This document shows positions 1-64,000 of a DNA stretch of 64,000 bases, piece after piece; positions within the stretch are counted from its first letter, which is position 1, and the number at the start of each line of letters is the position of its first letter. The notes beneath the pieces were generated by a model. That model searched no databases, was not told where the DNA came from, and was given only the letters and a program-made list of their open reading frames with translations. Source of the stretch: Candidatus Nomurabacteria bacterium (GTDB lineage Bacteria > Patescibacteriota > Minisyncoccia > Phycocordibacterales > UBA9973). The translations under genes and the position numbers were made by a program. The stretch spans positions 192,892 to 256,891 of the forward strand of contig JAHFNS010000002.1 in the NCBI GenBank assembly GCA_023267215.1, given 5' to 3'.

Positions 1-50
1 TTAATTATTAAAATGTTTTCTCGTCGTTTTTTCATAAACTAACTATATAT

Positions 51-1343
51 TTATTTCAAGAAATTCTTATTTCTCAATTTCTTATGATAAGCAATAGCAA
101 AACGATGTGCCTCACTATTTGCTAACAGAATTTCTTTTTTGTATTTTTTTCCAAACGCCAGGCTTTGGGCGCTCTTAAAGCCTGGCGTTGAAGAGGAGGA
201 AAGAATAGCCTTTGCTTTGTGCCGATCATCTTTTAAGACAGAAAGAACCTCTATTTTTAAGCCCATTTTAGCCAAAACAGCCTTAGCTGTATTAATTTGG
301 GCTATTCCCCCATCTACAACGATAAGCCTTGGATATGACCATTCAGGGTGTAATAGACGCCTTTCTAGGACTTCTTTTAAAGCACCAGTGTCATTTGCAT
401 CGGTTTGAGTTCTGATTTTAAATTTCTTATATTCACTTTTTATTACTTCTCCATTTTCTACAACTACCATTACTCCAACCATATTTTTACCAGACATGTG
501 GGCTATATCGTATGCCTCAATGCGTGTTTCTCCTCCTTGTTGAGGAGGAGTGCCCTTTAGGGCGAGATGGTGATTTTTAGAATTATCACCCGGAACCCCC
601 TCTTCCACGAGAAGGGGAGCAAAAGAAGAATCTTGTTTTATCAAAGCCACATCATTAATATGTTGCAATGCAAAAAGTTGTCTTTTTATTTCCCCAGCTT
701 TTTCAAATTCTTTAACTTTCGCATACTCTTTCATTTCTTTTTTCAAATTACTCAAAATCTTTTTCTTCTTACCCAGAAAAAGCAACCTAATATTTTTGAT
801 ATTGTTTTTATTCTCTACTAAATATTCTGGCACTAATTTTATTTGTTTATAAAATTCATCTCTACCTTTTGTGCCTTTTTTATCATCAAAATAAGGAAAA
901 ATTTTCCTTACAATTTTCAAAGCCTCACGTAATTGATTACCATTTGGAAAAGGACCAAAGAAAGAATCATATTTTTCTTTGTTAAGTATCTTTCCTCGCA
1001 CTATGGCAACCTTTTTATCTTTGGTGATGCAAACATAATTAAAACTTTTATCAGATTTTTCTTTAGTATTATATTTAGGCTGATATTTTTTAATCAAAGA
1101 TGCTTCTAAAATAAGTGCTTCAAGCACACTATCCGTAACAACCCATTTTATTTTTTCTGCTTTAAAAATTAAATCTACTAAAAGAGGACCTCTGGTCTCT
1201 ATGAGATCTTTTCCAAAATAACTTTTGACCCTATCTTTAAGAGAAGTTGCCTTACCAATATATAAAATTTCTTTTCCTTTCTTAAAAAAGTAAACTCCGG
1301 GTTTATTTGGTAATTTTATTTTTTTTAGATATGAAATTTTCAT
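51..1343 (-). CDS. uvrC: Excinuclease ABC subunit C (UvrC), short form with an in-frame inserted hairpin element
   Basis: N-terminal GIY-YIG motif (GVYFFKKGKEILYIGKA...SYF). Endonuclease-domain motif ...IEAYDIAHMSG...V.VVV.NG. Directly downstream of uvrA and uvrB on the same strand. 430 aa, shorter than canonical UvrC. Confidence 0.85.
   Translation of the reverse strand: MKISYLKKIKLPNKPGVYFFKKGKEILYIGKATSLKDRVKSYFGKDLIETRGPLLVDLIFKAEKIKWVVTDSVLEALILEASLIKKYQPKYNTKEKSDKSFNYVCITKDKKVAIVRGKILNKEKYDSFFGPFPNGNQLREALKIVRKIFPYFDDKKGTKGRDEFYKQIKLVPEYLVENKNNIKNIRLLFLGKKKKILSNLKKEMKEYAKVKEFEKAGEIKRQLFALQHINDVALIKQDSSFAPLLVEEGVPGDNSKNHHLALKGTPPQQGGETRIEAYDIAHMSGKNMVGVMVVVENGEVIKSEYKKFKIRTQTDANDTGALKEVLERRLLHPEWSYPRLIVVDGGIAQINTAKAVLAKMGLKIEVLSVLKDDRHKAKAILSSSSTPGFKSAQSLAFGKKYKKEILLANSEAHRFAIAYHKKLRNKNFLK
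529..621. repeat. ~95-nt two-hairpin composite element in-frame in uvrC; homologous copy at 60729-60820 in murI
   Basis: About 80 percent nucleotide identity between the two copies. Both encode PLLVEEG..G...KNHLALKGTPPQ.GGE in the gene's reading frame. Confidence 0.8.
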
Positions 1344-1348
1344 GAGAA

Positions 1349-3973
1349 TTATTTTCGTAAAGCCTTTTTAAGATATTTACCTGTATAACTCTTACTATTG
1401 TTGGCTATATCTTCAGGTGTACCTTTTGCAACAAGATTGCCACCATTTGCTCCTCCTTCGGGACCAATATCTATAACATAATCCGAATTTTTAATAACAT
1501 CAAGGTTGTGCTCAATTAAAACAACTGTGTTTCCTTTTGAAACAAGTTTATTTAATACTTCTAAAAGTTTCACCACATCATCATAATGAAGCCCTACTGT
1601 TGGTTCATCAAGAAGATAAATAGTTTTTTCTAAGTGTGGACGATAAAGTTCACTAGAAATTTTTACACGCTGTGCTTCTCCCCCAGAAAGAGTTGTGGCG
1701 GATTGACCAAGTTCTAGATATCCTAAACCTACTCCCATAAGTGTATACAAGCGATCATAAATTGCAGGAATATCTTTAAAAAAGATTAACCCTTCTTCAA
1801 CTGTCATATGAAGTACTTCATAAATATTTTTTTTCTTATATTTTATGGTTAGTGTTTCTTTGTCAAAACGTTTACCATTACAAACGTCACAAGTAACATA
1901 AACTGTAGGTAAAAAATGCATTTCCACCGCAATTTGACCATTTCCCTCACAAGCTTCACAGCGTCCACCTTTTACGTTGAAAGAAAAACGGTTTGATTTC
2001 CATCCACGCAAACGTGCTTCTTCTGTTGTAGCAAATAAATCACGAATATGTGTAAATGCACCAGTATAAGTAGCTAGGTTAGAACGTGGAGTTCTACCAA
2101 TTGGAGATTGATCAATGAGAATTGCACGAGACAAATATTCAGTACCAGAAAAAGAAGAACAATTAAAAACTTTAGCTGTGCGATATTTTCTTTCATAATG
2201 AGCTTGAAGATTTTTATACAAAATCTCATACATAAAAGAACTTTTACCAGAACCAGATACTCCTGTTATAGAAGTCATCACCCCAAGGGGAACTTCAACA
2301 TTTAAATTTTTTATATTAAAAACTTTTCCACCAGCTATACGTAATACGCCTTTACTTTCACGACGTTTTTCTGGAATAGTAATTTTTTCTTCTTCACGTA
2401 AATAAGCAAGAGTTCTGGAATTACTTACATTTTTCTTTGCAGTTAATAATTCTTCCAACCATCCTGAAACAACAACTTTACCACCATGCACTCCAGCCTT
2501 AGGTCCAATATCTACTATATAATCAGACGCATAAATAGTGTCTTCATCATGTTCTACTATTATGATGGTATTACCTAAATCCCGTAGATTTTCCAACGTT
2601 TTTATCAAACGATCATTATCACGTTGGTGTAATCCTATGGTTGGTTCATCTAGCACATAGAGTGCACCAACCAATCTAGAACCAAGTTGTGATGCTAATC
2701 TTATACGCTGAGCTTCCCCACCAGACAAAGTATTTGCTTTACGGGAAAGTTGTAAATAATCAAGTCCCACATCTAACATAAATTGAAGTCGGGCTTCTAT
2801 TTCACGAACTACTGGAAGAGAAATTTCTTTTTCTTGATCTGAAAGTTTTAGTGTTTTGAAAAATTCTGCAGCTTCTTCTATTGAAAAAGTTGAAAGTTCT
2901 AAAATATTTACCCTTCCAGAAGCCGGGCTTTGGTGTCCCTTAAAGCCCGGCTTCGGAGAAGACAAAAAAACATTCAACGCTTCAGGTCGAAGTCTTGCTC
3001 CATGACATGCATCACAAGGTTCTTCCCCAAGAAAATATTTTGAACCTAATCCATGACAAACTTCACAAGCTCCATATGGAGAGTTAAAAGAGAAAAGTCT
3101 TGGCTCTATTTCAGGAAAAGAAAAACCATCGTTCTTACATGCAAATTTTGATGACATTACAAATTCCTCCTCACCAATTTTTATAGTAACAAGTCCTGCT
3201 GATTCTAAAAGAGCTCGTTCTAGTGCTTCAGCTAGTCTTGTACGACTTTCATCTTTTTTACTGAAAAACTCATGAACAGCAAAATGATCAACTAAAATAT
3301 CAATATTATGTGCTTTATTTTTAGATAAAATTATTTGCTCACGTAATTTTTTCATATCTCCATCTAAACGTATTTCAGAAAATCCTTTACCAAGTAAATC
3401 ATAAAGTAGTTGATAATATTCTCCTTTACGTCCGCGAACAACTGGAGAAAAAATATTAATTTCAGTTTCATTCCATTCTACTCCCATCACAGACCTTTTA
3501 TTTTTTTTAGTTTTACTAATTGTTTGTATTTTACCCAAAACAAAATTTAGAATTTCTTCATTAGAAAGTTTTTTAATTTCTTCACCACAATTAGGACAAT
3601 GTGGATGACCAATACGTGCATACATTACTCTTAAGTAATCATATATTTCGGTAATAGTTGCAACTGTTGAACGTGGGTTATTAGAACGAGACTTTTGATC
3701 AATGGAAATAGCTGGAGAAAGACCTGTTATCTCATCGATGTCTGGTTTCGGCATTTGATTTAAAAATTGTCTTGCATAAGAAGAGAGTGATTCTACATAC
3801 CTTCTTTGTCCCTCAGCAAAAATGGTATCAAAAGCAAGTGATGATTTCCCAGAGCCAGAAACACCAGTAATGACAACCATGCTATTACGTGGCATTTCTA
3901 CACTTATATTCTTTAAATTATGGGTTCTCGCCCCTTTTATTGTTATTTTATCTATGTTTTTATCTATTTTCAT
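1349..3973 (-). CDS. uvrA: Excinuclease ABC subunit A (UvrA)
   Basis: Two ABC ATPase modules with Walker A (GVSGSGKSS twice), LSGGE signature motifs and zinc-finger Cys pairs. 874 aa. Confidence 0.95.
2915..2958. repeat. Family-1 hairpin element (GAAGCCGGGCTTT...AAAGCCCGGCTTC) in-frame in uvrA
   Basis: Inverted repeat read directly. Encodes [17 protein letters not shown] in UvrA. Other copies at 157-188 (uvrC), 5267-5330 and 5675-5710 (uvrB), 26002-26049 (jag), 56987-57030 (intergenic). Confidence 0.75.
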
Positions 3974-4080
3974 ATATCTATATTTAAGCTTATAACGAAA
4001 CTACACCCAACCTTGTTCTTAGGGGGTGTCTATCAATATTTAGTTACTTTTAATATACCAGAAAGAGAATATTTTACAAA

Positions 4081-6375
4081 CTATTTTTCTGACCTTTCTT
4101 TTAGAACAATTATTTCATCGCGTAAAATTGCAGCTGTTTCAAAATCTAATTCTTTCACTGCTTTATTCATTTCACGCTCTTTAATTTTAATTATTTTATC
4201 ATAAACAACTTTATTACGTTCTTCGTCTGAAAGCATTGTATTTTTTATTGAATCCGACTCATTTTTTCCTTTATTGCTTTTTTCTTTTTTAAATGCTTTT
4301 TTGAATAACTCAATATCAAGTGACAGTTCAGTATTCACAGCTTTCCCATGTTCACTTTCCATTTCTTGTGTGATGTCTTTAATATTTTTTATTATTGTTT
4401 TTGGAGTAATACCATTTTCTTTATTATAAGCAAGCTGAATATTTCTACGACGAGTTGTTTCTCCTATCGCTCTATCCATAGAACCAGTCATTGTGTCGGC
4501 ATAAAGAATAACCTTACCTTCACTATTACGAGCAGCACGGCCAATGGTCTGAATCAAAGCTGTTTCTGAACGCAAAAACCCTTCTTTATCGGCATCTAAT
4601 ATACCAATCAAGGCTACTTCTGGTAAATCTAATCCTTCCCTTAGTAAGTTTACTCCAACCAATACATCAAACTCTCCTCTTCTAAATTGAGTAAGAATTT
4701 TTATTCTATCTATTGTTTTAATATCACTATGAAGATATTCAGCTTTAATCTTTTTGTCTTTTAAATAAAGAGATAGATCCTCTGCCATTTTTTTTGTTAG
4801 TGTTGTCGCTAAAACACGGAAACCTTTCTTGATTGTTTTCTCTGCTTCTTTTATAAAATCCTGAATCTGCCCGGGATAGTACTCAGAGGAGTATTCGCTA
4901 CGACCAGATAAAACTTGCCCTTCCAAGATAGAGTGCGAACGACGGCGAGCACTATCCCGGGCAGATTCTTCCGAGACAGGCCTTACTGAAATTTCTGGAT
5001 CTACAAGACCAGTCGGGCGAATTATTTGTTCTACCATTTGTTCGCTTTGAGTACGTTCTTGTTCACTAGGCGTTGCGCTAGTATAAACAACAGGACCAAT
5101 CTTTTCACTAAATTCTTCATATTTTAAAGGCCTATTATCCTTTGCTGAAGGTAGACGAAAACCATATTCCACAAGGGTATTTTTACGAGAAGCATCGCCT
5201 GCATACATACCCTGCAATTGTGGTAAGGTTACATGTGATTCATCAATAATTGTTAAAAAGTCTGGTCCCCCCGAAGCTGGGCTTAAGGACTTCTGTTTTT
5301 TATTACCTGCCCCTAAGCCCAGCTTCGGGGAAACGGGAAAGTAAGAAAGCAATGTCTCTGGTGGTTCACCTTCTTTTTTATCTGATAAATGTCTAGAATA
5401 ATTTTCTATGCCATTACAATATCCAACTTCTTTTATCATCGCCAAATCATAGTTAGTTCTTCTCTTTATACGCTCTGCTTCCAATAATTTTCCTTCTTTT
5501 TCAAATTTCTTTAATTGTTTGTTTAATTCTTTTTTTATTTCTACTAATGCTTTTTTCTTTTTTACATCTTCGGTAATAAAATGTTTAGCTGGAAAAATAA
5601 AAATGTCTTTTTTTTCTTCAATTATTTGGGAAGAAATTGGATCAATTTTTTTTATTTCACTCAAAACCGAATTTAAAGCTGGGCTTTGGGGATTCTTAAA
5701 GCCCAGCTTTTGAATACCAAATTCTATTTGATACATCATTGTTTCAGAAACTGGCATAAATTCTACCCTAGAACCAATAGAACGAAAGGTCCCTGGGGTT
5801 AAATCAACATTCGTACGTTCAAAATGAATCGCAATTAACTTTTTCATTAAAGTCATCCTATCCATTTTCATTCCAACCTTTAACTTCAAATTAACCTTTT
5901 CATATTCTTCTGGTGAACCTAAACCATAAATACAAGAAACAGATGCAACAATTATCACATCACGTCTAGTAAGTAGGGCTTGTGTGGTAGCGTGACGCAA
6001 GCGGTCTATCTCTTTATTTATCTGTGCATCTTTTTCTATATAAGTATCTGATGCAGGCATATATGCTTCCGGCTGATAATAATCATAATAAGAAACAAAA
6101 TAATGCACAGCAGCTTCTGGAAAAAATTCTCGAAATTCTGAAGCAAGTTGTGCAGCTAGGGTTTTATTATGAGCTATTACAAGTGTTGGTTTATTATATT
6201 TTGCTATTACATTAGCAACAGTAAAAGTCTTACCCGTGCCTGTAGCGCCGATCAATGTCTGCTTATTCATTCCCTTCTTAAGTCCTTCTAAAAGCTTTAA
6301 AATAGCCTTCGGTTGGTCTCCTGCGGGCTTAAAAGGACTATGTAATTTAAAAATACTCCCTTGATTTTCTACCAT
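4081..6375 (-). CDS. uvrB: Excinuclease ABC subunit B (UvrB), enlarged by three in-frame hairpin insertions
   Basis: Helicase motif I GATGTGKTFT. YYDYYQPEAY beta-hairpin region. C-terminal UvrB/UvrC interaction motif. 764 aa versus ~660 typical. Confidence 0.95.
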   Translation of the reverse strand: MVENQGSIFKLHSPFKPAGDQPKAILKLLEGLKKGMNKQTLIGATGTGKTFTVANVIAKYNKPTLVIAHNKTLAAQLASEFREFFPEAAVHYFVSYYDYYQPEAYMPASDTYIEKDAQINKEIDRLRHATTQALLTRRDVIIVASVSCIYGLGSPEEYEKVNLKLKVGMKMDRMTLMKKLIAIHFERTNVDLTPGTFRSIGSRVEFMPVSETMMYQIEFGIQKLGFKNPQSPALNSVLSEIKKIDPISSQIIEEKKDIFIFPAKHFITEDVKKKKALVEIKKELNKQLKKFEKEGKLLEAERIKRRTNYDLAMIKEVGYCNGIENYSRHLSDKKEGEPPETLLSYFPVSPKLGLGAGNKKQKSLSPASGGPDFLTIIDESHVTLPQLQGMYAGDASRKNTLVEYGFRLPSAKDNRPLKYEEFSEKIGPVVYTSATPSEQERTQSEQMVEQIIRPTGLVDPEISVRPVSEESARDSARRRSHSILEGQVLSGRSEYSSEYYPGQIQDFIKEAEKTIKKGFRVLATTLTKKMAEDLSLYLKDKKIKAEYLHSDIKTIDRIKILTQFRRGEFDVLVGVNLLREGLDLPEVALIGILDADKEGFLRSETALIQTIGRAARNSEGKVILYADTMTGSMDRAIGETTRRRNIQLAYNKENGITPKTIIKNIKDITQEMESEHGKAVNTELSLDIELFKKAFKKEKSNKGKNESDSIKNTMLSDEERNKVVYDKIIKIKEREMNKAVKELDFETAAILRDEIIVLKERSEK
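4866..4966. repeat. ~100-nt MITE-like element with 19-bp terminal inverted repeats (TCTGCCCGGGATAGTACTC / GAGCACTATCCCGGGCAGA) inserted in-frame in uvrB
   Basis: Inverted repeat read directly. Encodes VRPVSEESARDSARRRSHSILEGQVLSGRSEYSSEYYPGQI. The CCCGGGATAG segment resembles the family-2 core. Confidence 0.7.
5267..5330. repeat. Family-1 hairpin element with 20-bp arms (CCCCGAAGCTGGGCTTAAGG / CCTAAGCCCAGCTTCGGGG) in-frame in uvrB
   Basis: Seen in sequence. Encodes PKLGLGAGNKKQKSLSPASGGP. Confidence 0.8.
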
Positions 6376-6398
6376 ATTTGCTATATTATCACATATAC

Positions 6399-6471
6399 GC
6401 GCCCGTAGCTCAGCTGGTAGAGCAGATCCCTTTTAAGGATAAGGTCCTCGGTTCGATCCCGAGCGGGCGCA
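6399..6471 (+). tRNA. tRNA-Lys (anticodon TTT)
   Basis: Cloverleaf: acceptor GCGCCCG/CGGGCGC, D-arm GCTCAGCTGGTAGAGC, anticodon loop CTTTTAA, T-arm GGTTCGATCC. Confidence 0.9.
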
Positions 6472-6565
6472 CAACGTTAAGAAAAATTTGCACTTCTGCA
6501 GATTTTTTAGTTGTGCGAGCCGCAGCCTTAATTTTTCAGTAGAAAAATGGGCGAGGCAGGGTCGT

Positions 6566-6596
6566 GAAAATTTTGTTTTGACGAAAACAAAATTAT
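6566..6596. terminator. Bidirectional intrinsic terminator hairpin (TTTTGTTTT / AAAACAAAA) flanked by A and T runs
   Basis: Perfect 9-bp stem with A-tract before and T-tract after. Sits between tRNA-Lys and the 3' end of the minus-strand holA-like gene. Confidence 0.5.
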
Positions 6597-6609
6597 TCCT
6601 GACCACATT

Positions 6610-7257
6610 TTAAAAAATTTCAAGTAAAAACTGCTCAAAGACAGCTTCGGCATCTTTTCCTTCCTTGCGGGCTTCGGGTAATAGGTATGAGAGTTTGGCT
6701 GTAAAATTTCTAAGTTCTTCTTCTTTAAATTTACTAAAATTTTTTTTAAGCATCATGTCTTTGGCCTTCCAAAAGAGAACACCGACTAGTTCTTCCATCC
6801 CGACACCGACATCTATCGCTTGTCTGTAGTGTATCCATAAATTTAATTTATCTTTTTTTTCAAAATCATAAGCTAGCAAAAAATTATCATATTTTTCCTT
6901 TTTTTCTTTTGATAGTTCAAAAACATTAAGTTCTGCTCTAGCTTTTTTAAATGCATCTAAAATCGGCTTGTTTAATCTACCTTCTATAAAAACGAAATCA
7001 TTCTCCGAATCTCCCATTAAACTCAATTTTTCTAAGACAAAAGAGAGCGTTTCTTCTTTCTCAAAAATATTTGTGAAGACGACAACACATTTAGTAAAAA
7101 ATAATCCTGCTCCAGAATAAAAACTCTCTACTTCCATTGGGTTAAAATCATTTTTGCCAATAAAAAAAGTCTCCGTACCGAGAGGTATGGATTTTATGAA
7201 TTTTTCATAAACTCTATGTTTGTTTTTAGTATCATCGCCACAAAAAAGATAAATCAT
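6610..7257 (-). CDS. holA: DNA polymerase III delta subunit-like protein (HolA-like)
   Basis: N-terminus MIYLFCGDD resembles the HolA start M.YLL.G.D. Size and context next to polA. Weak family-level call. Confidence 0.45.
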   Translation of the reverse strand: MIYLFCGDDTKNKHRVYEKFIKSIPLGTETFFIGKNDFNPMEVESFYSGAGLFFTKCVVVFTNIFEKEETLSFVLEKLSLMGDSENDFVFIEGRLNKPILDAFKKARAELNVFELSKEKKEKYDNFLLAYDFEKKDKLNLWIHYRQAIDVGVGMEELVGVLFWKAKDMMLKKNFSKFKEEELRNFTAKLSYLLPEARKEGKDAEAVFEQFLLEIF

Positions 7258-7258
7258 A

Positions 7259-7747
7259 TTAAAATTTGACTGATTCTTTGTATTCTAAATAAGGAGTGCC
7301 ATATTTTTCTGCGAGAATTTGCTCTTCTTTTTTTATAAATACAAATTTAGTAATGAAAAAAGAAAGTACTGAAAAAATAATTATAAACAAAGCGTTGGCC
7401 ATAATTCCAAAACCGAGCATCAAGAAGAAAAGTCCAAGATGTGTTGGACTTCTAGTATAACGATAAGGTCCACGCAAAAATGTCTCTTTAGTCATATTTT
7501 CTTTTTGTAATTTAAGAGAAGATTTCTGTGCCCAAACTATCAAGAATGTACCAAAAATTAAAAATATAATCCCAATCAAGGCCATAGTGACTCTTTCAAA
7601 AATTTCGATTGGAAACATAAAATCTAAAAAAAGTGCAATCAAAAAAGAAACAAAATAAAAAAGGTATGAGTATGCTAAAACCTTATGCACTCTGTTTTTA
7701 TGAAGATTTTTACTTCCGAATTGTTCTCCTCCTGGCTCCATTTGCAT
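7259..7747 (-). CDS. Membrane methyltransferase of the isoprenylcysteine carboxyl methyltransferase / phospholipid methyltransferase family
   Basis: Multi-TM protein. C-terminal motif RGPYRYTRSPTHLGLFFLMLGF typical of the ICMT/PEMT family. Confidence 0.6.
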   Translation of the reverse strand: MQMEPGGEQFGSKNLHKNRVHKVLAYSYLFYFVSFLIALFLDFMFPIEIFERVTMALIGIIFLIFGTFLIVWAQKSSLKLQKENMTKETFLRGPYRYTRSPTHLGLFFLMLGFGIMANALFIIIFSVLSFFITKFVFIKKEEQILAEKYGTPYLEYKESVKF

Positions 7748-7772
7748 TTTGTAATTATATCACAAAAATATA

Positions 7773-10238
7773 CTATTTAACCTCTCCAAAATTGTCCCCT
7801 GAACCAAAATGCACCAAGAGAGGAATATCTGTTTTGTATTTTAAATATGACCTTTCTAGGACCGTTTGCATGGCATTTTCTATTATTTTTTGAGCCTCTC
7901 CCAGCACTCCCTCCTCTACTTCATAAACTAACTCATCATGTATTTGTAAAACAAGATGTGCCTTATCCAATAATTTTGCTTTTTCTAAATCTTCTTCAGC
8001 ATACCTGATGGCAAGTTTTATTATATCCGCAGTAGCTGTGCCTTGGACGGGAGCATTTATAGCTGTACGTTCTGCCATATTTTTCAAAAATGGAATTCTA
8101 GAATTTATATTCGGAAAATACCTACGTCTACCAAAGAGAGTTTCGGTATAATTATTTTTCATTGCAAAAATTTTTACTCCTTCTAAATAATCCCGCAAGC
8201 CAGAAAATTGATTGAAATAATTGTCATAAAATTTTTGAGCTTCTTCTCTAGTACCTCCTAAACTTTTACGCAAAGCTGAAACCCCCATACCATAAATGAT
8301 ACCGAAATTTATAACTTTCGCTTTGCGACGCATTTCAGCATCTACTTTATCTATCGGTACACCAAAAACAAATGAGGCCACTCCCGCATGAATATCTTTG
8401 CCTTCGCGGAAAATTGCTGTCATCTTTTTATCTCCCGAAAGCATCGCTGCTACGCGAAGCTCTATCTGGCTATAATCAAAAGCCACGAGTTTGCATCCTT
8501 CCCCCGCGATAAAACCATTCCTTATTTTTTTACCTAGCTCTGTTTTGATTGGTAAATTTTGTAAATTTGGATCTTGAGAAGAAAATCTTCCTGTGGTCGT
8601 GCCATTTTGTAAAAATTTAGCATGTAAACGACCATCTTCTGCAATCATCTTTGGAATCACATCAATATAAGTAGAAAGCAATTTCTGTAATTCCCGATAA
8701 GAAAGAATTTCTTTTATAATTGGATTATCTTCTTCAAGTTCTTCTAAGACAGAAACTTTCGTGGAAAAAGAACCACTAGCATTTTTCTTTTTACTTGACT
8801 TCATTCCCATTTTCCCAAAAAGAACTTCTCCCATTTGTTTTGGAGAATTGATATTAAATTCTATCCCGGCTATTTTATATATTTTAGCTGTTAGTTTATC
8901 TAACTCTTGGTGATATTCTTTTGATATTTTTTCAAAATATTCCTTGTCTATAAGAATGCCCCACTCCTGCATCTCTTTGACTATTGGTATTATTGGCTTC
9001 TCTATCTCTTCATATACTTTTTCTAATCCTTTTTCTTTCAGCTTTTTAAAGATATATTCATAGGCTTTTTCAAAAGAATCGGCGTTGGCAAAATGCAAAA
9101 TATCATCCTGTGTAGGATTGGTTATATCTGAATTTATAAGCCAGAGGGCAATAGCTGCTTCTTGAAACTTTTCTTCAGAAATTTCTACAGAGGAAATCGG
9201 AGAAAGCAAAGTTTTGTCGGCCTCAAAAGACGAATCAAGAGAATTTTCTGATGGTCTGGCTGGGGGTCGGGGCCCCAGAGAACCGAGGACCTCAGAAAAT
9301 TCTGCTGGATTTGTCTTTTGACTATTGCTAAAAAAGTTTTTTAGACGCGCAAATAAACTTCTAAACTCAAATAAAGAAAAAGTTGTTTCAATTTTCTTCA
9401 AATCTGCATTTTCCCAAAAAGTTTTCTCTGGCAATTTGAAATCTACTGGGGCATCTGTCCTGATTTTTGCTAAAGTTTTGGAAAACAAAGCTTCTTCTTC
9501 ATTATTTTTTATTAATTCTAAAATTCTTGGAGAAATACCTTTTTTTATAAAAACACTCTCATCTTTTTTAATTTTTTTATATATTTCTTCTATCGTTCCA
9601 AAATTTACAATCAAATTAGTAGCCGTTTTTTCTCCAATACCTTTGATTCCAATAATATTATCAGACGGATCACCTCGTAAACCTTTATAATCTGGTAAAA
9701 GTTTCGGCTTAAATCCAAATCTATCCATAACTTTTTCTTCGTCATATAAAATCGTATCATTGATTCCCTTCTTCAGGGTGTACACTTGCACTTTTTTATC
9801 ATCTATTAATTGCATCGTATCCATATCGCCCGAGGCAATGACTATGTTTATGTTTTTATCTTTTTTTAATTTCTCAACTATCGTACCTAATACATCATCT
9901 GCCTCAAAGCCTGGAGCATCATAAATAGGCACGTTAAAGGCCTCAAAAATTTGCCTAGAATTTTTTAACTGCAAAACAAGAGCATCATCCGTCTTAGCCC
10001 TACCTGCTTTGTATTGGTCATAAGCTTCGTGTCTAAAGGTCTTTTGCGGTAAATCATAACAAGCCACGATATAATCAGGTTTTAAATCTGTAATTATCTT
10101 CATCAGCATTGTAGAAAGCCCATAAAGCGCCCCTGTCGGTTCGCCTTTAGAAGACAAAAATTCAGGCAACGCATGATAAGCCCGATGTATTATCGCATGA
10201 GAATCTAACAACACTAATGTCTTTTTGTCTTTAGTCAT
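7773..10238 (-). CDS. polA: DNA polymerase I (5'-3' exonuclease plus family A polymerase)
   Basis: N-terminal 5'-nuclease motifs (LVLLDSHAIIHRAYHAL). Polymerase motifs RRKAKVINFGIIYGMG and QIHDELVYEV. 821 aa. Confidence 0.95.
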   Translation of the reverse strand: MTKDKKTLVLLDSHAIIHRAYHALPEFLSSKGEPTGALYGLSTMLMKIITDLKPDYIVACYDLPQKTFRHEAYDQYKAGRAKTDDALVLQLKNSRQIFEAFNVPIYDAPGFEADDVLGTIVEKLKKDKNINIVIASGDMDTMQLIDDKKVQVYTLKKGINDTILYDEEKVMDRFGFKPKLLPDYKGLRGDPSDNIIGIKGIGEKTATNLIVNFGTIEEIYKKIKKDESVFIKKGISPRILELIKNNEEEALFSKTLAKIRTDAPVDFKLPEKTFWENADLKKIETTFSLFEFRSLFARLKNFFSNSQKTNPAEFSEVLGSLGPRPPARPSENSLDSSFEADKTLLSPISSVEISEEKFQEAAIALWLINSDITNPTQDDILHFANADSFEKAYEYIFKKLKEKGLEKVYEEIEKPIIPIVKEMQEWGILIDKEYFEKISKEYHQELDKLTAKIYKIAGIEFNINSPKQMGEVLFGKMGMKSSKKKNASGSFSTKVSVLEELEEDNPIIKEILSYRELQKLLSTYIDVIPKMIAEDGRLHAKFLQNGTTTGRFSSQDPNLQNLPIKTELGKKIRNGFIAGEGCKLVAFDYSQIELRVAAMLSGDKKMTAIFREGKDIHAGVASFVFGVPIDKVDAEMRRKAKVINFGIIYGMGVSALRKSLGGTREEAQKFYDNYFNQFSGLRDYLEGVKIFAMKNNYTETLFGRRRYFPNINSRIPFLKNMAERTAINAPVQGTATADIIKLAIRYAEEDLEKAKLLDKAHLVLQIHDELVYEVEEGVLGEAQKIIENAMQTVLERSYLKYKTDIPLLVHFGSGDNFGEVK

Positions 10239-10303
10239 TATCTAGATTATATCATTTTTATAGTTGGTTATTCATAAGAAAATGTTGTATTATTAAAAAG
10301 TAA

Positions 10304-12001
10304 ATGGCAACCTTTGATGAAGAAAAGCAAAATAAGCAACTAGATGAAATACACAAACAAGAAGAGGAGGAGTTGGTGGCAACGCTCGCAGAATCGAAAT
10401 ACAAACTTCCTTATGTTGACCTAGCTCGTTTGGGTATAGACAATGAAGCTCTCCGAGCAATCTCCGAAAAAGACGCTCGAGATTTAAAAGTTGCACCTTT
10501 TAAACTTTTTGGTAAAAATATTTTTATTGCTGTCCGCTCTCCGGAAGATGGTCTCCTTGCAAAACTTAAAGACCAAATGGAAAGAGAAAATTTGATTCCT
10601 ACCTTTTATATGGTTTCTATCGCTTCTTTAGAAAAAGTCTGGAGTAGATATGTAGAACTTTCACAAGCTGAAAACTCAAAGGTTGGTGGTTTAGATATAT
10701 CTTTAGAGGTTTTAAAAGAAACGGGAAAGGATATTAATGGAATAAAAGACATAGAGAAACTTATTTCAGAAGCACTTGAAGGAAATCAAATACATCGAAT
10801 TTCTCGAATGTTGGAAATAGTATTAGCTGGAGCTATCGTTATTAACGCTTCTGACATTCACATCGAACCAGAAGAAAATAGAAGTAGATTACGACTTCGT
10901 TTAGATGGAGTACTACACGATGTAATGTTTTTTGAAAATAATATTTATCATTTGTTAAATTCTAGAATAAAACTCCTTTCAGGAATGAAGCTCACTTCTC
11001 AAAATGCGCAAGATGGACGTTTTAGTATTATGGAAGAAAAAGAAGAAATAAATATTCGTACTTCTCTTATTCCTGGAGCTTATGGTGAATCTATTGTAAT
11101 GCGTATTCTTGATCCAAAGTCCATCCAAGTAAAATTAGAAGATATTGGTATAGAACCATATCTATTTTCTGTTATAGAAGAGGAAATAAAAAAACCTAAT
11201 GGTTTAATTTTGGTCACTGGCCCAACTGGTTCTGGAAAAACAACTACACTTTATGCATTTTTGAGAAGGATTTATTCTTCAGAAATAAAAATTATAACTA
11301 TTGAAGACCCGATCGAATATCATTTAAACGGCATCACCCAAACTCAAACAGACAATGAAAAAGGATATACTTTTCTTGAAGGACTAAGAAGTGCCTTGCG
11401 TCAAGATCCAGACGTAGTTATGATCGGAGAAATACGCGACGCAGAAACTGCCAAAACAGCTATAGAATCTGCTCTAACAGGACACATGGTATTCTCTACC
11501 CTTCACACCAACAACGCTGCCGGTGTCATTCCTCGTTTAATTGATCTTGGGGCAAATCCAAAAATAATGGTCTCTGCTCTTTCTCTTTCTATCGCTCAAC
11601 GTTTAACCCGTAAGCTTTGTTCGGTATGTAAAATTGAAAAGATACCAACTGAAAAAGAAACTGCAACATTAAAAATGGTGATGGATAGTATAAAAGAAGA
11701 AGGAAAAAGTCTTTCAAATTATAATATAAACCCTGATGCTCCAATTAAAATTTATTATCCTGTTGGTTGTGAAAAATGTAATATGATAGGTTATAGTGGC
11801 AGAATAGGAATTTTTGAAGCCATTAGAACAGATGAAATGATAGAAAAAATAATTCCATTGAATCCAAGCGAGCGTGAAATAAAAAAAGTTGCACGAGCGC
11901 AAGGAATACTTTCCATGCGTCAAGACGGTGTGGTAAAAATATTGAACGGTATCACCTCGCTCGAAGAAGTGCAAAGTGTCGTTGACTTAAACGAAGAATA
12001 A
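10304..12001 (+). CDS. pilB: Type IV pilus / type II secretion assembly ATPase (PilB/GspE family)
   Basis: Walker A LVTGPTGSGKTTTLYA. Asp and His boxes GEIRDAETAKTAIESALTGHMVFSTLHTNNA. C-terminal CxxC tetracysteine. Confidence 0.9.
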   Translation: MATFDEEKQNKQLDEIHKQEEEELVATLAESKYKLPYVDLARLGIDNEALRAISEKDARDLKVAPFKLFGKNIFIAVRSPEDGLLAKLKDQMERENLIPTFYMVSIASLEKVWSRYVELSQAENSKVGGLDISLEVLKETGKDINGIKDIEKLISEALEGNQIHRISRMLEIVLAGAIVINASDIHIEPEENRSRLRLRLDGVLHDVMFFENNIYHLLNSRIKLLSGMKLTSQNAQDGRFSIMEEKEEINIRTSLIPGAYGESIVMRILDPKSIQVKLEDIGIEPYLFSVIEEEIKKPNGLILVTGPTGSGKTTTLYAFLRRIYSSEIKIITIEDPIEYHLNGITQTQTDNEKGYTFLEGLRSALRQDPDVVMIGEIRDAETAKTAIESALTGHMVFSTLHTNNAAGVIPRLIDLGANPKIMVSALSLSIAQRLTRKLCSVCKIEKIPTEKETATLKMVMDSIKEEGKSLSNYNINPDAPIKIYYPVGCEKCNMIGYSGRIGIFEAIRTDEMIEKIIPLNPSEREIKKVARAQGILSMRQDGVVKILNGITSLEEVQSVVDLNEE

Positions 12002-12005
12002 AATT

Positions 12006-12866
12006 ATGAAAATGGAATCCATGCCCAATATTGGGAATACAAAAAATAAAATAGAAGACATTAATGTAACTAAGTTAAAAGATCGTATTATTTCTCTTGT
12101 TTCTGATATTAAAGAAAAATACCCTGCCTTTGAGAAAGTTGTTGAAACACCAGGGAAAATTGTTCGCCTTTTGACAGTACTTGTAGCCCTAGAAGGAGGA
12201 CAATTGTTTGCTCAGGATATTTCTAATAAGAATATACAAACAAAAAATGAATTAAATACTATTCCTTTAACTGAAATACAAACTCAATTAAATTCTTTTA
12301 AATTACCACTTCCAGAAGGAAAGATAAAATTTTCTGAAAACTACAATAGCAATGGTAAAAATTTAGAACAATCTTATGAGGGGATAGTACCCACTGATAC
12401 TGGAATGGTGGGAGATGTGGGTATATTTAAAACGACTCGTGTTATTAACAGATATGAACAAATCAAAAGTTCGAAAGAAGAAGATAATTCTCATTCCAGA
12501 GAAACCATCCTCGCAGAAGAAACAAAGGTGTTAGATGGTTTTAAAGATTCAAAAATAGAAAAATCAACTGATGATATAATAAAAATCTATGGACGTGGTC
12601 AAACAAAACAAGATGCCGTCATGGATGCGATGAGAGCACTTAATACACATGCTGGAGAATATGTCAGTAGTGGATCACAATTAGAGGAATCAGGGAATTT
12701 AAGAGAAACTATAGAAACAAAAATGACTGAGTATATTACAATGGATAGTATGAATATATTTAAAAATCTCCATATTGATAAAATAGAAGAAGTGAAAGAA
12801 GGAGATTTTATCACTTTTCATGTTTATGTTTCAGCGCAAAAAGGGCAACTAAAAACTGTTGAATAG
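12006..12866 (+). CDS. Hypothetical protein (co-directional with pilB)
   Basis: ORF only. No recognisable motif. Confidence 0.4.
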   Translation: MKMESMPNIGNTKNKIEDINVTKLKDRIISLVSDIKEKYPAFEKVVETPGKIVRLLTVLVALEGGQLFAQDISNKNIQTKNELNTIPLTEIQTQLNSFKLPLPEGKIKFSENYNSNGKNLEQSYEGIVPTDTGMVGDVGIFKTTRVINRYEQIKSSKEEDNSHSRETILAEETKVLDGFKDSKIEKSTDDIIKIYGRGQTKQDAVMDAMRALNTHAGEYVSSGSQLEESGNLRETIETKMTEYITMDSMNIFKNLHIDKIEEVKEGDFITFHVYVSAQKGQLKTVE

Positions 12867-12873
12867 AAAACAA

Positions 12874-13443
12874 TTAAAATACAAACTGCTGTAAATCAGC
12901 AGAACCAAAAACTCTTTGAATATCACACTCTCTTATTAAACCGAGTGAAGCATAGTTGGAAAATCCAACATATTCAACTTTTTTGCCTTTTGACTGTATG
13001 TATTTTATTGCTGGTATTAAATCCGTATCAGAGCTAACCACGATAGCTGTGTCATATTTATTTTCGATACCATCCATAACTATATCAATAGCAATCTTTA
13101 CATCTACACCTTTTTCTCTTATTTTGTGGTCATACACAATCTTGCCTCTTTCTATGGTAAATCCATCATTTTCAAGTTTCGAAAGAAATTTTTGTTGATC
13201 GATAACCATCTTTTTAGATTTTGGAGTGTGATCAAAATTCCTAACTATTCCTACATAATATCCTTTACCTAATAACATCCTCGGAGAAGCCAGAAATTCA
13301 GAAAAAGCCTTAAAGTCAAATTTTTTCCCATATGAAACGATGCTAGGAATAATAGAATTATCTATTTTATTTATAGAATCTTTAAATAAAGCTCTATATG
13401 TATTACCCCCATCTATGTATATTTTTACTCTCTCAGAATTCAT
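12874..13443 (-). CDS. NYN-domain (LabA-like / PIN-like) protein
   Basis: IYIDGGN...VVSSDTDLIPAI pattern of NYN/LabA-like nucleases. Confidence 0.6.
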   Translation of the reverse strand: MNSERVKIYIDGGNTYRALFKDSINKIDNSIIPSIVSYGKKFDFKAFSEFLASPRMLLGKGYYVGIVRNFDHTPKSKKMVIDQQKFLSKLENDGFTIERGKIVYDHKIREKGVDVKIAIDIVMDGIENKYDTAIVVSSDTDLIPAIKYIQSKGKKVEYVGFSNYASLGLIRECDIQRVFGSADLQQFVF

Positions 13444-13958
13444 ACCCTAAAATTATATCATGCAAACGAAAAACTGCCCTTGTCTTGCGACAGTGGCAGT
13501 GATCTTAGTACTAGAATTATATCATAGAGTTATCCACAAAGTCAACTTTATAATACAAAATACAAAGTAAGTCAACAATAAAAAATTAAAAGTAAAACAC
13601 ATCAGTAGAAACAAAAAAAACACTAATCTCTAAACAATCCTTTCCGAGCTAAACCCCGAAAGTAACAAATTCTTGAAGGATGGTTCCAGAAAACTTAAAA
13701 AGCACCAAAACGTCCTACGTAAACTTATATAACCGATGGCTGATTGCTTAGAGATTAGTGTCTTCTTAAAAAGAAAAACAAAACTCTCACAAAAATAATT
13801 ATACTATATTCAAATTTAGGTAAATGCTATAATGTGTATAGCTCTGTGGAAAGTGTGTTAATAAAGTACCATATTTAGAGTATAGCATACTATAAAATAA
13901 ATGTCAACCCCATAATTGATATTTTAGAAACACTACTTAGAATAAAAAGTAAAAAACC

Positions 13959-14969
13959 ATGAAAAATAAAGCTAAAAACGAAATAAAGGCAGATGAATCT
14001 ATTTTAGATACTACCCTTCGTCCTACTCGTTGGGATGAATATATTGGCCAAAAACACATAAAAGACAACGTTAAAATTCTTTTACGAGCTGCAGAAGAAA
14101 GAGGCCATATTCCAGAACATATTCTTTTTTATGGACCTCCAGGCTTAGGAAAAACTACTCTCGCCCACTTGATAGCAAAAGAAACTGGCAAACAAATGAA
14201 AATAACTTCCGGGCCCGCTATTGAAAAAGTTGGAGATCTTGCTTCTATTCTCACAAACCTTGCTTCAGGTGATATTCTTTTTATAGATGAGATACACAGA
14301 CTCAACAAAATGGTTGAAGAGATACTCTATCCTGCTATGGAGTCTGGGGTCCTCGACATAATCATTGGAAAAGGTCCTTCTGCTCGCACTATCCAACTCG
14401 ATCTTCCACCTTTCACATTAATCGCAGCCACGACACGCGTGGCACTCGTCTCCTCTCCTCTTCGCTCACGATTTTCTGGTGGAGTTTTTAGATTAGAATT
14501 TTATTCAAATGAAGAAATTGCGGAGATTGTAAAAAGATCTAGTAAATTATTAAAAACAGAACTAGATGAAGGTGCTTTAAAAGAAATTGCCAAGAGAAGC
14601 AGATTTACTCCCCGTACTGCAAACTATTTTTTAAAGAGAGCTCGAGATTTTGCACAAGTACACAAAAAAAATTTAGATGAGAAAACTGTAAAGGAGGCAC
14701 TGAACATGCTCGCTATAGATGACATCGGATTAAATTCATCTGATAGAAAGTTTTTAGAAATATTGATTGATAAATTTGATGGTGGGCCTGTAGGGCTCAA
14801 AACCATCGGGGCAGCAATGTCGGAAGAAGAAGCGACAGTTGAAGAAGTAATTGAGCCATATTTAATTCAATTGGGGCTCCTAGAACGCACTGCTCGTGGA
14901 CGTGTGGCAACAGAAAAAGCATATTTGCATTTAGATTTTGACCCTGTCGTTCGCGAACGACGGGGTTGA
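13959..14969 (+). CDS. ruvB: Holliday junction branch-migration helicase RuvB
   Basis: AAA+ Walker A ILFYGPPGLGKTTLAHLIA. Walker B ILFIDEIHRL. Conserved RuvB C-terminus. Confidence 0.95.
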   Translation: MKNKAKNEIKADESILDTTLRPTRWDEYIGQKHIKDNVKILLRAAEERGHIPEHILFYGPPGLGKTTLAHLIAKETGKQMKITSGPAIEKVGDLASILTNLASGDILFIDEIHRLNKMVEEILYPAMESGVLDIIIGKGPSARTIQLDLPPFTLIAATTRVALVSSPLRSRFSGGVFRLEFYSNEEIAEIVKRSSKLLKTELDEGALKEIAKRSRFTPRTANYFLKRARDFAQVHKKNLDEKTVKEALNMLAIDDIGLNSSDRKFLEILIDKFDGGPVGLKTIGAAMSEEEATVEEVIEPYLIQLGLLERTARGRVATEKAYLHLDFDPVVRERRG

Positions 14970-14993
14970 TTATAAAGAAGAAAAATAAATAAT

Positions 14994-15530
14994 ATGTCCG
15001 GACATAATAAATGGTCTCAAATTAAACATAAGAAAGATATCACTGATGCAAAAAAGAGTAAAATCTTTTCAAAGCTAGTACGTTTTATTTCTGTGGAAGC
15101 AAAATTATCTGGAGGAAAAGATTCACCTGGTTTAAGAGCAGCTGTAGAAAAAGCCAAGAAAGTAAATATGCCTTCGGAAAATATCGAAAGAGCTATCAAA
15201 AAAGCTTCTGAAGGAGGAGAACAGATGGAATCTATTACTTATGAAGCTTATGGCCCTGGAGGGGTAGGAATAATTATAGACACTCTCACAGACAGTAGAA
15301 ATAGGACAGTGCAAGATATAAAACACATCCTCACTAAAAATGGTTTTGTTTTGGGAGCTGTCGGGTCTGTTGTTTGGTCTTTTTCAAAAGAAAAAACTAA
15401 CGAGGGATTAATCTGGAAACCAAACATGTTTATCCCCGCTTCTGACACAGATATAGAATTATTAGATAAAATAGTAGATGAACTTGAAGAAAATGATGAT
15501 GTTCAAGACGTTTACACTAATGCAGAATGA
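14994..15530 (+). CDS. yebC: YebC/PmpR-family probable transcriptional regulator (short version)
   Basis: N-terminus MSGHNKWSQIKHKK matches the YebC family start. Acidic C-terminus DDVQDVYTNAE. 178 aa versus ~240 typical. Confidence 0.8.
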   Translation: MSGHNKWSQIKHKKDITDAKKSKIFSKLVRFISVEAKLSGGKDSPGLRAAVEKAKKVNMPSENIERAIKKASEGGEQMESITYEAYGPGGVGIIIDTLTDSRNRTVQDIKHILTKNGFVLGAVGSVVWSFSKEKTNEGLIWKPNMFIPASDTDIELLDKIVDELEENDDVQDVYTNAE

Positions 15531-16030
15531 TAATTTTAGGCATAGATCCTGGTTTTGAAAGACTAGGGGTCGCAATACTAGAAAAAAATAAAGGCGAGAA
15601 AAAACCCTTCGATAAAACTCAGGGTAAAGAAAAGGTATTATTTTCAGAATGTTTTCATACATCTGCTAAATTAGAATTTTCTGACAGACTCTCTTTGATA
15701 GGAAAAGAAATAAAAAAAATAATAAAAAAATTTAAGCCAGAAGTTTTGGCCATTGAGACTTTATTTTTAAATACGAACCAAAAAACTGTAATGCATGTTG
15801 CAGAAGTGCGAGGAATTATTATTTACGAAGCTTCACTGTCTGGTTTGAAAATATTTGAAGCTTCTCCCCCACAAATAAAAATAGCCACTACTGGATATGG
15901 AAAAGCAAACAAAGAACAAGTTATGAAAATGGTGAAAATATTAGTTGAAATAGATAATCGCAAGAAGTCAGATGATGAATTAGACGCTATTGCTATCGCT
16001 TTAACAGCCTTTGCTCATATGCGTTTTTAA
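15527..16030 (+). CDS. ruvC: Holliday junction resolvase RuvC
   Basis: N-terminal IILGIDPG catalytic Asp motif. Operon context ruvB-yebC-ruvC. Confidence 0.85.
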   Translation: MIILGIDPGFERLGVAILEKNKGEKKPFDKTQGKEKVLFSECFHTSAKLEFSDRLSLIGKEIKKIIKKFKPEVLAIETLFLNTNQKTVMHVAEVRGIIIYEASLSGLKIFEASPPQIKIATTGYGKANKEQVMKMVKILVEIDNRKKSDDELDAIAIALTAFAHMRF

Positions 16031-16146
16031 ACAATCATATTTCTGTATATAAGTTATCCACATATTCTATTGCCAAGAGTTTTAGATTTTGATACAAAGT
16101 AATAAATTAATAAGGGGTCGTTTAATAAACGTAAAATATTTTTAAT

Positions 16147-16287
16147 ATGAGTTACGATGAAGATGAAGATATAACAATGGGTATGGGGGATGATTTAGAA
16201 AACGAAGATACTCCATTAGACTTACCAGAAGATGTAGAACCAGTAGACACAGAAGACGATTATGATCCAGATAGCAGATATCACTAA
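16147..16287 (+). CDS. Small, very acidic 46-aa ORF (MSYDEDEDITMGMGDDLENEDTPLDLPEDVEPVDTEDDYDPDSRYH)
   Basis: ATG at 16147, stop TAA at 16285-16287, immediately followed by a strong terminator. Not in the ORF track (below its length cut-off). Confidence 0.3.
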   Translation: MSYDEDEDITMGMGDDLENEDTPLDLPEDVEPVDTEDDYDPDSRYH

Positions 16288-16316
16288 ATAAAAAACCGCC
16301 TATCAGGCGGTTTTTT
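16288..16316. terminator. Bidirectional rho-independent terminator AAAAAACCGCCTATCAGGCGGTTTTTT
   Basis: GC stem CCGCC/GGCGG with A-run before and T-run after. Sits between convergent genes (small ORF on plus, tyrS on minus). Confidence 0.8.
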
Positions 16317-16317
16317 A

Positions 16318-17505
16318 TTATATAATTTTTATAAATTTTCTTTTACCTATCTTAAATTTCATTCCACTTTGAGGAATAAAATTTACATCAGTTATTTTTT
16401 TATCTAAAGTAAGATCTGTTACAGCTCCTTCTTCTATAAGTCTTCTGAATTCACCCTTAGAAGCTAATATTTTATTCATTACTAAAATATCCATTAACAT
16501 TTTTCCACTCCCTAAGAGCTCAATCATTTCTTCTGGAATTTCTTTCTTTGAAAAAATATTTTCCCAATTCTTTTCTGCTTCTTCTGCTTTTCTCTCTCCA
16601 TTATAAAAAGAAACAATTTCTTTTGCCAAACGTTTCTTAAAAATCATTGGACTTTCACCATTTTCCATAGATTTTTTCATTTTTTCTATTTCACTCATTG
16701 ATACACGTGTTACTAATTCAAAATAATCCCAAATTACATCATCAATTATTGACATAACTTTTCCATACATATCATCTGGACTAGTAACTATTGGAATATA
16801 ATTTAAGAGACTCTTTCCCATTGGTTTTCCATCTGATCCAAGAAGTAATTTCATAGCAATAGCTGATTGAGCTTCTACGCCAAAAAGTGGCATCAATTTT
16901 CTTCCAGCAAGAAGATTAAAAGTTTGATCTGTACCACCAAGTTCTAAATCACATTCAAGAATCACTGAGTCATAACCTTGCATAATAGGATAAGACCATT
17001 CATCAAAACCAATAGTTTTCCCTTCATTAAAACGTTTTTTAAAAGTTTCTCTATCAAACATTTGTTGAACTGAGTAAGCCTTTGCCATACCTAAATATTT
17101 TTTTAGAGTAAGTTTATCAAGCCATTCTGAATTATGTTCTATTTTTGTTCCTTCTTTTAATACAGTTTTAAAAAATTGTTCTTTATATGTTTTTTCTTTT
17201 TCTTTAATTTCCTTCTCATTTGTTTCACCACGCATATCTACTTTATCTGAGTGATCACCAACAATAGTAGTAAAATCTCCAATAATTAAAGTAACCTGAT
17301 GCCCTAATTCTTGTAAGTCTCTTAATTTTCTATGTACTACACTATGACCCAAATGTAGATCTTTTCCAGTAACATCCGTACCGAGCTTAATATGAAGTTT
17401 TTTACCAGAAAGTAATTTCTTTTTTAATTCTTCTCGTCCAAAAATATCATGTACTCCACGAGTTAAAATCTCTTCTATTCTTTTTTCATCTGTAATAACC
17501 TTCAT
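16318..17505 (-). CDS. tyrS: Tyrosyl-tRNA synthetase
   Basis: Class I HIGH motif (DLHLGHSV) and KMSKS-like KPMGKS. C-terminal S4-like region. Confidence 0.9.
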   Translation of the reverse strand: MKVITDEKRIEEILTRGVHDIFGREELKKKLLSGKKLHIKLGTDVTGKDLHLGHSVVHRKLRDLQELGHQVTLIIGDFTTIVGDHSDKVDMRGETNEKEIKEKEKTYKEQFFKTVLKEGTKIEHNSEWLDKLTLKKYLGMAKAYSVQQMFDRETFKKRFNEGKTIGFDEWSYPIMQGYDSVILECDLELGGTDQTFNLLAGRKLMPLFGVEAQSAIAMKLLLGSDGKPMGKSLLNYIPIVTSPDDMYGKVMSIIDDVIWDYFELVTRVSMSEIEKMKKSMENGESPMIFKKRLAKEIVSFYNGERKAEEAEKNWENIFSKKEIPEEMIELLGSGKMLMDILVMNKILASKGEFRRLIEEGAVTDLTLDKKITDVNFIPQSGMKFKIGKRKFIKII

Positions 17506-17544
17506 AATTCGAATTATAACACATTTTCTGGTATAATTAAAAGA

Positions 17545-20064
17545 ATGAAAAAAGGATTCAGAAAAATAGGTATCCCAAAAAATTTGTTATGGTTTGTGAC
17601 TAGTTTTTTCATTTTGATAATTGGAATAGGAATTATTTGGGTTTCTTCTTTTAAAATACCTGATTTTCATTCCTTCGAAGATAGAAAAGTTATAAACTCT
17701 ACTAAAATATATGATCGCACTGGACAAATTTTACTTTATGATATACACCAAGACATAAAAAGAACAAATGTCCCTTTCGAAAAAATGAGTAGCAATATTA
17801 AAAATGCTACTGTCGCCATAGAAGATTCTGAATTTTATAATCATGGTGGAATAAGAATAACCTCTATAATAAGAGCTGTTTTGTCTAATTTATTTAATAC
17901 CGGAAACAAAACTCAGGGTGGTTCAACCATCACTCAACAGTTAGTCAAAAATACTCTTCTCACTCAAAAACAAACCATCACTAGAAAGATAAAAGAATGG
18001 GTCTTGGCAATAAAAATAGACAACTCTATGCCTAAAGAAAAAATTCTAGAATACTATTTAAACGAAAATCCTTATGGTGGAAACGTTTATGGCATAGAAG
18101 AAGCATCTAAAACTTATTTCAACAAAGATGCTATTGATCTCAATCTAGCAGAATCTGCTTATCTAGCGTCTATTCCACAATCTCCAACTACTCTTTCTCC
18201 TTATGGGAAAAATAGAGAAAAGCTAGATGCTAGAAAAAATTTAGTTCTCTCTAGAATGTTAGAACTTAAATTTATCACCCAAGCAGAATATGATATCGCA
18301 AAAAATCAAATCGTAAATTTTGCTCCTCAAGCTACTACTGGCATTAAAGCACCTCATTTTGTTTTTTTTATAAAAGACTATCTTGAACAAAAATATGGAA
18401 GTGAATTAGTTGAGAAAGGTGGATTAAAAGTCACAACCTCTCTTGATTATGACCTACAAGAAAAAGGAGAACAAATAGTAAAAGATGGAGCACTCGAAAA
18501 TGAAAAAAATTGGAATGGGAAAAATGCCGGCCTTGTAGCCATAGATCCAAAAACAGGACAAATCTTAACCATGGTTGGTTCAAGAAACTATTTTGATAAA
18601 CAGATAGATGGAAATTTTAATATTACAACAGCTTCTAGACAGCCAGGCTCTTCTTTTAAGCCTTTTATTTACGCTACAGCCTTCAATAAGGGGTTTACGC
18701 CGGATTCTGTACTCTTTGACCTACCAACAGAATTTCAAACCACATGTAACGCTTATGGCAAAGCTCTCCCAGGACATAGTCAGAGTGATTGCTATATGCC
18801 AAGTGATTATGATAATAAAACAGTTGGACCAATATCGCTTCGTGATGCATTGGCAGAATCAAGAAACATTCCAGCTGTAAAACTTTTTTATCTAGCAGGA
18901 CTTAAAGATTCACTTCAAACAGCACAATCTATGGGCATTAGTACTTTGACTGATATAAGTCGTTACGGACTTACTCTTGTTATCGGGGGTGGTGAAGTAT
19001 CTCTTTTAGATATGACTTCCGCTTATAGTGTCTTCGCAAATGATGGAGTTAGAAATCAATATACAGGAATCTTAAAAGTTGAAGACATGAATGGAAAAGT
19101 TTTAGAAGAATATGTTCCTAATCCAAAAGAAATTTTACCTAAAAATACCGCTCTCACTATTTCAGATATTTTGTCAGATAATACAGCTCGTATTCCAACT
19201 TTTGGTGCTTCTTCTCCCCTTTTTATCCCTGGCAAAGATGTAGCAGTAAAAACAGGAACTACAAATAGTAATAAGGATGCGTGGACGATAGGATACACTC
19301 CATCAATAGCTGTTGGTGTTTGGGCTGGAAATAACGACAACAAGCCAATGAAAAAAGGTGGTTCGGCTGTTGCAGGTCCTATTTGGAATAAATTTATTAT
19401 TGAAGCTTTAAAAATACTACCAAATGAAAAATTTGAAAAACCAAATTTAGATATCGATCCAAAAGTAGTAAAACCAATATTGCGTGGTTATTGGCAAGGA
19501 AATGAAAACTTTTTTATAGATAAAATCTCTGGAAAATTGGCAACCGAATTTACACCCAAAGAAACTTTACAAGAAAAAGTAATAACAAATGTGCATTCTA
19601 TTTTATATTGGGTAAATAAAAATGACATTTTAGGAGCACCGCCTACAGACCCAAATAGTGATTCTCAATTCAGTCATTGGGAAATACCAGTGCAAGATTG
19701 GTGGGCAAAAAACAGTGGAAAATATGCAAAAACAACTTGGGCAGAAAAACCAGGAGCCGTAGACGACATTCACTCAAACACATCCACTCCAATTGTCTCA
19801 ATAATAGAACCCGACACCACAACGATTTATCCTCGTGATCAAAAAATACAAGTTAAAATTTCAAGTTCTGGAAATTTTCCACTTCAAAAAATAGATGTTT
19901 TTATAAACAACACATTTATAGATACAATTAAAAGTCCTTTTGATTTTTCCTTCACTCCGGAAGAATTAGATAATCTAAAATCAGAAAATGAATTAAAAAT
20001 AATTTCCTACGACACAGCTTACAATCGTGGAGAAACTAGTGTGATTTTTAAGGTAAATCAATAA
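17545..20064 (+). CDS. Class A penicillin-binding protein (transglycosylase/transpeptidase) with C-terminal extension
   Basis: GT51 motif EDSEFYNHGGI. Transpeptidase SxxK (GSSFKPF), SRN and KTGT motifs. N-terminal TM anchor. Confidence 0.9.
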   Translation: MKKGFRKIGIPKNLLWFVTSFFILIIGIGIIWVSSFKIPDFHSFEDRKVINSTKIYDRTGQILLYDIHQDIKRTNVPFEKMSSNIKNATVAIEDSEFYNHGGIRITSIIRAVLSNLFNTGNKTQGGSTITQQLVKNTLLTQKQTITRKIKEWVLAIKIDNSMPKEKILEYYLNENPYGGNVYGIEEASKTYFNKDAIDLNLAESAYLASIPQSPTTLSPYGKNREKLDARKNLVLSRMLELKFITQAEYDIAKNQIVNFAPQATTGIKAPHFVFFIKDYLEQKYGSELVEKGGLKVTTSLDYDLQEKGEQIVKDGALENEKNWNGKNAGLVAIDPKTGQILTMVGSRNYFDKQIDGNFNITTASRQPGSSFKPFIYATAFNKGFTPDSVLFDLPTEFQTTCNAYGKALPGHSQSDCYMPSDYDNKTVGPISLRDALAESRNIPAVKLFYLAGLKDSLQTAQSMGISTLTDISRYGLTLVIGGGEVSLLDMTSAYSVFANDGVRNQYTGILKVEDMNGKVLEEYVPNPKEILPKNTALTISDILSDNTARIPTFGASSPLFIPGKDVAVKTGTTNSNKDAWTIGYTPSIAVGVWAGNNDNKPMKKGGSAVAGPIWNKFIIEALKILPNEKFEKPNLDIDPKVVKPILRGYWQGNENFFIDKISGKLATEFTPKETLQEKVITNVHSILYWVNKNDILGAPPTDPNSDSQFSHWEIPVQDWWAKNSGKYAKTTWAEKPGAVDDIHSNTSTPIVSIIEPDTTTIYPRDQKIQVKISSSGNFPLQKIDVFINNTFIDTIKSPFDFSFTPEELDNLKSENELKIISYDTAYNRGETSVIFKVNQ

Positions 20065-20067
20065 AAG

Positions 20068-20100
20068 AAAAGCGTACATATTTCGTACGCTTTTTGTTTT
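20068..20100. terminator. Intrinsic terminator AGCGTACATATTTCGTACGCTTTTT
   Basis: 7-bp stem plus T-run directly after the PBP stop. Also faces the convergent minus-strand gene. Confidence 0.7.
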
Positions 20101-20522
20101 TAAACATTTCGACAAACTAAGTCTCTATTATGATCTTGGGATATATAACCAGATTCCTCAAAATCATCGAGAAGAGATCTAAGGGCTTCAATATCTTTGT
20201 CAGACATACATTTATAGTGTTCTTTGGCAGAACTAAAGATTTTTTCTCTCCTTATCGCCTGCCCTACTTTAACACTATTCATTATTTTTTCAAACCATTC
20301 AGGAACGACCACTTTTCCTAATATCTTTTTTCTTTGTATGGCAAAATGGTCTGCATAACACACAATATTATTACCCCTAAATTCAGTGAAACCCACAAGT
20401 AAAATAGGCTCTACTCTATCATTTGAAAATATTGTTCTAACAGAAAGTTTCTTTCTGTTTAATAGTTTTTCCAAACGACGACTTTCTTTATCCCCTGTGT
20501 GAAAAAATACCATTTCTCCCAT
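20100..20522 (-). CDS. Hypothetical protein
   Basis: ORF only. Confidence 0.35.
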   Translation of the reverse strand: MGEMVFFHTGDKESRRLEKLLNRKKLSVRTIFSNDRVEPILLVGFTEFRGNNIVCYADHFAIQRKKILGKVVVPEWFEKIMNSVKVGQAIRREKIFSSAKEHYKCMSDKDIEALRSLLDDFEESGYISQDHNRDLVCRNV

Positions 20523-20578
20523 AAAGAACCTCTTTTTTTGATTTAAATAAATGATATCCTTAAAGTAGGAATTGTCAA

Positions 20579-21034
20579 CTACTGAATATTCAACTTAAAA
20601 ACTTTACAAATATCACTAGATTCGTCTTTCGTTTTTCGATACAACACCCATTTATTTTTTAAAAGAAATCTTTCAACTAATGGATTATCCGTACAAGTTA
20701 AAATAAATTTCTCTTTTTTATTTTTTATATATTCCAAACGTTTTTCATATAACGTATTATATATGCCTTGTTTACGGTATTCTGGTAACACAACAGCACA
20801 GCAAAACCAAGGCAAACCATTATCAATTTCATCAGGGCTTGCATTATAACTGACAGCCCCTAATCCAATAATATTATTTCCATCAAAACATCCAATAATA
20901 TATTCCGATTTTTTTAATTCTTCTAGTGGATCTACGGGATAATCAATACCCCAAGAATATTTTCGGATAATTTCAGCACACTCTTTTAAGAGTAGGCCTG
21001 TTTTGTATATTTTTTTACAAGTAAACATAAACAA
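20579..21034 (-). CDS. GNAT-family N-acetyltransferase
   Basis: Acetyl-CoA binding-like segment PEYRKQGIYNTLYEKRLEYI. ~150 aa. Confidence 0.55.
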   Translation of the reverse strand: MFMFTCKKIYKTGLLLKECAEIIRKYSWGIDYPVDPLEELKKSEYIIGCFDGNNIIGLGAVSYNASPDEIDNGLPWFCCAVVLPEYRKQGIYNTLYEKRLEYIKNKKEKFILTCTDNPLVERFLLKNKWVLYRKTKDESSDICKVFKLNIQ

Positions 21035-21036
21035 AA

Positions 21037-21294
21037 TTAAACTATTTTTTTAGGAGCTTTTTTACCTAAAGATTCTTCTAGTTTTGAATTAATTAAATCT
21101 TTTTTAATTAAAATTTCATTTTTGTAGATTGGTTTTATATTTAAATAAATAGTGTTGTTTTTTATTTTTATGTCTTCAGATTTAATTTCCAAACCTATAA
21201 TTTCTTTTAAAATATTTAAAGTAGCATTCTTTTTTATTTCTTCAGAAAGAAGTAAATTACTAAACTTCAATAATAAATCTTTTATTTCTATCAT
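21037..21294 (-). CDS. Small protein downstream of dnaN, DUF721-like
   Basis: 85 aa. Position immediately after dnaN. Hydrophobic periodicity resembling DUF721 proteins found in dnaN-recF neighbourhoods. Confidence 0.4.
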   Translation of the reverse strand: MIEIKDLLLKFSNLLLSEEIKKNATLNILKEIIGLEIKSEDIKIKNNTIYLNIKPIYKNEILIKKDLINSKLEESLGKKAPKKIV

Positions 21295-21337
21295 AATTTT
21301 TCCCCTCTCCTTTATAAGGAGAGGGCTAGGGTGAGGT

Positions 21338-22435
21338 CTATCTATTCATTGGCATAATAAGATAAGTAAAAGAATTATCAGAAGCACCTGAAATGACCAT
21401 GGGTTTTGAAGGTTGATTTAATTTAATAGAAATACTATCTGAATTCATAGACTGGAAGCAATCTAAAAAATATTTATAATTAAATCCTAAATTTATTTCT
21501 TCCCCTTTTATAGCAGCATCTAAATATGTTTTATTTTCTCCAACATCGTTATTTTCAGAGGAAAGCTCAAAAACCTTTTCTTTGGGTGAAATTTTTAGAT
21601 TTATTTGATTAAATTTATCTGAAAAAATGTTTGAAATTTTAAGAGCATTTAAAAGATCTTGTTTTAAAACAACAGCTTCTGTTTTAAATTCTTTAGGTAT
21701 GATTTGTTTATAATCTGGGAAAATTCCATCGATCACCCTAGATGTAAGATAAACCCCATCAGAAGAAAAAGAAATTTGGTTTTTGTTAAAACAAACCTTA
21801 ACCACATCTTGTATTTCTCCAAAGATTCTCAATATTTCCGGTATATTTTTAAAAGGAATAAGTATTCCCCCAATCTCTTCTATCCCCTTAATTTTTACTT
21901 TTTTTTCTGCCAATCTAAAAGAATCCGTTGAAACAAAAATCAAATTATCTTCGTTGGAATATATATAAACACTAGAGATCTCTGGTTTTATATCAGAAAC
22001 AGAAGAACTATAATAAACACTTTTTATCCCTTCTATTAATTTCTTAGATTCCATCTCAAAAGTATTTCCTAAAACTTTTGGTATTGTTGGAAAATCATCA
22101 TACATCTGACCTTTTAATTTTATTCTATTTTTTTTAGTTTTAATTAGTAAATTTCCATCTTCACCATCAAGATAAATATTCTCATTTTGAAAAATATTAG
22201 AAAATATACCAACTAATATTGTGCCTGAAATGGCTACAACACCCTCTTTTTCAATTTTGGCTGGAATTTCTATCTCCACACCTAAACTCAAATTAGTAGA
22301 ACGAAGTTTTAATGTTTTTCCAGAAGCAATAAGTAATATAGAATTCAGAATAGGCAGGGTTAAATTTTTACCTGTTATTTTTTCTACTTGAATAATTGCA
22401 CTTTTTATTTTTTCCACATTGCATTCTAGTTTCAT
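21338..22435 (-). CDS. dnaN: DNA polymerase III beta sliding clamp
   Basis: 365 aa, three-domain clamp pattern, N-terminus MKLECNVEKIKSAI. Directly downstream of dnaA. Confidence 0.9.
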   Translation of the reverse strand: MKLECNVEKIKSAIIQVEKITGKNLTLPILNSILLIASGKTLKLRSTNLSLGVEIEIPAKIEKEGVVAISGTILVGIFSNIFQNENIYLDGEDGNLLIKTKKNRIKLKGQMYDDFPTIPKVLGNTFEMESKKLIEGIKSVYYSSSVSDIKPEISSVYIYSNEDNLIFVSTDSFRLAEKKVKIKGIEEIGGILIPFKNIPEILRIFGEIQDVVKVCFNKNQISFSSDGVYLTSRVIDGIFPDYKQIIPKEFKTEAVVLKQDLLNALKISNIFSDKFNQINLKISPKEKVFELSSENNDVGENKTYLDAAIKGEEINLGFNYKYFLDCFQSMNSDSISIKLNQPSKPMVISGASDNSFTYLIMPMNR

Positions 22436-22683
22436 ATGTTTATATATTATATATTTAATTTATTAATACTATTAAGACTGTGAATAAGTGGATAAATGAA
22501 TTTTATATATATAATATATGACTACTTTGTAATTTATTTTTATATTATATATATATTATCTTTTCCTAAAAATATATTTATTTTTTTTAAACACACTTTT
22601 GTTAATTTTTATACTATTTTATCAACAAGCCTTACTTTGATTAATACTACTTTATAACTATCTTATGATTTGTTTATCAACAG
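22436..22683. promoter_or_regulatory. Probable oriC: AT-rich unwinding region (TATATATA runs) plus DnaA-box-like 9-mers between dnaA and dnaN
   Basis: One-mismatch DnaA boxes GTGGATAAA (~22487), TGTGAATAA (~22478), TTATCAACA (~22650 and ~22672). Extreme AT content with alternating TA tracts. Confidence 0.6.
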
Positions 22684-24054
22684 CTATTTAAACAGGATTC
22701 TTATTTGTTCCAATTCTTGTAATAATTGTGGGTCGTTTTTAATATCTTCTTTTATTTTTAAATATGAATGTATGACTGTCGTGTGGTCTTTTCCTCCCAA
22801 TTTTTGTCCTATTAATGGATAAGAGACATTAAAATCTTCTCGAAGTAAATACATTACTACTTGTCTTGCTTTGACTATTTCTTTTCTTCGAGTTTTCTCA
22901 TAAATAGATGCTTCTTCTAGAGAATAATAATCGCTAACTGTTTTTACAACATCTTTTATTGCGACATTTTTTTTAGGTTTAATGTTATTTTTTAATAAAG
23001 CTTTAACTTCAGACACTGAAAGAACCTTATTTTTTAAGCGATATTGGCAGATTATAGTATTTAAACTACCTTCAAGTTCACGAATATTTCCTTGAATTGC
23101 CCCAGCGACGTATTCCATTATTTCTTGATCTAATTCTATTCCCGCTTCTCTTAGTTTCATTTTTAAGATTGCTAGACGAGATTCATATTCTGGCTCAGAA
23201 ACGTCTACAATCATTCCAGCTGCAAACCTAGATTTAAGTCGATCAGCTAATTCGGGAATATAATTTGGATGTTTGTCGGAAGAAAAGATGATTTGTTTGT
23301 TGTTTTCGTAGAAAGTGTTAAATGTGTGAAAAAGTTCTTCTTGAATTTTTTCCATTTTACCAATGAATTGGATATCATCTATAATCAAAAGATCATATTT
23401 ACGATATTTTTCCTTAAAAGAATTTGCTTTATTGTTTTGTAGAGAATTTATAAAATCAGTAGCAAATTTTTCTAAAGTTAAATAATGCACTTTTTTATTT
23501 GCATACTTGTCTTTTATAGAATTTCCGACAGCCTGGAGTAGGTGTGTTTTACCTAAGCCTGTTCCTCCGTAAACAAAAAATGGATTATATTTAGTACCAG
23601 GGTTTTCTATGATTGCCTGAGAAGCTGCATAAGCTAGCTCATTAAATGTTCCAACAATAAATGAATCAAAACGATAACGCGGATTTAAATTATCTTCTGG
23701 ATTGATATATAAGTCTCTTAAAGGTAATTCTTTATTTACATAAACTTCGTTAACCTTATTAACAGTCGGTTCTTGTTTTATAGCTTCTATTTTGGTAATA
23801 ACATACTCCACAGCTCTCATATTTTCATAGACATCAGCCATGGTTTTGGTTATTAATTTATGATATTTGTTTTTTAGCCAATCACGCACAAACTCGTTTG
23901 GCACTCCGACAAATATTATTCCCTCTTCTTCTTTTAGAATGCATGTATTTTTAAACCAAGTGCTAAAATTTGCCTTAGAAATACCTCCTTCTATTTCAAC
24001 TAAACAATTTTTCCACAGTTGCTTCGTATCCATGGGTAGGATTATACTACACAA
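22684..24054 (-). CDS. dnaA: Chromosomal replication initiator DnaA
   Basis: AAA+ Walker A GGTGLGKTHLLQAVGN. Walker B LLIIDDIQF. C-terminal DnaA-box binding HTH (GGKDHTTVIHS). Confidence 0.95.
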   Translation of the reverse strand: MCSIILPMDTKQLWKNCLVEIEGGISKANFSTWFKNTCILKEEEGIIFVGVPNEFVRDWLKNKYHKLITKTMADVYENMRAVEYVITKIEAIKQEPTVNKVNEVYVNKELPLRDLYINPEDNLNPRYRFDSFIVGTFNELAYAASQAIIENPGTKYNPFFVYGGTGLGKTHLLQAVGNSIKDKYANKKVHYLTLEKFATDFINSLQNNKANSFKEKYRKYDLLIIDDIQFIGKMEKIQEELFHTFNTFYENNKQIIFSSDKHPNYIPELADRLKSRFAAGMIVDVSEPEYESRLAILKMKLREAGIELDQEIMEYVAGAIQGNIRELEGSLNTIICQYRLKNKVLSVSEVKALLKNNIKPKKNVAIKDVVKTVSDYYSLEEASIYEKTRRKEIVKARQVVMYLLREDFNVSYPLIGQKLGGKDHTTVIHSYLKIKEDIKNDPQLLQELEQIRILFK

Positions 24055-24189
24055 TTTTTTTATGCAATTTTTAAAAACTTATTAACTATGTTGATAAACT
24101 GTTGATAATTAAAAACGTTTAAATTTTCCTTTGTTGGGTGTATGGGTTTTGGGGTTGTATTATTTTCTATGTTGTTATAGAATGGTGGT

Positions 24190-24324
24190 ATGTCACAAAC
24201 ATATCAACCTAAAAAAAGAAAAAGAGCTAAAGCTCATGGATTTTTAGTCAGATCAAAGAGTAAAACAGGGCAAAAAGTGCTTTTAAGGAGAAGAAGAAAA
24301 GGACGAGCCAAGCTTTCAGTTTAA
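24190..24324 (+). CDS. rpmH: 50S ribosomal protein L34
   Basis: Translation [44 protein letters not shown]. Not in the ORF track (too short). Located upstream of rnpA as usual. Confidence 0.9.
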
Positions 24325-24329
24325 TAAAG

Positions 24330-24656
24330 ATGCTTCCTAAAAAAAATAGAGTTGATAAGAAAGGAATAGACCTTGTCTTTAAAGAAGGAAGGTTTATTAA
24401 TTCCCCTCTTTTTACATTTAAATTTATTTTAAATAATAAATTTCTCGAATCTCGTATTTCTTTTATCGTCCCTAAAAGTATAGCTAAACTGGCAGTCGAG
24501 AGAAATTCATTAAGAAGAAAAGGATATTTAGCGTTAGAAAAACATATAAAAGAATTTTCGTCTCATATTTTAGCCACTTTTATTTTTAAAAAGAAAGAAG
24601 AAGATATTTCAAAAATTGAAAATGAAATTAAAAATATTCTCAACAAAATTAATTAG
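24330..24656 (+). CDS. rnpA: RNase P protein component
   Basis: 108 aa basic protein directly after rpmH. Conserved order rpmH-rnpA-yidD-yidC. Confidence 0.8.
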   Translation: MLPKKNRVDKKGIDLVFKEGRFINSPLFTFKFILNNKFLESRISFIVPKSIAKLAVERNSLRRKGYLALEKHIKEFSSHILATFIFKKKEEDISKIENEIKNILNKIN

Positions 24657-24870
24657 CTTTTATCAAAAAATTATAGCCCCTCTTTTAAAAAAATTTTTAG
24701 AGAGTTTTGGGTTATTAAGAAACAATTCTTGCACTTTTTATCCTACTTGTTCAGAATATACCAGAGAAGCTATAAAAAAATATGGTATTTTAAAAGGTTC
24801 TTTTCTTGGTTTTTGGCGAATCCTTCGTTGTCATCCTTGGCAAAAGAATCACATTGACCCACTAAAGTAA
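24616..24870 (+). CDS. yidD: Membrane protein insertion efficiency factor YidD (true start probably an internal Met)
   Basis: Motif CTFYPTCSEYTREAI...RILRCHPW. Confidence 0.85.
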   Translation: MKMKLKIFSTKLISFYQKIIAPLLKKFLESFGLLRNNSCTFYPTCSEYTREAIKKYGILKGSFLGFWRILRCHPWQKNHIDPLK

Positions 24871-24972
24871 AAAACTAGAGTAGTGCTTTTTCACGGCTCG
24901 CACTCGAACCTGACAATGGTTTACAAAACTAATATTGCGTATGCCGAAAAAAGCACTACTCTAGTTTTTTTA
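24868..24972. repeat. Conserved-core hairpin element, copy 1
   Basis: Stem arms AAAAACTAGAGTAGTGCTTTTT / AAAAAGCACTACTCTAGTTTTT enclose the conserved ~55-nt core (tcACGGCTCGCACTCGAACCTGAcAATGGTTTACaAAacTAATATTGCGTATGccg). Sits directly after the yidD stop. Confidence 0.7.
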
Positions 24973-24996
24973 TCTGTTTTCGTATAGAATGAAAGA

Positions 24997-25755
24997 ATGC
25001 TGTCAAACATTTGGAATACTATCTTATATGCTCCACTTTTAAACGCTTTGGCGTTTTTAGTTTCTATTGTACCCAATGGGGATATTGGTATTGCCGTCAT
25101 TTTACTCACTATTTTTGTAAAAGTGATACTATTTCCTCTTTCTCAGCGTTCAATCGAAAGCCAAATAAAGATGAATTTACTTGCCCCGGAACTTAAAAAG
25201 ATAAAAGATAGTGGTACCTCAAAAGAAGAACAAGCCAAACAAACATTCGAACTTTATAAACACCACAAGACTAATCCTTTTTCTGGTTGTTTGTTGATTT
25301 TAATTCAAATCCCAATTATTTTTGCTCTATATTATGTTTTCTTAAAAGGAATAAATTTAGACGGAGGGATGCTTTATTCTTTTATTCATGTTCCAGAACA
25401 TATAAATATGAATTTTTTAGGAATTTTAGACATCAGCCAGAAAAATTTATTGATTTTAGCAGTACTTGCTGGATTGTCTCAATATTTCCAAGCGCTTCTT
25501 ATGCCTAAACCTATTGTTTCTGAAAACAAAGATGGTTCTTTTCAAGAAAATTTTACCAAGAGCATGCATACTCAAACAAAATACGTTTTTCCTTTTTTAA
25601 TTGGCTTTATTGCTTATAACGTTTCTGGAGCCGTTGCCTTGTATTGGATTACGAGTAATATATTTGCTATAGGTCAGCAAATTTATGCTAATAAAAAGAA
25701 AAAATTAGCCCTAGAAAACGCCAAGGATGTTTCTTGGAAAAATTCTCTTAAGTAA
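24997..25755 (+). CDS. yidC: Membrane protein insertase YidC (short Gram-positive-like form)
   Basis: Multi-TM protein with conserved YidC/Oxa1 core. Follows yidD. Confidence 0.85.
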   Translation: MLSNIWNTILYAPLLNALAFLVSIVPNGDIGIAVILLTIFVKVILFPLSQRSIESQIKMNLLAPELKKIKDSGTSKEEQAKQTFELYKHHKTNPFSGCLLILIQIPIIFALYYVFLKGINLDGGMLYSFIHVPEHINMNFLGILDISQKNLLILAVLAGLSQYFQALLMPKPIVSENKDGSFQENFTKSMHTQTKYVFPFLIGFIAYNVSGAVALYWITSNIFAIGQQIYANKKKKLALENAKDVSWKNSLK

Positions 25756-25769
25756 CATCTTTTAAATTT

Positions 25770-26300
25770 ATGAATAAAACAGAGATACAAAATTTAATAA
25801 AAGAACTTATAGATAAAACTACCATATCAGTAAATAAAATCTCTATTGATGAAGATAGGCCAACAACCTTAAGTGGAGATGAAAATAATACCATTTGGTT
25901 TGGAGTTGAAGTGAGTCAGCCACATTTCTTTTGGGATCGTGGTGGTGAAGCGCTTTTTGCCTTAAATCACATTGCTCGTAAAATAATTGAAAACAAAACT
26001 TCCCCTAAGCTGGGCTTAGGAGAGGGTTCTATTAAGCCTAGCTTGGGGGCACAAGGGTTAGGAATTTTAATAGACATAAATGGCTTTCAAAAAAAACGCA
26101 TTGAAAACATTCACGCGATAGCCCATATGATGGCTGAACGGGCTAGGTATTTTAAGTCAAATATAGAAATAGATCCAATGCCCGCTTTTGAACGTAGAGT
26201 AGTGCATGAATTTTTATCTAATGCTACTGATCTAAAAACTGAATCAGAGGGTGAAGGATACGCTCGTCGAGTAGTTATCAAATACACAGGGACAATTTAG
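25770..26300 (+). CDS. jag: Jag/KhpB R3H-domain RNA-binding protein
   Basis: C-terminal R3H-like ERRVVHEFLS. Conserved position after yidC. Carries an in-frame family-1 hairpin insertion (SPKLGLGEGSIKPSLGAQ). Confidence 0.75.
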   Translation: MNKTEIQNLIKELIDKTTISVNKISIDEDRPTTLSGDENNTIWFGVEVSQPHFFWDRGGEALFALNHIARKIIENKTSPKLGLGEGSIKPSLGAQGLGILIDINGFQKKRIENIHAIAHMMAERARYFKSNIEIDPMPAFERRVVHEFLSNATDLKTESEGEGYARRVVIKYTGTI

Positions 26301-26304
26301 AATT

Positions 26305-26384
26305 CACCTCATCCCCCGCCTTCTCTTTGTAAAGTAGAAGGAGCAAAAACCCTCTCCTTTATAAGGAGAGGGTAGGGTGAGGTT
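26305..26384. repeat. Composite structured element: outer stem ACCTCATCCC/GGGTGAGGT enclosing hairpin CCTTCT...AGAAGG and family-3 hairpin CCCTCTCCTTTATAAGGAGAGGG
   Basis: Seen directly in the sequence, between convergent jag and the first gene of the island. Near-identical family-3 unit at 21302-21337 and 44484-44521. Confidence 0.6.
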
Positions 26385-26386
26385 CT

Positions 26387-27697
26387 TTATTTTAATTTTA
26401 ACCCCCAAAGGTAAGAATCTTTTTTGTTTATAAAAAATAGAAAGTTTTGCCCTTCATCTAGATTGAGTCTCGTTCCATCTACTTCTTCTCCGCTTATTTG
26501 AGTTGGGTCTCCTATCAATGTCGTATTACCACTTGTGATATCAATTTTCCATATTTGATCAGAAAAAGAAACTTCCCCTTGGTACCAAGAGTCCGGATAT
26601 ATTTCATTATCTATATATTTAGGGACAGCGCAATATAGGACATCACTTAATGCACCCCAGACACATTTTTCCGACAGAGTTTTAACTCCAAGTGCAATTG
26701 GTTCTCTTGTTTCAGTGTCAAAAATATTTAAAGATAAATTATTATCACTATATAGAACTAATTTACCGTCTGGGCTTGTAAGTGTTGTTAATCCATTTAT
26801 TTCACCTAAAACTTTATTGAGATCTTTTTTATTTGGATTGATAGCATACATAAATCCTCTGACATTTCCAGAAGGTTTGGTAGTGACTGTAATTAAATTC
26901 TTATTAGTCCAAGAAGATAGCCATTCAGTAAATGGAGAATCAAAAATTTGAATTTTTGTACTGCTTTGTAAATCAAAAGTTACTCCAACCCCATTGTCCC
27001 CTATATTAAATAAATAAAATATTTTTGAAGAATCAGAAGAGACACTCATGTCAGAAATATTTTCTGGCAAAAAAGAGCCTTTTACTTCATTGTTTCCTAT
27101 AGAATCTGCCCCCAAGTATTCTTTTTGTAGCATACCTACATAAGTTTCTATTGTTTTATTATCATCTTTCAAGTAACGCATGATAACAGAATCACCCTTA
27201 TTTCCAAAATATGCTTCATGTACTTTTGGCACTACGGTATTTGAAAATTTTCTCTCGTCTATTTTATCAGCAAAGGTTTGATAGATATTTCCATTTGATT
27301 TGTTTACATACCTCAAAGCAGGAGCGAATTCTGTGGGAGGGATAGCAGAGGAGGCCTTACTTTCTCCTGCTGGAGAAGGCAAGGCCTCTTCTGCTTTAAA
27401 TCTCTCTTTCATAAATACTCCATATCCTGCCACAGGGAAACTAGAAATCTTTTTAAATTTACCATATGAAGCACTATTATCTCCTGCCCCTACATATCCA
27501 GAGACATCTGAAGGAGGTGTCGGATTTGGTGTTGTGGTTTTACTTTTTCCGAATGGTAAGAAGTTTGCAAAAAAGTTTGTGCCAGTTACTGTGCCCCCAT
27601 TTTGATCTTTAGGTTGGAAAAAATAGAGAAAACCAAAAACACCAACTATGATGACTACAAGGATTATTATAAATAAAATGATGTTTCTTTTTGACAT
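26387..27697 (-). CDS. Secreted/membrane-anchored hypothetical protein (beta-rich; last gene of the T4SS-like operon)
   Basis: N-terminal TM/signal anchor (IILFIIILVVIIVGVFGFLYFF). Contains an in-frame GC-rich hairpin insertion (ALLSPAGEGKASSA...). Confidence 0.45.
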   Translation of the reverse strand: MSKRNIILFIIILVVIIVGVFGFLYFFQPKDQNGGTVTGTNFFANFLPFGKSKTTTPNPTPPSDVSGYVGAGDNSASYGKFKKISSFPVAGYGVFMKERFKAEEALPSPAGESKASSAIPPTEFAPALRYVNKSNGNIYQTFADKIDERKFSNTVVPKVHEAYFGNKGDSVIMRYLKDDNKTIETYVGMLQKEYLGADSIGNNEVKGSFLPENISDMSVSSDSSKIFYLFNIGDNGVGVTFDLQSSTKIQIFDSPFTEWLSSWTNKNLITVTTKPSGNVRGFMYAINPNKKDLNKVLGEINGLTTLTSPDGKLVLYSDNNLSLNIFDTETREPIALGVKTLSEKCVWGALSDVLYCAVPKYIDNEIYPDSWYQGEVSFSDQIWKIDITSGNTTLIGDPTQISGEEVDGTRLNLDEGQNFLFFINKKDSYLWGLKLK

Positions 27698-27704
27698 AAA
27701 ATTT

Positions 27705-29036
27705 TTAAGGATATCTATAATATTTTATTCTAGATTTAAGTTTATCTGTTAATGGTCTTATTTGTGTAGGACTATTTGTATTTTGAGTGTCTAATACTTG
27801 TCCATCTTTTACATAAATCATTGTGTGCCCATCTGGTTCGCCATTTTCATTCGCTTTCCATCCCAACAAATCACCTGTATTTATTTTTGAATAATCAAAA
27901 GTTTTTCCATCTATTTTTGTAGTATTACCAGTTGAAAATATTTCAGCACTATTATTCCCCGGGCTTCCCAACCCAGCACATACATATACTTGAGAGACAA
28001 ATGAAGAACAATCAACATAAATAGTTTTACTATCTGTAGTGTTTCTTTTTTCTTTACTATATTCTGTTTGTGGTATGAATAGTTTTCCAATTGGCAAGAT
28101 AGCTTCTTTTCCACCTGTTGCATCGCAAGTGATGCCAAAATCATTTTTTAATATTGTTTTATCTATTGGTTTAAAAGGCAAAGATGATTCACCCCCGAGA
28201 CTTGTGATGGTTATATTAGCCGTTGGCATTTTTAAACATACATTGAGTAATGCCGGATTTAGAGTATTTAAAATGGCATAGGTGCCTAAGGTTATTACAA
28301 GACCCAATATAGCATGTGTAATTCTTTCCTTTCCCGCTTCTTTTGAGGAAATGAGCTCACTGGTCATATATTCCAATCCACCTATTACTATCATCACCAT
28401 AGCGAGGACTGCTGATATACCAATGATTAACTTAACCATTATGTTTAAATAATTTCCGAAAGGACAAGGATTGGTAGTCTCATTATATTGAGTATCGATT
28501 GATTCTAGCCCTGGTAAAGGAGCGAGTGGGGTGTATACAGTCTCTGTGGGGGTTATACAGGTTGTTTTATCAGCACTTGGTATTTCTGGTGATGTACACT
28601 TAAGTTGGGTTATTGGAGCTGGTGTTTGTGATGTAGGTGTTGGTGTGGAGGGAGTTGTTGGAGTAGCTGTATTAGTAGCACCCCATTTATTCACTGTGAC
28701 ATCTACCCATTTTTTTATTGAGTGATCTTTAAAATCCGTACAAGACATTGAGAAGTTTGTTGTTTCATAAAGAGAAGGAGTACTACTTCCCGAACTAGTA
28801 TAATTTCCAAAATCAGCATTTCCTGTATTTGATGTGGTTGTTATATTACAAAAAGTATAACCAGATATTGTCCATGTTATGTTTGTTTTATCACCAGATT
28901 TTATAGTTGAAGGTTCAGCTGTAATAGATGCAGAGAAAGTATTGTCTGCGAAGGTTTGCTGAAACGGAATAAAAAAGCTAAATAAAAATATTGTTAGATA
29001 TGAGAGGGCTATTATTTTTTTAAAAATATTTTTCAT
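27705..29036 (-). CDS. Membrane-anchored cell-wall hydrolase with C-terminal NlpC/P60 domain (functional analogue of VirB1/PrgK in Gram-positive T4SS)
   Basis: Signal peptide, secreted N-domain, Pro/Thr-rich linker (TPTTPSTPTPTSQTPAPI), internal TM segment. C-terminal NlpC/P60 catalytic pattern (CSSFVSQVY...GDLLGW...H.MIYV). Confidence 0.6.
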   Translation of the reverse strand: MKNIFKKIIALSYLTIFLFSFFIPFQQTFADNTFSASITAEPSTIKSGDKTNITWTISGYTFCNITTTSNTGNADFGNYTSSGSSTPSLYETTNFSMSCTDFKDHSIKKWVDVTVNKWGATNTATPTTPSTPTPTSQTPAPITQLKCTSPEIPSADKTTCITPTETVYTPLAPLPGLESIDTQYNETTNPCPFGNYLNIMVKLIIGISAVLAMVMIVIGGLEYMTSELISSKEAGKERITHAILGLVITLGTYAILNTLNPALLNVCLKMPTANITITSLGGESSLPFKPIDKTILKNDFGITCDATGGKEAILPIGKLFIPQTEYSKEKRNTTDSKTIYVDCSSFVSQVYVCAGLGSPGNNSAEIFSTGNTTKIDGKTFDYSKINTGDLLGWKANENGEPDGHTMIYVKDGQVLDTQNTNSPTQIRPLTDKLKSRIKYYRYP

Positions 29037-29037
29037 A

Positions 29038-30027
29038 TTAAAAATTTACTTGTATTTGTTTTGTTATACTTTGAAAAAGTGTATCAGTGTTTTCAACCAT
29101 AAGTTTAATTATAGAACTTCCAGATTGCCCCGCTTCTGGCTTGATAGCTAATATATTTTTAATATCTGGTGTTTGTATTTTGTTTCCATTCAAAAACCAA
29201 CTAAAAACAAGGCTACTTGAATTTATTTCTTGTGGTGAAAAGAAATATGGTTCGGCGACAAGAATTTTTCCATCTCTACTTATAGTGTATCCATCATTCA
29301 AACTATTTTCCCATTTTACCCCAAGTTTTGGATCATCCTCATAAAAAAGTATTTTTGGTTCTGACGTTTTTAAAATTATTCTTTTAGAAGTGTTGGTGCC
29401 TCCTCCAATGTCTGATACTGCTACCTCGACAGTGTTATCTTTATCTAAATAACTATTTTGAAAAATGAAATAATTTTTTCCCCAACCAGAAGAATCAAGT
29501 TGACTGTTGCCATCTTTTTTCCAAACATAAGATAGATTGTTTGTATTTACTTTATTGCCTTGATTGACTAGGTTTGGAATGGCCACTACTTTGAATTTTC
29601 CTTGACTAGGAGCCAGAGCTTTTCCTTTATAAAAAGGCGGGGTATAAGAATCATAAGCTTCCCACAGCAGATCCATATCCGCTATTGTTAGGGTCATTTT
29701 TTTTGAAATACTTTGTCCATCGACAGTATCTATTGTGGCAGATAAATCAGTAGTTGACCCCAAGCCTTCTGTTCTGAAAGAGAAAGATTTTTTACCGATT
29801 GCCTCAATCATTTTTTGACCATTAATAAACCAAGAAATATTAGCCTTATCGAGGTTGACCACATGACTACTTAATACTGCGTTTGTGTTTTGATTTGGTC
29901 CAGGGTATTCTGGTGAGATATTTAAAATAACGTCAGTATTACGTATTTGTGCATTAACAAAAAATCCAAAAAAAGTGGCTAGTACTATAAACAGAATTAT
30001 TAAACTTTTAAAATATTTCTTCTGCAT
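29038..30027 (-). CDS. Secreted hypothetical protein
   Basis: Signal peptide (LIILFIVLATFFGFFVNAQ). Beta-rich. Confidence 0.4.
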   Translation of the reverse strand: MQKKYFKSLIILFIVLATFFGFFVNAQIRNTDVILNISPEYPGPNQNTNAVLSSHVVNLDKANISWFINGQKMIEAIGKKSFSFRTEGLGSTTDLSATIDTVDGQSISKKMTLTIADMDLLWEAYDSYTPPFYKGKALAPSQGKFKVVAIPNLVNQGNKVNTNNLSYVWKKDGNSQLDSSGWGKNYFIFQNSYLDKDNTVEVAVSDIGGGTNTSKRIILKTSEPKILFYEDDPKLGVKWENSLNDGYTISRDGKILVAEPYFFSPQEINSSSLVFSWFLNGNKIQTPDIKNILAIKPEAGQSGSSIIKLMVENTDTLFQSITKQIQVNF

Positions 30028-30067
30028 CTTATCTATTATATATCAGCTAGAACCTAGAAACTAGAAC

Positions 30068-31918
30068 CTAACTTTTTTCTTCTTCTTTCGATTTTTCCAA
30101 ATCCTCCTTGGCTTTTTTGATAGATAAAATTTGAGACGGATCGGAAGTTATGATTTGATCTTCAGTGTAAGAAGAGATGACCTTGATTGCAACGTGTTTT
30201 AGTCCAGCAAAGAATATTCCTTCACCTACTCCGGATTCTAAAAGTAAATATTTTTCTTCATCAGTCAAATTAAATGTTTTTTGTAAAATATCTATGGTGG
30301 TTGGAGATTGCTTTAAGAGTAGTTGAATAGAAGAGTTGGTGATGATAGGGATACCATAGGGAGATTTCATAAAATCAGCTGCGTCTTGGGTGATAGTGGA
30401 AAGTCCTAAATAATATTTTCTTCCTCGCTTGGCGATAGAATAAAGGAATGAAGCAGTATCTTCAGATTTCATCATCCACCAAGCTTCATCAACAACCAGA
30501 AGACGTTTCTTTAAATTTTTTCGGATAGTTATCCAAATATAATGCATTACAATATACATTGCCACGGGTTTTAATTCATCTTCCATGTCACGAACCGAAA
30601 ACACTACAAACTTTTTATTTATATCTACATTGGAAGGCCTGTTAAGAAAAGTAGACCAAGAGCCCTTGGTATATTTGACCAATCTCTGAATGACGGAGTC
30701 ACTTCCCTCCATTCCACCTAACACCATTTCGAAATCTGAAAGAAGAGGCGGTTCTATGTTTGAAAAATCTGAATCAGGAGTAATATCTTTCATTGCATAG
30801 GTTTCAGATATTGCACGATCCACCATAGAATCTTCTTCTGGAGTTAGTCCACCCAACATCAATCTGAAAAGTCCAACTAGATTTATAATATTTGAACGAA
30901 GGACATCTTCAGCAGATTCATCTTCACGTGGGATAGGTAGATCAAAGGGGTTGATGTGATGATCGGAAGAAAGTGAAATATTGAAATATCTTCCTCCCAC
31001 AGCTTCAGCTAAATATTCATATTCCCTTTCTGGGTCTATGACAATAATATCTATATCAAACATTAAAGACCGAATAATTTCCAGTTTGGTGGCATAACTT
31101 TTTCCTGAACCAGATTTTGCGAATGTCACAGAATTATAATTTTCCAAAGAAAATCTATCAAAGATAACCAAAGAAGAATTGTGTCTATTTACTCCATAAA
31201 GTATTCCCATTTCAGAAGTAAGATCAAAAGAAATAAATGGGAAAATACTTGAAAGGGGCTCCGAATTTAATTTTTGGTGAATACTTAAAAGGTCGTTGCC
31301 GATAGGCATTACGCTTTTAAAACCTTCTTCTTGCTGAAAAAGAGCTGGTTTAATATAGATTAATTTTGATTCGAGAATTGATTTTATTTCATTTTCAACT
31401 TTATAAAGTTCCATCTCATTGTCAGCATAGATGGTAATATAAATGCTTACATCAAACATTTTTTGTTGCGCTTGAATCAAACTGTCACGAAGTCCTTCCA
31501 AATCTTGATAAGCAGTATCGAGCATTGGATCACGCACCATTCCCTTTCTTTCTCGCACATTTATCTGGCTTTGTACTTCGGCGACTTTTTTTTGAAATTG
31601 TCTTAAGGCAAGAGATGTATCTACTGGATGAATAAAAATTGAAACATCAAAAACTTTATCCAAATTGATTACAGGAGAAAACCAATTATCGGAAAGAAAT
31701 CTAGGATAGGAAATAATGAAAAAAGTACGAGCAATTTTATCACCCAAATTTATAGATTTTGATTCGATCTTTAAGGCAGATGGAGCAATAATATCTTGAA
31801 GTTCTAGTTTAGCCGATTCATATATTTCTTCAGGTAATACTGGAAGAACCGAAGCATTTACTCCTTGTATTTTTTCTTCTTTTTTGTTTTTTCCAAGTAA
31901 TTTATCAAAAATTGACAT
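30068..31918 (-). CDS. VirB4/TrbE/CagE-family type IV secretion ATPase (ATPase domain)
   Basis: Walker A FAKSGSGKSYATK. Walker B-like LLVVDEAWWMM (the DEAW of VirB4s). C-terminal conserved region. Confidence 0.8.
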   Translation of the reverse strand: MSIFDKLLGKNKKEEKIQGVNASVLPVLPEEIYESAKLELQDIIAPSALKIESKSINLGDKIARTFFIISYPRFLSDNWFSPVINLDKVFDVSIFIHPVDTSLALRQFQKKVAEVQSQINVRERKGMVRDPMLDTAYQDLEGLRDSLIQAQQKMFDVSIYITIYADNEMELYKVENEIKSILESKLIYIKPALFQQEEGFKSVMPIGNDLLSIHQKLNSEPLSSIFPFISFDLTSEMGILYGVNRHNSSLVIFDRFSLENYNSVTFAKSGSGKSYATKLEIIRSLMFDIDIIVIDPEREYEYLAEAVGGRYFNISLSSDHHINPFDLPIPREDESAEDVLRSNIINLVGLFRLMLGGLTPEEDSMVDRAISETYAMKDITPDSDFSNIEPPLLSDFEMVLGGMEGSDSVIQRLVKYTKGSWSTFLNRPSNVDINKKFVVFSVRDMEDELKPVAMYIVMHYIWITIRKNLKKRLLVVDEAWWMMKSEDTASFLYSIAKRGRKYYLGLSTITQDAADFMKSPYGIPIITNSSIQLLLKQSPTTIDILQKTFNLTDEEKYLLLESGVGEGIFFAGLKHVAIKVISSYTEDQIITSDPSQILSIKKAKEDLEKSKEEEKS

Positions 31919-31932
31919 ATATTTTTTAGAAT

Positions 31933-32574
31933 TTAATTTTCCAATTCTATTTTCCCCTCCAATTCTCCTGGATTAAATACTTTATAAAATACTTCCACCA
32001 CTTCTTCTGTTCCTAGTTGGACTGATTTTATTCCACAACGTGAAAGCCCTTGTTCTATAACATTTACTCTTTCTTCCAATTGGGATCTTTTTTCTTCGAA
32101 ATCTAGTTGATCTTTAAGTTGCTCATCTTTTTTACTTTTCTTTGAAAATAAATTTGAAAATATTCCAGAATTTGGTTTTAAATTTATATGCGTGTAAGGC
32201 ACAATCACAAAAAAGTTTTTGGTCATAATACTTACAGATTCAGTAAAATTTTTAATAAATTCTATGTATTCTTTTGTTTGTAATTTAAGCAATGGTTCGT
32301 TTTGTACTTTCATTCTATTTTCTAATAACAAAAGATAGGGTCTGATGTCGAGTTTTCTTGATTGAATTGATATTTGAACTGAAAAATCAAGAGTATTTAG
32401 AAAATTTTGAAACTGCATAATAGTAGCCTTTTGTTCGTCATCAGATTTTAGAGAAAGATTAATGGAATTAGCTAATATAATAGCCCGAAGGTCTCCATCT
32501 TTTAAAACAACAATACCATCACGGATTTCCTTGATTGGTACGAATTCTTGAGTTGCTTTTGCATTTAATGCCAT
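31933..32574 (-). CDS. VirB4 N-terminal domain encoded as a separate ORF (split VirB4)
   Basis: PIKEIRDGIVVLKDGDLRAII pattern typical of the VirB4/TrbE N-terminus. Lies 15 nt upstream of the ATPase ORF in a different frame. 213+616 aa is about canonical VirB4 length. Confidence 0.55.
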   Translation of the reverse strand: MALNAKATQEFVPIKEIRDGIVVLKDGDLRAIILANSINLSLKSDDEQKATIMQFQNFLNTLDFSVQISIQSRKLDIRPYLLLLENRMKVQNEPLLKLQTKEYIEFIKNFTESVSIMTKNFFVIVPYTHINLKPNSGIFSNLFSKKSKKDEQLKDQLDFEEKRSQLEERVNVIEQGLSRCGIKSVQLGTEEVVEVFYKVFNPGELEGKIELEN

Positions 32575-32576
32575 AA

Positions 32577-32999
32577 TTATTTTTTCAAATCTAGAACGTC
32601 TAGGCTCCAGGCTAAATCTCGTAATTTATTTCCACTTAATCTTTGCCCTCTTACTTCTCCTAAACCCTCCCTAAAAGAGAGGACGTTCCCTCCCTTGGGG
32701 GAAGCGGGAGCTCCGATTTTCATATGTTTTTTCCAGATATAAAGTTTATTTTGAAAAGAAAATTTTACTCCTGCTTCTATCATATTAATAAATGGCTTAC
32801 CATTTGGATGATAGAAAGTTAAGGCTATAGATAATCCAGCTATGGCTAAAATAGGTATTGCTCCTAGCCAAAGACCCAATAATTTATATAAGGTGTAACA
32901 CAATCCTGCTCCTCCCACTAAGTAGACGAATTCCTTAAAAGTGAAAGGACCAAAAATTTTGTCTTCTATCTCCAAAAATTGTGGAACTTTAAACTGCAT
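32577..32999 (-). CDS. VirB3-like small membrane protein
   Basis: 140 aa with two TM helices, immediately upstream of VirB4 as in VirB3/PrgI. Contains an in-frame G-rich hairpin insertion. Confidence 0.5.
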   Translation of the reverse strand: MQFKVPQFLEIEDKIFGPFTFKEFVYLVGGAGLCYTLYKLLGLWLGAIPILAIAGLSIALTFYHPNGKPFINMIEAGVKFSFQNKLYIWKKHMKIGAPASPKGGNVLSFREGLGEVRGQRLSGNKLRDLAWSLDVLDLKK

Positions 33000-33038
33000 A
33001 ATTTAATTATAAATCAGAAACAATCAATTACCTAGTAC

Positions 33039-33653
33039 TTACTCTGGTGTTTCTCTATATGGATCTACTTTTGGTACTCCAATCTTTTTAATTGATGAAT
33101 TGTTTTCTTTCGATAGGTTACCAATAGAATGATTTGTCTCAATTGTTGGAGACTGGACAGCTCCTCTCAATTTTTGTTCTAAAATTGAGGCTGTATCAAA
33201 AGGAACCCTTGGGGAATTAAACCCCTCCTGTTGTCTCTCCTTGTCAGGGGAGGTTCTCATTATTTCTCCCCCTGACAAGGGGGATACAGGGGGTTTCTCT
33301 TCTTTTGGTTCCGATCCCTTTTTTCTTTCTATAATTTTTACTAATTCCTCGCGAATTCTGTTAAAAACCTTTTCATTCATTTCGTTGACCAACACGTCTA
33401 TTTGAGCTTTTGGTAAAAGCATTCTTTTTTCTAACTCCTTCGGATAGTCTTCTGTGTCCAAAAGTCCACAGAGCAAGAGTTCTGTCTCTATTTCTAAATC
33501 TTCTAATTGCTCATAACTGTATCCTTTTTCTGCTCGCATATCTAAAATTATCTTTTTCCAATCAATAGCATCAATAGCTTGTCTACTTTCTTCTGAAAGT
33601 GAAGTTCTTGCTTTATCTATTTTTATTTTTAATAAATCTACGGTGTTTTCCAT
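33039..33653 (-). CDS. Acidic hypothetical protein, paralogue of the adjacent ORF
   Basis: DWKKIILDMRAEKGYSYEQLEDLEIETELLL aligns with DWIKITEEIAEKYSLDEDELNDFQLETLLLL of 33662-34177. Contains GC-rich hairpin insertions. Confidence 0.45.
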   Translation of the reverse strand: MENTVDLLKIKIDKARTSLSEESRQAIDAIDWKKIILDMRAEKGYSYEQLEDLEIETELLLCGLLDTEDYPKELEKRMLLPKAQIDVLVNEMNEKVFNRIREELVKIIERKKGSEPKEEKPPVSPLSGGEIMRTSPDKERQQEGFNSPRVPFDTASILEQKLRGAVQSPTIETNHSIGNLSKENNSSIKKIGVPKVDPYRETPE

Positions 33654-33661
33654 ATATTTTT

Positions 33662-34177
33662 TTAAAACCCTCTTCCGACCTCTCCCTTATCAAGGTGAGG
33701 AGATGTGGTGTCCCCCCTGACAAGGGGGTTATAGGGGGTTGTATTAATCATATCACTTTCTTTTTCATTTCTTTTTTCCATAAAAACAGAATAATCTCCA
33801 CCGGAAACAATAAAATCAAGGGTTTGTTTCCAATCTAATTTTTTATTTTGGATATTTTTTTTAACATTTTCTGTTATAAGTTTATTTAGAGGGTTAAATA
33901 TTTTTTGGAAAGATTCTTTTGCAATGTTTTCTGCTTCCTCTTTAGTAGTTTCAACTTGATTTTCGATATTAATTGCATAAAATTCTGGATCTGTGGACCC
34001 TATTAGAAGCAATAAAGTTTCTAACTGAAAATCATTTAGTTCGTCCTCATCTAAGGAATATTTTTCTGCTATTTCTTCTGTTATTTTGATCCAATCAAAA
34101 GAATTAATGACTTCCTGCATTTCTTTTGGTAATTCCACCATCTCTTCTTTAATTGTTTGTTGTAATTTTTCTGTCAT
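33662..34177 (-). CDS. Acidic hypothetical protein, paralogue of 33039-33653
   Basis: See paralogue alignment. Contains hairpin insertion (GDTTSPHLDKGEVGRGF). Confidence 0.45.
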   Translation of the reverse strand: MTEKLQQTIKEEMVELPKEMQEVINSFDWIKITEEIAEKYSLDEDELNDFQLETLLLLIGSTDPEFYAINIENQVETTKEEAENIAKESFQKIFNPLNKLITENVKKNIQNKKLDWKQTLDFIVSGGDYSVFMEKRNEKESDMINTTPYNPLVRGDTTSPHLDKGEVGRGF

Positions 34178-34188
34178 AAATTTATTAA

Positions 34189-37100
34189 TTAATGTTTCGC
34201 ATGAGAATCTCCTCCACCATGAGCATCTTTACCTCCGCTATCATGTTTTTCTGCAGCAGGAGCATGGCTACTACTATGATCTTTGCCACCGCCAACAAAT
34301 TTTTCTGCCAAACTTGCTGCTACTGTTTCTGTGACAAGATGACTTCCCTTACTACTACCATGGCTTTCTGCTTTGACCCCCATTCTTATTTCATGGGCAG
34401 ATTTTCTGCGAGCTGCTTCATTCCAAGGCCATGCGAATTGGTTTTCTATATTATTAGCATAACCATGAGTGCGTCTATCATTTACATGCTTAACTTCATG
34501 TTCAGCTTCTGGGAGTATTTTGTCTTCATATTCATTTTGTGAATTTCCAAATCCTTTATGGGTATCAGCATATGCTTTTGCTATATTTGCTTTTTCTGCT
34601 ATAGATATTTTTTCTTTCGCTTTTTCTAATTTTTTATTTGAATTTTCTAGTGTTTTTAAGGTTGTATCAACATTGTTTGTGGCTACTGACATTCTATTTT
34701 TTGCATTTTCTTCTGCCTTCTTTGCATCTTCTAATGTCTTGGCAACAACTGCTGGGTCTCCAATTGTAAGTTTTGAATTTGCTTTTGCTTCTGCGTCAAT
34801 CCTAGCAGCAGTTGCTGCATTAAGTTCATCTATTGCTGCAACTTTTTCAGTTACTGCGGCAGCGTTAGCTTTTTCAGCTTCTGATTTAACCATTCCTGTT
34901 TCCACTAAGATTTTTCCAGCTTCTTCAGCTTCCTTGTTTGCATCTTCCCATGCTTTCTTGGTTATATTACCGTTATGTGTTCTAAATTCTCCAGTACCAT
35001 CATTCCCATTTTCATCAAGCATTCCTCCACTTTTTATAGCACTTCTTTTATCTTTTAGTTCTTTTACTTTTTGACCAGCAGCTAAGTATGCATCATTATT
35101 TGCTTCTCCTTCGGGTGTTCCTTTTGAAGCAATAGCTATGTCTTTAAGGTATTTTACTTTTCCTTCTGCTGCTGTAATCTCCTTTTCTATTTCATGGATT
35201 TCTTTTTCATTTTCTAGAGAAACTTTTTGATGTTCTTCTTGTACTTGATTTAGGTGTTGTTTTTCTGGTTCTCCTTCTTTTATCTTTAATCCTTCAGCAC
35301 GCTTCTTTCTCTTCTCATCTCTTCTCTTTAGGTCAGCTTCATATCCACCACTTTCTTTCATTAAGAATTTAGATTGTGCCCCTAAGTTTAATCCAGTCAA
35401 ACCAGAGGCAGCTTTTAATGCCACTCCACCGACACCTTTTCTTAAGTCAAAGCTACTGGTAGAAGCTGCACCACTAGCAGTTCTTAAGTTTTTACCAACA
35501 AATCTTTTACCCCAAGCACCTAGGCCTTTGTCTGTATTTGTTTCCCAATCTGCAAGCTTTTTACTTTCAAAAATACCCTTACCTAAATGCCCAAGAGTTC
35601 CTTGACCAATTGCTGCTGTGGTGCCTATTGCTGCTCCAGCAGCAATGCCACCTATTGTTTTAACTCCTGATACTATTGTTTTTCCCATCTCACCAGCGTA
35701 TTCTATTGTTAATTTTTTAGCTTTATTTAAGAGTGCCATAAGTATAATGAATGGAATTATTATACTCATTAGATGTTGCATTATGTTTGCTGAACCAGAT
35801 AAATTTTGATTATCCGCATATCTTGCAATATCAGTAAGAAAACCAGCAAATAAAATTATTATATAAAGCAAAAAGGCAAAAATAGGAGCCATAACTGCAT
35901 TTTTAGAAAGATCATCCCACCATTCTTCGTGACCGAATCCGGGAATTTTAAAAGGTACAGTAAAAGAAGCAAAAGCAAATGGTGAGAATATCATAGAGAT
36001 CCATAACGAAACGACTCTTGCCACAAAAAGTAGAGCTATTGAAAAGAAAACATAGGCCATATAGAGAGTAATGGCTATAAGTAAAATGGCTACGAAAATA
36101 GCATATCCTATACCGAGAGTTGCATCACTATAAGTTGCCATTATCACGCCTTGAGGATTAAATTTATCAACCAATCCAACTGAGATAGATTTTTGTCCAC
36201 CAACATTATTTTTTTCTGTATTGACTCCTTTTTCATCTACTGAACTGATATTATTGTAAAAAACTTTTGCCAGAATGTTTGAACCATCGATGACGAGTTT
36301 GGTTGTGAATAAACTGAAATTTATAAATAGAGCAACGACGACGACTGCTCCGATTAATTTTTTATTATCTGTCACATTCAGACCAAGTACTGTCTTGATT
36401 GCGATGAAAAGAAGAGCGAGAATAAAAAATATATTAGCAATATCTCGCACCCCCGCCCAAGCTTGCTCCACGAAAGTGTTGGTATAAGAAGAACTATTGG
36501 TTGCATAATAGACAAAGAAATCAAGAAATTCTCCAGCCAACCTGGCAACCCAAGCAGAAGCTTGCCAGAGAATAAAAAATAGCTGTAAAACACAACCACC
36601 GAGTTTCATTGGTATTAGACTACAACCAAAATCATTATCAGTGGCCTGGTTATAATTTTTTACATCTCCAGTAGTAGTGCCAGAGGTATTGTTAGTCTTA
36701 TCTCCAGTTCTAAATGTCCAATAATACACCACAGAAGGGTCATTTTTAGTTTCTGTAATGATCTTATTAAAGATGACGGAATAACCGGTCTCAGGGTAAT
36801 AATTATCAAATGTAATTTTTAATTTATAGTCGTTGTTTTCTTTTAATGTATTAGATTCATAAGAGTCACAAGGTTTACCGTCTGGTGTTGTATTTCCTCC
36901 ATAACATATTCGTATCGTTTTTTCACTAGAGCTACTTACTGTGTCTTTTCCAAAAGATTTTCCTTCTGAATAAGAACCTCCACCATCTTTTTCTCCTGCC
37001 GTTATATCAATAATATTTGTATTTACTTTATAACCGGAAGTTTCGCCATCATACACTAATTTTAAATTAGTAGCTTTTATATCAAATATTGCAGAAGCAT

Positions 37101-37287
37101 AACCTATTCCTTTTTCTGGAGTAGACAATTCCAGTTTTTCTCCAGTTTTTAATTTTAAATCCAAATTATTTGGATCTGAGGTTATTTGTGCTCTAACTTT
37201 ATTTACTTTCAAACCAGAAGAAAAAGGTGCTATTAAAATAGCTAGCATTATTATTCCCACTATTCCTTTTTTCCAATATTGTTTCAT
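34189..37287 (-). CDS. Large polytopic membrane protein with long coiled-coil and His-rich C-terminus (candidate VirB6/TrbL-like channel component)
   Basis: Signal peptide and ~230-aa exposed domain, then about 8 TM helices, then ~450 aa of charged alpha-helical sequence ending HGGGDSHAKH. Architecture and position match VirB6-like proteins of Gram-positive conjugation systems. No motif-level proof. Confidence 0.45.
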   Translation of the reverse strand: MKQYWKKGIVGIIMLAILIAPFSSGLKVNKVRAQITSDPNNLDLKLKTGEKLELSTPEKGIGYASAIFDIKATNLKLVYDGETSGYKVNTNIIDITAGEKDGGGSYSEGKSFGKDTVSSSSEKTIRICYGGNTTPDGKPCDSYESNTLKENNDYKLKITFDNYYPETGYSVIFNKIITETKNDPSVVYYWTFRTGDKTNNTSGTTTGDVKNYNQATDNDFGCSLIPMKLGGCVLQLFFILWQASAWVARLAGEFLDFFVYYATNSSSYTNTFVEQAWAGVRDIANIFFILALLFIAIKTVLGLNVTDNKKLIGAVVVVALFINFSLFTTKLVIDGSNILAKVFYNNISSVDEKGVNTEKNNVGGQKSISVGLVDKFNPQGVIMATYSDATLGIGYAIFVAILLIAITLYMAYVFFSIALLFVARVVSLWISMIFSPFAFASFTVPFKIPGFGHEEWWDDLSKNAVMAPIFAFLLYIIILFAGFLTDIARYADNQNLSGSANIMQHLMSIIIPFIILMALLNKAKKLTIEYAGEMGKTIVSGVKTIGGIAAGAAIGTTAAIGQGTLGHLGKGIFESKKLADWETNTDKGLGAWGKRFVGKNLRTASGAASTSSFDLRKGVGGVALKAASGLTGLNLGAQSKFLMKESGGYEADLKRRDEKRKKRAEGLKIKEGEPEKQHLNQVQEEHQKVSLENEKEIHEIEKEITAAEGKVKYLKDIAIASKGTPEGEANNDAYLAAGQKVKELKDKRSAIKSGGMLDENGNDGTGEFRTHNGNITKKAWEDANKEAEEAGKILVETGMVKSEAEKANAAAVTEKVAAIDELNAATAARIDAEAKANSKLTIGDPAVVAKTLEDAKKAEENAKNRMSVATNNVDTTLKTLENSNKKLEKAKEKISIAEKANIAKAYADTHKGFGNSQNEYEDKILPEAEHEVKHVNDRRTHGYANNIENQFAWPWNEAARRKSAHEIRMGVKAESHGSSKGSHLVTETVAASLAEKFVGGGKDHSSSHAPAAEKHDSGGKDAHGGGDSHAKH

Positions 37288-37312
37288 CTTTATTTCGTAA
37301 TTTATTTCTCAA

Positions 37313-37924
37313 TTAAAACCCAATTTTTTTCTTTGGTTTATTATCTTGCATAATTAGTTGTTTTAATACATCGAATACTCTTCTAAATTTAATATCATAT
37401 TTTTTCTCCATTTCTTCTATTTTTTGTCTCAATTTTATATTTGTGGCTAGTAATTCTCTTATTTTTGTGAAAGTTCTTATTATCTGAATATTTACTAGGA
37501 TTGCTCGTTCACTATTTAAAACACTAGACAGCATAGCTACTCCTTGTTCTGTAAATACATAAGGTAAATATTTTATATGTTGTCCACGTCCATTTTTTAA
37601 GGTGCCAGATTGGTACCTTAGACTTGAGGTTTCAAATTGTGACCTCAAATTATTGTTCAAGATCATAGATTGTGATTTTAGGAATTTTAATTCTTCTTTA
37701 TTAAGTTGAAACATAAAGTCCGTGGGGAATCTTTTGAGATTTCTTTTTACGGCTCGGTTTAAAGATTTTGTTTCAACACCATAAAGTTCTGCTAAATCTC
37801 GATCTAACATAACTTTTTTCTTTCTTATTAAAAGTATTTTACTAACAACTTTTTCCATTGGAAGAAGAACTAACTCAGTTGTTTTAATAGAATTTTTATT
37901 TAATTTTATATTTTTCTTTTGCAT
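37313..37924 (-). CDS. ORF6N-domain (KilA-N-like / phage antirepressor-like) protein
   Basis: VMLDRDLAELYGVETKSLNRAVKRNLKRFPTDFMFQL is the signature of the ORF6N domain. Confidence 0.65.
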   Translation of the reverse strand: MQKKNIKLNKNSIKTTELVLLPMEKVVSKILLIRKKKVMLDRDLAELYGVETKSLNRAVKRNLKRFPTDFMFQLNKEELKFLKSQSMILNNNLRSQFETSSLRYQSGTLKNGRGQHIKYLPYVFTEQGVAMLSSVLNSERAILVNIQIIRTFTKIRELLATNIKLRQKIEEMEKKYDIKFRRVFDVLKQLIMQDNKPKKKIGF

Positions 37925-37973
37925 TTTATTTTTTGTATTTTTTTTCTAGAACCTAGAAACTAACACCTAGCCC

Positions 37974-40283
37974 CTAATTCTTTTTGAAATAATACTCATA
38001 ATCCGAAGCTTCTTTGAACGTTGTTGTCACATTTCTGACGTCAACTATGGTGTTGTCGTAATACTCATACACTTTTAACGTATTCCCCGAAAGTTGAAGT
38101 TGATAAGCAGCAATGTCTGGTTTGCTTACGCGTATTTCTCTGCCGTTTTCATTTACATAACCAAACATTCTAGCGAGTTGGTCTGACAAATACCAAGCGA
38201 AAGATTGCAGATCAGAACCATCTGTATAACCATATTTTTTAGCAAATTCTACATCAGCGACAATTTGTCTAGCAAAAACTGTTTCGATGCCTTCTTGATA
38301 GCGAACAATGGCATCACTTGGTGGAGTAGCTGTCTGTCCTAATTTAAGAGGTGTTGTATCTATTATTTTTTTATTATTGTTATTTCCATTACTTCCGGTT
38401 CCATTGTTATAGTTGCCATTGTTGTAATTCCCATTGTTATAACTATTATTACTTCTCCAATTTGAACTATTCCAAGTGCCAGTATTTGTTCCACCTCCTA
38501 TTCCATTTGTTCCTTTATTACTAGTCCATGTTCCAGAACCTGTCGCGCTCGTCCAAACACCTCCTCCATTTCCTGTTCCAGTCCAAGTAGCGCTTCCTGT
38601 TCCACCTACACCTGAAGTACTTATCCATGTTCCAGAATCTGTTCCACTATTCCAAGTGCCAGTAGTTCCTGTGTTTGTACCAGTATTTGTACCGTCATTA
38701 TTATAATTTGTGTTTTTTATACAAGTAGGTGGATTATTTGCTCCATTCATACAAATCTTTATATTTGTATCACATTTTGGATAATTAGTTGCTCCATTTA
38801 CACAAATGTTATCAGGAATATTATCACAAGCAGGATAATTAGTTGATTTATTTATACAAGTATTGTTGTTATTATTATCACAAGTAGGTGGATTATTTGC
38901 TCCATTCATACAAATCTTTATATTTGTATCACATTTTGGATAATTAGTTGCTCCATTTACACAAATGTTATCAGGAATATTATCACAAGCAGGATAATTA
39001 GTTGCATTATTTTCACAAGTTGTTGTCGGAGGGGTATAAATACAAGTATTAGTAGAAGAATTTAAAACATAGGGAAGTTTACAAACAGGATTTTTTATTT
39101 CGTTGCCTGTTTCACCACTTCCGCTATTAGTACCGCTACTACTAGCGCTTGTTGTAAAATAAAAAATGTCGCCAGTATAAGTTGCTTCGTTTGCTGTACC
39201 CGCATTATTTTTTACCACTGCTCTAAATTGATATGTTGTGTTGGGTGTTAATCCTGTCAAATTGAAATTTATGTTTCCAAAGAGGTTGGCATAATTTCCG
39301 AGAGAGTTTTTTTGTTCACTACTCTTATTGCCATTCTTAGCCACGATCCATGGCGAGGCGAACTCGCTTTTTTTGTAGACAAAATAAGTTGTTACATCTG
39401 TATTAGTGATTGTTTTAGCTAGATTATTTTTTGGAGAACAATATGTTCCATTTAATATGGCAGAAGTTGATTTTATATTTGCTTCCTTTTTTGTTTCCAC
39501 TGTTGTGTTGTAACAATTAGTATGAAAACTTTTAACAATACTACTTCCACCGTAAGCGATATTATCTTTATTTGAAATTATGGCGCAATAATAATAAGTC
39601 GTGTTTGGAGCTAGGCCAGTTATCTCTTGGGAAAAAGATTGTGAAGCTGTCGGACCTAAAAATTTATCTCCTGTTGAAATCATATTTGAACCATAAACAT
39701 CATTACAGAAAATTGGAGGATTATTTTTGTTTGCTTTTGTGTATCTGAAATATGCAGTAATTGGAAGAGTGGGCTTTGAAACTAAATCTCCTCCTGTACC
39801 GTTGAGTGTGGCAGTATTTTGAGTGACATTGAGAGCCTCTCCTGTGTAAACAAAAAGACTTGATTTTGTTGTATTGGCGTTGGCGCTACTACTAGCACTA
39901 TCTTTTATATAACAAGCCTTAGCTACATTTGCATACGGATCTCTAAAAGTATTATTGTTGCAATTTATGCTGTCTGTGATATTGGTTCTATAATAAAATT
40001 TACCATAAACACCATAAGCCACATCTTTTATTCCAGTAAAATTACAAACCTGATTTTCATTTACACAAAATGTATACCCATTTGGCCCACTACTTGTAGT
40101 ATTTCCAGTTCCTCCCCCACCTCCACCAGAACCGGTGTCAGTACAACTTTGTCCGGTTTCAGTACTATATAAACTACCTTGATCACAACCAGCTGGAGCT
40201 AAATTCGCTCGTGAAATAAATGGCAAAATAAAAATTGCTGAAAATAGTGTTAAAATTATTATTTTTGTGATATTTTTTTGCAT
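37974..40283 (-). CDS. Large secreted Cys-patterned surface protein with Asn/Gly/Thr-rich low-complexity region and an internal perfect tandem duplication
   Basis: Signal peptide. Repeated CDNIPDNICVNGATNYPKCDTNIKICMNGANNPPTC module. G/T/N/S-rich tract. 769 aa. Confidence 0.6.
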   Translation of the reverse strand: MQKNITKIIILTLFSAIFILPFISRANLAPAGCDQGSLYSTETGQSCTDTGSGGGGGGTGNTTSSGPNGYTFCVNENQVCNFTGIKDVAYGVYGKFYYRTNITDSINCNNNTFRDPYANVAKACYIKDSASSSANANTTKSSLFVYTGEALNVTQNTATLNGTGGDLVSKPTLPITAYFRYTKANKNNPPIFCNDVYGSNMISTGDKFLGPTASQSFSQEITGLAPNTTYYYCAIISNKDNIAYGGSSIVKSFHTNCYNTTVETKKEANIKSTSAILNGTYCSPKNNLAKTITNTDVTTYFVYKKSEFASPWIVAKNGNKSSEQKNSLGNYANLFGNINFNLTGLTPNTTYQFRAVVKNNAGTANEATYTGDIFYFTTSASSSGTNSGSGETGNEIKNPVCKLPYVLNSSTNTCIYTPPTTTCENNATNYPACDNIPDNICVNGATNYPKCDTNIKICMNGANNPPTCDNNNNNTCINKSTNYPACDNIPDNICVNGATNYPKCDTNIKICMNGANNPPTCIKNTNYNNDGTNTGTNTGTTGTWNSGTDSGTWISTSGVGGTGSATWTGTGNGGGVWTSATGSGTWTSNKGTNGIGGGTNTGTWNSSNWRSNNSYNNGNYNNGNYNNGTGSNGNNNNKKIIDTTPLKLGQTATPPSDAIVRYQEGIETVFARQIVADVEFAKKYGYTDGSDLQSFAWYLSDQLARMFGYVNENGREIRVSKPDIAAYQLQLSGNTLKVYEYYDNTIVDVRNVTTTFKEASDYEYYFKKN
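38721..39004 (-). repeat. Perfect in-frame tandem duplication (two identical 125-bp blocks with a 159-bp period) within the surface-protein gene
   Basis: 38721-38845 is identical to 38880-39004. Encodes the repeated CDNIPDNICVNGATNYPKCDTNIKICMNGANNPPTC. Confidence 0.85.
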
Positions 40284-40321
40284 TTAATTTTTCTTTTATC
40301 TAGTACCTAGCAGCTAATTAC

Positions 40322-43285
40322 TTAATATATTCCAATCGTTTTTTCAAATAGCCCACCATAGTCTTTTGAATTTCCAAGTGGCATATGGGCTGAAGTACTA
40401 GGGGCACTTTGGTCATCGGGTTGATAATTGTAAATCAAACCATCTAGAGGCAATCTTTCAGCTCCGTCATAAATATTGTCAGGACCTGGTGGGTAAACTG
40501 CAGTGTAATGAACAAAACTCAAAAATCCTGGACCATATTTGTCGTACTGATTTTCGGCAGGCATTTTATAGCAACCAGTAGTGTCTTTTTCAGTACATTT
40601 TTTATTATAACCCCATGGATCTGGTAAGGGAGCTCCTTTATCGAAATTATTATAATCATAAAGAATTGGAAAAGGATAAGTCATTCTTGCAACAGAATTA
40701 ACATTGTAATTATTCCAATCTTCTGTTGGTTGTTTTACGCCACTACCAGCTGATGGGAAGTTTTTTTCACTAGTTGAGACATTATCTAAATTTTGTAAAA
40801 ATGCTTCACAGCCATATGGTCCCTTTAAAAGATTATTGTAGATACGATTTTTCTTAGCAATAATTTGTTCTACTAAATCACTAGCACTGGCTATGTCATC
40901 TCCATTCACCATACTTGCAGACAATCTTCCAAATGCATAAATTTGAGTTTTTAACTCATTTTCATAATCATCGTTACTAATCTGATTGGTATCAAGCTGA
41001 TTATTCAAATTATCGACAGCATCTTTTATATCTCCCAAAGTACCTACAATACTTTTCATTGAAATGATTTTATCATTATTGTCTTTAATCATCTGATTGT
41101 AACCAGGTAACTGATCGAAATCATTAGCAGCTTCTTTGGTAATCGAAGGTAGTCTGTCTGGGCTAGAAAAATATGTTTTGTTCATAATGGCAACATATCT
41201 ATTTAATACACTATTCAAAACATAAGATACTCCTTCACTGGTTGTCATATTCACATGTACAGGATCAGTTGATGCATATGCATCATATGGAGCTTGTGGT
41301 CTAAAACCAGTAAATTCATAAAATCTGTCAGTGTAATAACCTCTAATACTTCTAGAAATATCTTTTGCACTAACGTCACCTGTTAATGCTCCAAAGAGAG
41401 AACTTAAGGCTGGTCCAACATAAGGAACAAAATTGAGACCCACACCAACGACACCGTTCACAACTCCAGTTGCTTCATTTGATGAAGTTTTTGCTTGTCC
41501 TATTGAAATGGAATTCAATGTATCCCTAGAATCATTTTCCCAACCTGGGTGTGGTCCTGGTATACAATAATCCAATTGATAAATGGCGGGTATAAGTCCA
41601 TATGCATTAGAGATTTCTTTTCCAGTTCCTGGACCTATACAGTCTGGATATTTTCCACTCCAACCAGTTGGGCAAACAGCTTTTGGATTAAGAGTAGCAT
41701 CAAAAGAAATGCCACGAGTACTTATTTTTATTACTGGCTCACTACCCTTACAATTAGGATATTTTCCACTCCAACCAGTTGGGCAAACTTTAAGGTTGTA
41801 GTCTTTTCCATCTGTCGTAGAGTAGAGTTCTTTATTTTGCAAAGCGAGTTTGTCTGAATATGTTCTCTGTTCATCTATCAATGCTTGAGTAAGGTCGGTG
41901 CGAATATTGAAATCAGGATTAGCTTGTAACCATGAACTTGTAAGTTGTGATGGTGTATAATCTTTTTCTGTTTGAGTTTTGTATGGATCAGTCGTAGCTC
42001 CACTAAAGACCAAAGCGCCATCAATCCCTTGATTTCCGATATTAGCAAAACCTTTTTCAAATATATTAGTAGAGAATTGATTTAGTGTGGCATCTAGCAT
42101 AGCCGCAACAGCATCGTTTAAATCTTCTACGTTTAGAAGAGAATTATTTTGATATTTGGTCACCTCTGTCGCATAGTCAGCTATCATCTTTCCCGGGGTG
42201 ACATATTCCCAGCTTCCTCCTTCTGCTATACAAGGGTCGCCTTGGCTGTTAGTAGCTTCTAGGGCTTTTGTCTTTTGTGTTTGAGTCATACTAGAATCAA
42301 CACTGCAACGATAATCTCCCAAAAATCCATTTGCTGCTTGAATAGCATCTCGAGTATCTTTAGCTGTAGATTGTGATGTTTCATCTAATCTTTTTTGTAT
42401 TTCATTATCAAACATTATTTTAGCGCCAATAGGATTGTTGGCAGGTATTTGAGTCAATGCTGTCCAAGCATCCCAACCACCCATACTAAAATTACTTTGA
42501 AATTTATCAGCAGAAGCTTCTGGATTTGTTTCTTGAATAAGTTTATTTAAAGAATATTGTGCATTTTGCGAGAATTTAGTTTTATAAGCTAAAGCTTGAT
42601 TCCTCAACCAATCTTTGCCAAATGGACTATCTTGTATTTCTATACCAAATTGTAAAATTTCATTTTTCGCTATGTCGTTAAAAAATTTTCCTGGATTTTG
42701 TAAAAAAGAAGGTGAACCATCAAAACCACTATTGATCCATTTAACGGTACTTACCGTTAATTTTTGCAAGAACATTTTTGCGATTAGTCGCCCGACACTT
42801 GCAATGCAACTAGAATCCTCATTTATTTTTTGTGTCGTCTTGTTAAGTTTTTGTTGACCTGAGTCTATTTTTTGAAGCAGTCTATTTGTTTCTGCGGTAC
42901 CTGGATTTGAGACAGATTTGATTGTTCCAGAAGTTACTTTTAAATCTAAATTTGTTGTAGCAGCATCAGCATGGTCTTGTTCAGAATCACTGAGAGATGA
43001 TGTAGCGCTCGTAGAATCCATCCAGTCATTCAAACTACCTTCATCAATTGCACCCCCTGTTTCACCGCTAAATAAACCCGTGATTCCATTAAATAAATTT
43101 TTTATTACACCACCATTATTTTTACATTGTGGTAATCTAGCTATAGCAGGAATGAGTCCGGTTGCATATCCTGAAATATTATATTGCGCCTCAGCTTTTT
43201 TGGAAACGAAAGAAAGAGGCATCAATATTGTGCTTACTATTAGTACGAATGAAATTATTGATTTTTGGATTTGTTTTTTTTGCAT
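40322..43285 (-). CDS. Large secreted surface protein with repeated CPTGWSGKYP(N/D)C modules
   Basis: Signal peptide (LIVSTILMPLSFVSKKAEA). 987 aa. Two copies of the CPTGWSGKYP.C motif. Confidence 0.55.
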   Translation of the reverse strand: MQKKQIQKSIISFVLIVSTILMPLSFVSKKAEAQYNISGYATGLIPAIARLPQCKNNGGVIKNLFNGITGLFSGETGGAIDEGSLNDWMDSTSATSSLSDSEQDHADAATTNLDLKVTSGTIKSVSNPGTAETNRLLQKIDSGQQKLNKTTQKINEDSSCIASVGRLIAKMFLQKLTVSTVKWINSGFDGSPSFLQNPGKFFNDIAKNEILQFGIEIQDSPFGKDWLRNQALAYKTKFSQNAQYSLNKLIQETNPEASADKFQSNFSMGGWDAWTALTQIPANNPIGAKIMFDNEIQKRLDETSQSTAKDTRDAIQAANGFLGDYRCSVDSSMTQTQKTKALEATNSQGDPCIAEGGSWEYVTPGKMIADYATEVTKYQNNSLLNVEDLNDAVAAMLDATLNQFSTNIFEKGFANIGNQGIDGALVFSGATTDPYKTQTEKDYTPSQLTSSWLQANPDFNIRTDLTQALIDEQRTYSDKLALQNKELYSTTDGKDYNLKVCPTGWSGKYPNCKGSEPVIKISTRGISFDATLNPKAVCPTGWSGKYPDCIGPGTGKEISNAYGLIPAIYQLDYCIPGPHPGWENDSRDTLNSISIGQAKTSSNEATGVVNGVVGVGLNFVPYVGPALSSLFGALTGDVSAKDISRSIRGYYTDRFYEFTGFRPQAPYDAYASTDPVHVNMTTSEGVSYVLNSVLNRYVAIMNKTYFSSPDRLPSITKEAANDFDQLPGYNQMIKDNNDKIISMKSIVGTLGDIKDAVDNLNNQLDTNQISNDDYENELKTQIYAFGRLSASMVNGDDIASASDLVEQIIAKKNRIYNNLLKGPYGCEAFLQNLDNVSTSEKNFPSAGSGVKQPTEDWNNYNVNSVARMTYPFPILYDYNNFDKGAPLPDPWGYNKKCTEKDTTGCYKMPAENQYDKYGPGFLSFVHYTAVYPPGPDNIYDGAERLPLDGLIYNYQPDDQSAPSTSAHMPLGNSKDYGGLFEKTIGIY

Positions 43286-43332
43286 TTTGCTAATGCCTAG
43301 CGCCTAAAGCCCAACAACTACCTTAAATTATA

Positions 43333-44277
43333 TCATTGTTTTAACAAAAAAGTCTCTAAATCTGCCACTGCTTTTATCAAATCATCGCTATATTTTTGAT
43401 ATTGAGAAAGTCCAGATAATCCGATAATCGGATCGCTTACAATTTTACCCATATTGAGAATGCTTATGCCAGTGTTGTTGGCACCATTAGCTATTTTCAA
43501 ATGATATAGAGTAAGACTTGGAGGAACATAGAGTTCCATTACTTTTTGAGCGAAAAGTTGATAAGCATTAGCTATTTTTGATAATTTATTAAATTGATCA
43601 ATCCCACTTATCCCCCCATCTTGAGAATTTGTTGCTACTCCATCACTGACAATGCTTAATTCATCTCCTATACCTAAAGATTGATAGCTTTTAAATAAAT
43701 TTTTCATTTCCACATAATATTTTTGTTTTAAGACAAGATTGTCAACACTATTTATTTTTACATCTGTCTCTGTATAGCGATCTACTAAATCAGGAGTTAC
43801 TATTTTTTGCCCCAAGGCATTAGAAAAATTATTGATAGTATTTTTATCAATTTGCCCAGATGATTTCATGGCTGTGTAATTGCTGAAAAACTCGCGAGCA
43901 AACTTTTCTGTTTCTGTTAATTTTGTTTCATTTACACTTCCCTCTATTTTTAACTCTTTTTTCTTATTTTCTATATAAGTTGCATCTGGAGTGTTATTAA
44001 AAGTTACTTTTTTGTGAGGATCTGTACCCCAGAGAGCTTCTTCCCAATCAGGGACGCCGTCACCATCTGTGTCATTTTGTAGTAAATCAGTAAAAGTGGA
44101 ATTTCCTACCACTAGAGCCTTATTATTTTTGTTGCCGTTAATAGAAAAATTTTCTCCTGAAGAAGACATGAAGAAAATTACAAAAATTATTATCACCAAA
44201 ATGATAATGGTACTCGTGATCAATGCAAATTTTTTACTAGGTAAGTATTTTTTATATTTTTCTCTATTAAAATTCAT
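43333..44277 (-). CDS. Membrane-anchored hypothetical protein with thrombospondin-type-3-like calcium-binding motif
   Basis: N-terminal TM. DTDGDGVPDWEE matches the DxDxDGxxDxxE TSP3 Ca-binding loop. Confidence 0.4.
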   Translation of the reverse strand: MNFNREKYKKYLPSKKFALITSTIIILVIIIFVIFFMSSSGENFSINGNKNNKALVVGNSTFTDLLQNDTDGDGVPDWEEALWGTDPHKKVTFNNTPDATYIENKKKELKIEGSVNETKLTETEKFAREFFSNYTAMKSSGQIDKNTINNFSNALGQKIVTPDLVDRYTETDVKINSVDNLVLKQKYYVEMKNLFKSYQSLGIGDELSIVSDGVATNSQDGGISGIDQFNKLSKIANAYQLFAQKVMELYVPPSLTLYHLKIANGANNTGISILNMGKIVSDPIIGLSGLSQYQKYSDDLIKAVADLETFLLKQ

Positions 44278-45178
44278 TTTTATACTTATATTGTATCATT
44301 TTAACAAGCTCAATCCAATCTTTTAGTGTTAATTCCTCCGCTCTTTTGTTTCCTAACCCTGCGGAGGCAATTCCTCCGCCAAAGAGCAGGTCGTATTTTT
44401 TAAGATTTGAAGATAATTTCTTTCTTTTGTGGGCAAAACCAGCATGAATTATTTCCCAAAATAGTTTTTCATCTAGTATTTTACCCTCTCCTTTATAAGG
44501 AGAGGGATTTAAGGGTGAGGTGAAATTCTTTCTAGAAATATTTTTTATTGTAATTATAGCTGAATCTACTTTTGGGGCTGGAGAAAAATATCGAGCAGGT
44601 ACTTTTAGAATCATTTTTGGCTCACCGTATGCTTTCACGGAAATAGAAAGGATACTTTCCTTCGCCCTGCGAAGCTTTAGCGAAGCAGGGTTATTGTTTA
44701 CACAAATTCTCTTCGCCACTTCATTTTGCACCATCAATACCATCGAGATTGGTTGATTTATATCTCCCAAAAATTTTTTCAAAATTGCACCAGTGATATT
44801 GTAAGGAATATTTGCAATTATTTTGTATTTTTCTCCCCCCTCGAAGGGGGAGATTAAGAGGGGGTCTAAATCTAAAATATCACCATGTACTAGTACAAGA
44901 TTGCCCAACTTAATTTGATTAGCAAATTTTTCTTGAAGTAGCTCGTAAAGCGCTCTATCTTTTTCTATAGCTATAACACACCCGGTTTTTTCCCTGTCCG
45001 ACTCTTTGTGCGAAGCACTAATGGCGAATAAAAGTTTTTCTGTCAGCACCCCTTTTCCCGGACCTATTTCTAAAATAATATCATCTTTAGAAATTTCTCC
45101 AGCTTCAACTATTTTATTGAGGGCTGGTATAGATTTTAGAAAATTTTGTCCTAATGATTTTTTTGCTTTGTGTATCAT
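44267..45178 (-). CDS. rsmA: 16S rRNA adenine dimethyltransferase RsmA/KsgA, with two in-frame hairpin insertions
   Basis: SLGQNFL start. SAM motif LEIGPGKGVLTEKL. Catalytic NIPYNI. Insertions encode SPLNPSPYKGEGKIL and DLDPLLISPFEGGEKYKI. Confidence 0.9.
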   Translation of the reverse strand: MIHKAKKSLGQNFLKSIPALNKIVEAGEISKDDIILEIGPGKGVLTEKLLFAISASHKESDREKTGCVIAIEKDRALYELLQEKFANQIKLGNLVLVHGDILDLDPLLISPFEGGEKYKIIANIPYNITGAILKKFLGDINQPISMVLMVQNEVAKRICVNNNPASLKLRRAKESILSISVKAYGEPKMILKVPARYFSPAPKVDSAIITIKNISRKNFTSPLNPSPYKGEGKILDEKLFWEIIHAGFAHKRKKLSSNLKKYDLLFGGGIASAGLGNKRAEELTLKDWIELVKMIQYKYKNEF

Positions 45179-45181
45179 ATA

Positions 45182-47323
45182 TTATAAATAAATAGTTTTT
45201 ATTCCATTTTTCTCTTCTTCTTTTTCTAATAAATCATTCGGAATATCTCCAAGAAATTCTGACGGTGCATTTATTTGTTTTGAACCAAAGATGGTGCGGA
45301 AATTAGCAAATGATAAAAATAATTTTTCACGAGCTCGTGTGAGTGCAACATAAAAAAGTCTGCGTTCTTCTTCTTGGTCTTCAGCACTTTTTCTTTCACC
45401 ATCTTTTCGATGAGGGAAAAGTCCATCTTCAAGTCCAGTAATGAAAACATATTTAAATTCAAGTCCCTTGGATGCATGCACTGTCATAAGTTTCACTCCC
45501 CTTTTTTCTTCTTTTTTATCTACATTATTTATCAGACTATCTTGGTCTGAAGCTAAAGAAGCATCTTCTAAAAGTTTCTCAATTCCCATTCCACCCTTTA
45601 AATTATCATATTTTAGAGCTAAAGTTGCCAATTCTTTTATATTTTCTAGTCTTTCCATTTCTTCTTCTCCTCCAGCTAAAAGTTCTGTTTCTATACCTGA
45701 TTTTTTGATTGTAAATTTAATTACGTCTGATGCTTTTTCTATTTCTATTTTTTCTTTTATATCTTTTAAAATTTTGTAAAAATTATCAATTTTTATTTTT
45801 ACTTTTATCGGCAGACTTTCTTCTTCTCCGGCTTGCCCCGCCATGGCGGTGGCGAAAATTTTTGCAAGCGTCACCTTTCCTATTCCCCTAGCTGGAAAAT
45901 TTATAATTCTTTTAATATCAGAAAGACTTTGAGGATTGAGTGCTGCACGAAGATATGCAAGAGTATCTTTGATTTCTTTTCTTTCGAAAAATTTTACACC
46001 TAAAACTTGATATGGGATGTTGTATCTTAGCATTGCTTCTTCTAGCGCTCGTGATTGAAAATTTGCACGATATAAAATTGCTATTTTAGACAAAGTTGCG
46101 GATACTACTTTTGTAGGGTCGCTGTCTCCGCTTACTAGCGGAGCGCTGCCTCTCGGCTCGTCAGCCTGCGAGACACCCTCCAAAAGCACATTCGCAACTT
46201 TGTCTTGCAACTCTATAATTTTTGTCGCGACAAAATCTGCTTCATCGTTCTCATCGAGTGCTTCATAAAAACCTATTTTTTCTCCTATTTTATTTTTGGT
46301 AAATAAATTTTTATCAGGCCTATATTTATTTTTCTTTATTATTTCATTAGCTGCTTCCAGAATATTTTGAGTAGATCGATAATTTTCTTCTAATAAAATT
46401 ATTTTTGTATCTTTACCATAATCTTTCTCAAAGCTCAAAATATTTTTTAAATTTGCTCCACGCCAAGAATAAATATTTTGATCTGCGTCTCCGACTACAC
46501 AAATATTTTTATTATTTTCAGAAAGTAGTTTTGACATCAAATATTGCACTTCGTTCGTGTCTTGATACTCGTCTATATGAATATAATCCCATTTTTCTTG
46601 ATAAATTTTTCTTATTTCTTTATTATCTTGCAGTAATTTTGTCGCTTTCAAAAGTAAATCATCAAAATCTAATGAATTTTCTTTCATTTTTTTCTTTTCA
46701 TACAGACTCCAAACTTGAGAAACTATTTTTGTTAAAAAATTCGCCCCAGGTTCGTTAGATATTTCTTCATAATCAGCGAGATGAGTAAATTTCCCTTTTT
46801 CTCTACTAATAATGTTCCCTATTTTTCGTGGTTCATATTGTTTTGGGTCTAGATTCAATTCTTTTAATGATTCTTTAATAAGAGAAGTAGAATCTGCTTC
46901 ATCTAAAATAGTGAAATGCCTTGTTAGTCCTAAAATTCTAGCGTTTTCTTTTATTATATATACTCCCAAAGAGTGAAAAGTGGAAACAAAGGGCCTGCTA
47001 ATAATTTCGCCGGTAATGCTTTTTGTCATGGTCTGGCCGGGATAGGGACCCGGAGATCCGAGGACCTGAGAAAAAGCATTACCGGCGAAATTTATTTTTA
47101 TTGCTGAAGTGATCCTTTCCTGCATTTCTTTGGCTGCTTTGTTTGTAAAAGTCACAGCTAAAATTTTCTCTGGAGCTACTCCATTTTTTATTAAATTTAG
47201 TATTCTATGGGTTATGGTCTTGGTTTTTCCTGCTCCAGCCCCTGCCACGATCAAAAGCGGTCCATTCATGTGAATAGCCGCCTCTCGTTGTTTAGGGTTT
47301 AATTCTTTTAAATGTTCGTCCAT
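45182..47323 (-). CDS. UvrD/PcrA/Rep-family ATP-dependent DNA helicase with in-frame insertions
   Basis: Motif I LLIVAGAGAGKTKTITHRI, motif Ia AVTFTNKAAKEM, TFHS, DEYQDTN. Confidence 0.9.
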   Translation of the reverse strand: MDEHLKELNPKQREAAIHMNGPLLIVAGAGAGKTKTITHRILNLIKNGVAPEKILAVTFTNKAAKEMQERITSAIKINFAGNAFSQVLGSPGPYPGQTMTKSITGEIISRPFVSTFHSLGVYIIKENARILGLTRHFTILDEADSTSLIKESLKELNLDPKQYEPRKIGNIISREKGKFTHLADYEEISNEPGANFLTKIVSQVWSLYEKKKMKENSLDFDDLLLKATKLLQDNKEIRKIYQEKWDYIHIDEYQDTNEVQYLMSKLLSENNKNICVVGDADQNIYSWRGANLKNILSFEKDYGKDTKIILLEENYRSTQNILEAANEIIKKNKYRPDKNLFTKNKIGEKIGFYEALDENDEADFVATKIIELQDKVANVLLEGVSQADEPRGSAPLVSGDSDPTKVVSATLSKIAILYRANFQSRALEEAMLRYNIPYQVLGVKFFERKEIKDTLAYLRAALNPQSLSDIKRIINFPARGIGKVTLAKIFATAMAGQAGEEESLPIKVKIKIDNFYKILKDIKEKIEIEKASDVIKFTIKKSGIETELLAGGEEEMERLENIKELATLALKYDNLKGGMGIEKLLEDASLASDQDSLINNVDKKEEKRGVKLMTVHASKGLEFKYVFITGLEDGLFPHRKDGERKSAEDQEEERRLFYVALTRAREKLFLSFANFRTIFGSKQINAPSEFLGDIPNDLLEKEEEKNGIKTIYL
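47004..47092. repeat. Family-2 element: core TGGTCTGGCCGGGATAGGGACCCGGAGATCCGAGGACC flanked by 26-bp copy-specific inverted repeat, in-frame in uvrD
   Basis: Core shared with 55886-55923 (cca, 37/38 identical) and a diverged copy at 9252-9291 (polA). Arms AATTTCGCCGGTAATGCTTTTTGTCA / TGAGAAAAAGCATTACCGGCGAAATT. Confidence 0.8.
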
Positions 47324-47462
47324 AGCCTTTATCTTAACACATTAAGCTAAATAAGCCTTAATTTATAACCCTTAAAATACCTTTATTTTTAGGTTTTTGT
47401 TATTTTGCCCTTATTTTATAAGGTTTTTTAATAGAAAATACATTATTTCTTGATACAATCAC

Positions 47463-47491
47463 TTGACTTTCAAGTCAAGCTATGCTATACT
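47463..47491 (+). promoter_or_regulatory. Sigma70-like promoter TTGACT-17-TATACT, with the -35 inside the palindrome CTTGACtttcaaGTCAAG
   Basis: Spacing of 17 nt read directly. About 100 nt upstream of the 47593 ORF. Palindrome is operator-like. Confidence 0.55.
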
Positions 47492-47592
47492 ATTCTCAGA
47501 GTAACTTGAAAATCAAAAGGTCTAGGAAAATACGCACACCTAGGCTCCATAAAAAATCCAGAAGTGCACTGGGAAAATAAGGAGATTTATTT

Positions 47593-47916
47593 ATGAAGAA
47601 GTTAATTGTATTTTTGAAGAGAAATCTTGTTACAGTACTGGTTGTTATTATTACCATGGTAATGTTTTACTTTGTTATCGCAACAATGCGTGCAACAAAT
47701 GCTAATACAAATACTATTGTAGTTTTGGAAAAAAAGGTTAACGTTCTTCAAGACTCAGTTGAAGTCTTAAAGAAAAAATTAACAACTGTTCAAGTAGTTG
47801 TTACACCGCCACCGGCAATGGTGACACCCACAATACCAGTTACACCACCAGTGGTAGCACCAATTGTACCTCCGTCTTCTACTCTCAACAATGATGGTAT
47901 AGATTTCTTAAAGTAA
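47593..47916 (+). CDS. Small membrane-anchored protein with Pro/Val/Thr-rich tail
   Basis: N-terminal TM (LVTVLVVIITMVMFYFVIA). C-terminal VVTPPPAMVTPTIPVTPPVVAPIVPP. Confidence 0.45.
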   Translation: MKKLIVFLKRNLVTVLVVIITMVMFYFVIATMRATNANTNTIVVLEKKVNVLQDSVEVLKKKLTTVQVVVTPPPAMVTPTIPVTPPVVAPIVPPSSTLNNDGIDFLK

Positions 47917-47957
47917 GTAAAAAAACCAACAAAACAAAAAAATTAAAAAGGAAAAAA

Positions 47958-48413
47958 ATGAAAAAGTTAGGAATGTTCGTTATTATCGTGATAATAACAA
48001 TCGTATCGTCAACATCAGCGCAGAAAAAAACTGAAAAAAATGCTGAAAAATATTTTTTTCTAACGCAGGCACAATATGATTCAATTGGGGCAGTTATGAA
48101 TAAAATGTCCCAAAAAGAAAAAATGTATTTTGCTTTTCTGCACGATAGAACAGTAAAGGATATGATGTCTTGGTCAAAAAAGAATGTTGTTGAGTTGAAT
48201 GGAAAAACTGTAAAGTTACTAAAAGGCTCAATTGAAGATTTACAATCTTCTTCTGAAGGATATAACAAAGAAGTGGCTGATCTACAAATCGCAGTTTCGG
48301 GAGATGAAACTCCCGTAAAAATAGTTGTTTCGGAAGAAAAAACAGTTCCTGCTTATGAAGCTGCAAGGCAGAGAATTCAACAGGCGATAGCAGCAAAAAA
48401 TAAAAATAAGTAA
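47958..48413 (+). CDS. Small secreted helical protein
   Basis: Signal peptide MKKLGMFVIIVIITIVSSTSAQ. Followed by a terminator. Confidence 0.45.
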   Translation: MKKLGMFVIIVIITIVSSTSAQKKTEKNAEKYFFLTQAQYDSIGAVMNKMSQKEKMYFAFLHDRTVKDMMSWSKKNVVELNGKTVKLLKGSIEDLQSSSEGYNKEVADLQIAVSGDETPVKIVVSEEKTVPAYEAARQRIQQAIAAKNKNK

Positions 48414-48426
48414 AAAAGTTTTAAAC

Positions 48427-48465
48427 AAAAAGCCACGTATCAAACAATGATCGTGGCTTTTCTGC
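48427..48465. terminator. Intrinsic terminator AAGCCACG...CGTGGCTTTTCT
   Basis: 8-bp GC-containing stem plus T-run after the 47958-48413 ORF. Convergent with the minus-strand 849-aa gene. Confidence 0.6.
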
Positions 48466-48479
48466 TTCCAATTTTTATT

Positions 48480-51029
48480 TTAATTCTGTGAGTTAGTTAT
48501 TGTATCCAACGCATTTTTAAATGCTTGGGTATCAGGAGTAAGTTTTGGTTGGAGCTCAAGTATCTTGCTTAAAAGATTTATTTGTTCTGGATTTAGTTTG
48601 GATATATTACCAACAATATCTTTTGTATTTTCAAGATCTAGTAAAGCACTATGCACTTTGTCGGTAGTGGTGCCTAAGACAGTGGCATAATCTGGAATGT
48701 TTCCACTTAATTCAGTTAAATTTTCATGCACGAGTCCATGTAAACTTTGATTCATGTTTTCTTGTGCTAAAGATAAAGTGTTCTCACTCATATCAGGTGT
48801 GTTATCTAAAGCAGAGATGTATCTTTGTGATGTTGGGCTTGCATGTTCATACTCGTAAGGACTGTTTAAGCCTCCAGTGCCAGATGGTTTGCCATCAAAA
48901 TATTCGTGTATAGTTATTTTTCCATTTGCATCTATATCAATTGGATATGCAGGATTCCCTTTTAGTCCAGGTTCACCCATATCTTTTACCCATGTTTCAG
49001 TTCCTCCACCTTTATAATTATTGTCTATAGCAATTAAATCAGCTTTTGTGCCAGACCATTTATGAATTGCCAACTTGTCATTAATGTCTCCATTAAATCC
49101 AAATTTAGCGGGATGTGCTTCGAGTTGGTCTCGGACCACACCTTCAATCCCACGTTTTCCTACCGTTGCCATTTTTAAAGTTTCTTCATCAAACATAGAA
49201 CCACCTGTCTTCGGAGTGACTATAACTTCAGGCAAAACATGTTCTCCTTTTAAGTCTGGAGATTCTCCTGGTGTAACATTTCCTTTTGGATGATTATCTG
49301 GTATAGTTTCTTTTATTGCCCCTCCACCATGATGTGGTAAGATACCAAGCACTTGAGGTCCTGCAACCCAATCTGTTAGTACAGAAGCTCCCATTCCACC
49401 AAGAACACCAGGGATAAGAGTACCAATAATAAAATTATTTCTTTTAAATAATTTTTTATTTTTATCTATTCTATCTTTGTATTTGTCGCATAGTTTAATA
49501 TTTTCTTCAAAAATTTTCTCAAGGGTTTCTGCTCTTTTTTCAGAGTTTTCTTTATCTTTGGCAAGTTGTTCAAGGTTTGACATTTCTGCTGACTTAACTG
49601 CTTCTCCTTGTTGATCTTGTGTCGTAAGTTTTTCATCATGACCATAAGAGCCTCTAACCATAGGTTGAAAAATCTTTTTTGATAAACCAAAACCAAATGT
49701 TCCCCCGACTAGGCCTTTAACTGTCTTATAGGCTAAAAACGAGGTAACTCCGAGACCTGCTGCTATTGCAGAAGGCCACAAAATTGCTGTGCCTCCCCCT
49801 ACTATTGCAGCATTTAGTGCTGTTCTTGTGAATCTTCCCATTTTCGCATAACCTTGAAATGCTTTGCTTTCTACTCCTCTTTTGAAAAAATTCTTTATTT
49901 TATCCCAAGCTTTAGGATTTATTGCACTATTTGTGGCAACTTGTGCATCTTGATATCTTAATTTTTCTGTTTGCAATATAGAAAGATTGAATAATCTAGC
50001 ATTTTGTACTTTTTTGTTATAGTCCGCATCATTTTCATATTTTTCTAAATTTTTTAATTGATTATCTATATTTGAAACTCCAAGTTCCTTAAGCAATGGA
50101 TTGTAATCATTATCTATAAGTAATATTTTATCTTTTATATCTTGAATTTGTTGTTTGTATTTTGCTGAAACAATGGAGGAGTCTGCATATGGATCATTTT
50201 CAGCAGTTTTATGTTCTTTTTCAATTCTTTTTAGTTCATCTTTTAAGTTGGATAGTTGATTTCTTTTTCCAGATACTTTTACAGCAGCCTCTATTTCCCT
50301 TTCAGAATGTTCAGCTTTTAGTTTTTTTAGAGCTTCTTCTTCAGCCACTTTTGCCCCTTCAGGATTTTTGTAATATCCAGCGCGATTAAATTTACAGAAA
50401 ATTTCTGCTGCATTTAAAAGCTCTTCACGAGAATATTTTTCTTTACCTTCTTTGTTTTCGTTTTTACCAGCAATATTCTGTTCTATGGGAGTAGTAGGTT
50501 CTGTTTCGTTTTTTCTTTTGGCCAGAAGATTTTTTATATTTTCTATTTGATCTTTATCATATCCTCCTTTTTCCAGTTCTTTTTTTAATTTTTCATCTTC
50601 TTCATCAAGTTCGGCTAGTCTTTTATTTCTCTTTTCAATTTCATCTTTGATTTTATTAATTTCGGCTTCGGTAGATTCTTTTGTTTCTTTCTTTTCTGTT
50701 TTATTTCCTTTATCCCATGCTATTTTCCCTTCCATTGCAAGCTCACTCGCTGTTTTTAGTTTAGTATTTGGTGAATTTTTTAATTCACTTTCAAGTCTGA
50801 TAATTTCTTTCTCAATAGATTCTTTGTCCCCGACGTAATTAGTGCTTTTTAAAGATTTTTTTAGTTCAGATATTTCTTGGCGGATTTCTTCTGCTGTTTT
50901 TCTTGGTACATATCCTCCTTCCTCTTCGCCAAGAGGTTTTTTGCCATACATATCTATTCCTTCTTTCTTGTCGCTTTCTTTTACATCAGTATGACTTGAA
51001 ATAATTTCTATTTCTTTTGGTTTTTCCAT
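48480..51029 (-). CDS. Large hypothetical protein: N-terminal K/E-rich coiled coils, central Gly-rich hydrophobic segments, C-terminal globular domain
   Basis: ORF only. Composition and hydrophobicity. Confidence 0.4.
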   Translation of the reverse strand: MEKPKEIEIISSHTDVKESDKKEGIDMYGKKPLGEEEGGYVPRKTAEEIRQEISELKKSLKSTNYVGDKESIEKEIIRLESELKNSPNTKLKTASELAMEGKIAWDKGNKTEKKETKESTEAEINKIKDEIEKRNKRLAELDEEDEKLKKELEKGGYDKDQIENIKNLLAKRKNETEPTTPIEQNIAGKNENKEGKEKYSREELLNAAEIFCKFNRAGYYKNPEGAKVAEEEALKKLKAEHSEREIEAAVKVSGKRNQLSNLKDELKRIEKEHKTAENDPYADSSIVSAKYKQQIQDIKDKILLIDNDYNPLLKELGVSNIDNQLKNLEKYENDADYNKKVQNARLFNLSILQTEKLRYQDAQVATNSAINPKAWDKIKNFFKRGVESKAFQGYAKMGRFTRTALNAAIVGGGTAILWPSAIAAGLGVTSFLAYKTVKGLVGGTFGFGLSKKIFQPMVRGSYGHDEKLTTQDQQGEAVKSAEMSNLEQLAKDKENSEKRAETLEKIFEENIKLCDKYKDRIDKNKKLFKRNNFIIGTLIPGVLGGMGASVLTDWVAGPQVLGILPHHGGGAIKETIPDNHPKGNVTPGESPDLKGEHVLPEVIVTPKTGGSMFDEETLKMATVGKRGIEGVVRDQLEAHPAKFGFNGDINDKLAIHKWSGTKADLIAIDNNYKGGGTETWVKDMGEPGLKGNPAYPIDIDANGKITIHEYFDGKPSGTGGLNSPYEYEHASPTSQRYISALDNTPDMSENTLSLAQENMNQSLHGLVHENLTELSGNIPDYATVLGTTTDKVHSALLDLENTKDIVGNISKLNPEQINLLSKILELQPKLTPDTQAFKNALDTITNSQN

Positions 51030-51040
51030 AAAATTTAAAA

Positions 51041-51355
51041 TTATTTAACTTGGGCTAATAGAAGAGATTTATAATTTGCCACTTCTTCTTTTGCGAGGTC
51101 TTCATAATTAGGTATCTCTTTTTTAATAAAATTAGTGAATGCTTCTACGTTTTCAGGATCATTTTCTAACATTTTTGAAAGTTCTATCTGTTTTTCTTCA
51201 CTCAAACCTTCCATCATCTTAATCCAAATACCTCGGGTGACCACATATCCTGCATCATCCAAAATGCTTTGTTTGATTTCTGGTTCAATGTCTTCTAAAT
51301 TAAGTTCCTTAAATAAATCCATCCCCAAAATTTTCTCTATTTCATCTTTATTCAT
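51041..51355 (-). CDS. Small acidic hypothetical protein
   Basis: ORF only. Co-directional with and upstream of the 849-aa gene. Confidence 0.35.
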   Translation of the reverse strand: MNKDEIEKILGMDLFKELNLEDIEPEIKQSILDDAGYVVTRGIWIKMMEGLSEEKQIELSKMLENDPENVEAFTNFIKKEIPNYEDLAKEEVANYKSLLLAQVK

Positions 51356-51655
51356 AATAGTTTATATTAATTTTAATAATTCAATTATGATGTTTTTATA
51401 CAAAAATGCAAGTATGCGAGTTATCCACAGCCAGGTTGACTTGACCCTCGGATTGGTCTACCCTTATAGAAGTACCGAACAGAAGTTGTGAAGCAAGTTG
51501 GCAGATATATCAGAAACGACAGTAACCATCGTGAGAACCTTATTTTGCAGTACAATTCAGGTCGTCCTGTAGTTCTACCCTAATTTTAAAGGATAGAATA
51601 GGGAATCTTGCGATAATTTGTTTGTCTTATAAAACCTCAATTTAAAATACTCAGC

Positions 51656-52750
51656 TTGATTCTGGCCTTTTCCTTGTTGTCTGGGACGCTTTTTGCTCCT
51701 TTCTTGGCTAGAGCCGACTTTATTTCTTTTATTTTAGGAAGTGAAGTTTCAGCAGATGTCACAGATTCTTTAACTTCTGGAACAACAGATAAAAACTCGC
51801 AAAATATGGCACTTTTGCAAGCAAATACGTCTTCCATTCCTGTTTTGCAAGATAAAAATGACAAAAAAGACGATATTAAAACAGAGGATAGTGTTAATAT
51901 TATGTCTGAAAACGCTCTTCTCCCTGCTACTAGCCATGTGAGTATTCCAGGAGAGACAGATATTGGAAACTCCTATTCTGATCAGATAAGTGTTTATGTG
52001 GTAAGAAAAGGCGATTCCCTCTCTCAAATAGCAGATATGTTTGGCGTTTCTGTAAAGACTATTTTAGCCTCTAACAGTATGAAGAAAAATGACAAGATAA
52101 AAGAAGGTGATGTCCTTTTCATTCTTCCTGTTTCAGGGCTTGAACATGCTGTGACCAAAGGACAAACCCTAAAAAGTATTGCTAAAATTTATAAGGTAGA
52201 TGTTTCAGATATTGCTGAATTTAATGGTATTACTGAAGACACAAAACTTGCTGTTGGAGATAAACTTTTAATTCCTGGTGGTGAAATGATGGATGAAGGA
52301 GGAGACAAACCAGCTTCAAACTTAGGTTCATCTGTAGCTCGAGATAAAAACTATTATGATGCTCATCCGATAAGAAGTCTTAGTGGATATTTTATAAATC
52401 CTGTACCGACTGGGCATAAAACTCAAGGTCTCCATGGTCCGGGCAATCGCGGAATAGATATCGGCGCACCAAAAGGCACTCCGATTTATGCCGCCGCTTC
52501 TGGAACAGTTTTCTTCGCTCGTATGGGATGGAACGGAGGTTATGGAAACTTAGTGATGATAGACCATCCAAATGGCACGAGGACTCTTTATGCTCACCAA
52601 ACAAAAATTGCAACTCATATTGGAGATACAGTTAAACAAGGAGAAATCATCGGCTACGTCGGTTCGACAGGACACTCAACTGGACCTCACGTTCACTTTG
52701 AAGTTTTCAATGCTAAAAACCCAGGTTCCGATTGGAGCTGGGCAAACTAA
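51656..52750 (+). CDS. LysM-domain M23 family peptidase (peptidoglycan endopeptidase)
   Basis: Two LysM repeats (YVVRKGDSLSQIADMFGV and HAVTKGQTLKSIAKIYKV). M23 motifs H.G.D.. and GYVGSTGHSTGPHVHFEV. Confidence 0.9.
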   Translation: MILAFSLLSGTLFAPFLARADFISFILGSEVSADVTDSLTSGTTDKNSQNMALLQANTSSIPVLQDKNDKKDDIKTEDSVNIMSENALLPATSHVSIPGETDIGNSYSDQISVYVVRKGDSLSQIADMFGVSVKTILASNSMKKNDKIKEGDVLFILPVSGLEHAVTKGQTLKSIAKIYKVDVSDIAEFNGITEDTKLAVGDKLLIPGGEMMDEGGDKPASNLGSSVARDKNYYDAHPIRSLSGYFINPVPTGHKTQGLHGPGNRGIDIGAPKGTPIYAAASGTVFFARMGWNGGYGNLVMIDHPNGTRTLYAHQTKIATHIGDTVKQGEIIGYVGSTGHSTGPHVHFEVFNAKNPGSDWSWAN

Positions 52751-52856
52751 AAAAAACCAAGCTAATATTTTTTCATGACTCGCACTCGAACCTGACAATG
52801 GTTTACGAATGTAATATTGCGTATGTCAAAAAAAGTATTAACTTGGCTTTTTTGTT
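52749..52856. repeat. Conserved-core hairpin element, copy 2
   Basis: Arms CCAAGCTAATATTTTTT / AAAAAAGTATTAACTTGG enclose core tcATGACTCGCACTCGAACCTGACAATGGTTTACGAATGTAATATTGCGTATGTCa. Sits directly after the M23 peptidase stop, between convergent genes. Confidence 0.7.
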
Positions 52857-53582
52857 TTATATTCCTGCTAATTTTATTGCACCATAGAGAACAGCGACAC
52901 CGAGTATTGTAGATGCCGTGGTCCACTTTGTCGGATGGTCGTGATGACTTTCTGGCAACAAGTCAGAGGCGCCAATATAGAGGAAAAAGCCTGTAAATAT
53001 AGCAAGAATCACGCCTAGGGTCGATTCAGAGACAGAGAAAAATAAAGTTGAAAGTATCCCCAAAACCGGAGCAACGGCATCAACTAGAAGCCATTTGAAA
53101 GCTTGAGCACGAGTGCCAGAATTTTTCAAAACCATATTCACAGTATTTATGCCATCAGAAAAATCATGTACCAAGACAGCGACAGCGACTATTCCTCCGA
53201 TAATTGCAGAAACTTGAAAAGCGAGACCTATGGCCATGCCGTCTATGAAACTATGTATAGATAAACTTCCTGCACCGAGCACTCCCCTTTTGTTTAAATT
53301 AATTTCTTCGTCATCATGCGCACTGTGTGAATGAAAAAAAACAAATCTATCTAAAACCATATAAATAATAAAACCGAGAGCTGCGATGGAAGTTATAAAA
53401 TTAATATCATAAATTCCGTTTCCAAGTTCTAATGCTTCAGGCAACAAATCAAAAAAAGCCACACCGATCACAGCCCCGGCTGAAAATCCTAAAATCAAAT
53501 GTAGTTTATCTTTAAAACGCAAAGCGAACATTCCTCCTAGAAAGGTAGAAATTAATGTCGCTATGCTTATTAAAATTATCAT
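52857..53582 (-). CDS. ZIP-family metal cation transporter (ZupT-like)
   Basis: Conserved His-containing TM motifs HSFIDGMAIGLAF and HDFSDGINTV. 8 predicted TM helices. Confidence 0.8.
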   Translation of the reverse strand: MIILISIATLISTFLGGMFALRFKDKLHLILGFSAGAVIGVAFFDLLPEALELGNGIYDINFITSIAALGFIIYMVLDRFVFFHSHSAHDDEEINLNKRGVLGAGSLSIHSFIDGMAIGLAFQVSAIIGGIVAVAVLVHDFSDGINTVNMVLKNSGTRAQAFKWLLVDAVAPVLGILSTLFFSVSESTLGVILAIFTGFFLYIGASDLLPESHHDHPTKWTTASTILGVAVLYGAIKLAGI

Positions 53583-53586
53583 ACTG

Positions 53587-53657
53587 TGCGGGATGGGAGA
53601 ATCGAACTCCCAACCTCAGTTTGGAAAACTGACGTTTTACCATTAAACTAATCCCGC
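53587..53657 (-). tRNA. tRNA-Trp (anticodon CCA)
   Basis: Reverse complement GCGGGATTAGTTTAATGGTAAAACGTCAGTTTTCCAAACTGAGGTTGGGAGTTCGATTCTCCCATCCCGCA. Anticodon loop TTCCAAA. Confidence 0.9.
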
Positions 53658-53670
53658 TTATTCTCTTTTG

Positions 53671-53741
53671 TCGGGCTGCTGGGAATCGAACCCAGTCTAA
53701 ACGCTCCCAAAGCGCTTGTACTACCGGTATACTACAGCCCG
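53671..53741 (-). tRNA. tRNA-Pro (anticodon TGG)
   Basis: Reverse complement CGGGCTGTAGTATACCGGTAGTACAAGCGCTTTGGGAGCGTTTAGACTGGGTTCGATTCCCAGCAGCCCGA. Anticodon loop TTTGGGA. Confidence 0.9.
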
Positions 53742-53779
53742 AAAATTTATTAGATTGTAAAAATATCTTTACCGACTAT

Positions 53780-53833
53780 AGTCTAAACGCTCTCATCACG
53801 AAAGCGCTTGTACTACCGGTATACTACAGCCCG
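53780..53833 (-). pseudogene. Truncated duplicate of the 5' half of tRNA-Pro (acceptor-5', D-arm, anticodon stem with disrupted loop; no T-arm or 3' end)
   Basis: 53803-53833 matches 53711-53741 of the intact gene and 53780-53793 matches 53694-53706. Anticodon loop replaced by TCATCACGAA. Confidence 0.7.
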
Positions 53834-53839
53834 AAGACT

Positions 53840-53920
53840 AAAAACTAGAATATAAAAGTTTTCGCCTGCGGGCACTGGCTTCGTTTTGTCCGCCAGAAAA
53901 TTTTTGATATTCTAGTTTTT
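53840..53920. terminator. Long hairpin AAAAACTAGAATAT...ATATTCTAGTTTTT (14-bp arms, 53-nt loop containing an inner hairpin CTGGC/GCCAG); bidirectional terminator-like
   Basis: Perfect inverted repeat with A-run before and T-run after. Sits at the 3' end of the yraN-like gene next to the tRNA fragment. Confidence 0.5.
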
Positions 53921-53927
53921 AACTATA

Positions 53928-54356
53928 TCATAAAATAATATCACTTACCACTTTTACCCTCGCTTTTCTCTCTTTTAAGCATAAATATACAACCAATAAA
54001 TCAACTTGCCATTCAACATTTTCTGGAACATTTTTATGTAAAAGATAAGTTTGTATTGTCCTTGAGAGTCTTTTAAGTTTCCATGGATGCATATTGTCTT
54101 CTGGTCTATGCTCATATCTTTCGTCGGAATCATTATAAGATTTTGGTATAAAAGTACTTAAAGTTTCTCGTGAAACACTCTTTACTTCAATAAAATAGAG
54201 TTTATGGTCCTTTTCAGTCACAATATCTATTTCTCCCCATTTCTTAGTATAATTACGGTCTAATATAGAAAAATCATGTTTCATGAGAAACTTTGTTGCT
54301 ATATTCTCACCCAACTCTCCTATTTTTTGTTTTTCTGAAGTAAAAACTTTTGGCAT
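53928..54356 (-). CDS. YraN-family (UPF0102) PD-(D/E)xK endonuclease-like protein
   Basis: GELGENIATKFL...ILDRNY...GEIDIVTEK...YFIEVKS is the YraN pattern. Confidence 0.65.
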   Translation of the reverse strand: MPKVFTSEKQKIGELGENIATKFLMKHDFSILDRNYTKKWGEIDIVTEKDHKLYFIEVKSVSRETLSTFIPKSYNDSDERYEHRPEDNMHPWKLKRLSRTIQTYLLHKNVPENVEWQVDLLVVYLCLKERKARVKVVSDIIL

Positions 54357-54605
54357 AATCTTTAAGTTTCATAAGAAACACTCAAAATCCTACCACGTGA
54401 AACATTTTTCATTAATTTGATGTCTTTTATTAAAATATCCTTATTTTTCAACATATTTTTAATAAAAAGGACCTAAAAGACAAATTTTTTTGATGTCCTT
54501 TATAAACATTATTAACATAGTTATCCACAGTTTTCCACAAAATCCTTATAAATTAAGTTATAAATAAAGGACAGTGTGTGAACAAACCTTTCTGGCTTTC
54601 TCTTG

Positions 54606-54677
54606 TGCACCCGGAGGGATTCGAACCCCCAACAACTGCTTCGAAGGCAGGTATGATATCCATTTCACTACGGGTGC
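54606..54677 (-). tRNA. tRNA-Arg (anticodon TCG)
   Basis: Reverse complement GCACCCGTAGTGAAATGGATATCATACCTGCCTTCGAAGCAGTTGTTGGGGGTTCGAATCCCTCCGGGTGCA. Anticodon loop CTTCGAA. Confidence 0.85.
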
Positions 54678-54822
54678 AATCTTATTAATTATACATCATT
54701 TTAAAAAATATCAAAATATGCTTATTTTATAAGGTTAGAATAAAAAATTGCAATATGTTAAATAACATAATATAATTAGATTAATAAGATAGTTTAAAGG
54801 TCTTATTATTAAATATAACTTA

Positions 54823-54893
54823 GCGGTTATGGTTTAGTGGTAGAACACGTCCTTGCCAAGGATGAGACGGGAGTTCGATTCTCCCTAGCCGCA
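54823..54893 (+). tRNA. tRNA-Gly (anticodon GCC)
   Basis: GCGGTTATGGTTTAGTGGTAGAACACGTCCTTGCCAAGGATGAGACGGGAGTTCGATTCTCCCTAGCCGCA. Anticodon loop TTGCCAA. Confidence 0.9.
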
Positions 54894-54904
54894 CAGAATT
54901 ATAG

Positions 54905-56575
54905 ATGGCCTCTATAGAAACAAAAAACTTAATATCTAAAATTCCCAAGGAAGTTTCACATGTAACAGAGACCTTAGAAAAGGCCGGTTTTGAGGCATAT
55001 TTAGTCGGTGGTTGTGTACGAGACCTAGTGATAGGTAGGGAACCAAAAGATTGGGATGTGACAACTAACGCCAGACCAGATCAAATAATCAGTTTATTTG
55101 AGAAAACTGTATATGAAAACAATTTTGGGACGGTTATAGTGGTTCTCCCCCTGCTAAGGGGGAGTGGTTCGGTAAACCGAACCGAGGGGGTGGTTTCACG
55201 AGAAACAGACTCCTCCTCAATTCTCCCCTTTGCAGGGGAGGAAAATATACTAATAGAAGTTACACCATATAGAACAGAGGCAAAATATACTGATTTTAGG
55301 CATCCAGACGAGGTTTTGTTTAGCGATAATTTAGAAGATGATCTTAAAAGACGTGATTTTACAGTAAATGCAATGGCCTATAGAAATGGAAGCATAACGG
55401 ACATGTTTGATGGTCTAAAGGACATCAAAGAAAAAGTGTTAAAGACAGTAGGGGAAGCAGATCATAGATTTACAGAAGATGCTCTTAGAATGCTTAGAGC
55501 TATAAGAATAGCTTTACAACTTGATTTTTCTGTTTCTCATGAAACAACTGAAAGCATCATAAAGAATGCAGATTTAATAAAAAAAATATCACCAGAAAGA
55601 ATTCGAGATGAATTTGTAAAAATAATTTTATCCCCAAATCCATCTGTCGGAATAGTGATGTTGGAAAAATTTGGTTTATTAAAAAATATTGTTCCTGAAT
55701 TGGAAGAGGGAATAAATTGCGAACAAGGAGGGGAGCATATTTATGATGTTTGGAATCATTTACTTCATGCATTACAGCATGCTGCAGACAAAAACTGGCC
55801 TTTGGAAATAAGGCTTGCTGCGCTTTTTCATGATATTGGGAAACCCCGAGCTCGTAGGTTGGCAGAGTTGACGAATAATTTAGCATGGTCTGGCCGGGAT
55901 AGGGACCCGGGGATCCGAGGACCTGATAAATTATTTGGCAACCCTGCCAACAAGAAGAAATATACTTTTTATGGTCATGAAGTTGTGAGTGCAAAAATGA
56001 CAAAAAAAATAATGGAGAAGTTAAAATTTTCAAGAAAAGAAATTGATTTGACCGAAAAACTTGTTCGTAACCATATGTTTTTTTCCGACACAGAACAGAT
56101 TACACTTTCTGCTGTCAGGAGAATAATTACGAAAGTTGGTGCTGAAGATGTGTGGTCTCTAATGAATGTGCGTGAATGTGACAGAGTCGGGATGAAGAAA
56201 AAAGAAGCACCATATCGTTTACGAAAATATTTTGCCATGATAGAAGAAGCATTGCATGATCCTATCTCTGTTGGACAACTCAAAATAGATGGGGAATTTA
56301 TGATAAAAGAGCTCTGTATTGCACCAGGTCCTCGTATGGGATGGATATTGAATGCACTTCTTGAAGAAGTGTTAGATGACCCAGCAAAAAATACAGAAAA
56401 ACATTTGAGTGAACTCGTTAAATCTTTAAATATGCTCGGTGACGCAGAATTAAAAACATTGGGGGATAGGGGAAAAGAAAAAAAAGAAGAACTTGAAGAA
56501 AAGGAAGTAGAAAAACTGCATTCTAAGCATGCTGTGTCCTTCGAAGTGAAGCGAAGTAGGAGGGTGAAAAAATAA
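54905..56575 (+). CDS. cca: CCA-adding enzyme / tRNA nucleotidyltransferase with HD domain, carrying in-frame hairpin insertions and a K/E-rich C-terminal extension
   Basis: Pol-beta nucleotidyltransferase motif GGCVRDLVIGREPKDWDVTT. HD motif HDIGK. Insertions encode LPLLRGSGSVNRTEGVVSRETDSSSILPFAGEE and AWSGRDRDPGIRGPDKL. Confidence 0.85.
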   Translation: MASIETKNLISKIPKEVSHVTETLEKAGFEAYLVGGCVRDLVIGREPKDWDVTTNARPDQIISLFEKTVYENNFGTVIVVLPLLRGSGSVNRTEGVVSRETDSSSILPFAGEENILIEVTPYRTEAKYTDFRHPDEVLFSDNLEDDLKRRDFTVNAMAYRNGSITDMFDGLKDIKEKVLKTVGEADHRFTEDALRMLRAIRIALQLDFSVSHETTESIIKNADLIKKISPERIRDEFVKIILSPNPSVGIVMLEKFGLLKNIVPELEEGINCEQGGEHIYDVWNHLLHALQHAADKNWPLEIRLAALFHDIGKPRARRLAELTNNLAWSGRDRDPGIRGPDKLFGNPANKKKYTFYGHEVVSAKMTKKIMEKLKFSRKEIDLTEKLVRNHMFFSDTEQITLSAVRRIITKVGAEDVWSLMNVRECDRVGMKKKEAPYRLRKYFAMIEEALHDPISVGQLKIDGEFMIKELCIAPGPRMGWILNALLEEVLDDPAKNTEKHLSELVKSLNMLGDAELKTLGDRGKEKKEELEEKEVEKLHSKHAVSFEVKRSRRVKK

Positions 56576-56678
56576 AAATACAAAAATAGATACTTTTTCA
56601 CGGCTCGCACTCGAACCTGAAAATGGTTTACGAAACTAATATTGCGTATGCCAAAAAAAGTATCTATTTTTGTATTTT
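56573..56678. repeat. Conserved-core hairpin element, copy 3
   Basis: ~25-bp arms AAAAATACAAAAATAGATACTTTTT / AAAAAGTATCTATTTTTGTATTTTT enclose core tcACGGCTCGCACTCGAACCTGAAAATGGTTTACGAAACTAATATTGCGTATGCCa. Sits directly after the cca stop. Confidence 0.7.
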
Positions 56679-56679
56679 T

Positions 56680-56976
56680 CTACTCACCACTTTCACTGAT
56701 AGAAAAATCGTCAAAATCATTTTTGGCTTCGTGCCAAGAAACAGAAAAATTTTCTATCGGAGATAATAGAAAAAATCTTTTTTTCCCAGTTTGTAATTTT
56801 CTCATAAAAAAAAGAAGATTTTGTTCTTCTCCTTCTGCTACAACTTTTATACTGCCATCATTTTTAACAAAAGCGACACCTTTTAATTCTAGGTTAATAG
56901 CATGATTATAAATCCATAATAGATAATCATAATTTAAATTTCTTCCCCACATTAAACATTCTATACATTTTTGCAT
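56680..56976 (-). CDS. Acylphosphatase-like protein (true start probably an internal Met)
   Basis: LKGVAFVKNDGSIKVVAEGEE resembles the acylphosphatase beta-alpha-beta fold signature. ~90 aa. Confidence 0.5.
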   Translation of the reverse strand: MQKCIECLMWGRNLNYDYLLWIYNHAINLELKGVAFVKNDGSIKVVAEGEEQNLLFFMRKLQTGKKRFFLLSPIENFSVSWHEAKNDFDDFSISESGE

Positions 56977-57032
56977 AAGATTTTTTTAAGCTGGGCTTAA
57001 GGAAACTCTCTCCTAAGCCCAGCTTAGGGGCA

Positions 57033-58712
57033 TTAATATATCTCTTGATTATAACATTTTTCGCAATAAATTGTTTCAGGACGATCGGGGGAATATGAAG
57101 TTTCGAATTCATTTACGCAGCCTTCCTTCATACATTTTCTATGCCAGAGCTTACGAGGATTTCTCTTAGACATTCTTTCTTTGTGCCTACATTCGAAATC
57201 TTTATGAGGCAAGGGAAGATTCATCCTTTTATAAAAACTTAATTCTGCTTGAGTGATTCTAAAATTTTTATTACATTCTTCACAGACTAAAATTTCATTT
57301 AATATTTTTTCATCAACCTCTTCTATGGTATTAGGGATTTCCCCATCTTTTATTGTTTCCTTTCCATATGTGCCTGTCATTTTCTCTTGCCAAGTGAAGC
57401 CTCTTTTTATTGCTTCGTCTTTAGTGAGTGGAAAAAAGTCGTGAGCTAAAGTTTCATTGTAACAATATGGAGCAAGGCTAGTAGGGAAATATTGTCCGAA
57501 GGTTCCATCTTTTTTTAATTCATTTTCAATATGTTCTTTTGTTTTAAAGTATTCATCTTTGGTGTAAGTTTTATTTAAAATCATATATTCTCCTTTACGA
57601 ATTGCAGTACAACCTATGCCACTAGTTAAGTTCCAACAACTTTCGCAATATTCTAATTCGTTCGAAGAAAAAACGAAGGAACAATTTTTACATTTACTGA
57701 TTTGCATTGCGCCCATTATATTGTAATTGAATTCACACTTGTAATAATAATTGTTGCAATCCCAGCTATCCGTCGGATTCTCTGTATCGGTCACATAAGA
57801 GCAATTCTTCGCATCGTAAGTGTCATAAAGCATTAAGCCTTGATGGCAGTTGTGTAAATAATCGCCAATAACATTATTGCATTTAGTTTGGCAGGCGTAT
57901 TTTACAATAGTTTTTTTCTTTAAATCGGCAAATTCCTTTTTAGCCTCTTGAATACTTTCGTAGCTTGCAAGGATTTCCGCTTTTTTCTTTTCATATTCTT
58001 CCTTGGTGTACTTAACATTTAAAATTGCGTTAGATAGGTGTCTACCATTTGTACAGAAAATACAATTGCTCGAGTCACGCATGTTGTAACAAAATAATAA
58101 ATCAGTAGAAGACTGACATTGTTCGACGAACATGCACTTAAAACAATTTCGACAATCTATACATTCATAACAAAGTTCTGATTCGTGGAGGAATGCACAG
58201 TCAACACAGAATTTGTCTCGCTGGAGGAGTCTGCTATACATACAGTCTTCATTGTAGTCAGCCGCAAAAATAAGATAGCAATCTTTATTCTCGGCGGAGC
58301 CATTGGTATAATCGCTTCTCACATTATTTACGACCATAATGCCGAGTCTTGGAACTTTTTCTAATAGTTCTTTTAGTTGAGTGAAAAAAGGTTTGTTGAA
58401 ATCGTAATCCATCGCATAACTTTTCGGATCCCATTCGTCGCTCCACCAACAATTGTGACAATATACTTTATAATTTGAATCGTTTCTATAAAGAGAAATA
58501 AAATCTTTTTTGCATAAATCACATTGTCTTTTATAAAAAGTTCTTTCATTACGAAAAATCAATCGTCTAGCCATACGACAATCTGGACAATCGAGGGGAG
58601 GGACGATCTTCATCTGCTCATAAAAAGTAAGATCTTCTTTTCTTATTTCAAAATCCTTATTACATGTTTTGCAAACCGCAGGTACTGAGCCTGTCGAATG
58701 TATTTTATTCAT
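57033..58712 (-). CDS. Cys-rich hypothetical protein with internally repeated CxxC zinc-ribbon-like modules at both termini
   Basis: More than 40 Cys, mostly as CxxC pairs. N-terminal CKTCNKDFEIRKEDLTFYEQMKIVPPLDCPDC is mirrored by C-terminal CEECNKNFRITQAELSFYKRMNLPLPHKDFEC. Confidence 0.5.
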   Translation of the reverse strand: MNKIHSTGSVPAVCKTCNKDFEIRKEDLTFYEQMKIVPPLDCPDCRMARRLIFRNERTFYKRQCDLCKKDFISLYRNDSNYKVYCHNCWWSDEWDPKSYAMDYDFNKPFFTQLKELLEKVPRLGIMVVNNVRSDYTNGSAENKDCYLIFAADYNEDCMYSRLLQRDKFCVDCAFLHESELCYECIDCRNCFKCMFVEQCQSSTDLLFCYNMRDSSNCIFCTNGRHLSNAILNVKYTKEEYEKKKAEILASYESIQEAKKEFADLKKKTIVKYACQTKCNNVIGDYLHNCHQGLMLYDTYDAKNCSYVTDTENPTDSWDCNNYYYKCEFNYNIMGAMQISKCKNCSFVFSSNELEYCESCWNLTSGIGCTAIRKGEYMILNKTYTKDEYFKTKEHIENELKKDGTFGQYFPTSLAPYCYNETLAHDFFPLTKDEAIKRGFTWQEKMTGTYGKETIKDGEIPNTIEEVDEKILNEILVCEECNKNFRITQAELSFYKRMNLPLPHKDFECRHKERMSKRNPRKLWHRKCMKEGCVNEFETSYSPDRPETIYCEKCYNQEIY

Positions 58713-58833
58713 AATTTATTTATATATTAATAATAATCCTTTTTTCCTGTCCCGTACTAAGTTTTACTTTAGTACCGGGATTAACTTTATAAAGCCGAGA
58801 AAGAATTTTGTGATTCTTTCTCGATTCTAAAAA

Positions 58834-59274
58834 TTAACTTCTCGATGAAAATAAAGAACCTATTTCTTCTTCATTTACTGAATAACTTACGTCCTTTTTG
58901 GGATTTGGATTTGGAATTGGTATTGCCCAGAGCTCGAATACCTTTTCCCCGGAGTTGAGAGCTTCTTGTTTTTTTTCTTCTATATATTGTAAATCTCCGC
59001 GAGATTTAACAGTATTAAGGGGGTCTTTATAATGAAGTTCTTTACCATCAAACCATCCACAACGTTCTTGAATAACATAATGAGCGCAAATAGGAAATTT
59101 TAGATGTAAATCTAGTAAAACATAATCAAAAGTATTAAAAACATCGATAGATATTTTTTTTACTTGTTCTGTAGTGAGAACAACAACTTCCCGGTCTTTT
59201 GATTTTAGTAATAAGTTTCCGATACTTTCTTTTGTCTCTTTGTCTGAAATTACTAAAATTTTTAAAGCTTTCAT
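58834..59274 (-). CDS. Hypothetical protein
   Basis: ORF preceded by strong SD AAGGAG (revcomp at 59281-59286) and consensus promoter. Confidence 0.5.
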   Translation of the reverse strand: MKALKILVISDKETKESIGNLLLKSKDREVVVLTTEQVKKISIDVFNTFDYVLLDLHLKFPICAHYVIQERCGWFDGKELHYKDPLNTVKSRGDLQYIEEKKQEALNSGEKVFELWAIPIPNPNPKKDVSYSVNEEEIGSLFSSRS

Positions 59275-59321
59275 TTTAGGCTCCTTTTTAAGTTATAAAT
59301 AACATTTATTGTTCTGAGGGT

Positions 59322-59350
59322 AGTATAGCATATTGAGATACGCTTGTCAA
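59322..59350 (-). promoter_or_regulatory. Consensus sigma70 promoter TTGACA-17-TATACT on the minus strand for the 58834-59274 gene
   Basis: Minus-strand TTGACA at 59345-59350 and TATACT at 59322-59327 with a 17-nt spacer. SD and ATG follow. Confidence 0.65.
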
Positions 59351-59416
59351 GTATAATGAGCAAAGAAATTCTAAAATATACTATAATTATAAGGTTAAAA
59401 ATTACTAATGTAAATT

Positions 59417-60268
59417 TTGTTCGCATGGGTTGACAAAATATTAGGCTTGGAATATAATGGATTTATGGAAAATGAGAATTTGAGCTTAAAGAAAACCTTG
59501 GAATATATTGGCTTTTCTGAAAAAGAAGTTTTGGTGTATTTAGCACTGTTAGAATTAGGGAAAGGGACAGTAACACAGATTTCTCGTAAAGCCGGGATAA
59601 ATCGTCCGACCGGATATCATGTTTTGGCTTCACTTGAGTCGAAAGAACTAGTAAAAGTGTCAGGAAAAGAGCCAAAACAAGAGTACGTGGCAGAATCGCC
59701 AGACCAAATTGAAAAAATACTTTTGAAGAAAATTGAAAATGATCAATCTTATATTAACGAAGCTCGAAAAATTATTCCTGAATTAAAGTCAATACATAAT
59801 ATTGCAGATAGACCAAAAGTATTATTTTACGAAGGAAAAGAAGGACTTCAAAAGGTTTACGAAGATACTTTGACTTCTCGTGAAGAGATTCTTGCTTATG
59901 CCAGCGTAGAAGATGTCGAATCGACCTTACCAAATTATTTTCCAGAATATTATAAAAGACGAGCAAAAAAGGGTATAAAGATAAGAGCTATTTTCCCAGA
60001 ATCAAAAGAAGCTAGAAATCGTGCAGATTTAGATGAAGAAGAAATTCGCGAATCACTTTTAATCTCAAGCGAAAAATTTGGTTTTCATCCAGAAATAAAT
60101 ATTTACAACAATAAGATTATGATCGCTTCTTGGCGAGAAAAACTTGGAATCATAATAGAAAGTGCTGAGATTGCGGATGCTATGAAAAAGATATATGAGC
60201 TTGCTTGGGCTGAAGCCAAGAGGCTGGATAAACAAATAGAAGATGATAGTAATAATGTGTTAGAATAA
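59417..60268 (+). CDS. TrmB-family HTH transcriptional regulator (probable true start ATG 59465, MENENLSLKK...)
   Basis: N-terminal winged-helix segment EVLVYLALLELGKGTVTQISRKAGINRPTGYHVLASLESKELV typical of TrmB-like regulators. Confidence 0.6.
   Translation: MFAWVDKILGLEYNGFMENENLSLKKTLEYIGFSEKEVLVYLALLELGKGTVTQISRKAGINRPTGYHVLASLESKELVKVSGKEPKQEYVAESPDQIEKILLKKIENDQSYINEARKIIPELKSIHNIADRPKVLFYEGKEGLQKVYEDTLTSREEILAYASVEDVESTLPNYFPEYYKRRAKKGIKIRAIFPESKEARNRADLDEEEIRESLLISSEKFGFHPEINIYNNKIMIASWREKLGIIIESAEIADAMKKIYELAWAEAKRLDKQIEDDSNNVLE
59430..59458 (+). promoter_or_regulatory. Perfect consensus sigma70 promoter TTGACA-17-TATAAT on the plus strand, inside the 5' end of the ORF-track model of the TrmB-like gene
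   Basis: TTGACA 59430-59435, 17-nt spacer, TATAAT 59453-59458. In-frame ATG at 59465 lies 7 nt downstream, implying a leaderless transcript. Confidence 0.65.
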
Positions 60269-60275
60269 AAAAAAT

Positions 60276-61217
60276 ATGAAGATTGGAATTTTTGATTCGG
60301 GGTTAGGTGGACTTATCATTGCAAAAGCGATACAGAAAGCAATGCCACAATATGACTATGTATATTTAGGAGACACAAAAAGAGTGCCTTATGGGAACAG
60401 ATCTCATGAAGCTGTGTTTGAGTTTACAAAAGAAGGAATAGATTTTTTATTTAAAAAAGAAAATTGTGCCATCGTCATTGTAGCCTGCAACACTGCTTCA
60501 GCTAGAGCTCTTCGTAGAATTCAACAAGAATATTTAGTGGAATACAATGCGACACGGAAAGTGATGGGTGAGTCCGAGAGAAAAATATTAGGTGTTTTAA
60601 TTCCTACTGCCGAAGAGGCAGCTAAATATAAAAGAGTTGGTATATTGGCGACGACAGGCACCGTGAACTCAAATACTTTCCTGACGGAAATTAAGAAAAT
60701 TAATTTAAAAAGAAAAAAGGACTTGCAAAACCCCCTCCTTGTGGAGGAGGGGGCAGGGGGTGGTGATTTAAAAAAGAACCACCTCGCCCTAAAAGGCACT
60801 CCTCCTCAGAAAGGAGGAGAAAATCATTTTACTACTCGAGTCTTTCAAAACTCTGCACCGATGCTTGTGCCTCTCATTGAAGAAGGGGAGAAGGAGCTTG
60901 CTTTTCAATTTATAAAAAAATATTTGAAACCATTTACTACCAAGAAGCTCGATGCATTAGTTCTCGGCTGTACACACTATCCGTTTTACAAAAATGAAAT
61001 TAAAAAAGTTTTGGGTCCAAAAGTGAAAATAATTTCTCAAGACGAAATAATTCCAAAAAAGTTGAAAGAATATTTTGCAAAGCATACAGAAGTTTCAAAA
61101 AAATTGTCACAAAAAAAGACAGCTAAAATTCTCGTCACAGACATAACTCCAAGAGTAAAAGAATTGTCTCAAAAATGGTTTGGTAAAAATACAAAAGTAG
61201 AATTGATAAGATTATAA
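60276..61217 (+). CDS. murI: Glutamate racemase MurI with a ~95-nt in-frame inserted element
   Basis: IGIFDSGLGGL start. Catalytic VIVACNTAS and LGCTHYP motifs. Insertion encodes NPLLVEEGAGGGDLKKNHLALKGTPPQKGGENH. Confidence 0.9.
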   Translation: MKIGIFDSGLGGLIIAKAIQKAMPQYDYVYLGDTKRVPYGNRSHEAVFEFTKEGIDFLFKKENCAIVIVACNTASARALRRIQQEYLVEYNATRKVMGESERKILGVLIPTAEEAAKYKRVGILATTGTVNSNTFLTEIKKINLKRKKDLQNPLLVEEGAGGGDLKKNHLALKGTPPQKGGENHFTTRVFQNSAPMLVPLIEEGEKELAFQFIKKYLKPFTTKKLDALVLGCTHYPFYKNEIKKVLGPKVKIISQDEIIPKKLKEYFAKHTEVSKKLSQKKTAKILVTDITPRVKELSQKWFGKNTKVELIRL

Positions 61218-61392
61218 TAATCTTGACAAAGTTGTGTTTCGTAGTATCATTATTATGAAATAATTGTGGAGGTTTTATATGCATCATATGCATATTCACA
61301 TCGAGACAAAGAAATTGTATATATTGTATTTTATCTTTCTAGCCATCCTAATGCTGGCCATAGTTTTTTCAGAAAAAGGATAAAATACTTAT

Positions 61393-62220
61393 CTAAATTT
61401 CTAAAGATATTGGACAATGATCAGAGCCGAGAACTTCTTTCAAGATCTCGGCTTTTTTTATTTTCTTTTCTAGTTTTTTACTGACGAAAAAATAATCTAT
61501 TCTCCAGCCGATGTTTCTCGCACGAGCATTTGCAAAATGACTCCACCAAGTATAATGTCCGTTGCCTTTGGTAAAAATTCTAAAAGTGTCCACGAATCCT
61601 TTGTTAATCATATTGTCGATACCTTCACGTTCTTCATCTGTGAAACCTTTATTCCCCACATTTTCTTTTGGTCGAGCTAGGTCATCCGGAGTATGTGCCA
61701 CATTCAGATCGCCACAAAATATTACAGGCTTCTTTTTGTTTAACGTTTCTACATAAGCCAGAAATGCAGGGTCCCACACCTTGTGACGTAGGGGAATGCG
61801 AGATAAGTCATCTTTTGCATTTGGAGTGTAGACGTTAATCAAGAAAAAATCTTTATACTCTATCGCTATCACGCGGCCTTCGTTATTCGGATTTCCATAA
61901 CTGTCTTCCGCAAGTTTGTGTTTCTTTGCTATATCTTTAGGAATATCACATATGACAGAGAGAGGTTTCTCTTTTGTGAAAATAGCTGTGCCACTATAAC
62001 CTTTGCGCGTGGCAGAATTCCAATATTCTTCATATCCTTTTATCACCACTTCACTTTGATGTTGCTGTGCCTTTGTTTCTTGTAGGCAAATAATATCGGG
62101 TTTGTACTTCTCGACGAACGGAACAAAAAGATTTTTTTTGTGTACTGCTCGTATTCCATTTACGTTCCATGAAATTATTTTCATAAATTTATTTTTTACT
62201 ATGAAACTTTTTATGTACAT
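61393..62220 (-). CDS. xth: Exodeoxyribonuclease III (AP endonuclease, Xth family)
   Basis: MKIISWNVNGIRA...DIICLQETK. C-terminal SDHCPI catalytic His. Confidence 0.9.
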   Translation of the reverse strand: MYIKSFIVKNKFMKIISWNVNGIRAVHKKNLFVPFVEKYKPDIICLQETKAQQHQSEVVIKGYEEYWNSATRKGYSGTAIFTKEKPLSVICDIPKDIAKKHKLAEDSYGNPNNEGRVIAIEYKDFFLINVYTPNAKDDLSRIPLRHKVWDPAFLAYVETLNKKKPVIFCGDLNVAHTPDDLARPKENVGNKGFTDEEREGIDNMINKGFVDTFRIFTKGNGHYTWWSHFANARARNIGWRIDYFFVSKKLEKKIKKAEILKEVLGSDHCPISLEI

Positions 62221-63157
62221 CTAATAAATGCTTGTCTGTGACGTGAGTGTATATCTGAGTAGTGGCAATGTTCGAGTGTCCAAGCATAATTTGTACCGAG
62301 CGAATGTCTGCACCGTTTGAAAGCAAGTCTGTAGCGAAACAATGCCTGATGACGTGGGGGGTGACCTTCTTTGAGATGCCGGCTTTTATGGCGTATTGTT
62401 TTACAATTCTTTCTATTGATCTTTTTGTCAGCGCACTAGCCATAATCTGATCTTTTGATTTTTGTTTTTTTAGATTTTTATCTAGGTCTGATTTTTTAGA
62501 AACGATTTCTTTTCCGACTTGCACAAATAGAGCTTCTTCCATATCTTTTCGCAAAGCTAAATATTTTTTAATAGCGTTCTTTGCTTCTTCTGATATAAAG
62601 ACGACGCGCACTTTGCCTCCTTTTCCGCGGATAGAAAATTGATCAACCCTTAAGTCTAAGTCATTCGTCAGACTACAAAGCTCGGATACACGAAGTCCTG
62701 TAGAAAAAAGTAATTCCAATATTGCTTTATCACGAAGTGATTTTATATCATCTCCTTTCGGAGCGTCGAGTAGGCGAGAAAGCTCTGTTTGAGAAATGAG
62801 GTCGAGAGATCTCTCTGTGACTTTCGCTAGCTCTATCTGATCTCTCGGCATAGACTTTATGCCTCTTTTGGTCAGATATTTCAAAAATACTCGGAGAGCT
62901 ATCAGGTAATAATTTTGAGTTTTTTTTGATAATGTTGCCCCCGTGGCTCTGTTGTTGCCGGTCGACTGTCTGTTTAGCCAAAGTCTGAATTCTCGCACAG
63001 ATGAGTCTGTGATGTCTTCTCCATCTTTTGCTTTTGAAAAATTTAAATAACGCGTGAGATATCTATCATAGTTTTCGACAGTTTTTAGGCTCGAACCTTT
63101 TTCGATTTCTAGATATTCTAGAAACTCCCTTTTTAATTTTTCTAAGTCAGATGCCAT
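62189..63157 (-). CDS. xerD: Tyrosine site-specific recombinase XerC/XerD family
   Basis: C-terminal catalytic region HVIRHCFATDLLSNGADIRSVQIMLGHSNIATTQIYTHV (R..H..R..Y). N-terminal core-binding domain. Confidence 0.85.
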   Translation of the reverse strand: MASDLEKLKREFLEYLEIEKGSSLKTVENYDRYLTRYLNFSKAKDGEDITDSSVREFRLWLNRQSTGNNRATGATLSKKTQNYYLIALRVFLKYLTKRGIKSMPRDQIELAKVTERSLDLISQTELSRLLDAPKGDDIKSLRDKAILELLFSTGLRVSELCSLTNDLDLRVDQFSIRGKGGKVRVVFISEEAKNAIKKYLALRKDMEEALFVQVGKEIVSKKSDLDKNLKKQKSKDQIMASALTKRSIERIVKQYAIKAGISKKVTPHVIRHCFATDLLSNGADIRSVQIMLGHSNIATTQIYTHVTDKHLLDVHKKFHSKK

Positions 63158-63204
63158 ACAATAATTATATCATGTCGCACAATATATTTCGTTTTTGAGA
63201 AAAT

Positions 63205-63293
63205 ACAAATAGTGTTTTTTACAACTCGCATATCAACCTGGAAACAATATACGAACTTTTAAGTAGCGTATGTTGCAAAAAACACTATTTGCA
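63205..63293. repeat. Conserved-core hairpin element, copy 4 (diverged core) in the xerD/rpsO divergent intergenic region
   Basis: Perfect 15-bp arms CAAATAGTGTTTTTT / AAAAAACACTATTTG enclose core acAACTCGCATATCAACCTGGAAACAATATACGAACTTTTAAGTAGCGTATGTTGc. Confidence 0.6.
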
Positions 63294-63588
63294 TTTTCTT
63301 GAACTTTATGCTAAGATAAATGACATGTTAACTACAAAGAAAAAGCAAACAATTATAAAGAAAAACCAAGCTCATGAGAAAGACACAGGATCTTCTGCTG
63401 TTCAGGTGGCTATTTTGTCTACACAAATAGAGGAATTAGCAAAACACTTAAAGAAACACAAAAAAGATAATAGTTCTCGTCGTGGACTTATAAAGATGGT
63501 TGCTGATAGACGCACTCATTTAAAATATTTAGAAAGAAAAGACAAGACACAATACAACGCAGTAATGAAGAAGATGAATCTTGCATAG
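63289..63588 (+). CDS. rpsO: 30S ribosomal protein S15 (true start probably ATG ~63313)
   Basis: Conserved S15 sequence ...DTGSSAVQVAILSTQIEELAKHLKKHKKDNSSRRGLIKMVADRRTHLKYL. Confidence 0.85.
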   Translation: MHFLELYAKINDMLTTKKKQTIIKKNQAHEKDTGSSAVQVAILSTQIEELAKHLKKHKKDNSSRRGLIKMVADRRTHLKYLERKDKTQYNAVMKKMNLA

Positions 63589-63723
63589 TCAAAATAATAA
63601 GAAATTACTTTTATAAAACACGACATAATTTTCTGCTGAAAATTTGCTATGCTCGGCTCGTCAGCCTGTGCAATGTTTTCTAAAAGCATTTTCTTATTAT
63701 TTTATTCGTGGTATTATAAAATC

Positions 63724-64000
63724 ATGACAGTAATAAAAAATAAAGAACAAAGAGTGGGAGTTTTTATCGATACACAAAACTTGTATCACTCTGCTCGCAA
63801 CTTATACAAAGCACGAGTAAACTTCGGTGCAGTTTTAAAAGAAGCAGTGGCTGGGAGAAAGCTTGTCCGTGCCGTGGCCTATGTTATCACTTCTGAAGCA
63901 GGCGACGAGAAACTTTTTTTCGAAGCATTGAGTAAGCTTGGTATTGAAACGAAAACAAAAGATCTTCAGGTATTTTATGGTGGTTCAAAGAAAGGTGACT
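63724..64000 (+). CDS. NYN-domain (LabA-like) protein, 5' partial at window end
   Basis: Translation MTVIKNKEQRVGVFIDTQNLYHSARNLYK...RAVAYVITSEAGDEK resembles the NYN protein at 12874-13443. Runs off the window. Confidence 0.5.
   Translation, partial: MTVIKNKEQRVGVFIDTQNLYHSARNLYKARVNFGAVLKEAVAGRKLVRAVAYVITSEAGDEKLFFEALSKLGIETKTKDLQVFYGGSKKGD

Follow-up and report, generated by a model that had tools for sequence, protein, structure and literature searches.

The segment shared by uvrC and murI in the window, the 64,000-nucleotide stretch of DNA analysed here, probably belongs to a family of small, non-autonomous palindromic elements of Patescibacteria (Candidate Phyla Radiation, CPR) that resemble the Rickettsia palindromic elements (RPE) and would be mobile, translated and constrained in place. 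The family appears to be new; its kind is already known from Rickettsia, and it is placed there by analogy.

Two copies of the element in the window

A segment of uvrC (527-621, minus strand) aligned with murI (60732-60822, plus strand) over 91 nt without gaps at 81.3% identity, in the same orientation and reading frame relative to the host gene. Within the 64-kb window the pair had an E-value of 1.8e-20 by BLASTN and 1.6e-14 by single-sequence nhmmer, the runner-up matches had E > 0.1, and no third copy was found by nhmmer. The two segments are also the longest inverted-repeat pair of the window (I1). The initial annotation had located both segments, had given them the same orientation and had estimated their identity by eye at ~80 percent, all of which was confirmed by the alignment. 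It had further described a segment of ~95 nt with two hairpins; the segment is real, but its hairpin core measures 88-89 nt, and folding gave four hairpins (H1-H4) in each copy. The features are:

51-1343, minus strand: host gene uvrC, 430 aa, with GIY-YIG, UVR motif and RNase H-like endonuclease domain
527-624, minus strand: element copy 1, in uvrC, encoding UvrC P243-E272
617-530, minus strand: hairpin core of copy 1, 88 nt
624-618 and 529-527, minus strand: short, AT-rich terminal tails of copy 1, TTTTGCT and AAA
595-620, minus strand: hairpin H1 of copy 1, CCCCTTCTC / GAAGAGGGG, with one bulge, based on folding and the consensus structure
569-590, minus strand: hairpin H2 of copy 1, GGTGAT...ATCACC with an AT-rich loop, shorter than the family consensus
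552-563, minus strand: hairpin H3 of copy 1, GCCC TAAA GGGC
530-550, minus strand: hairpin H4 of copy 1, CTCCTCCT CAACA AGGAGGAG
60276-61217, plus strand: host gene murI, glutamate racemase, 313 aa
60731-60822, plus strand: element copy 2, in murI, encoding MurI P153-E182
60731-60819, plus strand: hairpin core of copy 2, 89 nt, plus an AAA tail
60731-60753, 60757-60785, 60786-60797 and 60799-60819, plus strand: hairpins H1, H2, H3 and H4 of copy 2

The uvrC product matched the Pfam domains GIY-YIG, UVR and UvrC_RNaseH_dom, and the murI product matched Asp_Glu_race. The inserted UvrC peptide (P243-E272) is PLLVEEGVPGDNSKNHHLALKGTPPQQGGE and is followed by TRIEAYDIAHMSG, which puts it directly before the endonuclease motif as originally reported, while the MurI peptide (P153-E182) is PLLVEEGAGGGDLKKNHLALKGTPPQKGGE; both translations are exact matches to the peptides quoted in that report. 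The uvrC element occupies the linker joining the UVR helices to the endonuclease domain, and the murI element the loop joining helix 134-151 to strand 188-193. The minimum free energies (MFE) of the two window copies were -40.5 and -50.4 kcal/mol, with z-scores of -4.0 and -4.9 against shuffled sequences, and only one frame was open in both copies.

Distribution and host genes of the family

An exact 23-nt pattern from the 3' end of the element was searched in 185,579 species genomes. It matched 18 loci; every one of them came from a CPR-type MAG and carried a full-length copy. A 22-nt 5' pattern matched at least 120 loci in metagenomes, among which were 60 distinct full-length copies. Further copies, which the initial annotation had suggested looking for in the rest of the genome, were found in other Patescibacteria genomes and metagenomes. 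The full-length copies (~80 in total) have sharp boundaries and four conserved hairpins, and they occupy more than 20 sites across at least 17 gene families. The hosts, which are unrelated to one another, are UvrA, UvrB (three sites), UvrC, PolA, TopA (two sites), LigA, MnmA (two sites), TsaD, KsgA, RNase R, Tgt, PheS, PurD, a PaaX-like protein, FtsK, MurB, an FAD oxidase and MurI.

In the first set, 20 of 21 copies lay within long open reading frames (ORFs), in identical frame. The second set of 60 copies comprised 38 in sense orientation, 2 antisense and 20 without a long ORF; one of the antisense copies (L065) is positioned upstream of the actual start of ftsK. About one third of the copies are intergenic. 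Nearly all genic copies are read in a single stop-free sense frame, and their length variants differ by multiples of three nucleotides. The copy number per genome appears to be low, with two copies in 64 kb here and at most five in 11 kb elsewhere, the latter at locus L067. A profile of the 30-aa peptide found a single match (P0001) among 5.8 billion proteins, which is not evidence of rarity: MurI and UvrC of the window are themselves in that database, and the low yield reflects the word index used. Phages were rejected as a vector: the pattern scans of 2.9 million viral contigs gave 0 and 1 matches, and the sole match (L025) is not a full copy.

Architecture and structural conservation

The unit is ~90-105 nt long and consists of H1-H4 between imperfect terminal inverted repeats (TIRs) of ~16 nt. 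Its ends are TTTTnCT-CCCCTCCTT and AAGGAGGAG-AnAAAA, the reverse complement of the right end being TTTTnT-CTCCTCCTT. Information content was at background beyond ~7 nt outside the hairpin core, only the CT beside H1 was well conserved, and no inverted repeats longer than the ~16-nt TIR stood above permuted flank pairs. Because the stems are homopyrimidine/homopurine runs, neither of their strands can contain a stop codon. Loops and junctions are therefore the only places where stops can arise, and one sense frame stays open over the whole unit.

In the consensus structure 98.4% of 1288 pair cells were paired, compared to 53-70% in slid controls, and three pairs showed compensatory changes. Stems had a variability of 0.02-0.07 and loops one of 0.16-0.29, and the effect of codon position was weak. 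With the structure fixed, the sense strand had ~117 G.U cells and ~7 A.C cells; strand-specific folding was nevertheless rejected, as the MFE did not differ significantly between strands (sense -52.5 vs antisense -51.0 kcal/mol, p = 0.09). With strand MFEs this alike, folding as RNA, as single-stranded DNA or as a cruciform is indistinguishable. Only tRNAs reached the gathering threshold of Rfam 15 in the window, and the best Rfam match on the element was sX13 on the antisense strand (23.9 bits vs a gathering score of 50). An internal start from the AAGGAGG of H4 was also rejected: a suitably spaced in-frame ATG or ATT was seen by eye in MnmA, TopA and UvrC and was absent in most hosts.

Empty, filled and alternatively filled sites

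Alignment to orthologues, which the initial annotation had proposed as a check, revealed insert-free forms of both window proteins: MurI of 264-272 aa (L020/L021) and UvrC of 389-397 aa. The UvrA encoded in the window itself is empty at the element site, and site B is empty in the UvrB of L002 and L008. Close relatives differ in which sites are occupied, and in other lineages the same sites are filled by unrelated element families.

In AlphaFold2 models, MurI 152-183 was predicted as coil with pLDDT < 50 (mean of the whole model 82.8), and UvrC 230-270 likewise as coil with pLDDT < 50, with the UVR helices on one side, the endonuclease domain on the other and both flanking domains confident. 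The predicted disordered loops coincide with the insert boundaries in both proteins, and the proposed check by structure prediction showed each insert as a disordered loop of a fold that is confident elsewhere. Inserts in other hosts were found at Pfam domain borders. These models suggest that the insert is compatible with the host fold as a surface loop. As the catalytic motifs of the window MurI and UvrC are also intact, both enzymes are probably still functional, as had been presumed. In the solved structure of MurI 1b73 (254 aa), residues 126-133 correspond to the loop with the MurI insert. In sequence, the insert does separate the two catalytic Cys motifs. By the domain limits that we assume, however, it falls inside the C-terminal domain and not, as had been described, at the junction of the two half-domains.

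Evidence on the proposed mobility and mechanism

The initial annotation had considered the shared segment mobile rather than ancestral. The number of sites in unrelated gene families and the empty orthologous sites support this, with the nuance that the element is vertically inherited at several sites, where it has diverged less than the host gene, and that neither a target-site duplication nor a transposase was found. Target-site duplications of 4 nt or more were absent: the longest direct match between the two flanks averaged 3.79 nt, compared to 3.73 +/- 0.12 in permuted pairs, in a test whose reach ends above duplications of 2-3 nt. The apparent duplications at L018 (ATAAAACT) and L016 (AATGCA) fall inside the permutation distribution. 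No transposase was present among the window ORFs scanned or at the locus with five copies, and ~0.9 Mb of collected loci contained no larger element with these ends. A pair of A and B parts 1.5 kb apart at L026 (for the two parts see below) was rejected as a parent element, since these are separate inserts in PheS and PheT. Hairpin elements of the IS200/IS605 type (PATEs) are defined by subterminal hairpins, no TIR, no target-site duplication, a fixed 4-5-nt target beside the left end, and strand specificity. Hairpins at both ends and the lack of a detected duplication would fit such an element; the TIRs, the conservation of no more than CT beside H1 and the folding energy without strand preference would not, and the circle-junction-like permuted form is at most suggestive.

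We propose that the element would be copied by a trans-acting activity, presumably through transposition, and that copies could land anywhere. In these gene-dense genomes, a copy in an essential gene would survive only if it lay in the open frame and at a tolerant position, either a linker between domains or a loop at the protein surface. The ribosome may then read through the surviving copies and add a ~30-residue, Gly/Pro-rich disordered peptide, as the maintained ORFs and the indels in multiples of three suggest. Since permissive loops are few, several unrelated element families would insert at the same sites, disappear from them and fill them again.

Conservation in place

In murI orthologues, which were picked by protein similarity and blind to the element, the element was 95-97% identical and the coding sequence 77-82%. 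The insert junctions were shared, which points to a single old insertion. In pattern-ascertained orthologous pairs the element was 87-90% identical and the host 75%, and the element was the higher in 34-36 of 37 pairs. Between L007 and L013, the element was identical at 88 of 88 positions and the adjacent flanks at ~80%. The element is vertically inherited at several sites and changes more slowly than the host gene. Ascertainment bias was reduced by masking both search patterns and removed by the blind choice of MurI orthologues, and the signal was kept in both cases. Homologous recombination between orthologous sites was rejected as a general cause, as flank identity was no higher beside the element. 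Neutral junk would behave otherwise, and pure selfishness does not explain near-unchanged resident copies in a diverging host gene. In the proposed mechanism these copies may reflect purifying selection on arm pairing in place or homogenization by gene conversion.

A possible but doubtful alternative treats the element as an intragenic nucleic-acid structure that is selected in place as a cis signal in CPR information-processing genes, or else as a mover with a circular intermediate. The first form builds on the element changing ~5x more slowly than essential host genes; its arms would be copies of two sequences, the Shine-Dalgarno sequence and the 3' tail of 16S rRNA, and it might act, for example, as an inter-domain ribosome pause or as a site for a lineage-specific factor. 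In the second form, a putative hairpin-recognising recombinase would repeatedly target the same loops.

We consider it unlikely that the four-hairpin structure is domesticated and primarily functional, with the folded mRNA or single-stranded DNA serving the cell through inter-domain ribosome pausing, mRNA protection, binding of a CPR-specific protein or masking of the Shine-Dalgarno-like AAGGAGG tracts that it contains. On the origin of the copies such a reading partly agrees with our explanation; it differs in why they persist. The slow change of the old murI insertion, the excess of element over flank identity in nearly all orthologous pairs, the kept stems with free loops and compensatory changes, and the frequent position at domain borders would all be accommodated by such a function. 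The intergenic third of the copies, the patchy sites that unrelated elements fill, the folding energy without strand preference and the lack of an Rfam family match argue against it, as does the window uvrC copy, which is visibly decaying (bulged H1, short H2, 77% identity to the orthologous copy).

Half-elements and a permuted form

The element can be divided into two modules of ~45 nt each, A (H1 + GGGGGTGGTRAT) and B (ACCACCTC + H3 + H4), and both solo A and solo B copies were found. The A-B order is by far the commonest, with ~60 copies recovered through an A-only pattern and 18 of 19 through a B-only pattern. At one TopA site, a solo B is present in L115 and L064 and an A-B copy in L007 and L013. 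The reverse order B-A, a circular permutation, was found in PheS (L026/L057), L073 and L136, and a single orthologous site carries A-B in L030 and B-A in L136. The B-A form holds the exact end-to-end A-B junction, GGAGGAGAAGA joined to TTTTTCTCCCC, as expected from a tandem dimer or the circle junction of a single unit. A circle junction of the unit would read GGAGGAGA...TTTTnCTCCCC.

The half-elements and the permuted form leave the mobile unit uncertain. They could be read as two independent ~45-nt hairpin modules that land together through complementary ends forming H2. We regard this as rather improbable: it fits the solo copies, the TopA site and the swapped order, but A-B predominates, B-A carries the junction of an A-B unit, and hairpin-mediated deletion can also yield solo modules. 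For a mobile palindromic unit, the permuted, circle-junction-like form is suggestive as to mechanism.

Nature of the conserved entity

Translation of the same nucleotides follows at least three combinations of frames, NHHLALKGTPPQKGGE / SPPRPSGTPPQKGGE / ITTSPFGHSSSTRRR and PLLVEEG / PSLSRRG / SPPCGGG. As different copies use different frames, the conserved entity is the DNA or RNA and not the peptide. It is highly improbable that the insert is a functional 30-residue motif or linker that many proteins, DNA-repair enzymes above all, have acquired, for instance to bind a common partner: although ...NHLALKGTPPQKGGE is well conserved across many copies and the hosts are often DNA or RNA enzymes, conservation follows the stems and not the codon positions, intergenic and antisense copies exist, and the peptide is predicted to be disordered.

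Removal at the RNA or translation level, by an intron-like process or by a ribosomal bypass ('hop') as in T4 gene 60 and the yeast mitochondrial byps, is barely credible. GC-rich hairpins in AT-rich coding sequence do recall mitochondrial GC clusters and byps, but genic copies almost always keep one stop-free frame and vary by multiples of three, which a skipped element would not need, and no Rfam intron or ribozyme matched. Chance similarity or an assembly artefact, for which nothing was found in favour, is refuted by the BLASTN value in the window (2e-20) and by the same element in independent NCBI, JGI and ENA assemblies.

Significance and comparison with known systems

In-frame palindromic elements have so far been known almost only from Rickettsia, and full-text searches of a paper collection found no description of one in CPR. 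The phenomenon now extends to CPR, which make up a very large, uncultured portion of the bacterial tree. Public examples run into the hundreds and cover many element families; at the same loops, alleles are empty, filled or alternatively filled, and a permuted form hints at mechanism. Together these make a much larger data set for studying the movement and the persistence of such elements. The inserts explain much length variation among CPR housekeeping proteins and call for caution by annotators and structure predictors. That a 90-nt insert is more conserved than the uvr, mur and top genes is a testable puzzle.

Yeast mitochondrial GC clusters and byps are GC-rich, hairpin-forming mobile elements of a very AT-rich genome that also occur within protein-coding genes. 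The ribosome skips byps, for which an open frame is not required, whereas the frame of the CPR element is kept open and probably read through.

REP/BIME sequences are extragenic, 20-40 nt long, carry a GTAG/CGTC tag and are associated with RAYT transposases (PMC3733652). The CPR element likewise has GC-rich imperfect palindromes, mosaic units and a modular hairpin arrangement; in contrast, it is mostly intragenic, ~90 nt long and lacks GTAG/CGTC at the hairpin feet. Palindromic amphipathic repeat coding elements (PARCELs) are tandem repeats that form the bulk of surface proteins (PMC2996958). They share palindromic coding repeats, translatability of both strands and horizontal distribution with the CPR element, which differs in occurring as single inserts in enzymes.

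Bacterial miniature elements (MITEs; Correia, ERIC, RUP and cyanobacterial MITEs) are small, multi-copy, bear TIRs, do not code for a transposase and are occasionally found in-frame within genes (PMC10969869). The CPR element agrees in all of these traits, TIRs included, but has no detected target-site duplication of 4 nt or more and no known parent IS, and in-frame genic copies are its majority and the exception in MITEs.

The closest likeness is to the RPE (Ogata et al., 2000, Science 290:347, as cited in PMC10969869). These are short palindromic repeats of ~100-150 bp, in-frame in many unrelated housekeeping genes and also intergenic. The genomes that carry them are small, reduced and AT-rich. 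Each family has its own conserved peptide, which is considered to be compatible with the fold of the host protein, and no transposase is known for them. The CPR element corresponds in each of these respects except length, being shorter (~90 bp): it is a palindromic unit with defined ends, in-frame in unrelated genes, in a loop predicted to be fold-compatible, and insert-free orthologues exist. The likeness is one of kind, and RPE occur in Alphaproteobacteria. All 23-nt matches were of CPR type, with none from Rickettsiales among the 185,579 species genomes, and membership of RPE-1 to RPE-10 is therefore very unlikely. The CPR element further differs in its four separate hairpins with homopurine/homopyrimidine arms, its half-modules and permuted form, its apparently low copy number per genome and its resident copies, which are clearly more conserved than their hosts.

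The uvrC and murI copies

The GC-rich segment that the initial annotation had reported in uvrC (ORF 51-1343, minus strand) and murI (ORF 60276-61217, plus strand) was recovered as an ungapped alignment of 91 nt with 81% identity on the coding strands. Nucleotide-level alignment, chosen beforehand as the test that could refute the pair, gave BLASTN E = 1.8e-20 and nhmmer 1.6e-14 within the window, where all other matches had E > 0.1. The segment is the longest inverted-repeat pair of the window and a sharp GC island on a background of ~33% G+C; no third copy was found within the window. Pfam confirmed the identity of both host genes, and the peptides quoted earlier for the two inserts agreed with the computed translations. 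Folding corrected the number of hairpins per copy from two to four (H1-H4), with energies of -40.5 and -50.4 kcal/mol (z = -4.0 and -4.9). The frame in use is the only one of six that stays open in both the uvrC and the murI copy. A XerC/D-like tyrosine recombinase (62189-63157) is encoded two genes from murI, and this synteny is conserved in loci L020-L023.

AlphaFold2 models of both proteins were built with orthologue alignments. The MurI model, a confident fold (mean pLDDT 82.8), had pLDDT < 50 and no secondary structure at residues 152-183, and the element occupies residues 153-182. UvrC was likewise unstructured at residues 230-270, which link the UVR helical hairpin to the endonuclease domain, with the element at 243-272. 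On these models both inserts would form external, disordered loops; an external loop was what the initial annotation had expected. The catalytic motifs of MurI were invariant in the orthologue comparison.

A family of elements in CPR

An exact scan for CTCGCCCTAAARGGCACTCCTCC across 185,579 species, each represented by a single genome, returned 18 loci, all in MAGs of CPR (Patescibacteria) type, including Nomurabacteria, Paceibacterota, 'Saccharibacteria' and Minisyncoccia, and each of the 18 carried a full-length copy. Metagenomes were scanned with GGAGGGGGYWGGGGGTGGTRAT, a pattern from the other half of the element, which gave at least 120 loci with at least 60 distinct full-length copies in addition to partial ones. 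The copies lose similarity abruptly at either boundary, and beyond the hairpin core nothing except TTTTnCT (left) and AnAAA (right) was informative. The unit therefore has imperfect terminal inverted repeats of ~16 nt.

A single palindrome (CCYCTCCTT / AAGGAGRGG) underlies both H1 and H4, in two versions. The stems are homopyrimidine/homopurine, so that TAA, TAG and TGA are impossible on either strand, which explains the frequent compatibility of the element with ORFs. In the element arms (e.g. at 60731-60753 and 60799-60819), the pyrimidine arms (CCUCCUU) are identical to the core of the general 16S rRNA 3' tail and the purine arms (AAGGAGG) to the Shine-Dalgarno consensus. The 3' arm of H2, AUCACCACCUC, is similar to GAUCACCUCC. 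In L001, an 857-bp ENA contig, 378-536 contains the element and, immediately behind it, the beginning of another copy in a different frame (SSPPCGGGVRGGV), a tandem arrangement.

Host genes and reading frame

In the first set of copies, 20 of 21 lay within long ORFs and shared a common frame with the peptide P[LS]Lx[EK]EGxGGG..K.H.LALKGTPPQKGG[ED]. Among the matches listed for the second set, 38 were in sense orientation within ORFs of 120 aa or longer, 2 were antisense, one of them upstream of the real ftsK start, and 20 had no long ORF. The hosts, confirmed by Pfam or tblastn, were:

DNA enzymes: UvrA, UvrB (three sites), UvrC, PolA, TopA (two sites), LigA, FtsK
RNA and tRNA enzymes: RNase R, MnmA (two sites), TsaD, Tgt, KsgA, PheS
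Others: MurB, MurI, PurD, PaaX-like regulator, FAD oxidase

The insert mostly sits at a Pfam domain border; for instance, it separates the M domain from the C domain in MnmA and the 5'-3' exonuclease from the polymerase domain in PolA, and it precedes the RNase H domain in UvrC. Genic copies of unequal length differ in steps of three nucleotides.

Other repeat families and features of the window

The window is densely colonised by small hairpin elements, and the following further repeat families and inserts were noted:

155-188, 2920-2953, 5676-5709: 34-nt hairpin family D10 (AAGCCGGGCTTTGG...TTAAAGCCCGGCTT)
4917-4986: in-frame uvrB insert, EESARDSARRRSHSILEGQVLSGRSEYSSE
5258-5341 (uvrB), 26006-26051, 56987-57032: hairpin family D18/I2, AAGCTGGGCTTAGG...CCTAAGCCCAGCTT
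9247-9298 (polA), 47022-47073 (UvrD-like helicase), 55879-55930 (CCA/poly(A) polymerase): 52-nt GC-rich in-frame family D4
24862-24971, 52744-52853, 56569-56678, also L023 3001-3906: 110-nt intergenic family D1 (...TTTTTCACGGCTCGCACTCGAACCTG...)
21303-21350, 26350-26397, 44484-44531; 33268-33295, 33713-33740, 55147-55174; 32665-32722; 44832-44867; 55137-55241: further small hairpin families (CCCTCTCC-loop-GGAGAGGG; CCCCCTG-loop-AGGGGG)

The three excision-repair genes each contain D10 in-frame and in one orientation: uvrC (STPGFKSAQSLAFG), uvrA (a 15-residue peptide) and uvrB (QKLGFKNPQSPALN); close orthologues lack the uvrA and uvrB copies. Two D4 copies translate as ...FS.VLGS.GP.P... and the third is read on the opposite strand. 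The further small families are partly intergenic and partly in-frame, and one member lies in a KsgA-like gene (44267-45178) whose orthologue in L098 bears the studied element.

The window also contains dnaN and dnaA (21338-24054), and the replication origin therefore probably lies close by. Type IV secretion families are matched by ORFs 27705-29036 and 30068-31918 (T4SS pilin plus NlpC/P60; TraG-like P-loop ATPase). Two tandem 159-nt units with 92% identity (38702-39019) lie within a 769-aa ORF (37974-40283), a repeat-containing and probably surface protein with weak fn3-like matches only.

Empty and otherwise filled sites

The earlier reading of the element as mobile rather than ancestral is supported, with corrections, by orthologous sites that are empty or otherwise filled. 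In MurI, orthologues of the same clade that are empty at the site have 264-272 aa and five close relatives carry the element, while many others hold, at exactly the same place, short remnants or a different 30-aa insert (LLLFHGSHSNL...AYAEKSTNSFS) that belongs to the D1 family. The insert region has 50 residues in the window MurI versus 7 in solved MurI structures. Among 120 UvrC orthologues, the linker between UVR motif and endonuclease domain is empty in the forms of 389-397 aa and holds the studied element in only four; elsewhere at least six other recurrent insert types are found. The closest relatives of the window UvrC (72-78% identity) are without the element.

A UvrA site is filled in L006, L009, L010 and L012 and empty in the window; L010 is the outgroup, which implies that the window lineage lost the element or that gains were repeated. 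The two UvrB sites that bear the element in other genomes are taken up by two other families in the window. The insert at 4917-4986 occupies the site of the element in L002/L008 and looks like another mobile in-frame family. The uvrB copy of D18/I2 (PVSPKLGLGAGNKKQKSLSPASGG) lies at the exact site that carries the element in L003 and is empty in L002/L008; a second D18/I2 copy is in-frame within ORF 25770-26300. A peptide related to the 4917-4986 insert (RHSHSVLEGQxxSGRSEDSS) was seen in the UvrC linkers of the orthologous proteins P0139, P0203 and P0215.

Conservation of the element

RNAalifold recovered the four hairpins from 46 distinct copies, with 98.4% of the pair cells paired versus 53-70% with slid partners, and compensatory changes were present at three pairs (64/73, 77/95 and 80/92). 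In canonical-frame copies, variability was 0.02-0.07 in stems and 0.16-0.29 at unpaired positions with a weak third-position effect, and different copies translate identical element nucleotides in different frames. The constraint thus acts on the nucleic acid and not on the peptide. The sense and antisense strands fold about equally well, which does not distinguish an RNA from a DNA form.

At orthologous filled sites the element was 89.7% identical versus 75.4% for the flanking coding sequence (300 nt on each side), and was the more conserved in 36 of 37 pairs. Masking of the two search patterns gave 86.9% and 75.4% (34 of 37 pairs). In the cleanest case, the elements in murI of the window, L022 and L024 are 95-97% identical (87 nt) versus 77-82% for the murI coding sequence, a comparison free of ascertainment bias because the orthologues were chosen by protein similarity, and their common junctions indicate one old insertion. 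Even between unrelated genes and genomes, copies retain ~81-86% identity. Not all copies follow this slow change: the window uvrC copy has a bulged H1, a shortened H2 and only 77% identity to the orthologous copy in L015. A possibility is that conservation in place reflects function or an unusual recombination mechanism.

Half-elements and possible mechanism

Module A (H1 and the 5' arm of H2) and module B (the 3' arm of H2, H3 and H4) each occur alone, and a solo B was found at a TopA site that elsewhere holds the full element. A circularly permuted B-A form occurs in PheS and elsewhere. At one orthologous site the order is A-B in L030 versus B-A in L136, and the L136 form has an exact end-to-end unit junction:

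L030 ~4929: normal order
L136 ~621; L026 2630-2731; L073 5906-6003: permuted form (H3-H4 ahead of H1, the unit being opened within the H2 loop; junction GGAGGAGAAGA|TTTTTCTCCCC)

A tandem dimer could give rise to these forms, as could a circular intermediate or halves that move on their own. Module A (CCCCCTCCTATTTTAGGAGGGGGCAGGGGGTGGTAAT then CACTTCCTCGCAGA) was also seen in high-GC metagenome contigs (up to 63% G+C), mostly from soil and probably not CPR (L034, L045, L068, L102, L114, L122), where two inverted copies lie close together; these may represent a relative of REP/BIME type, or the G-rich search pattern may have matched them by coincidence.

Neither target duplications of at least 4 nt at the element copies nor a transposase within the window were found, the collected loci showed no longer element with the same ends, and phage carriage was essentially nil in a scan of viral contigs. 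The many unrelated sites, the intergenic copies, the single surviving frame, the location in disordered loops, and the orthologous sites that are empty or alternatively filled fit a mobile element that is non-autonomous and whose copies are filtered by selection, as Ogata et al. (2000) proposed for the Rickettsia palindromic elements (RPEs), in the summary given in PMC10969869.

Comparison with known systems

No Rfam family matched the element, and full-text literature searching for such elements in CPR/Patescibacteria returned nothing relevant. The phenomenon is real and widespread in CPR and apparently undescribed there. The element differs from classical MITEs in showing no target-site duplication of 4 nt or more, and it is without the defining features of REP/BIME. 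It shows those that define RPE-like in-frame palindromic elements and works as RPEs do. Membership of the Rickettsia families themselves is very unlikely. The in-frame elements of CPR offer rich testable material, but their concept was anticipated by RPEs.

Follow-up and report, generated by a model that had tools for sequence, protein, structure and literature searches.

The uvrB-uvrA-uvrC gene row of a Candidatus Nomurabacteria genome (51..6375, minus strand) contains GC-rich palindromes that leave the reading frames open, which raises the question of what these elements are and how they came to lie inside conserved genes. We analyzed the 64-kb stretch of DNA that includes this row, hereafter the window. 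Six copies of one palindrome, Family-1, had been predicted in the window, and all six were located there. Family-1 is a GC-rich palindrome of 36-64 bp with the core AAGCYGGGCTT...AAGCCCRGCTT, whose stem spans 13-20 bp and whose loop spans 8-28 nt; its copies have a GC content of 47-62%, against 33% for the window. The half-site AAGCTGGGCTTAAGG (up to 3 mismatches) matched 10 times in the window where 1.3 matches were expected, and 10 or more were reached in 0 of 100 shuffles. A covariance model was built from 12 copies and run with filters off on the 64 kb. The six copies were its only strong matches (52-59 bits, E 1e-13 to 1e-15), the best match beyond them scoring 11 bits. Folded as single-stranded DNA, each copy formed a stable hairpin (dG −14 to −23 kcal/mol; z −4.5 to −6.6), which none of 200 shuffles equaled. 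All six differ in sequence, so that a burst of Family-1 itself in the very recent past is not indicated.

Four of the six copies lie in the uvr row. The copy in uvrC (154..189, minus strand; aa 386-396, TPGFKSAQSLA) has a stem of 13-14 bp, AACGCCAGGCTTT / AAAGCCTGGCGTT, and departs from the family consensus at several positions, each matched by a compensating change in the opposite arm. That in uvrA (2915..2958, minus strand; aa 339-353) has the stem CCGAAGCCGGGCTTT / AAAGCCCGGCTTCTGG. Two copies lie in uvrB, namely a long form at site B (5267..5330, minus strand; aa 349-370, SPKLGLGAGNKKQKSLSPASGG), with a 20-bp stem and the conserved A-rich loop GGGGCAGGTAATAAAAAACAGAAGTCC, and a short copy at site A (5675..5710, minus strand; aa 222-234, QKLGFKNPQSPAL), whose stem of 13-14 bp is perfect. 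The fifth copy (26002..26049, plus strand; aa 78-94, SPKLGLGEGSIKPSLGA) lies in the interdomain linker of jag/R3H and has one stem mismatch. The sixth (56987..57030, no strand assigned) is intergenic and begins 2 nt downstream of the stop codon of the minus-strand ORF at 57033-58712; terminator-like features were looked for in it, and none were found. The uvrCAB row makes up 10% of the window, and its share of four in six copies has a binomial P of 0.0013. This clustering could reflect local hopping or else a function.

The host ORFs, uvrC (51-1343, minus strand), uvrA (1349-3973, minus strand), uvrB (4081-6375, minus strand) and jag/R3H (25770-26300, plus strand), are all intact with their copies in frame, which confirmed that five of the six copies lie in ORFs without breaking the frame. 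Because 91% of the window is coding, this proportion matches random placement and is not an enrichment. The insert peptides first quoted were correct on re-translation, and similar peptides are indeed obtained from either strand of one copy, e.g., PKLGLGEGSIKPSLG and PKLGLIEPSPKPSLG. UvrB had been credited with three such inserts and an excess of approximately 100 residues; two inserts are Family-1, but the third (4863-4968) comes from a different repeat family, and the excess is 106 residues, of which only about 72 are due to the three inserts. Though one to five of the six frames are open, 12 of the 13 in-ORF copies use the same one, K-x-G-[FL] (P about 3e-4, a rough estimate), and the translated frame almost always reads K-x-G-[FL]...S-P-A. 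Across 78 UvrB and 64 UvrA orthologues, the frame was kept at all of ~100 occupied site-instances, with stop-free lengths in multiples of three. UvrB ORFs were intact in 82 of 83 cases, and the sole exception was a stop codon unrelated to any element. This conservation of frame suggests that the Family-1 copies are translated into protein. In an AlphaFold model of UvrB (32-sequence alignment), the inserts appear only as low-confidence coil; the model as a whole is poor (pLDDT 59).

Orthologues from unrelated phyla with the same segments at the same sites would have refuted the prediction, and the solved-structure orthologues compared gave no such case. In the UvrB and UvrA proteins of solved structure (Bacillus, Thermus, Thermotoga, and Mycobacterium), gaps fall exactly opposite the inserts, including a 15-residue gap at the uvrA site (aa 339-353). 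Among Nomurabacteria relatives, UvrB site A was filled in 9 of 78 and empty in 69, site B was filled in 23 of 78, and the UvrA site was filled in 29 of 64, by other family members. The near relative L001 showed clean empty sites at uvrC and at both uvrB sites. Another relative, L003, has a nearly identical copy at uvrB site A and, at site B, a short-form copy in another internal frame. At site B, the window and L003 hold different subfamily members, and L001, a closer relative of L003 than the window, holds none. Since the PDB orthologues and most relatives lack the inserts and the L001 sites are empty, the inserts of uvrA, uvrB, and uvrC read as derived. Lineage specificity holds for these sites, where most close relatives are empty, but not for the jag linker, where a palindrome is older and widespread, being present in many of 120 Jag homologues. 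Family-1 proper is nearly missing from the relatives, with 4 distinct copies in about 1.2 Mb; the loci of the relatives were chosen around uvrB, so the view of them is biased. From the shuffle tests, the gaps in solved-structure orthologues, and the empty relatives, a chance or ancestral origin of the Family-1 copies was rejected.

Coding palindromes form a large superfamily in Nomurabacteria/Paceibacteria genomes, and Family-1 is its local branch; look-alike palindromes occur in Saccharibacteria. Sites A, B, and C of UvrB, one UvrA site, one UvrC site, and the Jag linker are recurrently occupied by different members in different genomes. UvrB site B holds at least 8 insert types across genomes, and the UvrA site holds, depending on the genome, short Family-1, the sister family GAGGTCGGACCTC, long-form Family-1, or a CCCCTT..AAGGGG family. 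The subfamily with the long-form loop is found at the UvrA site in L120, L134, L166, L191, L145, and L155, and at UvrB site B in L142. A sister-family element in L124 occupies the same UvrC site as the window's copy, palindromes with other stems lie at the same Jag junction in relatives, and in L148 one element is nested within another. Several sites of one genome share stems: AAGCYGGGCTT six times in the window, AAGGTCGRACCTT three times in L130, AAGGTCAGACCTT twice in L146, and AAGCCGGGCTTT three times in total in L041 and L080, which are separate contigs, each labeled uncultured Candidatus Saccharibacteria. When one site is compared across genomes, the stems differ. Stems that are alike within a genome and different at the same site between genomes require sequence transfer between loci. 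In L163, a related family has three near-identical copies of ~73 bp in two genes within 9 kb, which points to its recent spread. Of the 190 GC-rich hairpins in relatives, 72% lie inside ORFs, and other palindrome families were located in polA and uvrD. A scan of genome contigs with an AAGCCCRGCTT-armed pattern, AAGCYGGGCTTN{4,34}AAGCCCRGCTT, says little on distribution because the bare stem is a generic hairpin in GC-rich genomes; the matches listed were mostly from unrelated GC-rich genomes, and Nomurabacteria, Magasanikbacteria, and Saccharibacteria loci were among them.

The stems themselves are strictly kept. Alignment of 12 copies showed no broken pair among the 13 of the core stem: of 156 cells, 153 were Watson-Crick and 3 G-T wobble, and 5 positions covaried. 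Single mismatches on the sense strand of the 190 GC-rich hairpins (1.24 Mb) were G.T in 16 cases versus A.C in 14. As this is no RNA-type wobble excess, it points to a constraint that acts at the DNA level. Rfam at the gathering threshold returned only five tRNAs in the window and no family matching Family-1. No copy was among the terminators in a scan of the window, and intrinsic terminators were rejected as the identity of Family-1, whose copies lack terminator features. At the Jag linker, stems are perfect at apparently orthologous sites. This would mean that something actively maintains the palindrome, since plain junk DNA would not predict it.

Machinery for mobility was searched by Pfam among the 52 ORFs of the window, which contain no transposase, RAYT, TnpB, homing endonuclease, or IS element; their single recombinase is a tyrosine recombinase of the ordinary Xer type. 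Neither a target-site duplication nor defined termini appeared consistently at filled versus empty sites, where the relatives are too diverged for exact junctions, or among the three near-identical copies of the related family. A scan of viral contigs gave one unrelated match (46% GC), leaving a phage vector without support.

The original prediction likened these inserts to Rickettsia palindromic elements (RPEs). RPE-1 to RPE-10 (Ogata et al., as summarized in PMC10969869) are about 100-150 bp long, and many lie in frame in unrelated housekeeping ORFs. As far as that summary goes, they are dispersed in a reduced AT-rich genome, every family encodes a conserved peptide, they have no known transposase, and they are thought to be located where the protein fold tolerates them. 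The likeness in behavior stands, as Family-1 is palindromic, dispersed, and in frame in unrelated ORFs, with a fixed reading frame and a family-specific peptide. Membership of the RPE family does not. Family-1, at 36-64 bp, is much shorter, is strongly GC-rich on an AT-rich background, and has freely covarying stems, such that structure and not sequence is conserved; moreover, the same protein loops are struck repeatedly by different members of its superfamily. Its host, judging by the organisms from which the UvrB and Jag homologues come, belongs to Candidatus Nomurabacteria/Paceibacterota (Patescibacteria) and not to Rickettsiales, and the two are set apart by description.

In look, the nearest counterparts are the yeast mitochondrial GC clusters, which are GC-rich palindromes, 30-60 bp long, of a compact and very AT-rich genome, some of them in frame in var1 (PMC8811140). 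They are polymorphic and fast-evolving, merge or nest, and have no dedicated transposase known, but are mostly intergenic with AG/TAG terminal repeats (PMC8811140). Family-1 is likewise short, GC-rich, palindromic, variably present among relatives of an AT-rich genome, and in frame, whereas it is mostly intragenic, bacterial, and without AG/TAG flanking repeats. By these comparisons, Family-1 is RPE-like in behavior and GC-cluster-like in look, and a member of neither group. The byp elements of Magnusiomyces capitatus mitochondria (Lang et al. 2014, as cited in PMC8811140) are also short GC-rich hairpin inserts within coding sequence, but they disrupt the reading frame and the ribosome passes over them, in contrast to the always frame-preserving, stop-free inserts described here. 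REP/REPIN elements are extragenic hairpins of 20-40 bp with a GTAG or CGTC tag at one end, and are mobilized by RAYT transposases; they resemble Family-1 in the importance of the hairpin, being non-autonomous and acting via single-strand hairpins (PMC3733652). Unlike them, Family-1 is intragenic in five of six copies, neither tag was seen by inspection at the ends of any window copy, and the partner enzyme RAYT (a Y1 HUH transposase) is missing among the 52 ORFs. MITEs have terminal inverted repeats, a target-site duplication, and a parent IS with matching ends. Family-1 is an inverted repeat over its whole length, and no consistent flanking direct repeat accompanies it in comparisons with relatives too diverged for exact junctions. 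Perfect inverted repeats of up to 284 bp are embedded in translated mitochondrial genes of Nematomorpha, where both arms encode conserved native protein regions and palindrome and protein are both preserved (PMC6649704). The Nomurabacteria palindromes likewise lie in translated genes but are added, dispensable loops from dispersed families.

For a repeat family of hairpins with lineage-specific presence, in-frame status, recurrent sites, stems alike within genomes, compensatory changes, and no wobble bias, we favor the reading, with a probability of roughly 0.6, that Family-1 is non-autonomous selfish DNA that depends on its hairpin and whose copies are tolerated in, and translated as part of, permissive loops. 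Its sequence would move between loci of one genome by transposition or ectopic conversion, in a DNA-level process that requires the hairpin or cruciform form and not a fixed sequence. With coding sequence making up about 91% of the genome, genes would receive most of the insertions, and only frame-keeping, stop-free copies at permissive loops or linkers would survive. These would then be translated as short loops rich in Gly, Pro, Ser, and Lys. We infer both that the copies are neutral or selfish rather than useful and by what mechanism and enzyme they would spread.

It is unlikely, in our estimate, that the hairpins are instead functional structures under selection, either DNA cruciforms or mRNA hairpins, whose spread is secondary and which tune how DNA-repair and other multi-domain proteins are expressed, how stable they are, or how they fold during translation. 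The compensatory changes that keep stems perfect at apparently orthologous sites, the uvrCAB clustering, and the frequent position at interdomain junctions (Jag linker, UvrB site B) would suit such a role. However, the same sites are element-free in most relatives, unrelated families replace each other at one site, the sense strand has no G.U excess, terminator features are lacking, and domain junctions are also simply where insertion is best tolerated. Still less probable is a local origin, in which template-switching or a fold-back inverted duplication acts on resident sequence at fragile sites and no mobile family is involved. Some filled and empty alleles are only ~8 residues apart, as if one arm pre-existed (Jag SPTPGVGEKQEG vs SPTPRLGESPKQGVG...; L130 site A), but deletion remnants explain one-arm forms equally well. 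Moreover, the same stems and loops occur at unlinked loci of one genome, and many genomes have the long-form loop GGGGCAGATAGTAAAAAACAAAAGTCCC in UvrA or UvrB.

That the elements go untranslated, through ribosome bypass as for the Magnusiomyces byp or through removal from the mRNA, we consider very improbable, despite the appearance of byps as GC-rich hairpin inserts in AT-rich coding sequence (PMC8811140). The frame and stop constraint at all of the ~100 occupied sites, with one frame strongly preferred, argues against both processes because neither would impose it. We give the least credence to the idea that Family-1 resembles the DNA uptake signals of Neisseria and Haemophilus, with their bias to genome-maintenance genes. 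In its favor are the copies in uvrA, uvrB, and uvrC, the other families in polA and uvrD, and the presumed reliance of CPR bacteria on DNA uptake. DNA uptake sequences (DUS/USS) have an exact core of 9-12 bp and occur about once per kb. Family-1, in contrast, is far below that density with six copies per 64 kb, has covarying stems and no exact conserved core, keeps structure rather than letters, and is nearly absent from relatives. Translational bypass (for the frame constraint) and uptake sequences (for low density and variable core) were thus rejected as the identity of Family-1.

In-frame selfish palindromes have long been regarded as a near-peculiarity of Rickettsia. In agreement with the original prediction, no description of in-frame palindromic repeats in CPR bacteria was found in the literature searched, which is weak evidence, as subscription journals were thinly covered. 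A much smaller, GC-rich, structure-conserved analogue of the RPEs across an unrelated reduced-genome radiation suggests that compact AT-rich genomes are generally open to "protein-coding" selfish hairpins. Such hairpins also offer a mechanism for some of the hitherto unexplained insertions and length differences of CPR proteins, which hamper annotation, alignment, phylogeny, and structure prediction, and the inserts form a natural map of where UvrA, UvrB, UvrC, and other conserved proteins have permissive loops. Similarity within genomes, divergence between genomes, and strict Watson-Crick upkeep make the mechanism of mobility and maintenance a testable question in organisms with few recognizable mobile-element enzymes. 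More tentatively, CPR/Patescibacteria might possess a bacterial counterpart of the mitochondrial GC clusters, a large structure-defined superfamily of self-homogenizing coding palindromes with the same protein loops as repeated targets, co-evolving arms, and copies kept alike per genome. If true, this would imply an undescribed hairpin- or cruciform-specific DNA transaction, possibly by a housekeeping enzyme instead of a transposase, and would give CPR proteins a systematic source of variation in length.

All six Family-1 palindromes claimed in the original prediction (GC-rich, core AAGCYGGGCTT...AAGCCCRGCTT) were found in the window sequence, which has a GC content of 33%. Half-site matches with up to three mismatches numbered 10 in the window against 1.3 expected, and none of 100 shuffles got to 10. 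A covariance model (R1), trained on 12 copies and run with filters off, matched only the six known copies in the window at 52-59 bits, with all other matches at 11 bits or less. Each of the six folded as a DNA hairpin with a dG of -14 to -23 kcal/mol (z -4.5 to -6.6), and neither terminator features nor Rfam matches were found for any Family-1 copy. The palindromes are a real feature. Five are in frame, with the peptides originally quoted, in uvrC (154..189, minus strand), uvrA (2915..2958, minus), uvrB site B (5267..5330, minus), uvrB site A (5675..5710, minus), and the jag/R3H gene (26002..26049, plus), and the sixth (56987..57030) starts two bases past a stop codon. As 91% of the window is coding, five of six copies in ORFs indicates no gene avoidance, rather than enrichment. 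Four copies lie in uvrCAB (P = 0.0013), a cluster that may reflect local hopping, a function, or tolerance of insertions by large multi-domain proteins. The window UvrC is short (430 aa) and had no HhH domain match. The jag gene lies together with dnaN, dnaA, rnpA, and yidC (21338-24054 and 24330-26300), a gene neighbourhood of the chromosomal-origin type, and a type IV secretion/conjugation-like cluster (TraG-like ATPase, PrgI, T4SS pilin, NlpC/P60) lies at ~27705-33000.

Alignment with solved structures showed three extra segments in UvrB (aa ~222-234, ~348-371, and ~468-501) and one of 15 residues in UvrA. The Bacillus, Thermus, Mycobacterium, and Thermotoga proteins lacked segments at exactly these places, in agreement with the claim of lineage-specific insertion. 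Among 78 non-redundant UvrB and 64 UvrA orthologues from relatives (71-89% identity), UvrB sites A, B, and C were occupied in 9, 23, and 40 of the 78, respectively, and the UvrA site in 29 of the 64. In the relative L001, uvrB sites A and B and the uvrC site were cleanly empty. The claim of lineage-specific insertion stood for uvrA, uvrB, and uvrC but not for jag: many of 120 Jag homologues carried a GC-rich palindrome of some kind in the interdomain linker, with a constant left junction between AAAACT and (T)CCCC, indicating that this insertion is old. Three like insertions had been proposed in UvrB, of which those at sites A and B are Family-1, whereas the third belongs to a different inverted-repeat family (4863-4968, aa 470-505; a 106-bp inverted repeat with 22-bp arms GAATCTGCCCGGGATAGTACTC / GAGCACTATCCCGGGCAGATTC; peptide ...RRSHSILEGQVLSGRSEYSSEY). 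Many relatives had the peptide family of this third insert at site C, and others had it at site B (P0003, L122-L125, L141, L160, and L171). The window UvrA (1349-3973) is missing ~115 residues that solved structures have, its residues 312/313 aligning to 305/421 of 9gxk; the missing region probably corresponds roughly to the UvrA insertion domain.

Family-1 is a member of a superfamily that reuses the same protein sites. The UvrA site held four kinds of insert across genomes. The window had short Family-1, whereas L124, L130, L132, and L146 had a sister family, GAGGTCGGACCTC-AAGGGAGCCC-GAGGTCCGACCTC. Long-form Family-1, whose loop GGGGCAGATAGTAAAAAACAAAAGTCCC is conserved, was carried by L120, L134, L166, L191, L145, and L155, and a CCCC..AAGGGG family by L003, L122, and L177. 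At UvrB site B, at least eight insert types were observed. Family-1 held this site in the window, L003, L142, and L143 and was missing from it in L001, L120, and L122, which are closer. The sister family occupied the uvrC site in L124, and in L148 UvrB site A (~4550-4620) contained AAGGACGGTCCTT...AAGGACCGTCCTT nested within the loop of a AGGTCGGAC...GTCCGACCT element. In contigs of Saccharibacteria, another class of Patescibacteria, Family-1-like hairpins GAAAAAAGCCGGGCTTT...AAAGCCCGGCTTTGGGG were in frame in long ORFs (L041, 973-1018 and 4564-4609; L080, 7-52), which may reflect homology or convergence. A second UvrA site carried the palindrome CCCCGAAGGAAagagtacTTCCTACGGGG (peptide NPEGKSTSYGAG) in L001/L003 (e.g. 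L001 5495-5523), L120, L124, L148, L162, L191 (twice, the second copy near the N-terminus), L193, and L199; it was absent from the window's UvrA.

Further palindrome families were observed in the window. A ~90-bp composite GC-rich element at 532-621 (uvrC aa 241-271) and 60728-60805 (ORF 60276-61217, Asp/Glu racemase-like) gave two unrelated proteins almost the same peptide, PLLVEEG..NHLALKGTPPQ(Q/K)GGE, and occurred twice in L183. A family with the core GGTCTGGCCGGGATAGGGACCCGGRGATCCGAGGACC and 25-28 bp flanking inverted repeats was in frame in polA (9230-9310), a uvrD-like helicase (47003-47092), and a CCA-adding/poly(A) polymerase-like gene (55858-55951), encoding (Q/E)VLGS(P/L)GP.. in two of these three nucleic-acid enzymes, with the opposite strand read in the third. 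Small CCCCCTGACAAGGGGG-type palindromes were in frame in several ORFs (33237-33294, 33693-33738, 55138-55202, 44829-44858, and 585-621), and related copies were at the UvrA hot spot of L003, L122, and L177. The 23-bp palindrome CCCTCTCCTTtatAAGGAGAGGG was intergenic at 21303-21325 and 26349-26373 and in frame (PSPYKGEG) at 44484-44506 in the rRNA adenine dimethylase ORF 44267-45178, with further copies in L130, L132, and L166.

The reading frame was kept in all ~100 occupied site-instances, and 82 of 83 UvrB ORFs were intact, the exception having a stop codon in which no element is involved. In L139 UvrB (~2690-2700), a stop lay in frame in the conserved YYDYYQPEAY motif (YYDY*PEAY); it has no connection with the palindromes, and either pseudogenization or a sequencing error accounts for it. 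Although each copy has one to five of six frames open, 12 of 13 in-ORF Family-1-type copies used the K-x-G-[FL]...S-P-A frame (P ~3e-4, a rough estimate); the exception was L003 site B, with stops in that frame. One predicted peptide across an insert junction reads ...SYFPVSPKLGLGAGNK... The kept frame and one preferred frame argue against ribosomal bypass or RNA excision, and both would be expected if selection acted on a translated loop that is flexible and hydrophilic.

Next, stem pairing was analyzed. In all 12 aligned copies, 13 core stem pairs were paired (153 of 156 cells Watson-Crick and 3 G-T wobble), and at five stem positions both partners had changed. Covariation scored 0.364 against 0.171 for shuffled alignments, and 0 of 500 shuffles were as high, with some of the 12 copies having come from a pairing-requiring search. 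Long-form copies kept the loop, and their outer stems differed in every genome yet stayed complementary. At the Jag site, the stem was AAGCTGGGCTTA in the window (one mismatch) and perfect in L201 (AAACTGGGTTTA), L200 (AAGTCGGACTTAGGGG), and L202 (AAGTTAGACTTAGGGG). Structure, not sequence, is conserved. In 1.24 Mb of relatives, 190 GC-rich hairpins (stem ≥11 bp) were found, ~9 times the shuffled count, and 72% of these were inside ORFs. Single stem mismatches on the sense strand of the 190 hairpins were G.T in 16 cases versus A.C in 14, so that no RNA-type wobble excess was observed. This favours a symmetric DNA-level constraint, e.g. hairpin/cruciform recognition or arm-to-arm correction, over mRNA-structure selection.

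Stems were common to different sites of one genome, whereas one site in different genomes had different stems. The window's six copies shared AAGCYGGGCTT, three copies in L130 shared AAGGTCGRACCTT, two in L146 shared AAGGTCAGACCTT, and three in total on the separate Saccharibacteria contigs L041 and L080 shared AAGCCGGGCTTT. A crude NJ tree, taken together with pairwise identities, gave the relationship ((L001, L003), window), with UvrA identities of 95.5% for L001-L003 and ~90% for the window versus either. Despite the closeness of L001 and L003, UvrB sites A and B held Family-1 in the window and L003 but none in L001, and site B had a long form in the window and a short CCGG form with another internal frame in L003. 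The pattern is consistent with hot spots at which insertion or replacement occurred independently, or with loss from L001, but not with simple vertical descent. In L163, three near-identical ~73-bp nested palindromes of a related family (8841-8885, 16466-16510, and 17015-17059; ends AACCCC...GGGGGTT; peptide NPSQPPLVRGGGIQSHPDKGDLGG, as at L184 7600-7644) fell within 9 kb and were divided between two genes, with one ORF carrying two, indicating recent spread of this element class. No clear target duplication was found around these copies.

Family-1 behaved like the Rickettsia palindromic elements (PMC10969869) but differed in size and host and is not a member. In anatomy it resembled yeast mitochondrial GC clusters (PMC8811140): both are short, GC-rich palindromes that nest, change rapidly, and occur in AT-rich genomes. 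It differs from REP/REPIN in lying within genes and lacking a GTAG/CGTC tag (PMC3733652), from byps in keeping the frame, and from uptake sequences in its low density and the lack of an exact core, so that it belongs to none of these three. The literature searched, which covered few subscription journals, contained no report of such palindromes in CPR bacteria.

Judged by the source organisms named for UvrB and Jag homologues, the host falls in Candidatus Nomurabacteria / Paceibacterota, Patescibacteria. Six copies occurred in the 64-kb window and two in 7.5 kb of L003, against four distinct copies in ~1.2 Mb of uvrB-anchored relatives; Family-1 proper is expanded in the window's lineage. Comparison of filled and empty sites and of near-identical copies showed no target duplication, and the window contained no transposase, its sole recombinase being Xer-type (62189-63157). 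The best-supported reading is that Family-1 is a non-autonomous form of selfish DNA and needs its palindromic structure to propagate. Such a palindrome would spread between loci by means of that structure, selection would then leave only copies that sit in permissive loops and in a frame that is tolerated, and perfect stems may be maintained by selection, by correction within the palindrome, by ectopic conversion between copies, or by turnover with re-insertion.

Follow-up and report, generated by a model that had tools for sequence, protein, structure and literature searches.

Three near-identical repeats in the window (the whole stretch of 64,000 nucleotides analysed here) very probably belong to a dispersed family of GC-rich mini-repeats, 27–47 nt long, which is defined by a predicted potential of its single-stranded DNA to form a class II triplex. 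Each copy, here called family 3, starts with the exact 23-mer CCCTCTCCTTTATAAGGAGAGGG (21303–21325, 26350–26372 and 44484–44506, all on the + strand), and 3, 2 or 6 nt 3′ of this palindrome, respectively, GGGTGAGGT begins (at 21329, 26375 and 44513). The 23-mer was observed three times against 0 expected from 100 shuffles of the window; GGGTGAGGT occurs in the window only at these three places, with a shuffle expectation of 0.1. The first-pass annotation described three co-oriented near-identical copies, the second and third as direct repeats about 18.1 kb apart, and this description holds, the measured separation being 18,134 nt. Its stem geometry (8 bp with a 7-nt loop) was wrong: the sequence gives a 10-bp stem and a 3-nt loop, CCCTCTCCTT/TAT/AAGGAGAGGG.

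Copy 1 (21303–21338, +) reads CCCTCTCCTT tat AAGGAGAGGG cta GGGTGAGGTC; copy 2 (26350–26384, +) reads CCCTCTCCTT tat AAGGAGAGGG ta GGGTGAGGTT, with 10 of 10 triads perfect; and copy 3 (44484–44522, +) reads CCCTCTCCTT tat AAGGAGAGGG atttaa GGGTGAGGTG, and is antisense and in frame in ksgA (TSPLNPSPYKGEG). The sets of arms (32 nt) are identical in the three copies, while the loops and spacers are not the same. A triplex-motif (TM) unit of this sort opens with a pyrimidine arm, which a loop separates from its purine complement; after a short spacer comes a third arm, the mirror image of the purine arm, placing G on G, A on A and T on A (triads G·G:C, A·A:T and T·A:T). By its sequence, a TM unit is a class II purine-motif intrastrand triplex motif of the BoxC/PIT/TM_ECO kind, where the folding is a predicted potential.

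The window contains at least 11 TM units, compared to about 0 in shuffled sequence, and all 11 of its GC-rich pyrimidine/purine hairpins carry the third arm. A triplex finder returned 10 units with at least 7 triads, against 0–1 per shuffle in 30 dinucleotide shuffles. Asymmetric arms are mirrored by the third arm, as in GGGGGAGA followed by AGAGGGGG, AGGAGGGGG followed by GGGGGTGGT, and AAGGAGAGGG followed by GGGTGAGGTT. Under the ITxF definition (stems of 6–15 nt, at most one mismatch, loops of 1–6 nt, and a reverse-Hoogsteen arm antiparallel to the purine arm; Holder et al., 2015), the three family-3 copies are class II motifs, with 10 triads, 0–1 mismatch, a first loop of 3 nt and a second loop of 2–6 nt. 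Some other variants in the window fall outside these settings by having a second loop longer than 6 nt, which holds a nested hairpin. The window units are over-represented relative to scrambled sequence, a property that is expected of such motifs above all when the stems are G/C-rich and at least 8 nt long.

The related hairpin and G-tract units listed previously at 33.2, 33.7, 44.8 and 55.1 kb are real and have an architecture identical in kind; the suggestion that they form one superfamily is supported, in that all of them obey a single structural rule. They comprise TCCCCCT gaca AGGGGGA tac AGGGGGT (33267–33294, +), within the ORF 33039–33653(-), with a degenerate inverted partner at 33221–33256; a six-triad unit, CCCCCT gaca AGGGGG ttata GGGGGT (33713–33739, +), within the ORF 33662–34177(-), with a possible degenerate partner at 33667–33702; a unit of another sequence family inside ksgA, TCTCCCCC ctcgaa GGGGGAGA tta AGAGGGGG (44832–44864, +), which encodes DPLLISPFEGGE; and CTCCCCCT gcta AGGGGGAG [ggttcggtaaaccgaacc] GAGGGGGT (55145–55191, +), whose second loop contains a nested hairpin, together with its inverted partner CTCCCCT gcaa AGGGGAG aattgag GAGGAGT (55209–55240, -). 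Four further units were found beyond the earlier list. These are CTCCTCCT tgttg AGGAGGAG [tgccctttagggc] GAGATGGT (530–571, +), in the uvrC gene (51–1343, -), where it falls in the linker between the UVR motif and the endonuclease domain; CCTTCT, an 11-nt loop, AGAAGG, cg and GGATGA(GGTG) (26305–26343, -; read from the sequence), which begins 5 nt past the jag stop and is the inverted partner of copy 2; CCCCCTCCT tgtgg AGGAGGGGG ca GGGGGTGGT (60731–60764, +), in frame in an Asp/Glu racemase-family gene (60276–61217, +); and its inverted partner CTCCTCCT ttctg AGGAGGAG [tgccttttagggc] GAGGTGGT (60778–60819, -). Inverted pairs of two different motif types, which are typical of TM_ECO in E. coli, are thus represented by five pairs in the window: 26305/26350, 33221/33267, 33667/33713 (weak), 55145/55209 and 60731/60778.

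Outside the window, the exact 23-mer was found at more than 120 genome loci, from CPR bacteria, cyanobacteria (Nostocales), Ignavibacteria, Bacteroidetes and Melainabacteria (Gastranaerophilales). At these loci it is nearly always followed by GGGTGAGGT, and the flanks are unrelated. A mirror arm, allowing one mismatch and lying within 30 nt, accompanies 218 of the 234 such hairpins in 126 sequences (the window plus 125 loci), a figure subject to ascertainment bias as the loci were picked for family-3 copies. Across the same 126 sequences the mirror fit was better than a direct-repeat fit in 194 cases to 6. For short arms with a single A the two fits are inseparable, because T is allowed opposite A, and we therefore rely on the long asymmetric arms and on the overall count.

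Two other ways of accounting for the third arm were considered. A G-quadruplex built from four short G-runs is possible, yet it leaves the mirrored A/T positions unexplained. Pairing of the third arm with either hairpin arm at the RNA level was rejected by eye, with 2–3 mismatches per 8 positions. Rfam at gathering thresholds identified five tRNAs in the window and no match at the repeats.

The closest known system is the E. coli BoxC/PIT/TM_ECO group (Bergler, 1992; Hoyne, Maher et al., 2000; Holder et al., 2015, NAR 43:10126, PMC4666352), which has the same three-block class II layout and a near-identical sequence, CCCTCTCC(C) ... GG(G)AGAGGG ... YTA ... GGGTGAGG(G). The two also share conserved arms with variable loops, a dispersed multi-copy distribution often in inverted pairs, abundance in cyanobacteria, and a lack of association with phages or plasmids. 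TM_ECO itself is CCCTCTCCC-ttga-GGGAGAGGG-tta-GGGTGAGGG (PMC4666352, Table 1). The window copies do not follow the strict TM_ECO pattern, CCCTCNCCC N3-6 GGGNGAGGG N3 GGGNGAGGG: in CCCTCTCCT.../...AGGAGAGGG/GGGTGAGGT, each arm agrees at eight of its nine positions, the ninth is T/A/T rather than C/G/G, and the second loop is 2–6 nt. To judge from their arms they are a sequence variant of TM_ECO and not a strict match. They differ further in that the G/C core is 8 nt, lengthened to 10 by A:T triads, that the host is a CPR bacterium of 33% GC, and that the second loop can hold a nested hairpin. The TM_ECO oligonucleotide forms a stable triplex in vitro (PMC4666352); because no stable triplex was seen in double-stranded DNA or by in vivo DMS footprinting (Holder et al., 2015, PMC4666352), the triplex is perhaps transient or irrelevant.

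The main departure from E. coli is in location. TM_ECO is described as ‘always intergenic’ in E. coli (PMC4666352), whereas 33 of the 45 CPR instances (73%) lie inside genes, in frame, and 12 are intergenic; in-frame residence in CPR genes is frequent, resembling the Rickettsia palindromic elements (RPEs) discussed below. Many CPR copies are in ORFs because CPR genomes have almost no spacer DNA. In the window, one of the three family-3 copies and seven of the eight other units are inside ORFs. Family-3 DNA occupies all four of its stop-free reading frames, and the readings found in CPR ORFs include PSPYKGEG, PLLIKER(G/E), PLLYKER and LSFIRRG. Frame usage of this kind can tell selection at the DNA level from selection at the protein level.

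The best documented insertions are in ksgA/rsmA (44267–45178, -), which hosts two TM units and encodes 303 residues, compared to 255–265 in orthologues without insertions. Copy 3 lies in frame in this gene, as previously proposed, and encodes ...FTSPLNPSPYKGEGKILDEK... as a clean insertion of 36 nt (12 codons, 12 residues) relative to the empty sites in L123 and L124. The site is filled in the window and in L116, L121 and L122. In the KsgA model the insertion is coil with pLDDT below 50 (residues 224–232), in a low-confidence loop that is predicted to be disordered. The second unit, at 44832, is present in L121 and absent in L122–L125, and the KsgA protein P0012 has a DPLLISPFEGGE-type peptide at another site.

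That the repeat was selected as a protein motif, a linker of the PSPYKGEG type, would account for the peptide TSPQPSPYKGEG, which many CPR proteins contain and which several KsgA orthologues carry at one and the same site. We regard it as scarcely credible, as it is contradicted by the use of four frames and orientations for the same DNA, which is also present in non-coding spacers. At the very KsgA site occupied by copy 3, the protein P0017 reads the repeat as SPHPNPLLIKERE; the KsgA segment is predicted to be disordered, and in cyanobacteria the repeat is mostly intergenic.

The position of copies 2 and 3 had suggested that they bracket an accessory island. On that reading they would be att-like relics of the site-specific integration of a type IV secretion system (T4SS), or substrates for its deletion or inversion. 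The attraction of the idea is that two identical co-oriented copies, 18.1 kb apart, stand at the ends of a minus-strand block (26387–44277) that encodes surface proteins and a Gram-positive-type T4SS (PrgI, TraC-like, VirB4/TraG P-loop, NlpC/P60-pilin and ORF436), and that the block has mobile-element-flavoured small genes (ORF6N) in a slot that varies between relatives. The genomic context makes it very unlikely. The gene order is uvrD-ksgA, then the block (surface proteins-PrgI-TraC-like-VirB4-...-ORF436), then, convergent with it, jag-yidC-yidD-rnpA-rpmH, and then dnaA-dnaN and an 85-residue ORF. The block and both of its neighbours are syntenic in seven Nomurabacteria/Paceibacterota loci (L121, L122 and L124–L128), an arrangement conserved at 55–77% amino-acid identity. 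In L124 the block adjoins ksgA with no repeat there, and in L126 it adjoins jag with no repeat of any kind. With 1229 homologues, ORF436 counts as a core gene. None of the 19 ORFs in 26387–45178 gave a Pfam match to an integrase or recombinase, and GC content is flat, at 0.31–0.36 over the block compared to 0.334 for the window; the region therefore has neither the terminal integrase nor the atypical composition of an island. The right-hand copy does not coincide with the edge of a gene but lies 200 nt inside ksgA. Besides the third identical copy, which at 21303 is outside the block, the window has eight other units in scattered positions, and further copies occur in many unrelated genes and genomes, the pattern that the first-pass annotation itself had said would make the bracketing coincidental. 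The repeats do not behave as att-site direct repeats would. Recombination between 32 identical nucleotides is physically possible, but conserved genes would be lost. On the comparison of these loci, the family-3 repeats are refuted as borders of a mobile island. With this a false lead falls away: in this CPR bacterium the T4SS block is ancestral, and not a bracketed mobile island.

Copy 2 is placed between the convergent genes jag and ORF436 as one half of the inverted pair with 26305–26343. On the - strand it reads as a hairpin followed by TTTTTG and is the top terminator-like site of the region for that strand. It has the features of an intrinsic terminator, namely an 11-bp stem, a 3-nt loop and the tail TTTTGCTCCT (TTTTGCTC), and is located 14 nt past the ORF436 stop; the hairpin and T-run may thus be a terminator of ORF436 transcription, as predicted. 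L127 has the same pair at this junction, L128 has two different TM units, and L126 has none. The 26305/26350 pair is 96.6% identical to that of L127, where the flanking genes are about 74% identical, a difference that may stem from a function in the host and not from selfish spread.

Copy 1 lies between the dnaN stop (21338–21340) and the ATG (21294) of the 85-residue ORF. At the orthologous junction in L126 and L127 the repeat is absent and the genes abut or overlap; copy 1 splits two genes that otherwise abut. The label ‘DUF721-like’ previously attached to the ORF is unsupported, because the ORF has no Pfam match even at E≤1. Its sole Shine-Dalgarno-like sequence (AAGGAGAGGGG) is the 3′ arm of the predicted hairpin (-17.4 kcal/mol, RNA fold). 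The proposal that a Shine-Dalgarno (SD) sequence is held in a hairpin upstream of this ORF thus stands as a prediction, with the correction that GGAGAGGG is 8 nt, not 12 nt, 5′ of the ATG. The same layout of stop, repeat, AAAAATT and ATG is seen in L118 between unrelated genes, and L043 shows a similar spacing of 8 nt; L118 was rejected as an orthologue of the dnaN junction, as its flanking genes are unrelated.

These junctions raise the question of whether TM units are mainly host RNA signals, acting as terminators, mRNA stabilisers or SD-masking hairpins, with the third arm incidental. In support, no other site of its region looks more like a terminator than the 26350 copy, which is conserved far above its flanks; hairpin pairs occupy the convergent jag junction in three genomes; and the 21303 copy, L118 and L043 all put GGAGAGGG 7–8 nt before a start codon, the predicted hairpin of the 21303 copy being stable at -17 kcal/mol. 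As a general explanation we find it unlikely. Most CPR copies are in ORFs, a setting that would make terminators and ribosome-binding sites either damaging or pointless; of the three family-3 copies, just the one at 26350 has a T-run; and the mirror third arm, which has no role in a terminator, is conserved across phyla. Moreover, purine-motif triplexes do not form in RNA, and the E. coli PIT elements have neither promoter nor terminator activity (PMC4666352). RNA signalling fits best as a secondary co-option of single copies.

We favor maintenance or spread of the TM unit at the DNA level, where it would behave as a non-autonomous element, selfish or structure-driven, as REPINs and RPEs do. 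It would persist at sites where it does no harm, namely spacers and disordered loops of proteins, and individual copies would occasionally be co-opted. The candidate ORF436 terminator at 26350 may be one example, and the 21303 copy, which parts dnaN from the next ORF and gives that ORF its only SD-like sequence, within a hairpin, may be another. The DNA-level reading is consistent with the conservation of arms alongside variable loops, with the frequent inverted pairs, and with discrete presence or absence at orthologous sites.

In its most specific form, which we put forward tentatively as a possibility with less than an even chance, an element of about 36 nt is spread or maintained via recognition of its hairpin or triplex fold and has invaded CPR genes in every stop-free frame, as RPEs have in Rickettsia. 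Transfer between phyla, or else a sequence optimum that is universal, would have kept its arms the same in CPR, cyanobacteria, Ignavibacteria and Bacteroidetes. Propagation by recognition of a fold would explain why the arms are conserved above the surrounding genes (96.6% versus about 74%). No target-site duplication was found in the flank profiles of 31 instances, no transposase was found among the approximately 35 window ORFs scanned with Pfam, and L130 and L131, alternate contigs of the same strain, give no sign of strain-level presence/absence polymorphism (ORF436 is identical, and gene lengths and spacing are as in the window). The case for mobility consequently comes only from presence and absence among species that are about 65–75% identical. 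Among 2.9 million viral contigs the 23-mer was matched once, and a phage vector is therefore unsupported.

Several of these observations would also suit units that are not copied at all, and that arise or are kept in place because mutation or repair is biased by structure, or because AT-rich genomes converge under selection on a stable GC-rich fold. The identical 23-mer recurs in distant phyla with unrelated flanks; the single viral match offers no obvious vector; neither a target-site duplication nor a transposase came to light; and the three window copies differ in their loops and spacers, where transposed copies should be identical. Different TM units also occur in relatives at the same loop of the CCA-adding enzyme and at the same jag junction. 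The 55145 unit is sense and in frame in the gene for this enzyme, and is missing from the L121 orthologue, and at the position of the 55209 unit L121 has a family-3 TM. On balance we consider origin in place improbable. What distinguishes a filled site from an empty one is a clean block of 36 nt, with nothing intermediate, identical 32-nt arm sets are very unlikely to arise independently three times in one genome of 33% GC, and in Nostoc the 23-mer and GGGTGAGGT are the core of a conserved, clearly copied multi-copy repeat of about 100 nt.

Spread at the DNA level, as we prefer, invites comparison with other small repeats. RPEs are 100–150 bp long, are confined to Rickettsia, and lie in frame in the housekeeping genes of a reduced AT-rich genome; they were reportedly described by Ogata et al. 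in 2000. The TM units resemble them as small palindromic in-frame inserts, tolerated in surface or disordered loops and patchy among orthologues. However, at 27–47 nt and with unrelated sequence the window units do not belong to the RPE families, which lack a mirror third arm, and in-frame insertion is the only behavior in common. REPs and REPINs, which are associated with RAYT transposases (Bertels and Rainey, 2011, PMC3116915), are also short GC-rich hairpins, often in inverted doublets, non-autonomous, and extragenic in most hosts. In contrast to them, the window units have no conserved GTAG-type 5′ tetranucleotide, and no RAYT was found among the approximately 35 Pfam-scanned window ORFs; REPs for their part lack a mirror third arm and are restricted to particular lineages instead of being shared across phyla.

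The analysis links three topics that have so far been handled apart: the E. coli BoxC/PIT motifs, the GC-rich mini-repeats of cyanobacteria, and the short GC-rich insertions that lengthen CPR housekeeping proteins. A literature search on palindromic or in-frame repeats in CPR/Patescibacteria returned no relevant match. Annotators can attribute to TM units differences in protein length, loops of low confidence, breaks in assemblies and spurious ‘conserved’ peptides, PSPYKGEG being an example. CPR genomes also offer a natural test bed for the question, raised in 1992–2000, of whether triplex-forming repeats are selfish, mutagenic or functional.

Small dispersed or MITE-like repeats of Nostocales are said to have been described by Elhai et al. 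in 2008. With the Nostocales repeat of about 100 nt, CPR has only the 35–39-nt core in common. The flank profiles, from 31 CPR and other instances, show AT-rich flanks and a weak preference for TTCY 5′ of the pyrimidine arm.

The exact 23-mer palindrome CCCTCTCCTTTATAAGGAGAGGG occurs three times in the window (33.4% GC), at 21303, 26350 and 44484 and on the + strand every time, where the expected count is 0 (100 shuffles). The tract GGGTGAGGT has three occurrences in the window and no more, lying 3, 2 or 6 nt 3' of the palindrome. The sequence reads and k-mer counts therefore bear out the three co-oriented copies of palindrome plus G-tract described in the first-pass annotation, which we refer to as family-3 copies. 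ORFs and Pfam matches place the first copy between dnaN (21338–22435, −), which neighbors dnaA (22684–24054, −), and an 85-aa ORF (21037–21294, −). The second follows yidC (24997–25755, +) and jag (25770–26300, +), beside which lie rnpA and yidD, and precedes a T4SS block with large surface proteins (26387–44277, −) containing the Gram-positive-type genes PrgI, VirB4/TraG P-loop and an NlpC/P60-pilin protein (Pfam). The third lies inside ksgA (44267–45178, −), next to uvrD (45182–47323, −). By its KsgA homologues, the host belongs to Candidatus Nomurabacteria/Paceibacterota, a part of the CPR. The earlier label "DUF721-like" for the 85-aa ORF is unsupported, because the ORF has no Pfam match even at E ≤ 1. 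An 85-aa ORF, matched by position and length, also directly follows dnaN in two related genomes (L126 and L127).

A scan of the window for GC-rich hairpins found a G-rich tract 3' of every hairpin with an all-pyrimidine 5' arm. The sequence GGGTGAGG leads to the intrastrand triplex motifs of Holder et al. (2015; PMC4666352), which in E. coli are the old BoxC repeats, or PIT elements, with the pattern CCCTCNCCC N3-6 GGGNGAGGG N3 GGGNGAGGG, for example CCCTCTCCCTTGAGGGAGAGGGTTAGGGTGAGGGT. They are plentiful in enterobacteria and cyanobacteria; in E. coli they are always intergenic and commonly form inverted pairs, and no function has been demonstrated for them. An oligonucleotide of the motif folds in vitro into a stable triplex of the class II purine-motif type (PMC4666352). 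We wrote a finder for this architecture, in which a pyrimidine/purine hairpin had to pair perfectly over 7 bp or more, loop 1 had to measure 3–10 nt and loop 2 1–30 nt, and the third arm had to mirror the purine arm by the triads G*G, A*A and T*A, one mismatch being tolerated. It returned 10 units in the window (8 on +, 2 on −), compared to 0–1 per dinucleotide shuffle (30 shuffles). The family-3 copies consist of 10 triads, CCCTCTCCTT / AAGGAGAGGG / GGGTGAGGTT, and the 26350 copy is perfect. Three asymmetric arms, GGGGGAGA, AGGGGGAG and AGGAGGGGG, are followed by third arms AGAGGGGG, GAGGGGGT and GGGGGTGGT respectively, which shows that the third arm mirrors the purine arm instead of repeating it directly. 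Loop 2 holds a nested hairpin at 55165–55183, 530–571 and 60778–60819. Sequence reading adds, beyond the finder, a 6-triad unit at 33713–33739 and degenerate inverted partners at 26305–26343, 33221–33256 and possibly 33667–33702. The finder and sequence reading together give five inverted pairs, a pairing that the window units share with the E. coli motifs. The units have no family in Rfam. The suggestion that hairpin-plus-G-tract units across the window form one superfamily is thus supported, in that they share a single mirror-arm architecture.

The 23-mer was then sought in a one-genome-per-species collection, giving more than 120 loci among the matches listed. Among these, the hosts are cyanobacteria (Nostoc, Brasilonema, Scytonema, Calothrix, Tolypothrix), CPR bacteria (Nomura-, Moran-, Falkow-, Komeili- and Magasanikbacteria, Saccharibacteria, Minisyncoccia, Parcubacteria), and Ignavibacteria/Melioribacteraceae, Bacteroidetes, Gastranaerophilales and one Dehalococcoidia. 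There was one match among 2.9 million viral contigs. In nearly all loci listed, GGGTGAGGT lies 2–30 nt 3' of the 23-mer, and the flanks are unrelated except in Nostoc, where the two form the core of a conserved repeat of approximately 100 nt (ggattaaataaaatgcaaaacttcatcctgtctctagctt ... aagccagggacataaattgtatgtta; L001, L002, L005 and about 60 other loci), probably a MITE or small-dispersed-repeat family. In the window and 125 loci, which were picked for carrying family-3 copies and in which short arms are ambiguous, 218/234 GC-rich pyrimidine/purine hairpins are accompanied by a third arm that fits the mirror with no more than one mismatch. Mean mismatches over the same set are 0.46 for the mirror fit, 2.08 for a direct repeat and 2.78 for shuffled flanks, with the mirror fitting better in 194 cases and the direct repeat in 6. 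Outside family 3, a mirror arm is present in 55/65, and the mirror is better in 35 versus 5.

Exact 23-mer instances among the matches listed were classed by location. In CPR (n = 45), 33 lie inside ORFs (26 antisense, 7 sense) and 12 are intergenic; the corresponding numbers are 9 and 61 in Cyanobacteria (n = 70), and 3 and 11 in other phyla (n = 14). The 23-mer is read in all four stop-free frames (PSPYKGEG, PLLIKER(G/E), PLLYKER and LSFIRRG), a result that excludes peptide-level selection and indicates a DNA-level element. Within CPR genomes, which are compact, most surviving copies of the unit would be those that entered a permissive loop in frame. The CCA-adding enzyme is 77% identical between the window and a related genome (L121), yet the two carry different triplex motifs in one shared loop, which suggests permissive hot spots or turnover of motifs.

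In ksgA, empty sites in L123 and L124 read ..AAT TTT | GAG AAA.., and the window and L122 hold exactly one unit at this point. The unit of L122 is 36 nt, or 12 codons (TSPQPSPYKGEG), and that of the window (44484) is 39 nt because its loop 2 is longer. About half of the orthologues in a 30-sequence alignment have an occupied site; one orthologue (P0017) has the unit in another reading frame (SPHPNPLLIKERE), and some, including L125, have different GC-rich palindromes there. In the AlphaFold model of KsgA (mean pLDDT 80.9), the insertion separates the methyltransferase domain from the C-terminal domain, and the internal segment of lowest confidence, residues 224–232, is within it. A second unit (44832) is also present in L121 and absent in L122–L125; its peptide, DPLLxSPxxGGE, is found at a different site in another KsgA orthologue (P0012). 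KsgA also has a further insertion (FAISASHKESDREKTG) at residues ~46–61 (window ~44995–45045), present in 7/30 orthologues and absent in the rest, and a third variable patch at about residues 160–170; its length ranges from 255 to 360 aa in the lineage.

Related genomes were found via homologues of KsgA and of ORF436, the T4SS gene convergent with jag (1229 homologues), and their contigs. On the ksgA side, all four loci (L121, L122, L124, L125) have the order uvrD, ksgA, large proteins, PrgI, TraC-like, VirB4. On the jag side, all three loci (L126, L127, L128) have VirB4, two ORFs and the ORF436 orthologue, convergent with jag-yidC-(yidD)-(rnpA)-(rpmH), and beyond this cluster dnaA, dnaN, (85-aa ORF) and a PBP gene, where each bracketed gene is absent from the called genes in one or two of the loci. 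By the shared order on both sides, the T4SS block, whose amino-acid identity to the related loci is 55–77%, is ancestral in this lineage. The block adjoins ksgA without a repeat in L124, and adjoins jag across a 20-nt spacer with no repeat in L126. Pfam scans of its ORFs found no integrase, and GC content is level across it. These results refute the first-pass reading of the block as an island bracketed by att-like repeats: when relatives' junctions were compared, as that annotation had proposed, the block was kept where repeats are absent, an outcome it had itself named as contrary. The unit has no link to any island. Within the conserved block, one slot varies from genome to genome in the small accessory genes that it holds: ORF6N in the window (37313–37924), NYN and GIY-YIG in L121 (15113–15622 and 19185–19439), PemK in L124 (10346–10732), and Bro-N plus nucleotidyltransferase in L125 (7662–8518).

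At the dnaN junction, the stop codon of dnaN abuts or overlaps the 85-aa ORF's ATG in L126 and L127, and the window has about 44 extra nt, consisting of the unit and GAAAAATT. The 3' arm AAGGAGAGGGG of the 21303 copy ends 8 nt before the ATG. A Shine-Dalgarno sequence held in a hairpin had been proposed here, and the structural part of this idea is supported, AAGGAGAGGGG being fully paired in a predicted RNA hairpin of −17.4 kcal/mol. An identical stop-unit-AAAAATT-ATG arrangement is found in L118, where the genes on either side are unrelated, and an ORF also starts 8 nt past the arm in L043. The 21303 copy may have been co-opted as a ribosome-binding site or spacer. At the jag junction, the 26350 copy and 26305–26343 form an inverted pair that takes up the 86-nt spacer between the convergent genes. 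Its identity to the L127 pair is 96.6%, against only ~74% for the flanking genes; in L128 the junction carries two other triplex motifs, and in L126 it carries none. No site in the region resembles a terminator more than the 26350 hairpin followed by TTTTTG on the minus strand, and this copy could have been co-opted as a terminator. An independently assembled Logan contig of the same strain (L131) ends at 4036, 33 nt past the ORF436 stop, which by coordinates is the position of the window's unit; triplex-motif repeats probably break short-read assemblies.

On its sequence, the unit falls within the ITxF definition of class II intrastrand triplex motifs. It is close to TM_ECO/BoxC in sequence, but does not match the strict 9-nt pattern and is not "always intergenic". 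Rickettsia palindromic elements (RPE) survive where they are in frame in permissive loops; the unit behaves alike but is not an RPE. Like REPINs it forms doublets, but a RAYT gene is not known for its host. The unit has a defined architecture and is over-represented, conserved in its arms and variable in its loops, paired, discretely present or absent and independent of frame. It may spread or be maintained as a DNA element that is non-autonomous and depends on its structure. Flank profiles (n = 31) show no target-site duplication and, on the 5' side, a weak preference for TTCY, the ORFs scanned in the window include no transposase, and gene lengths and spacing revealed no strain-level polymorphism between the window and alternate contigs of the same strain. 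We found no report in the literature searched of triplex motifs in CPR or of in-frame residence, and by this comparison the CPR host range and in-frame residence in genes would be new for triplex motifs. The kind is already known; what stands out is that the sequence is identical across phyla and that it has invaded CPR genes in the manner of RPEs.

Other repeats are also found in genes of the window. A GC-rich repeat, GGTCTGGCCGGGATAGGGACCCGG, which is not a triplex motif, is exact at 47030–47053 (uvrD) and 55887–55910 (CCA-adding enzyme gene), with a degenerate relative at 9244–9298 within ORF 7773–10238, and seems to represent a further family of mini-insertions in frame. Further in-gene GC-rich palindrome families occur at 156–187 and 2910–2952, and at 5259–5339 and 26001–26023; one is GCCNGGCTTTGG...AAAGCCNGGC, and the other is CCTAAGCCCAGCTT.GGGGA, with one copy inside jag that scores as terminator-like. 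The YidD match of yidD (24616–24870, +) covers 74 residues for 63 positions of the profile, a hint of one more short insertion. Finally, GC skew is negative on either side of dnaA (window 1–52000), and to its right (26–51 kb) the minus strand holds most genes; the replication origin may therefore not lie beside dnaA, or the skew may follow gene strand.
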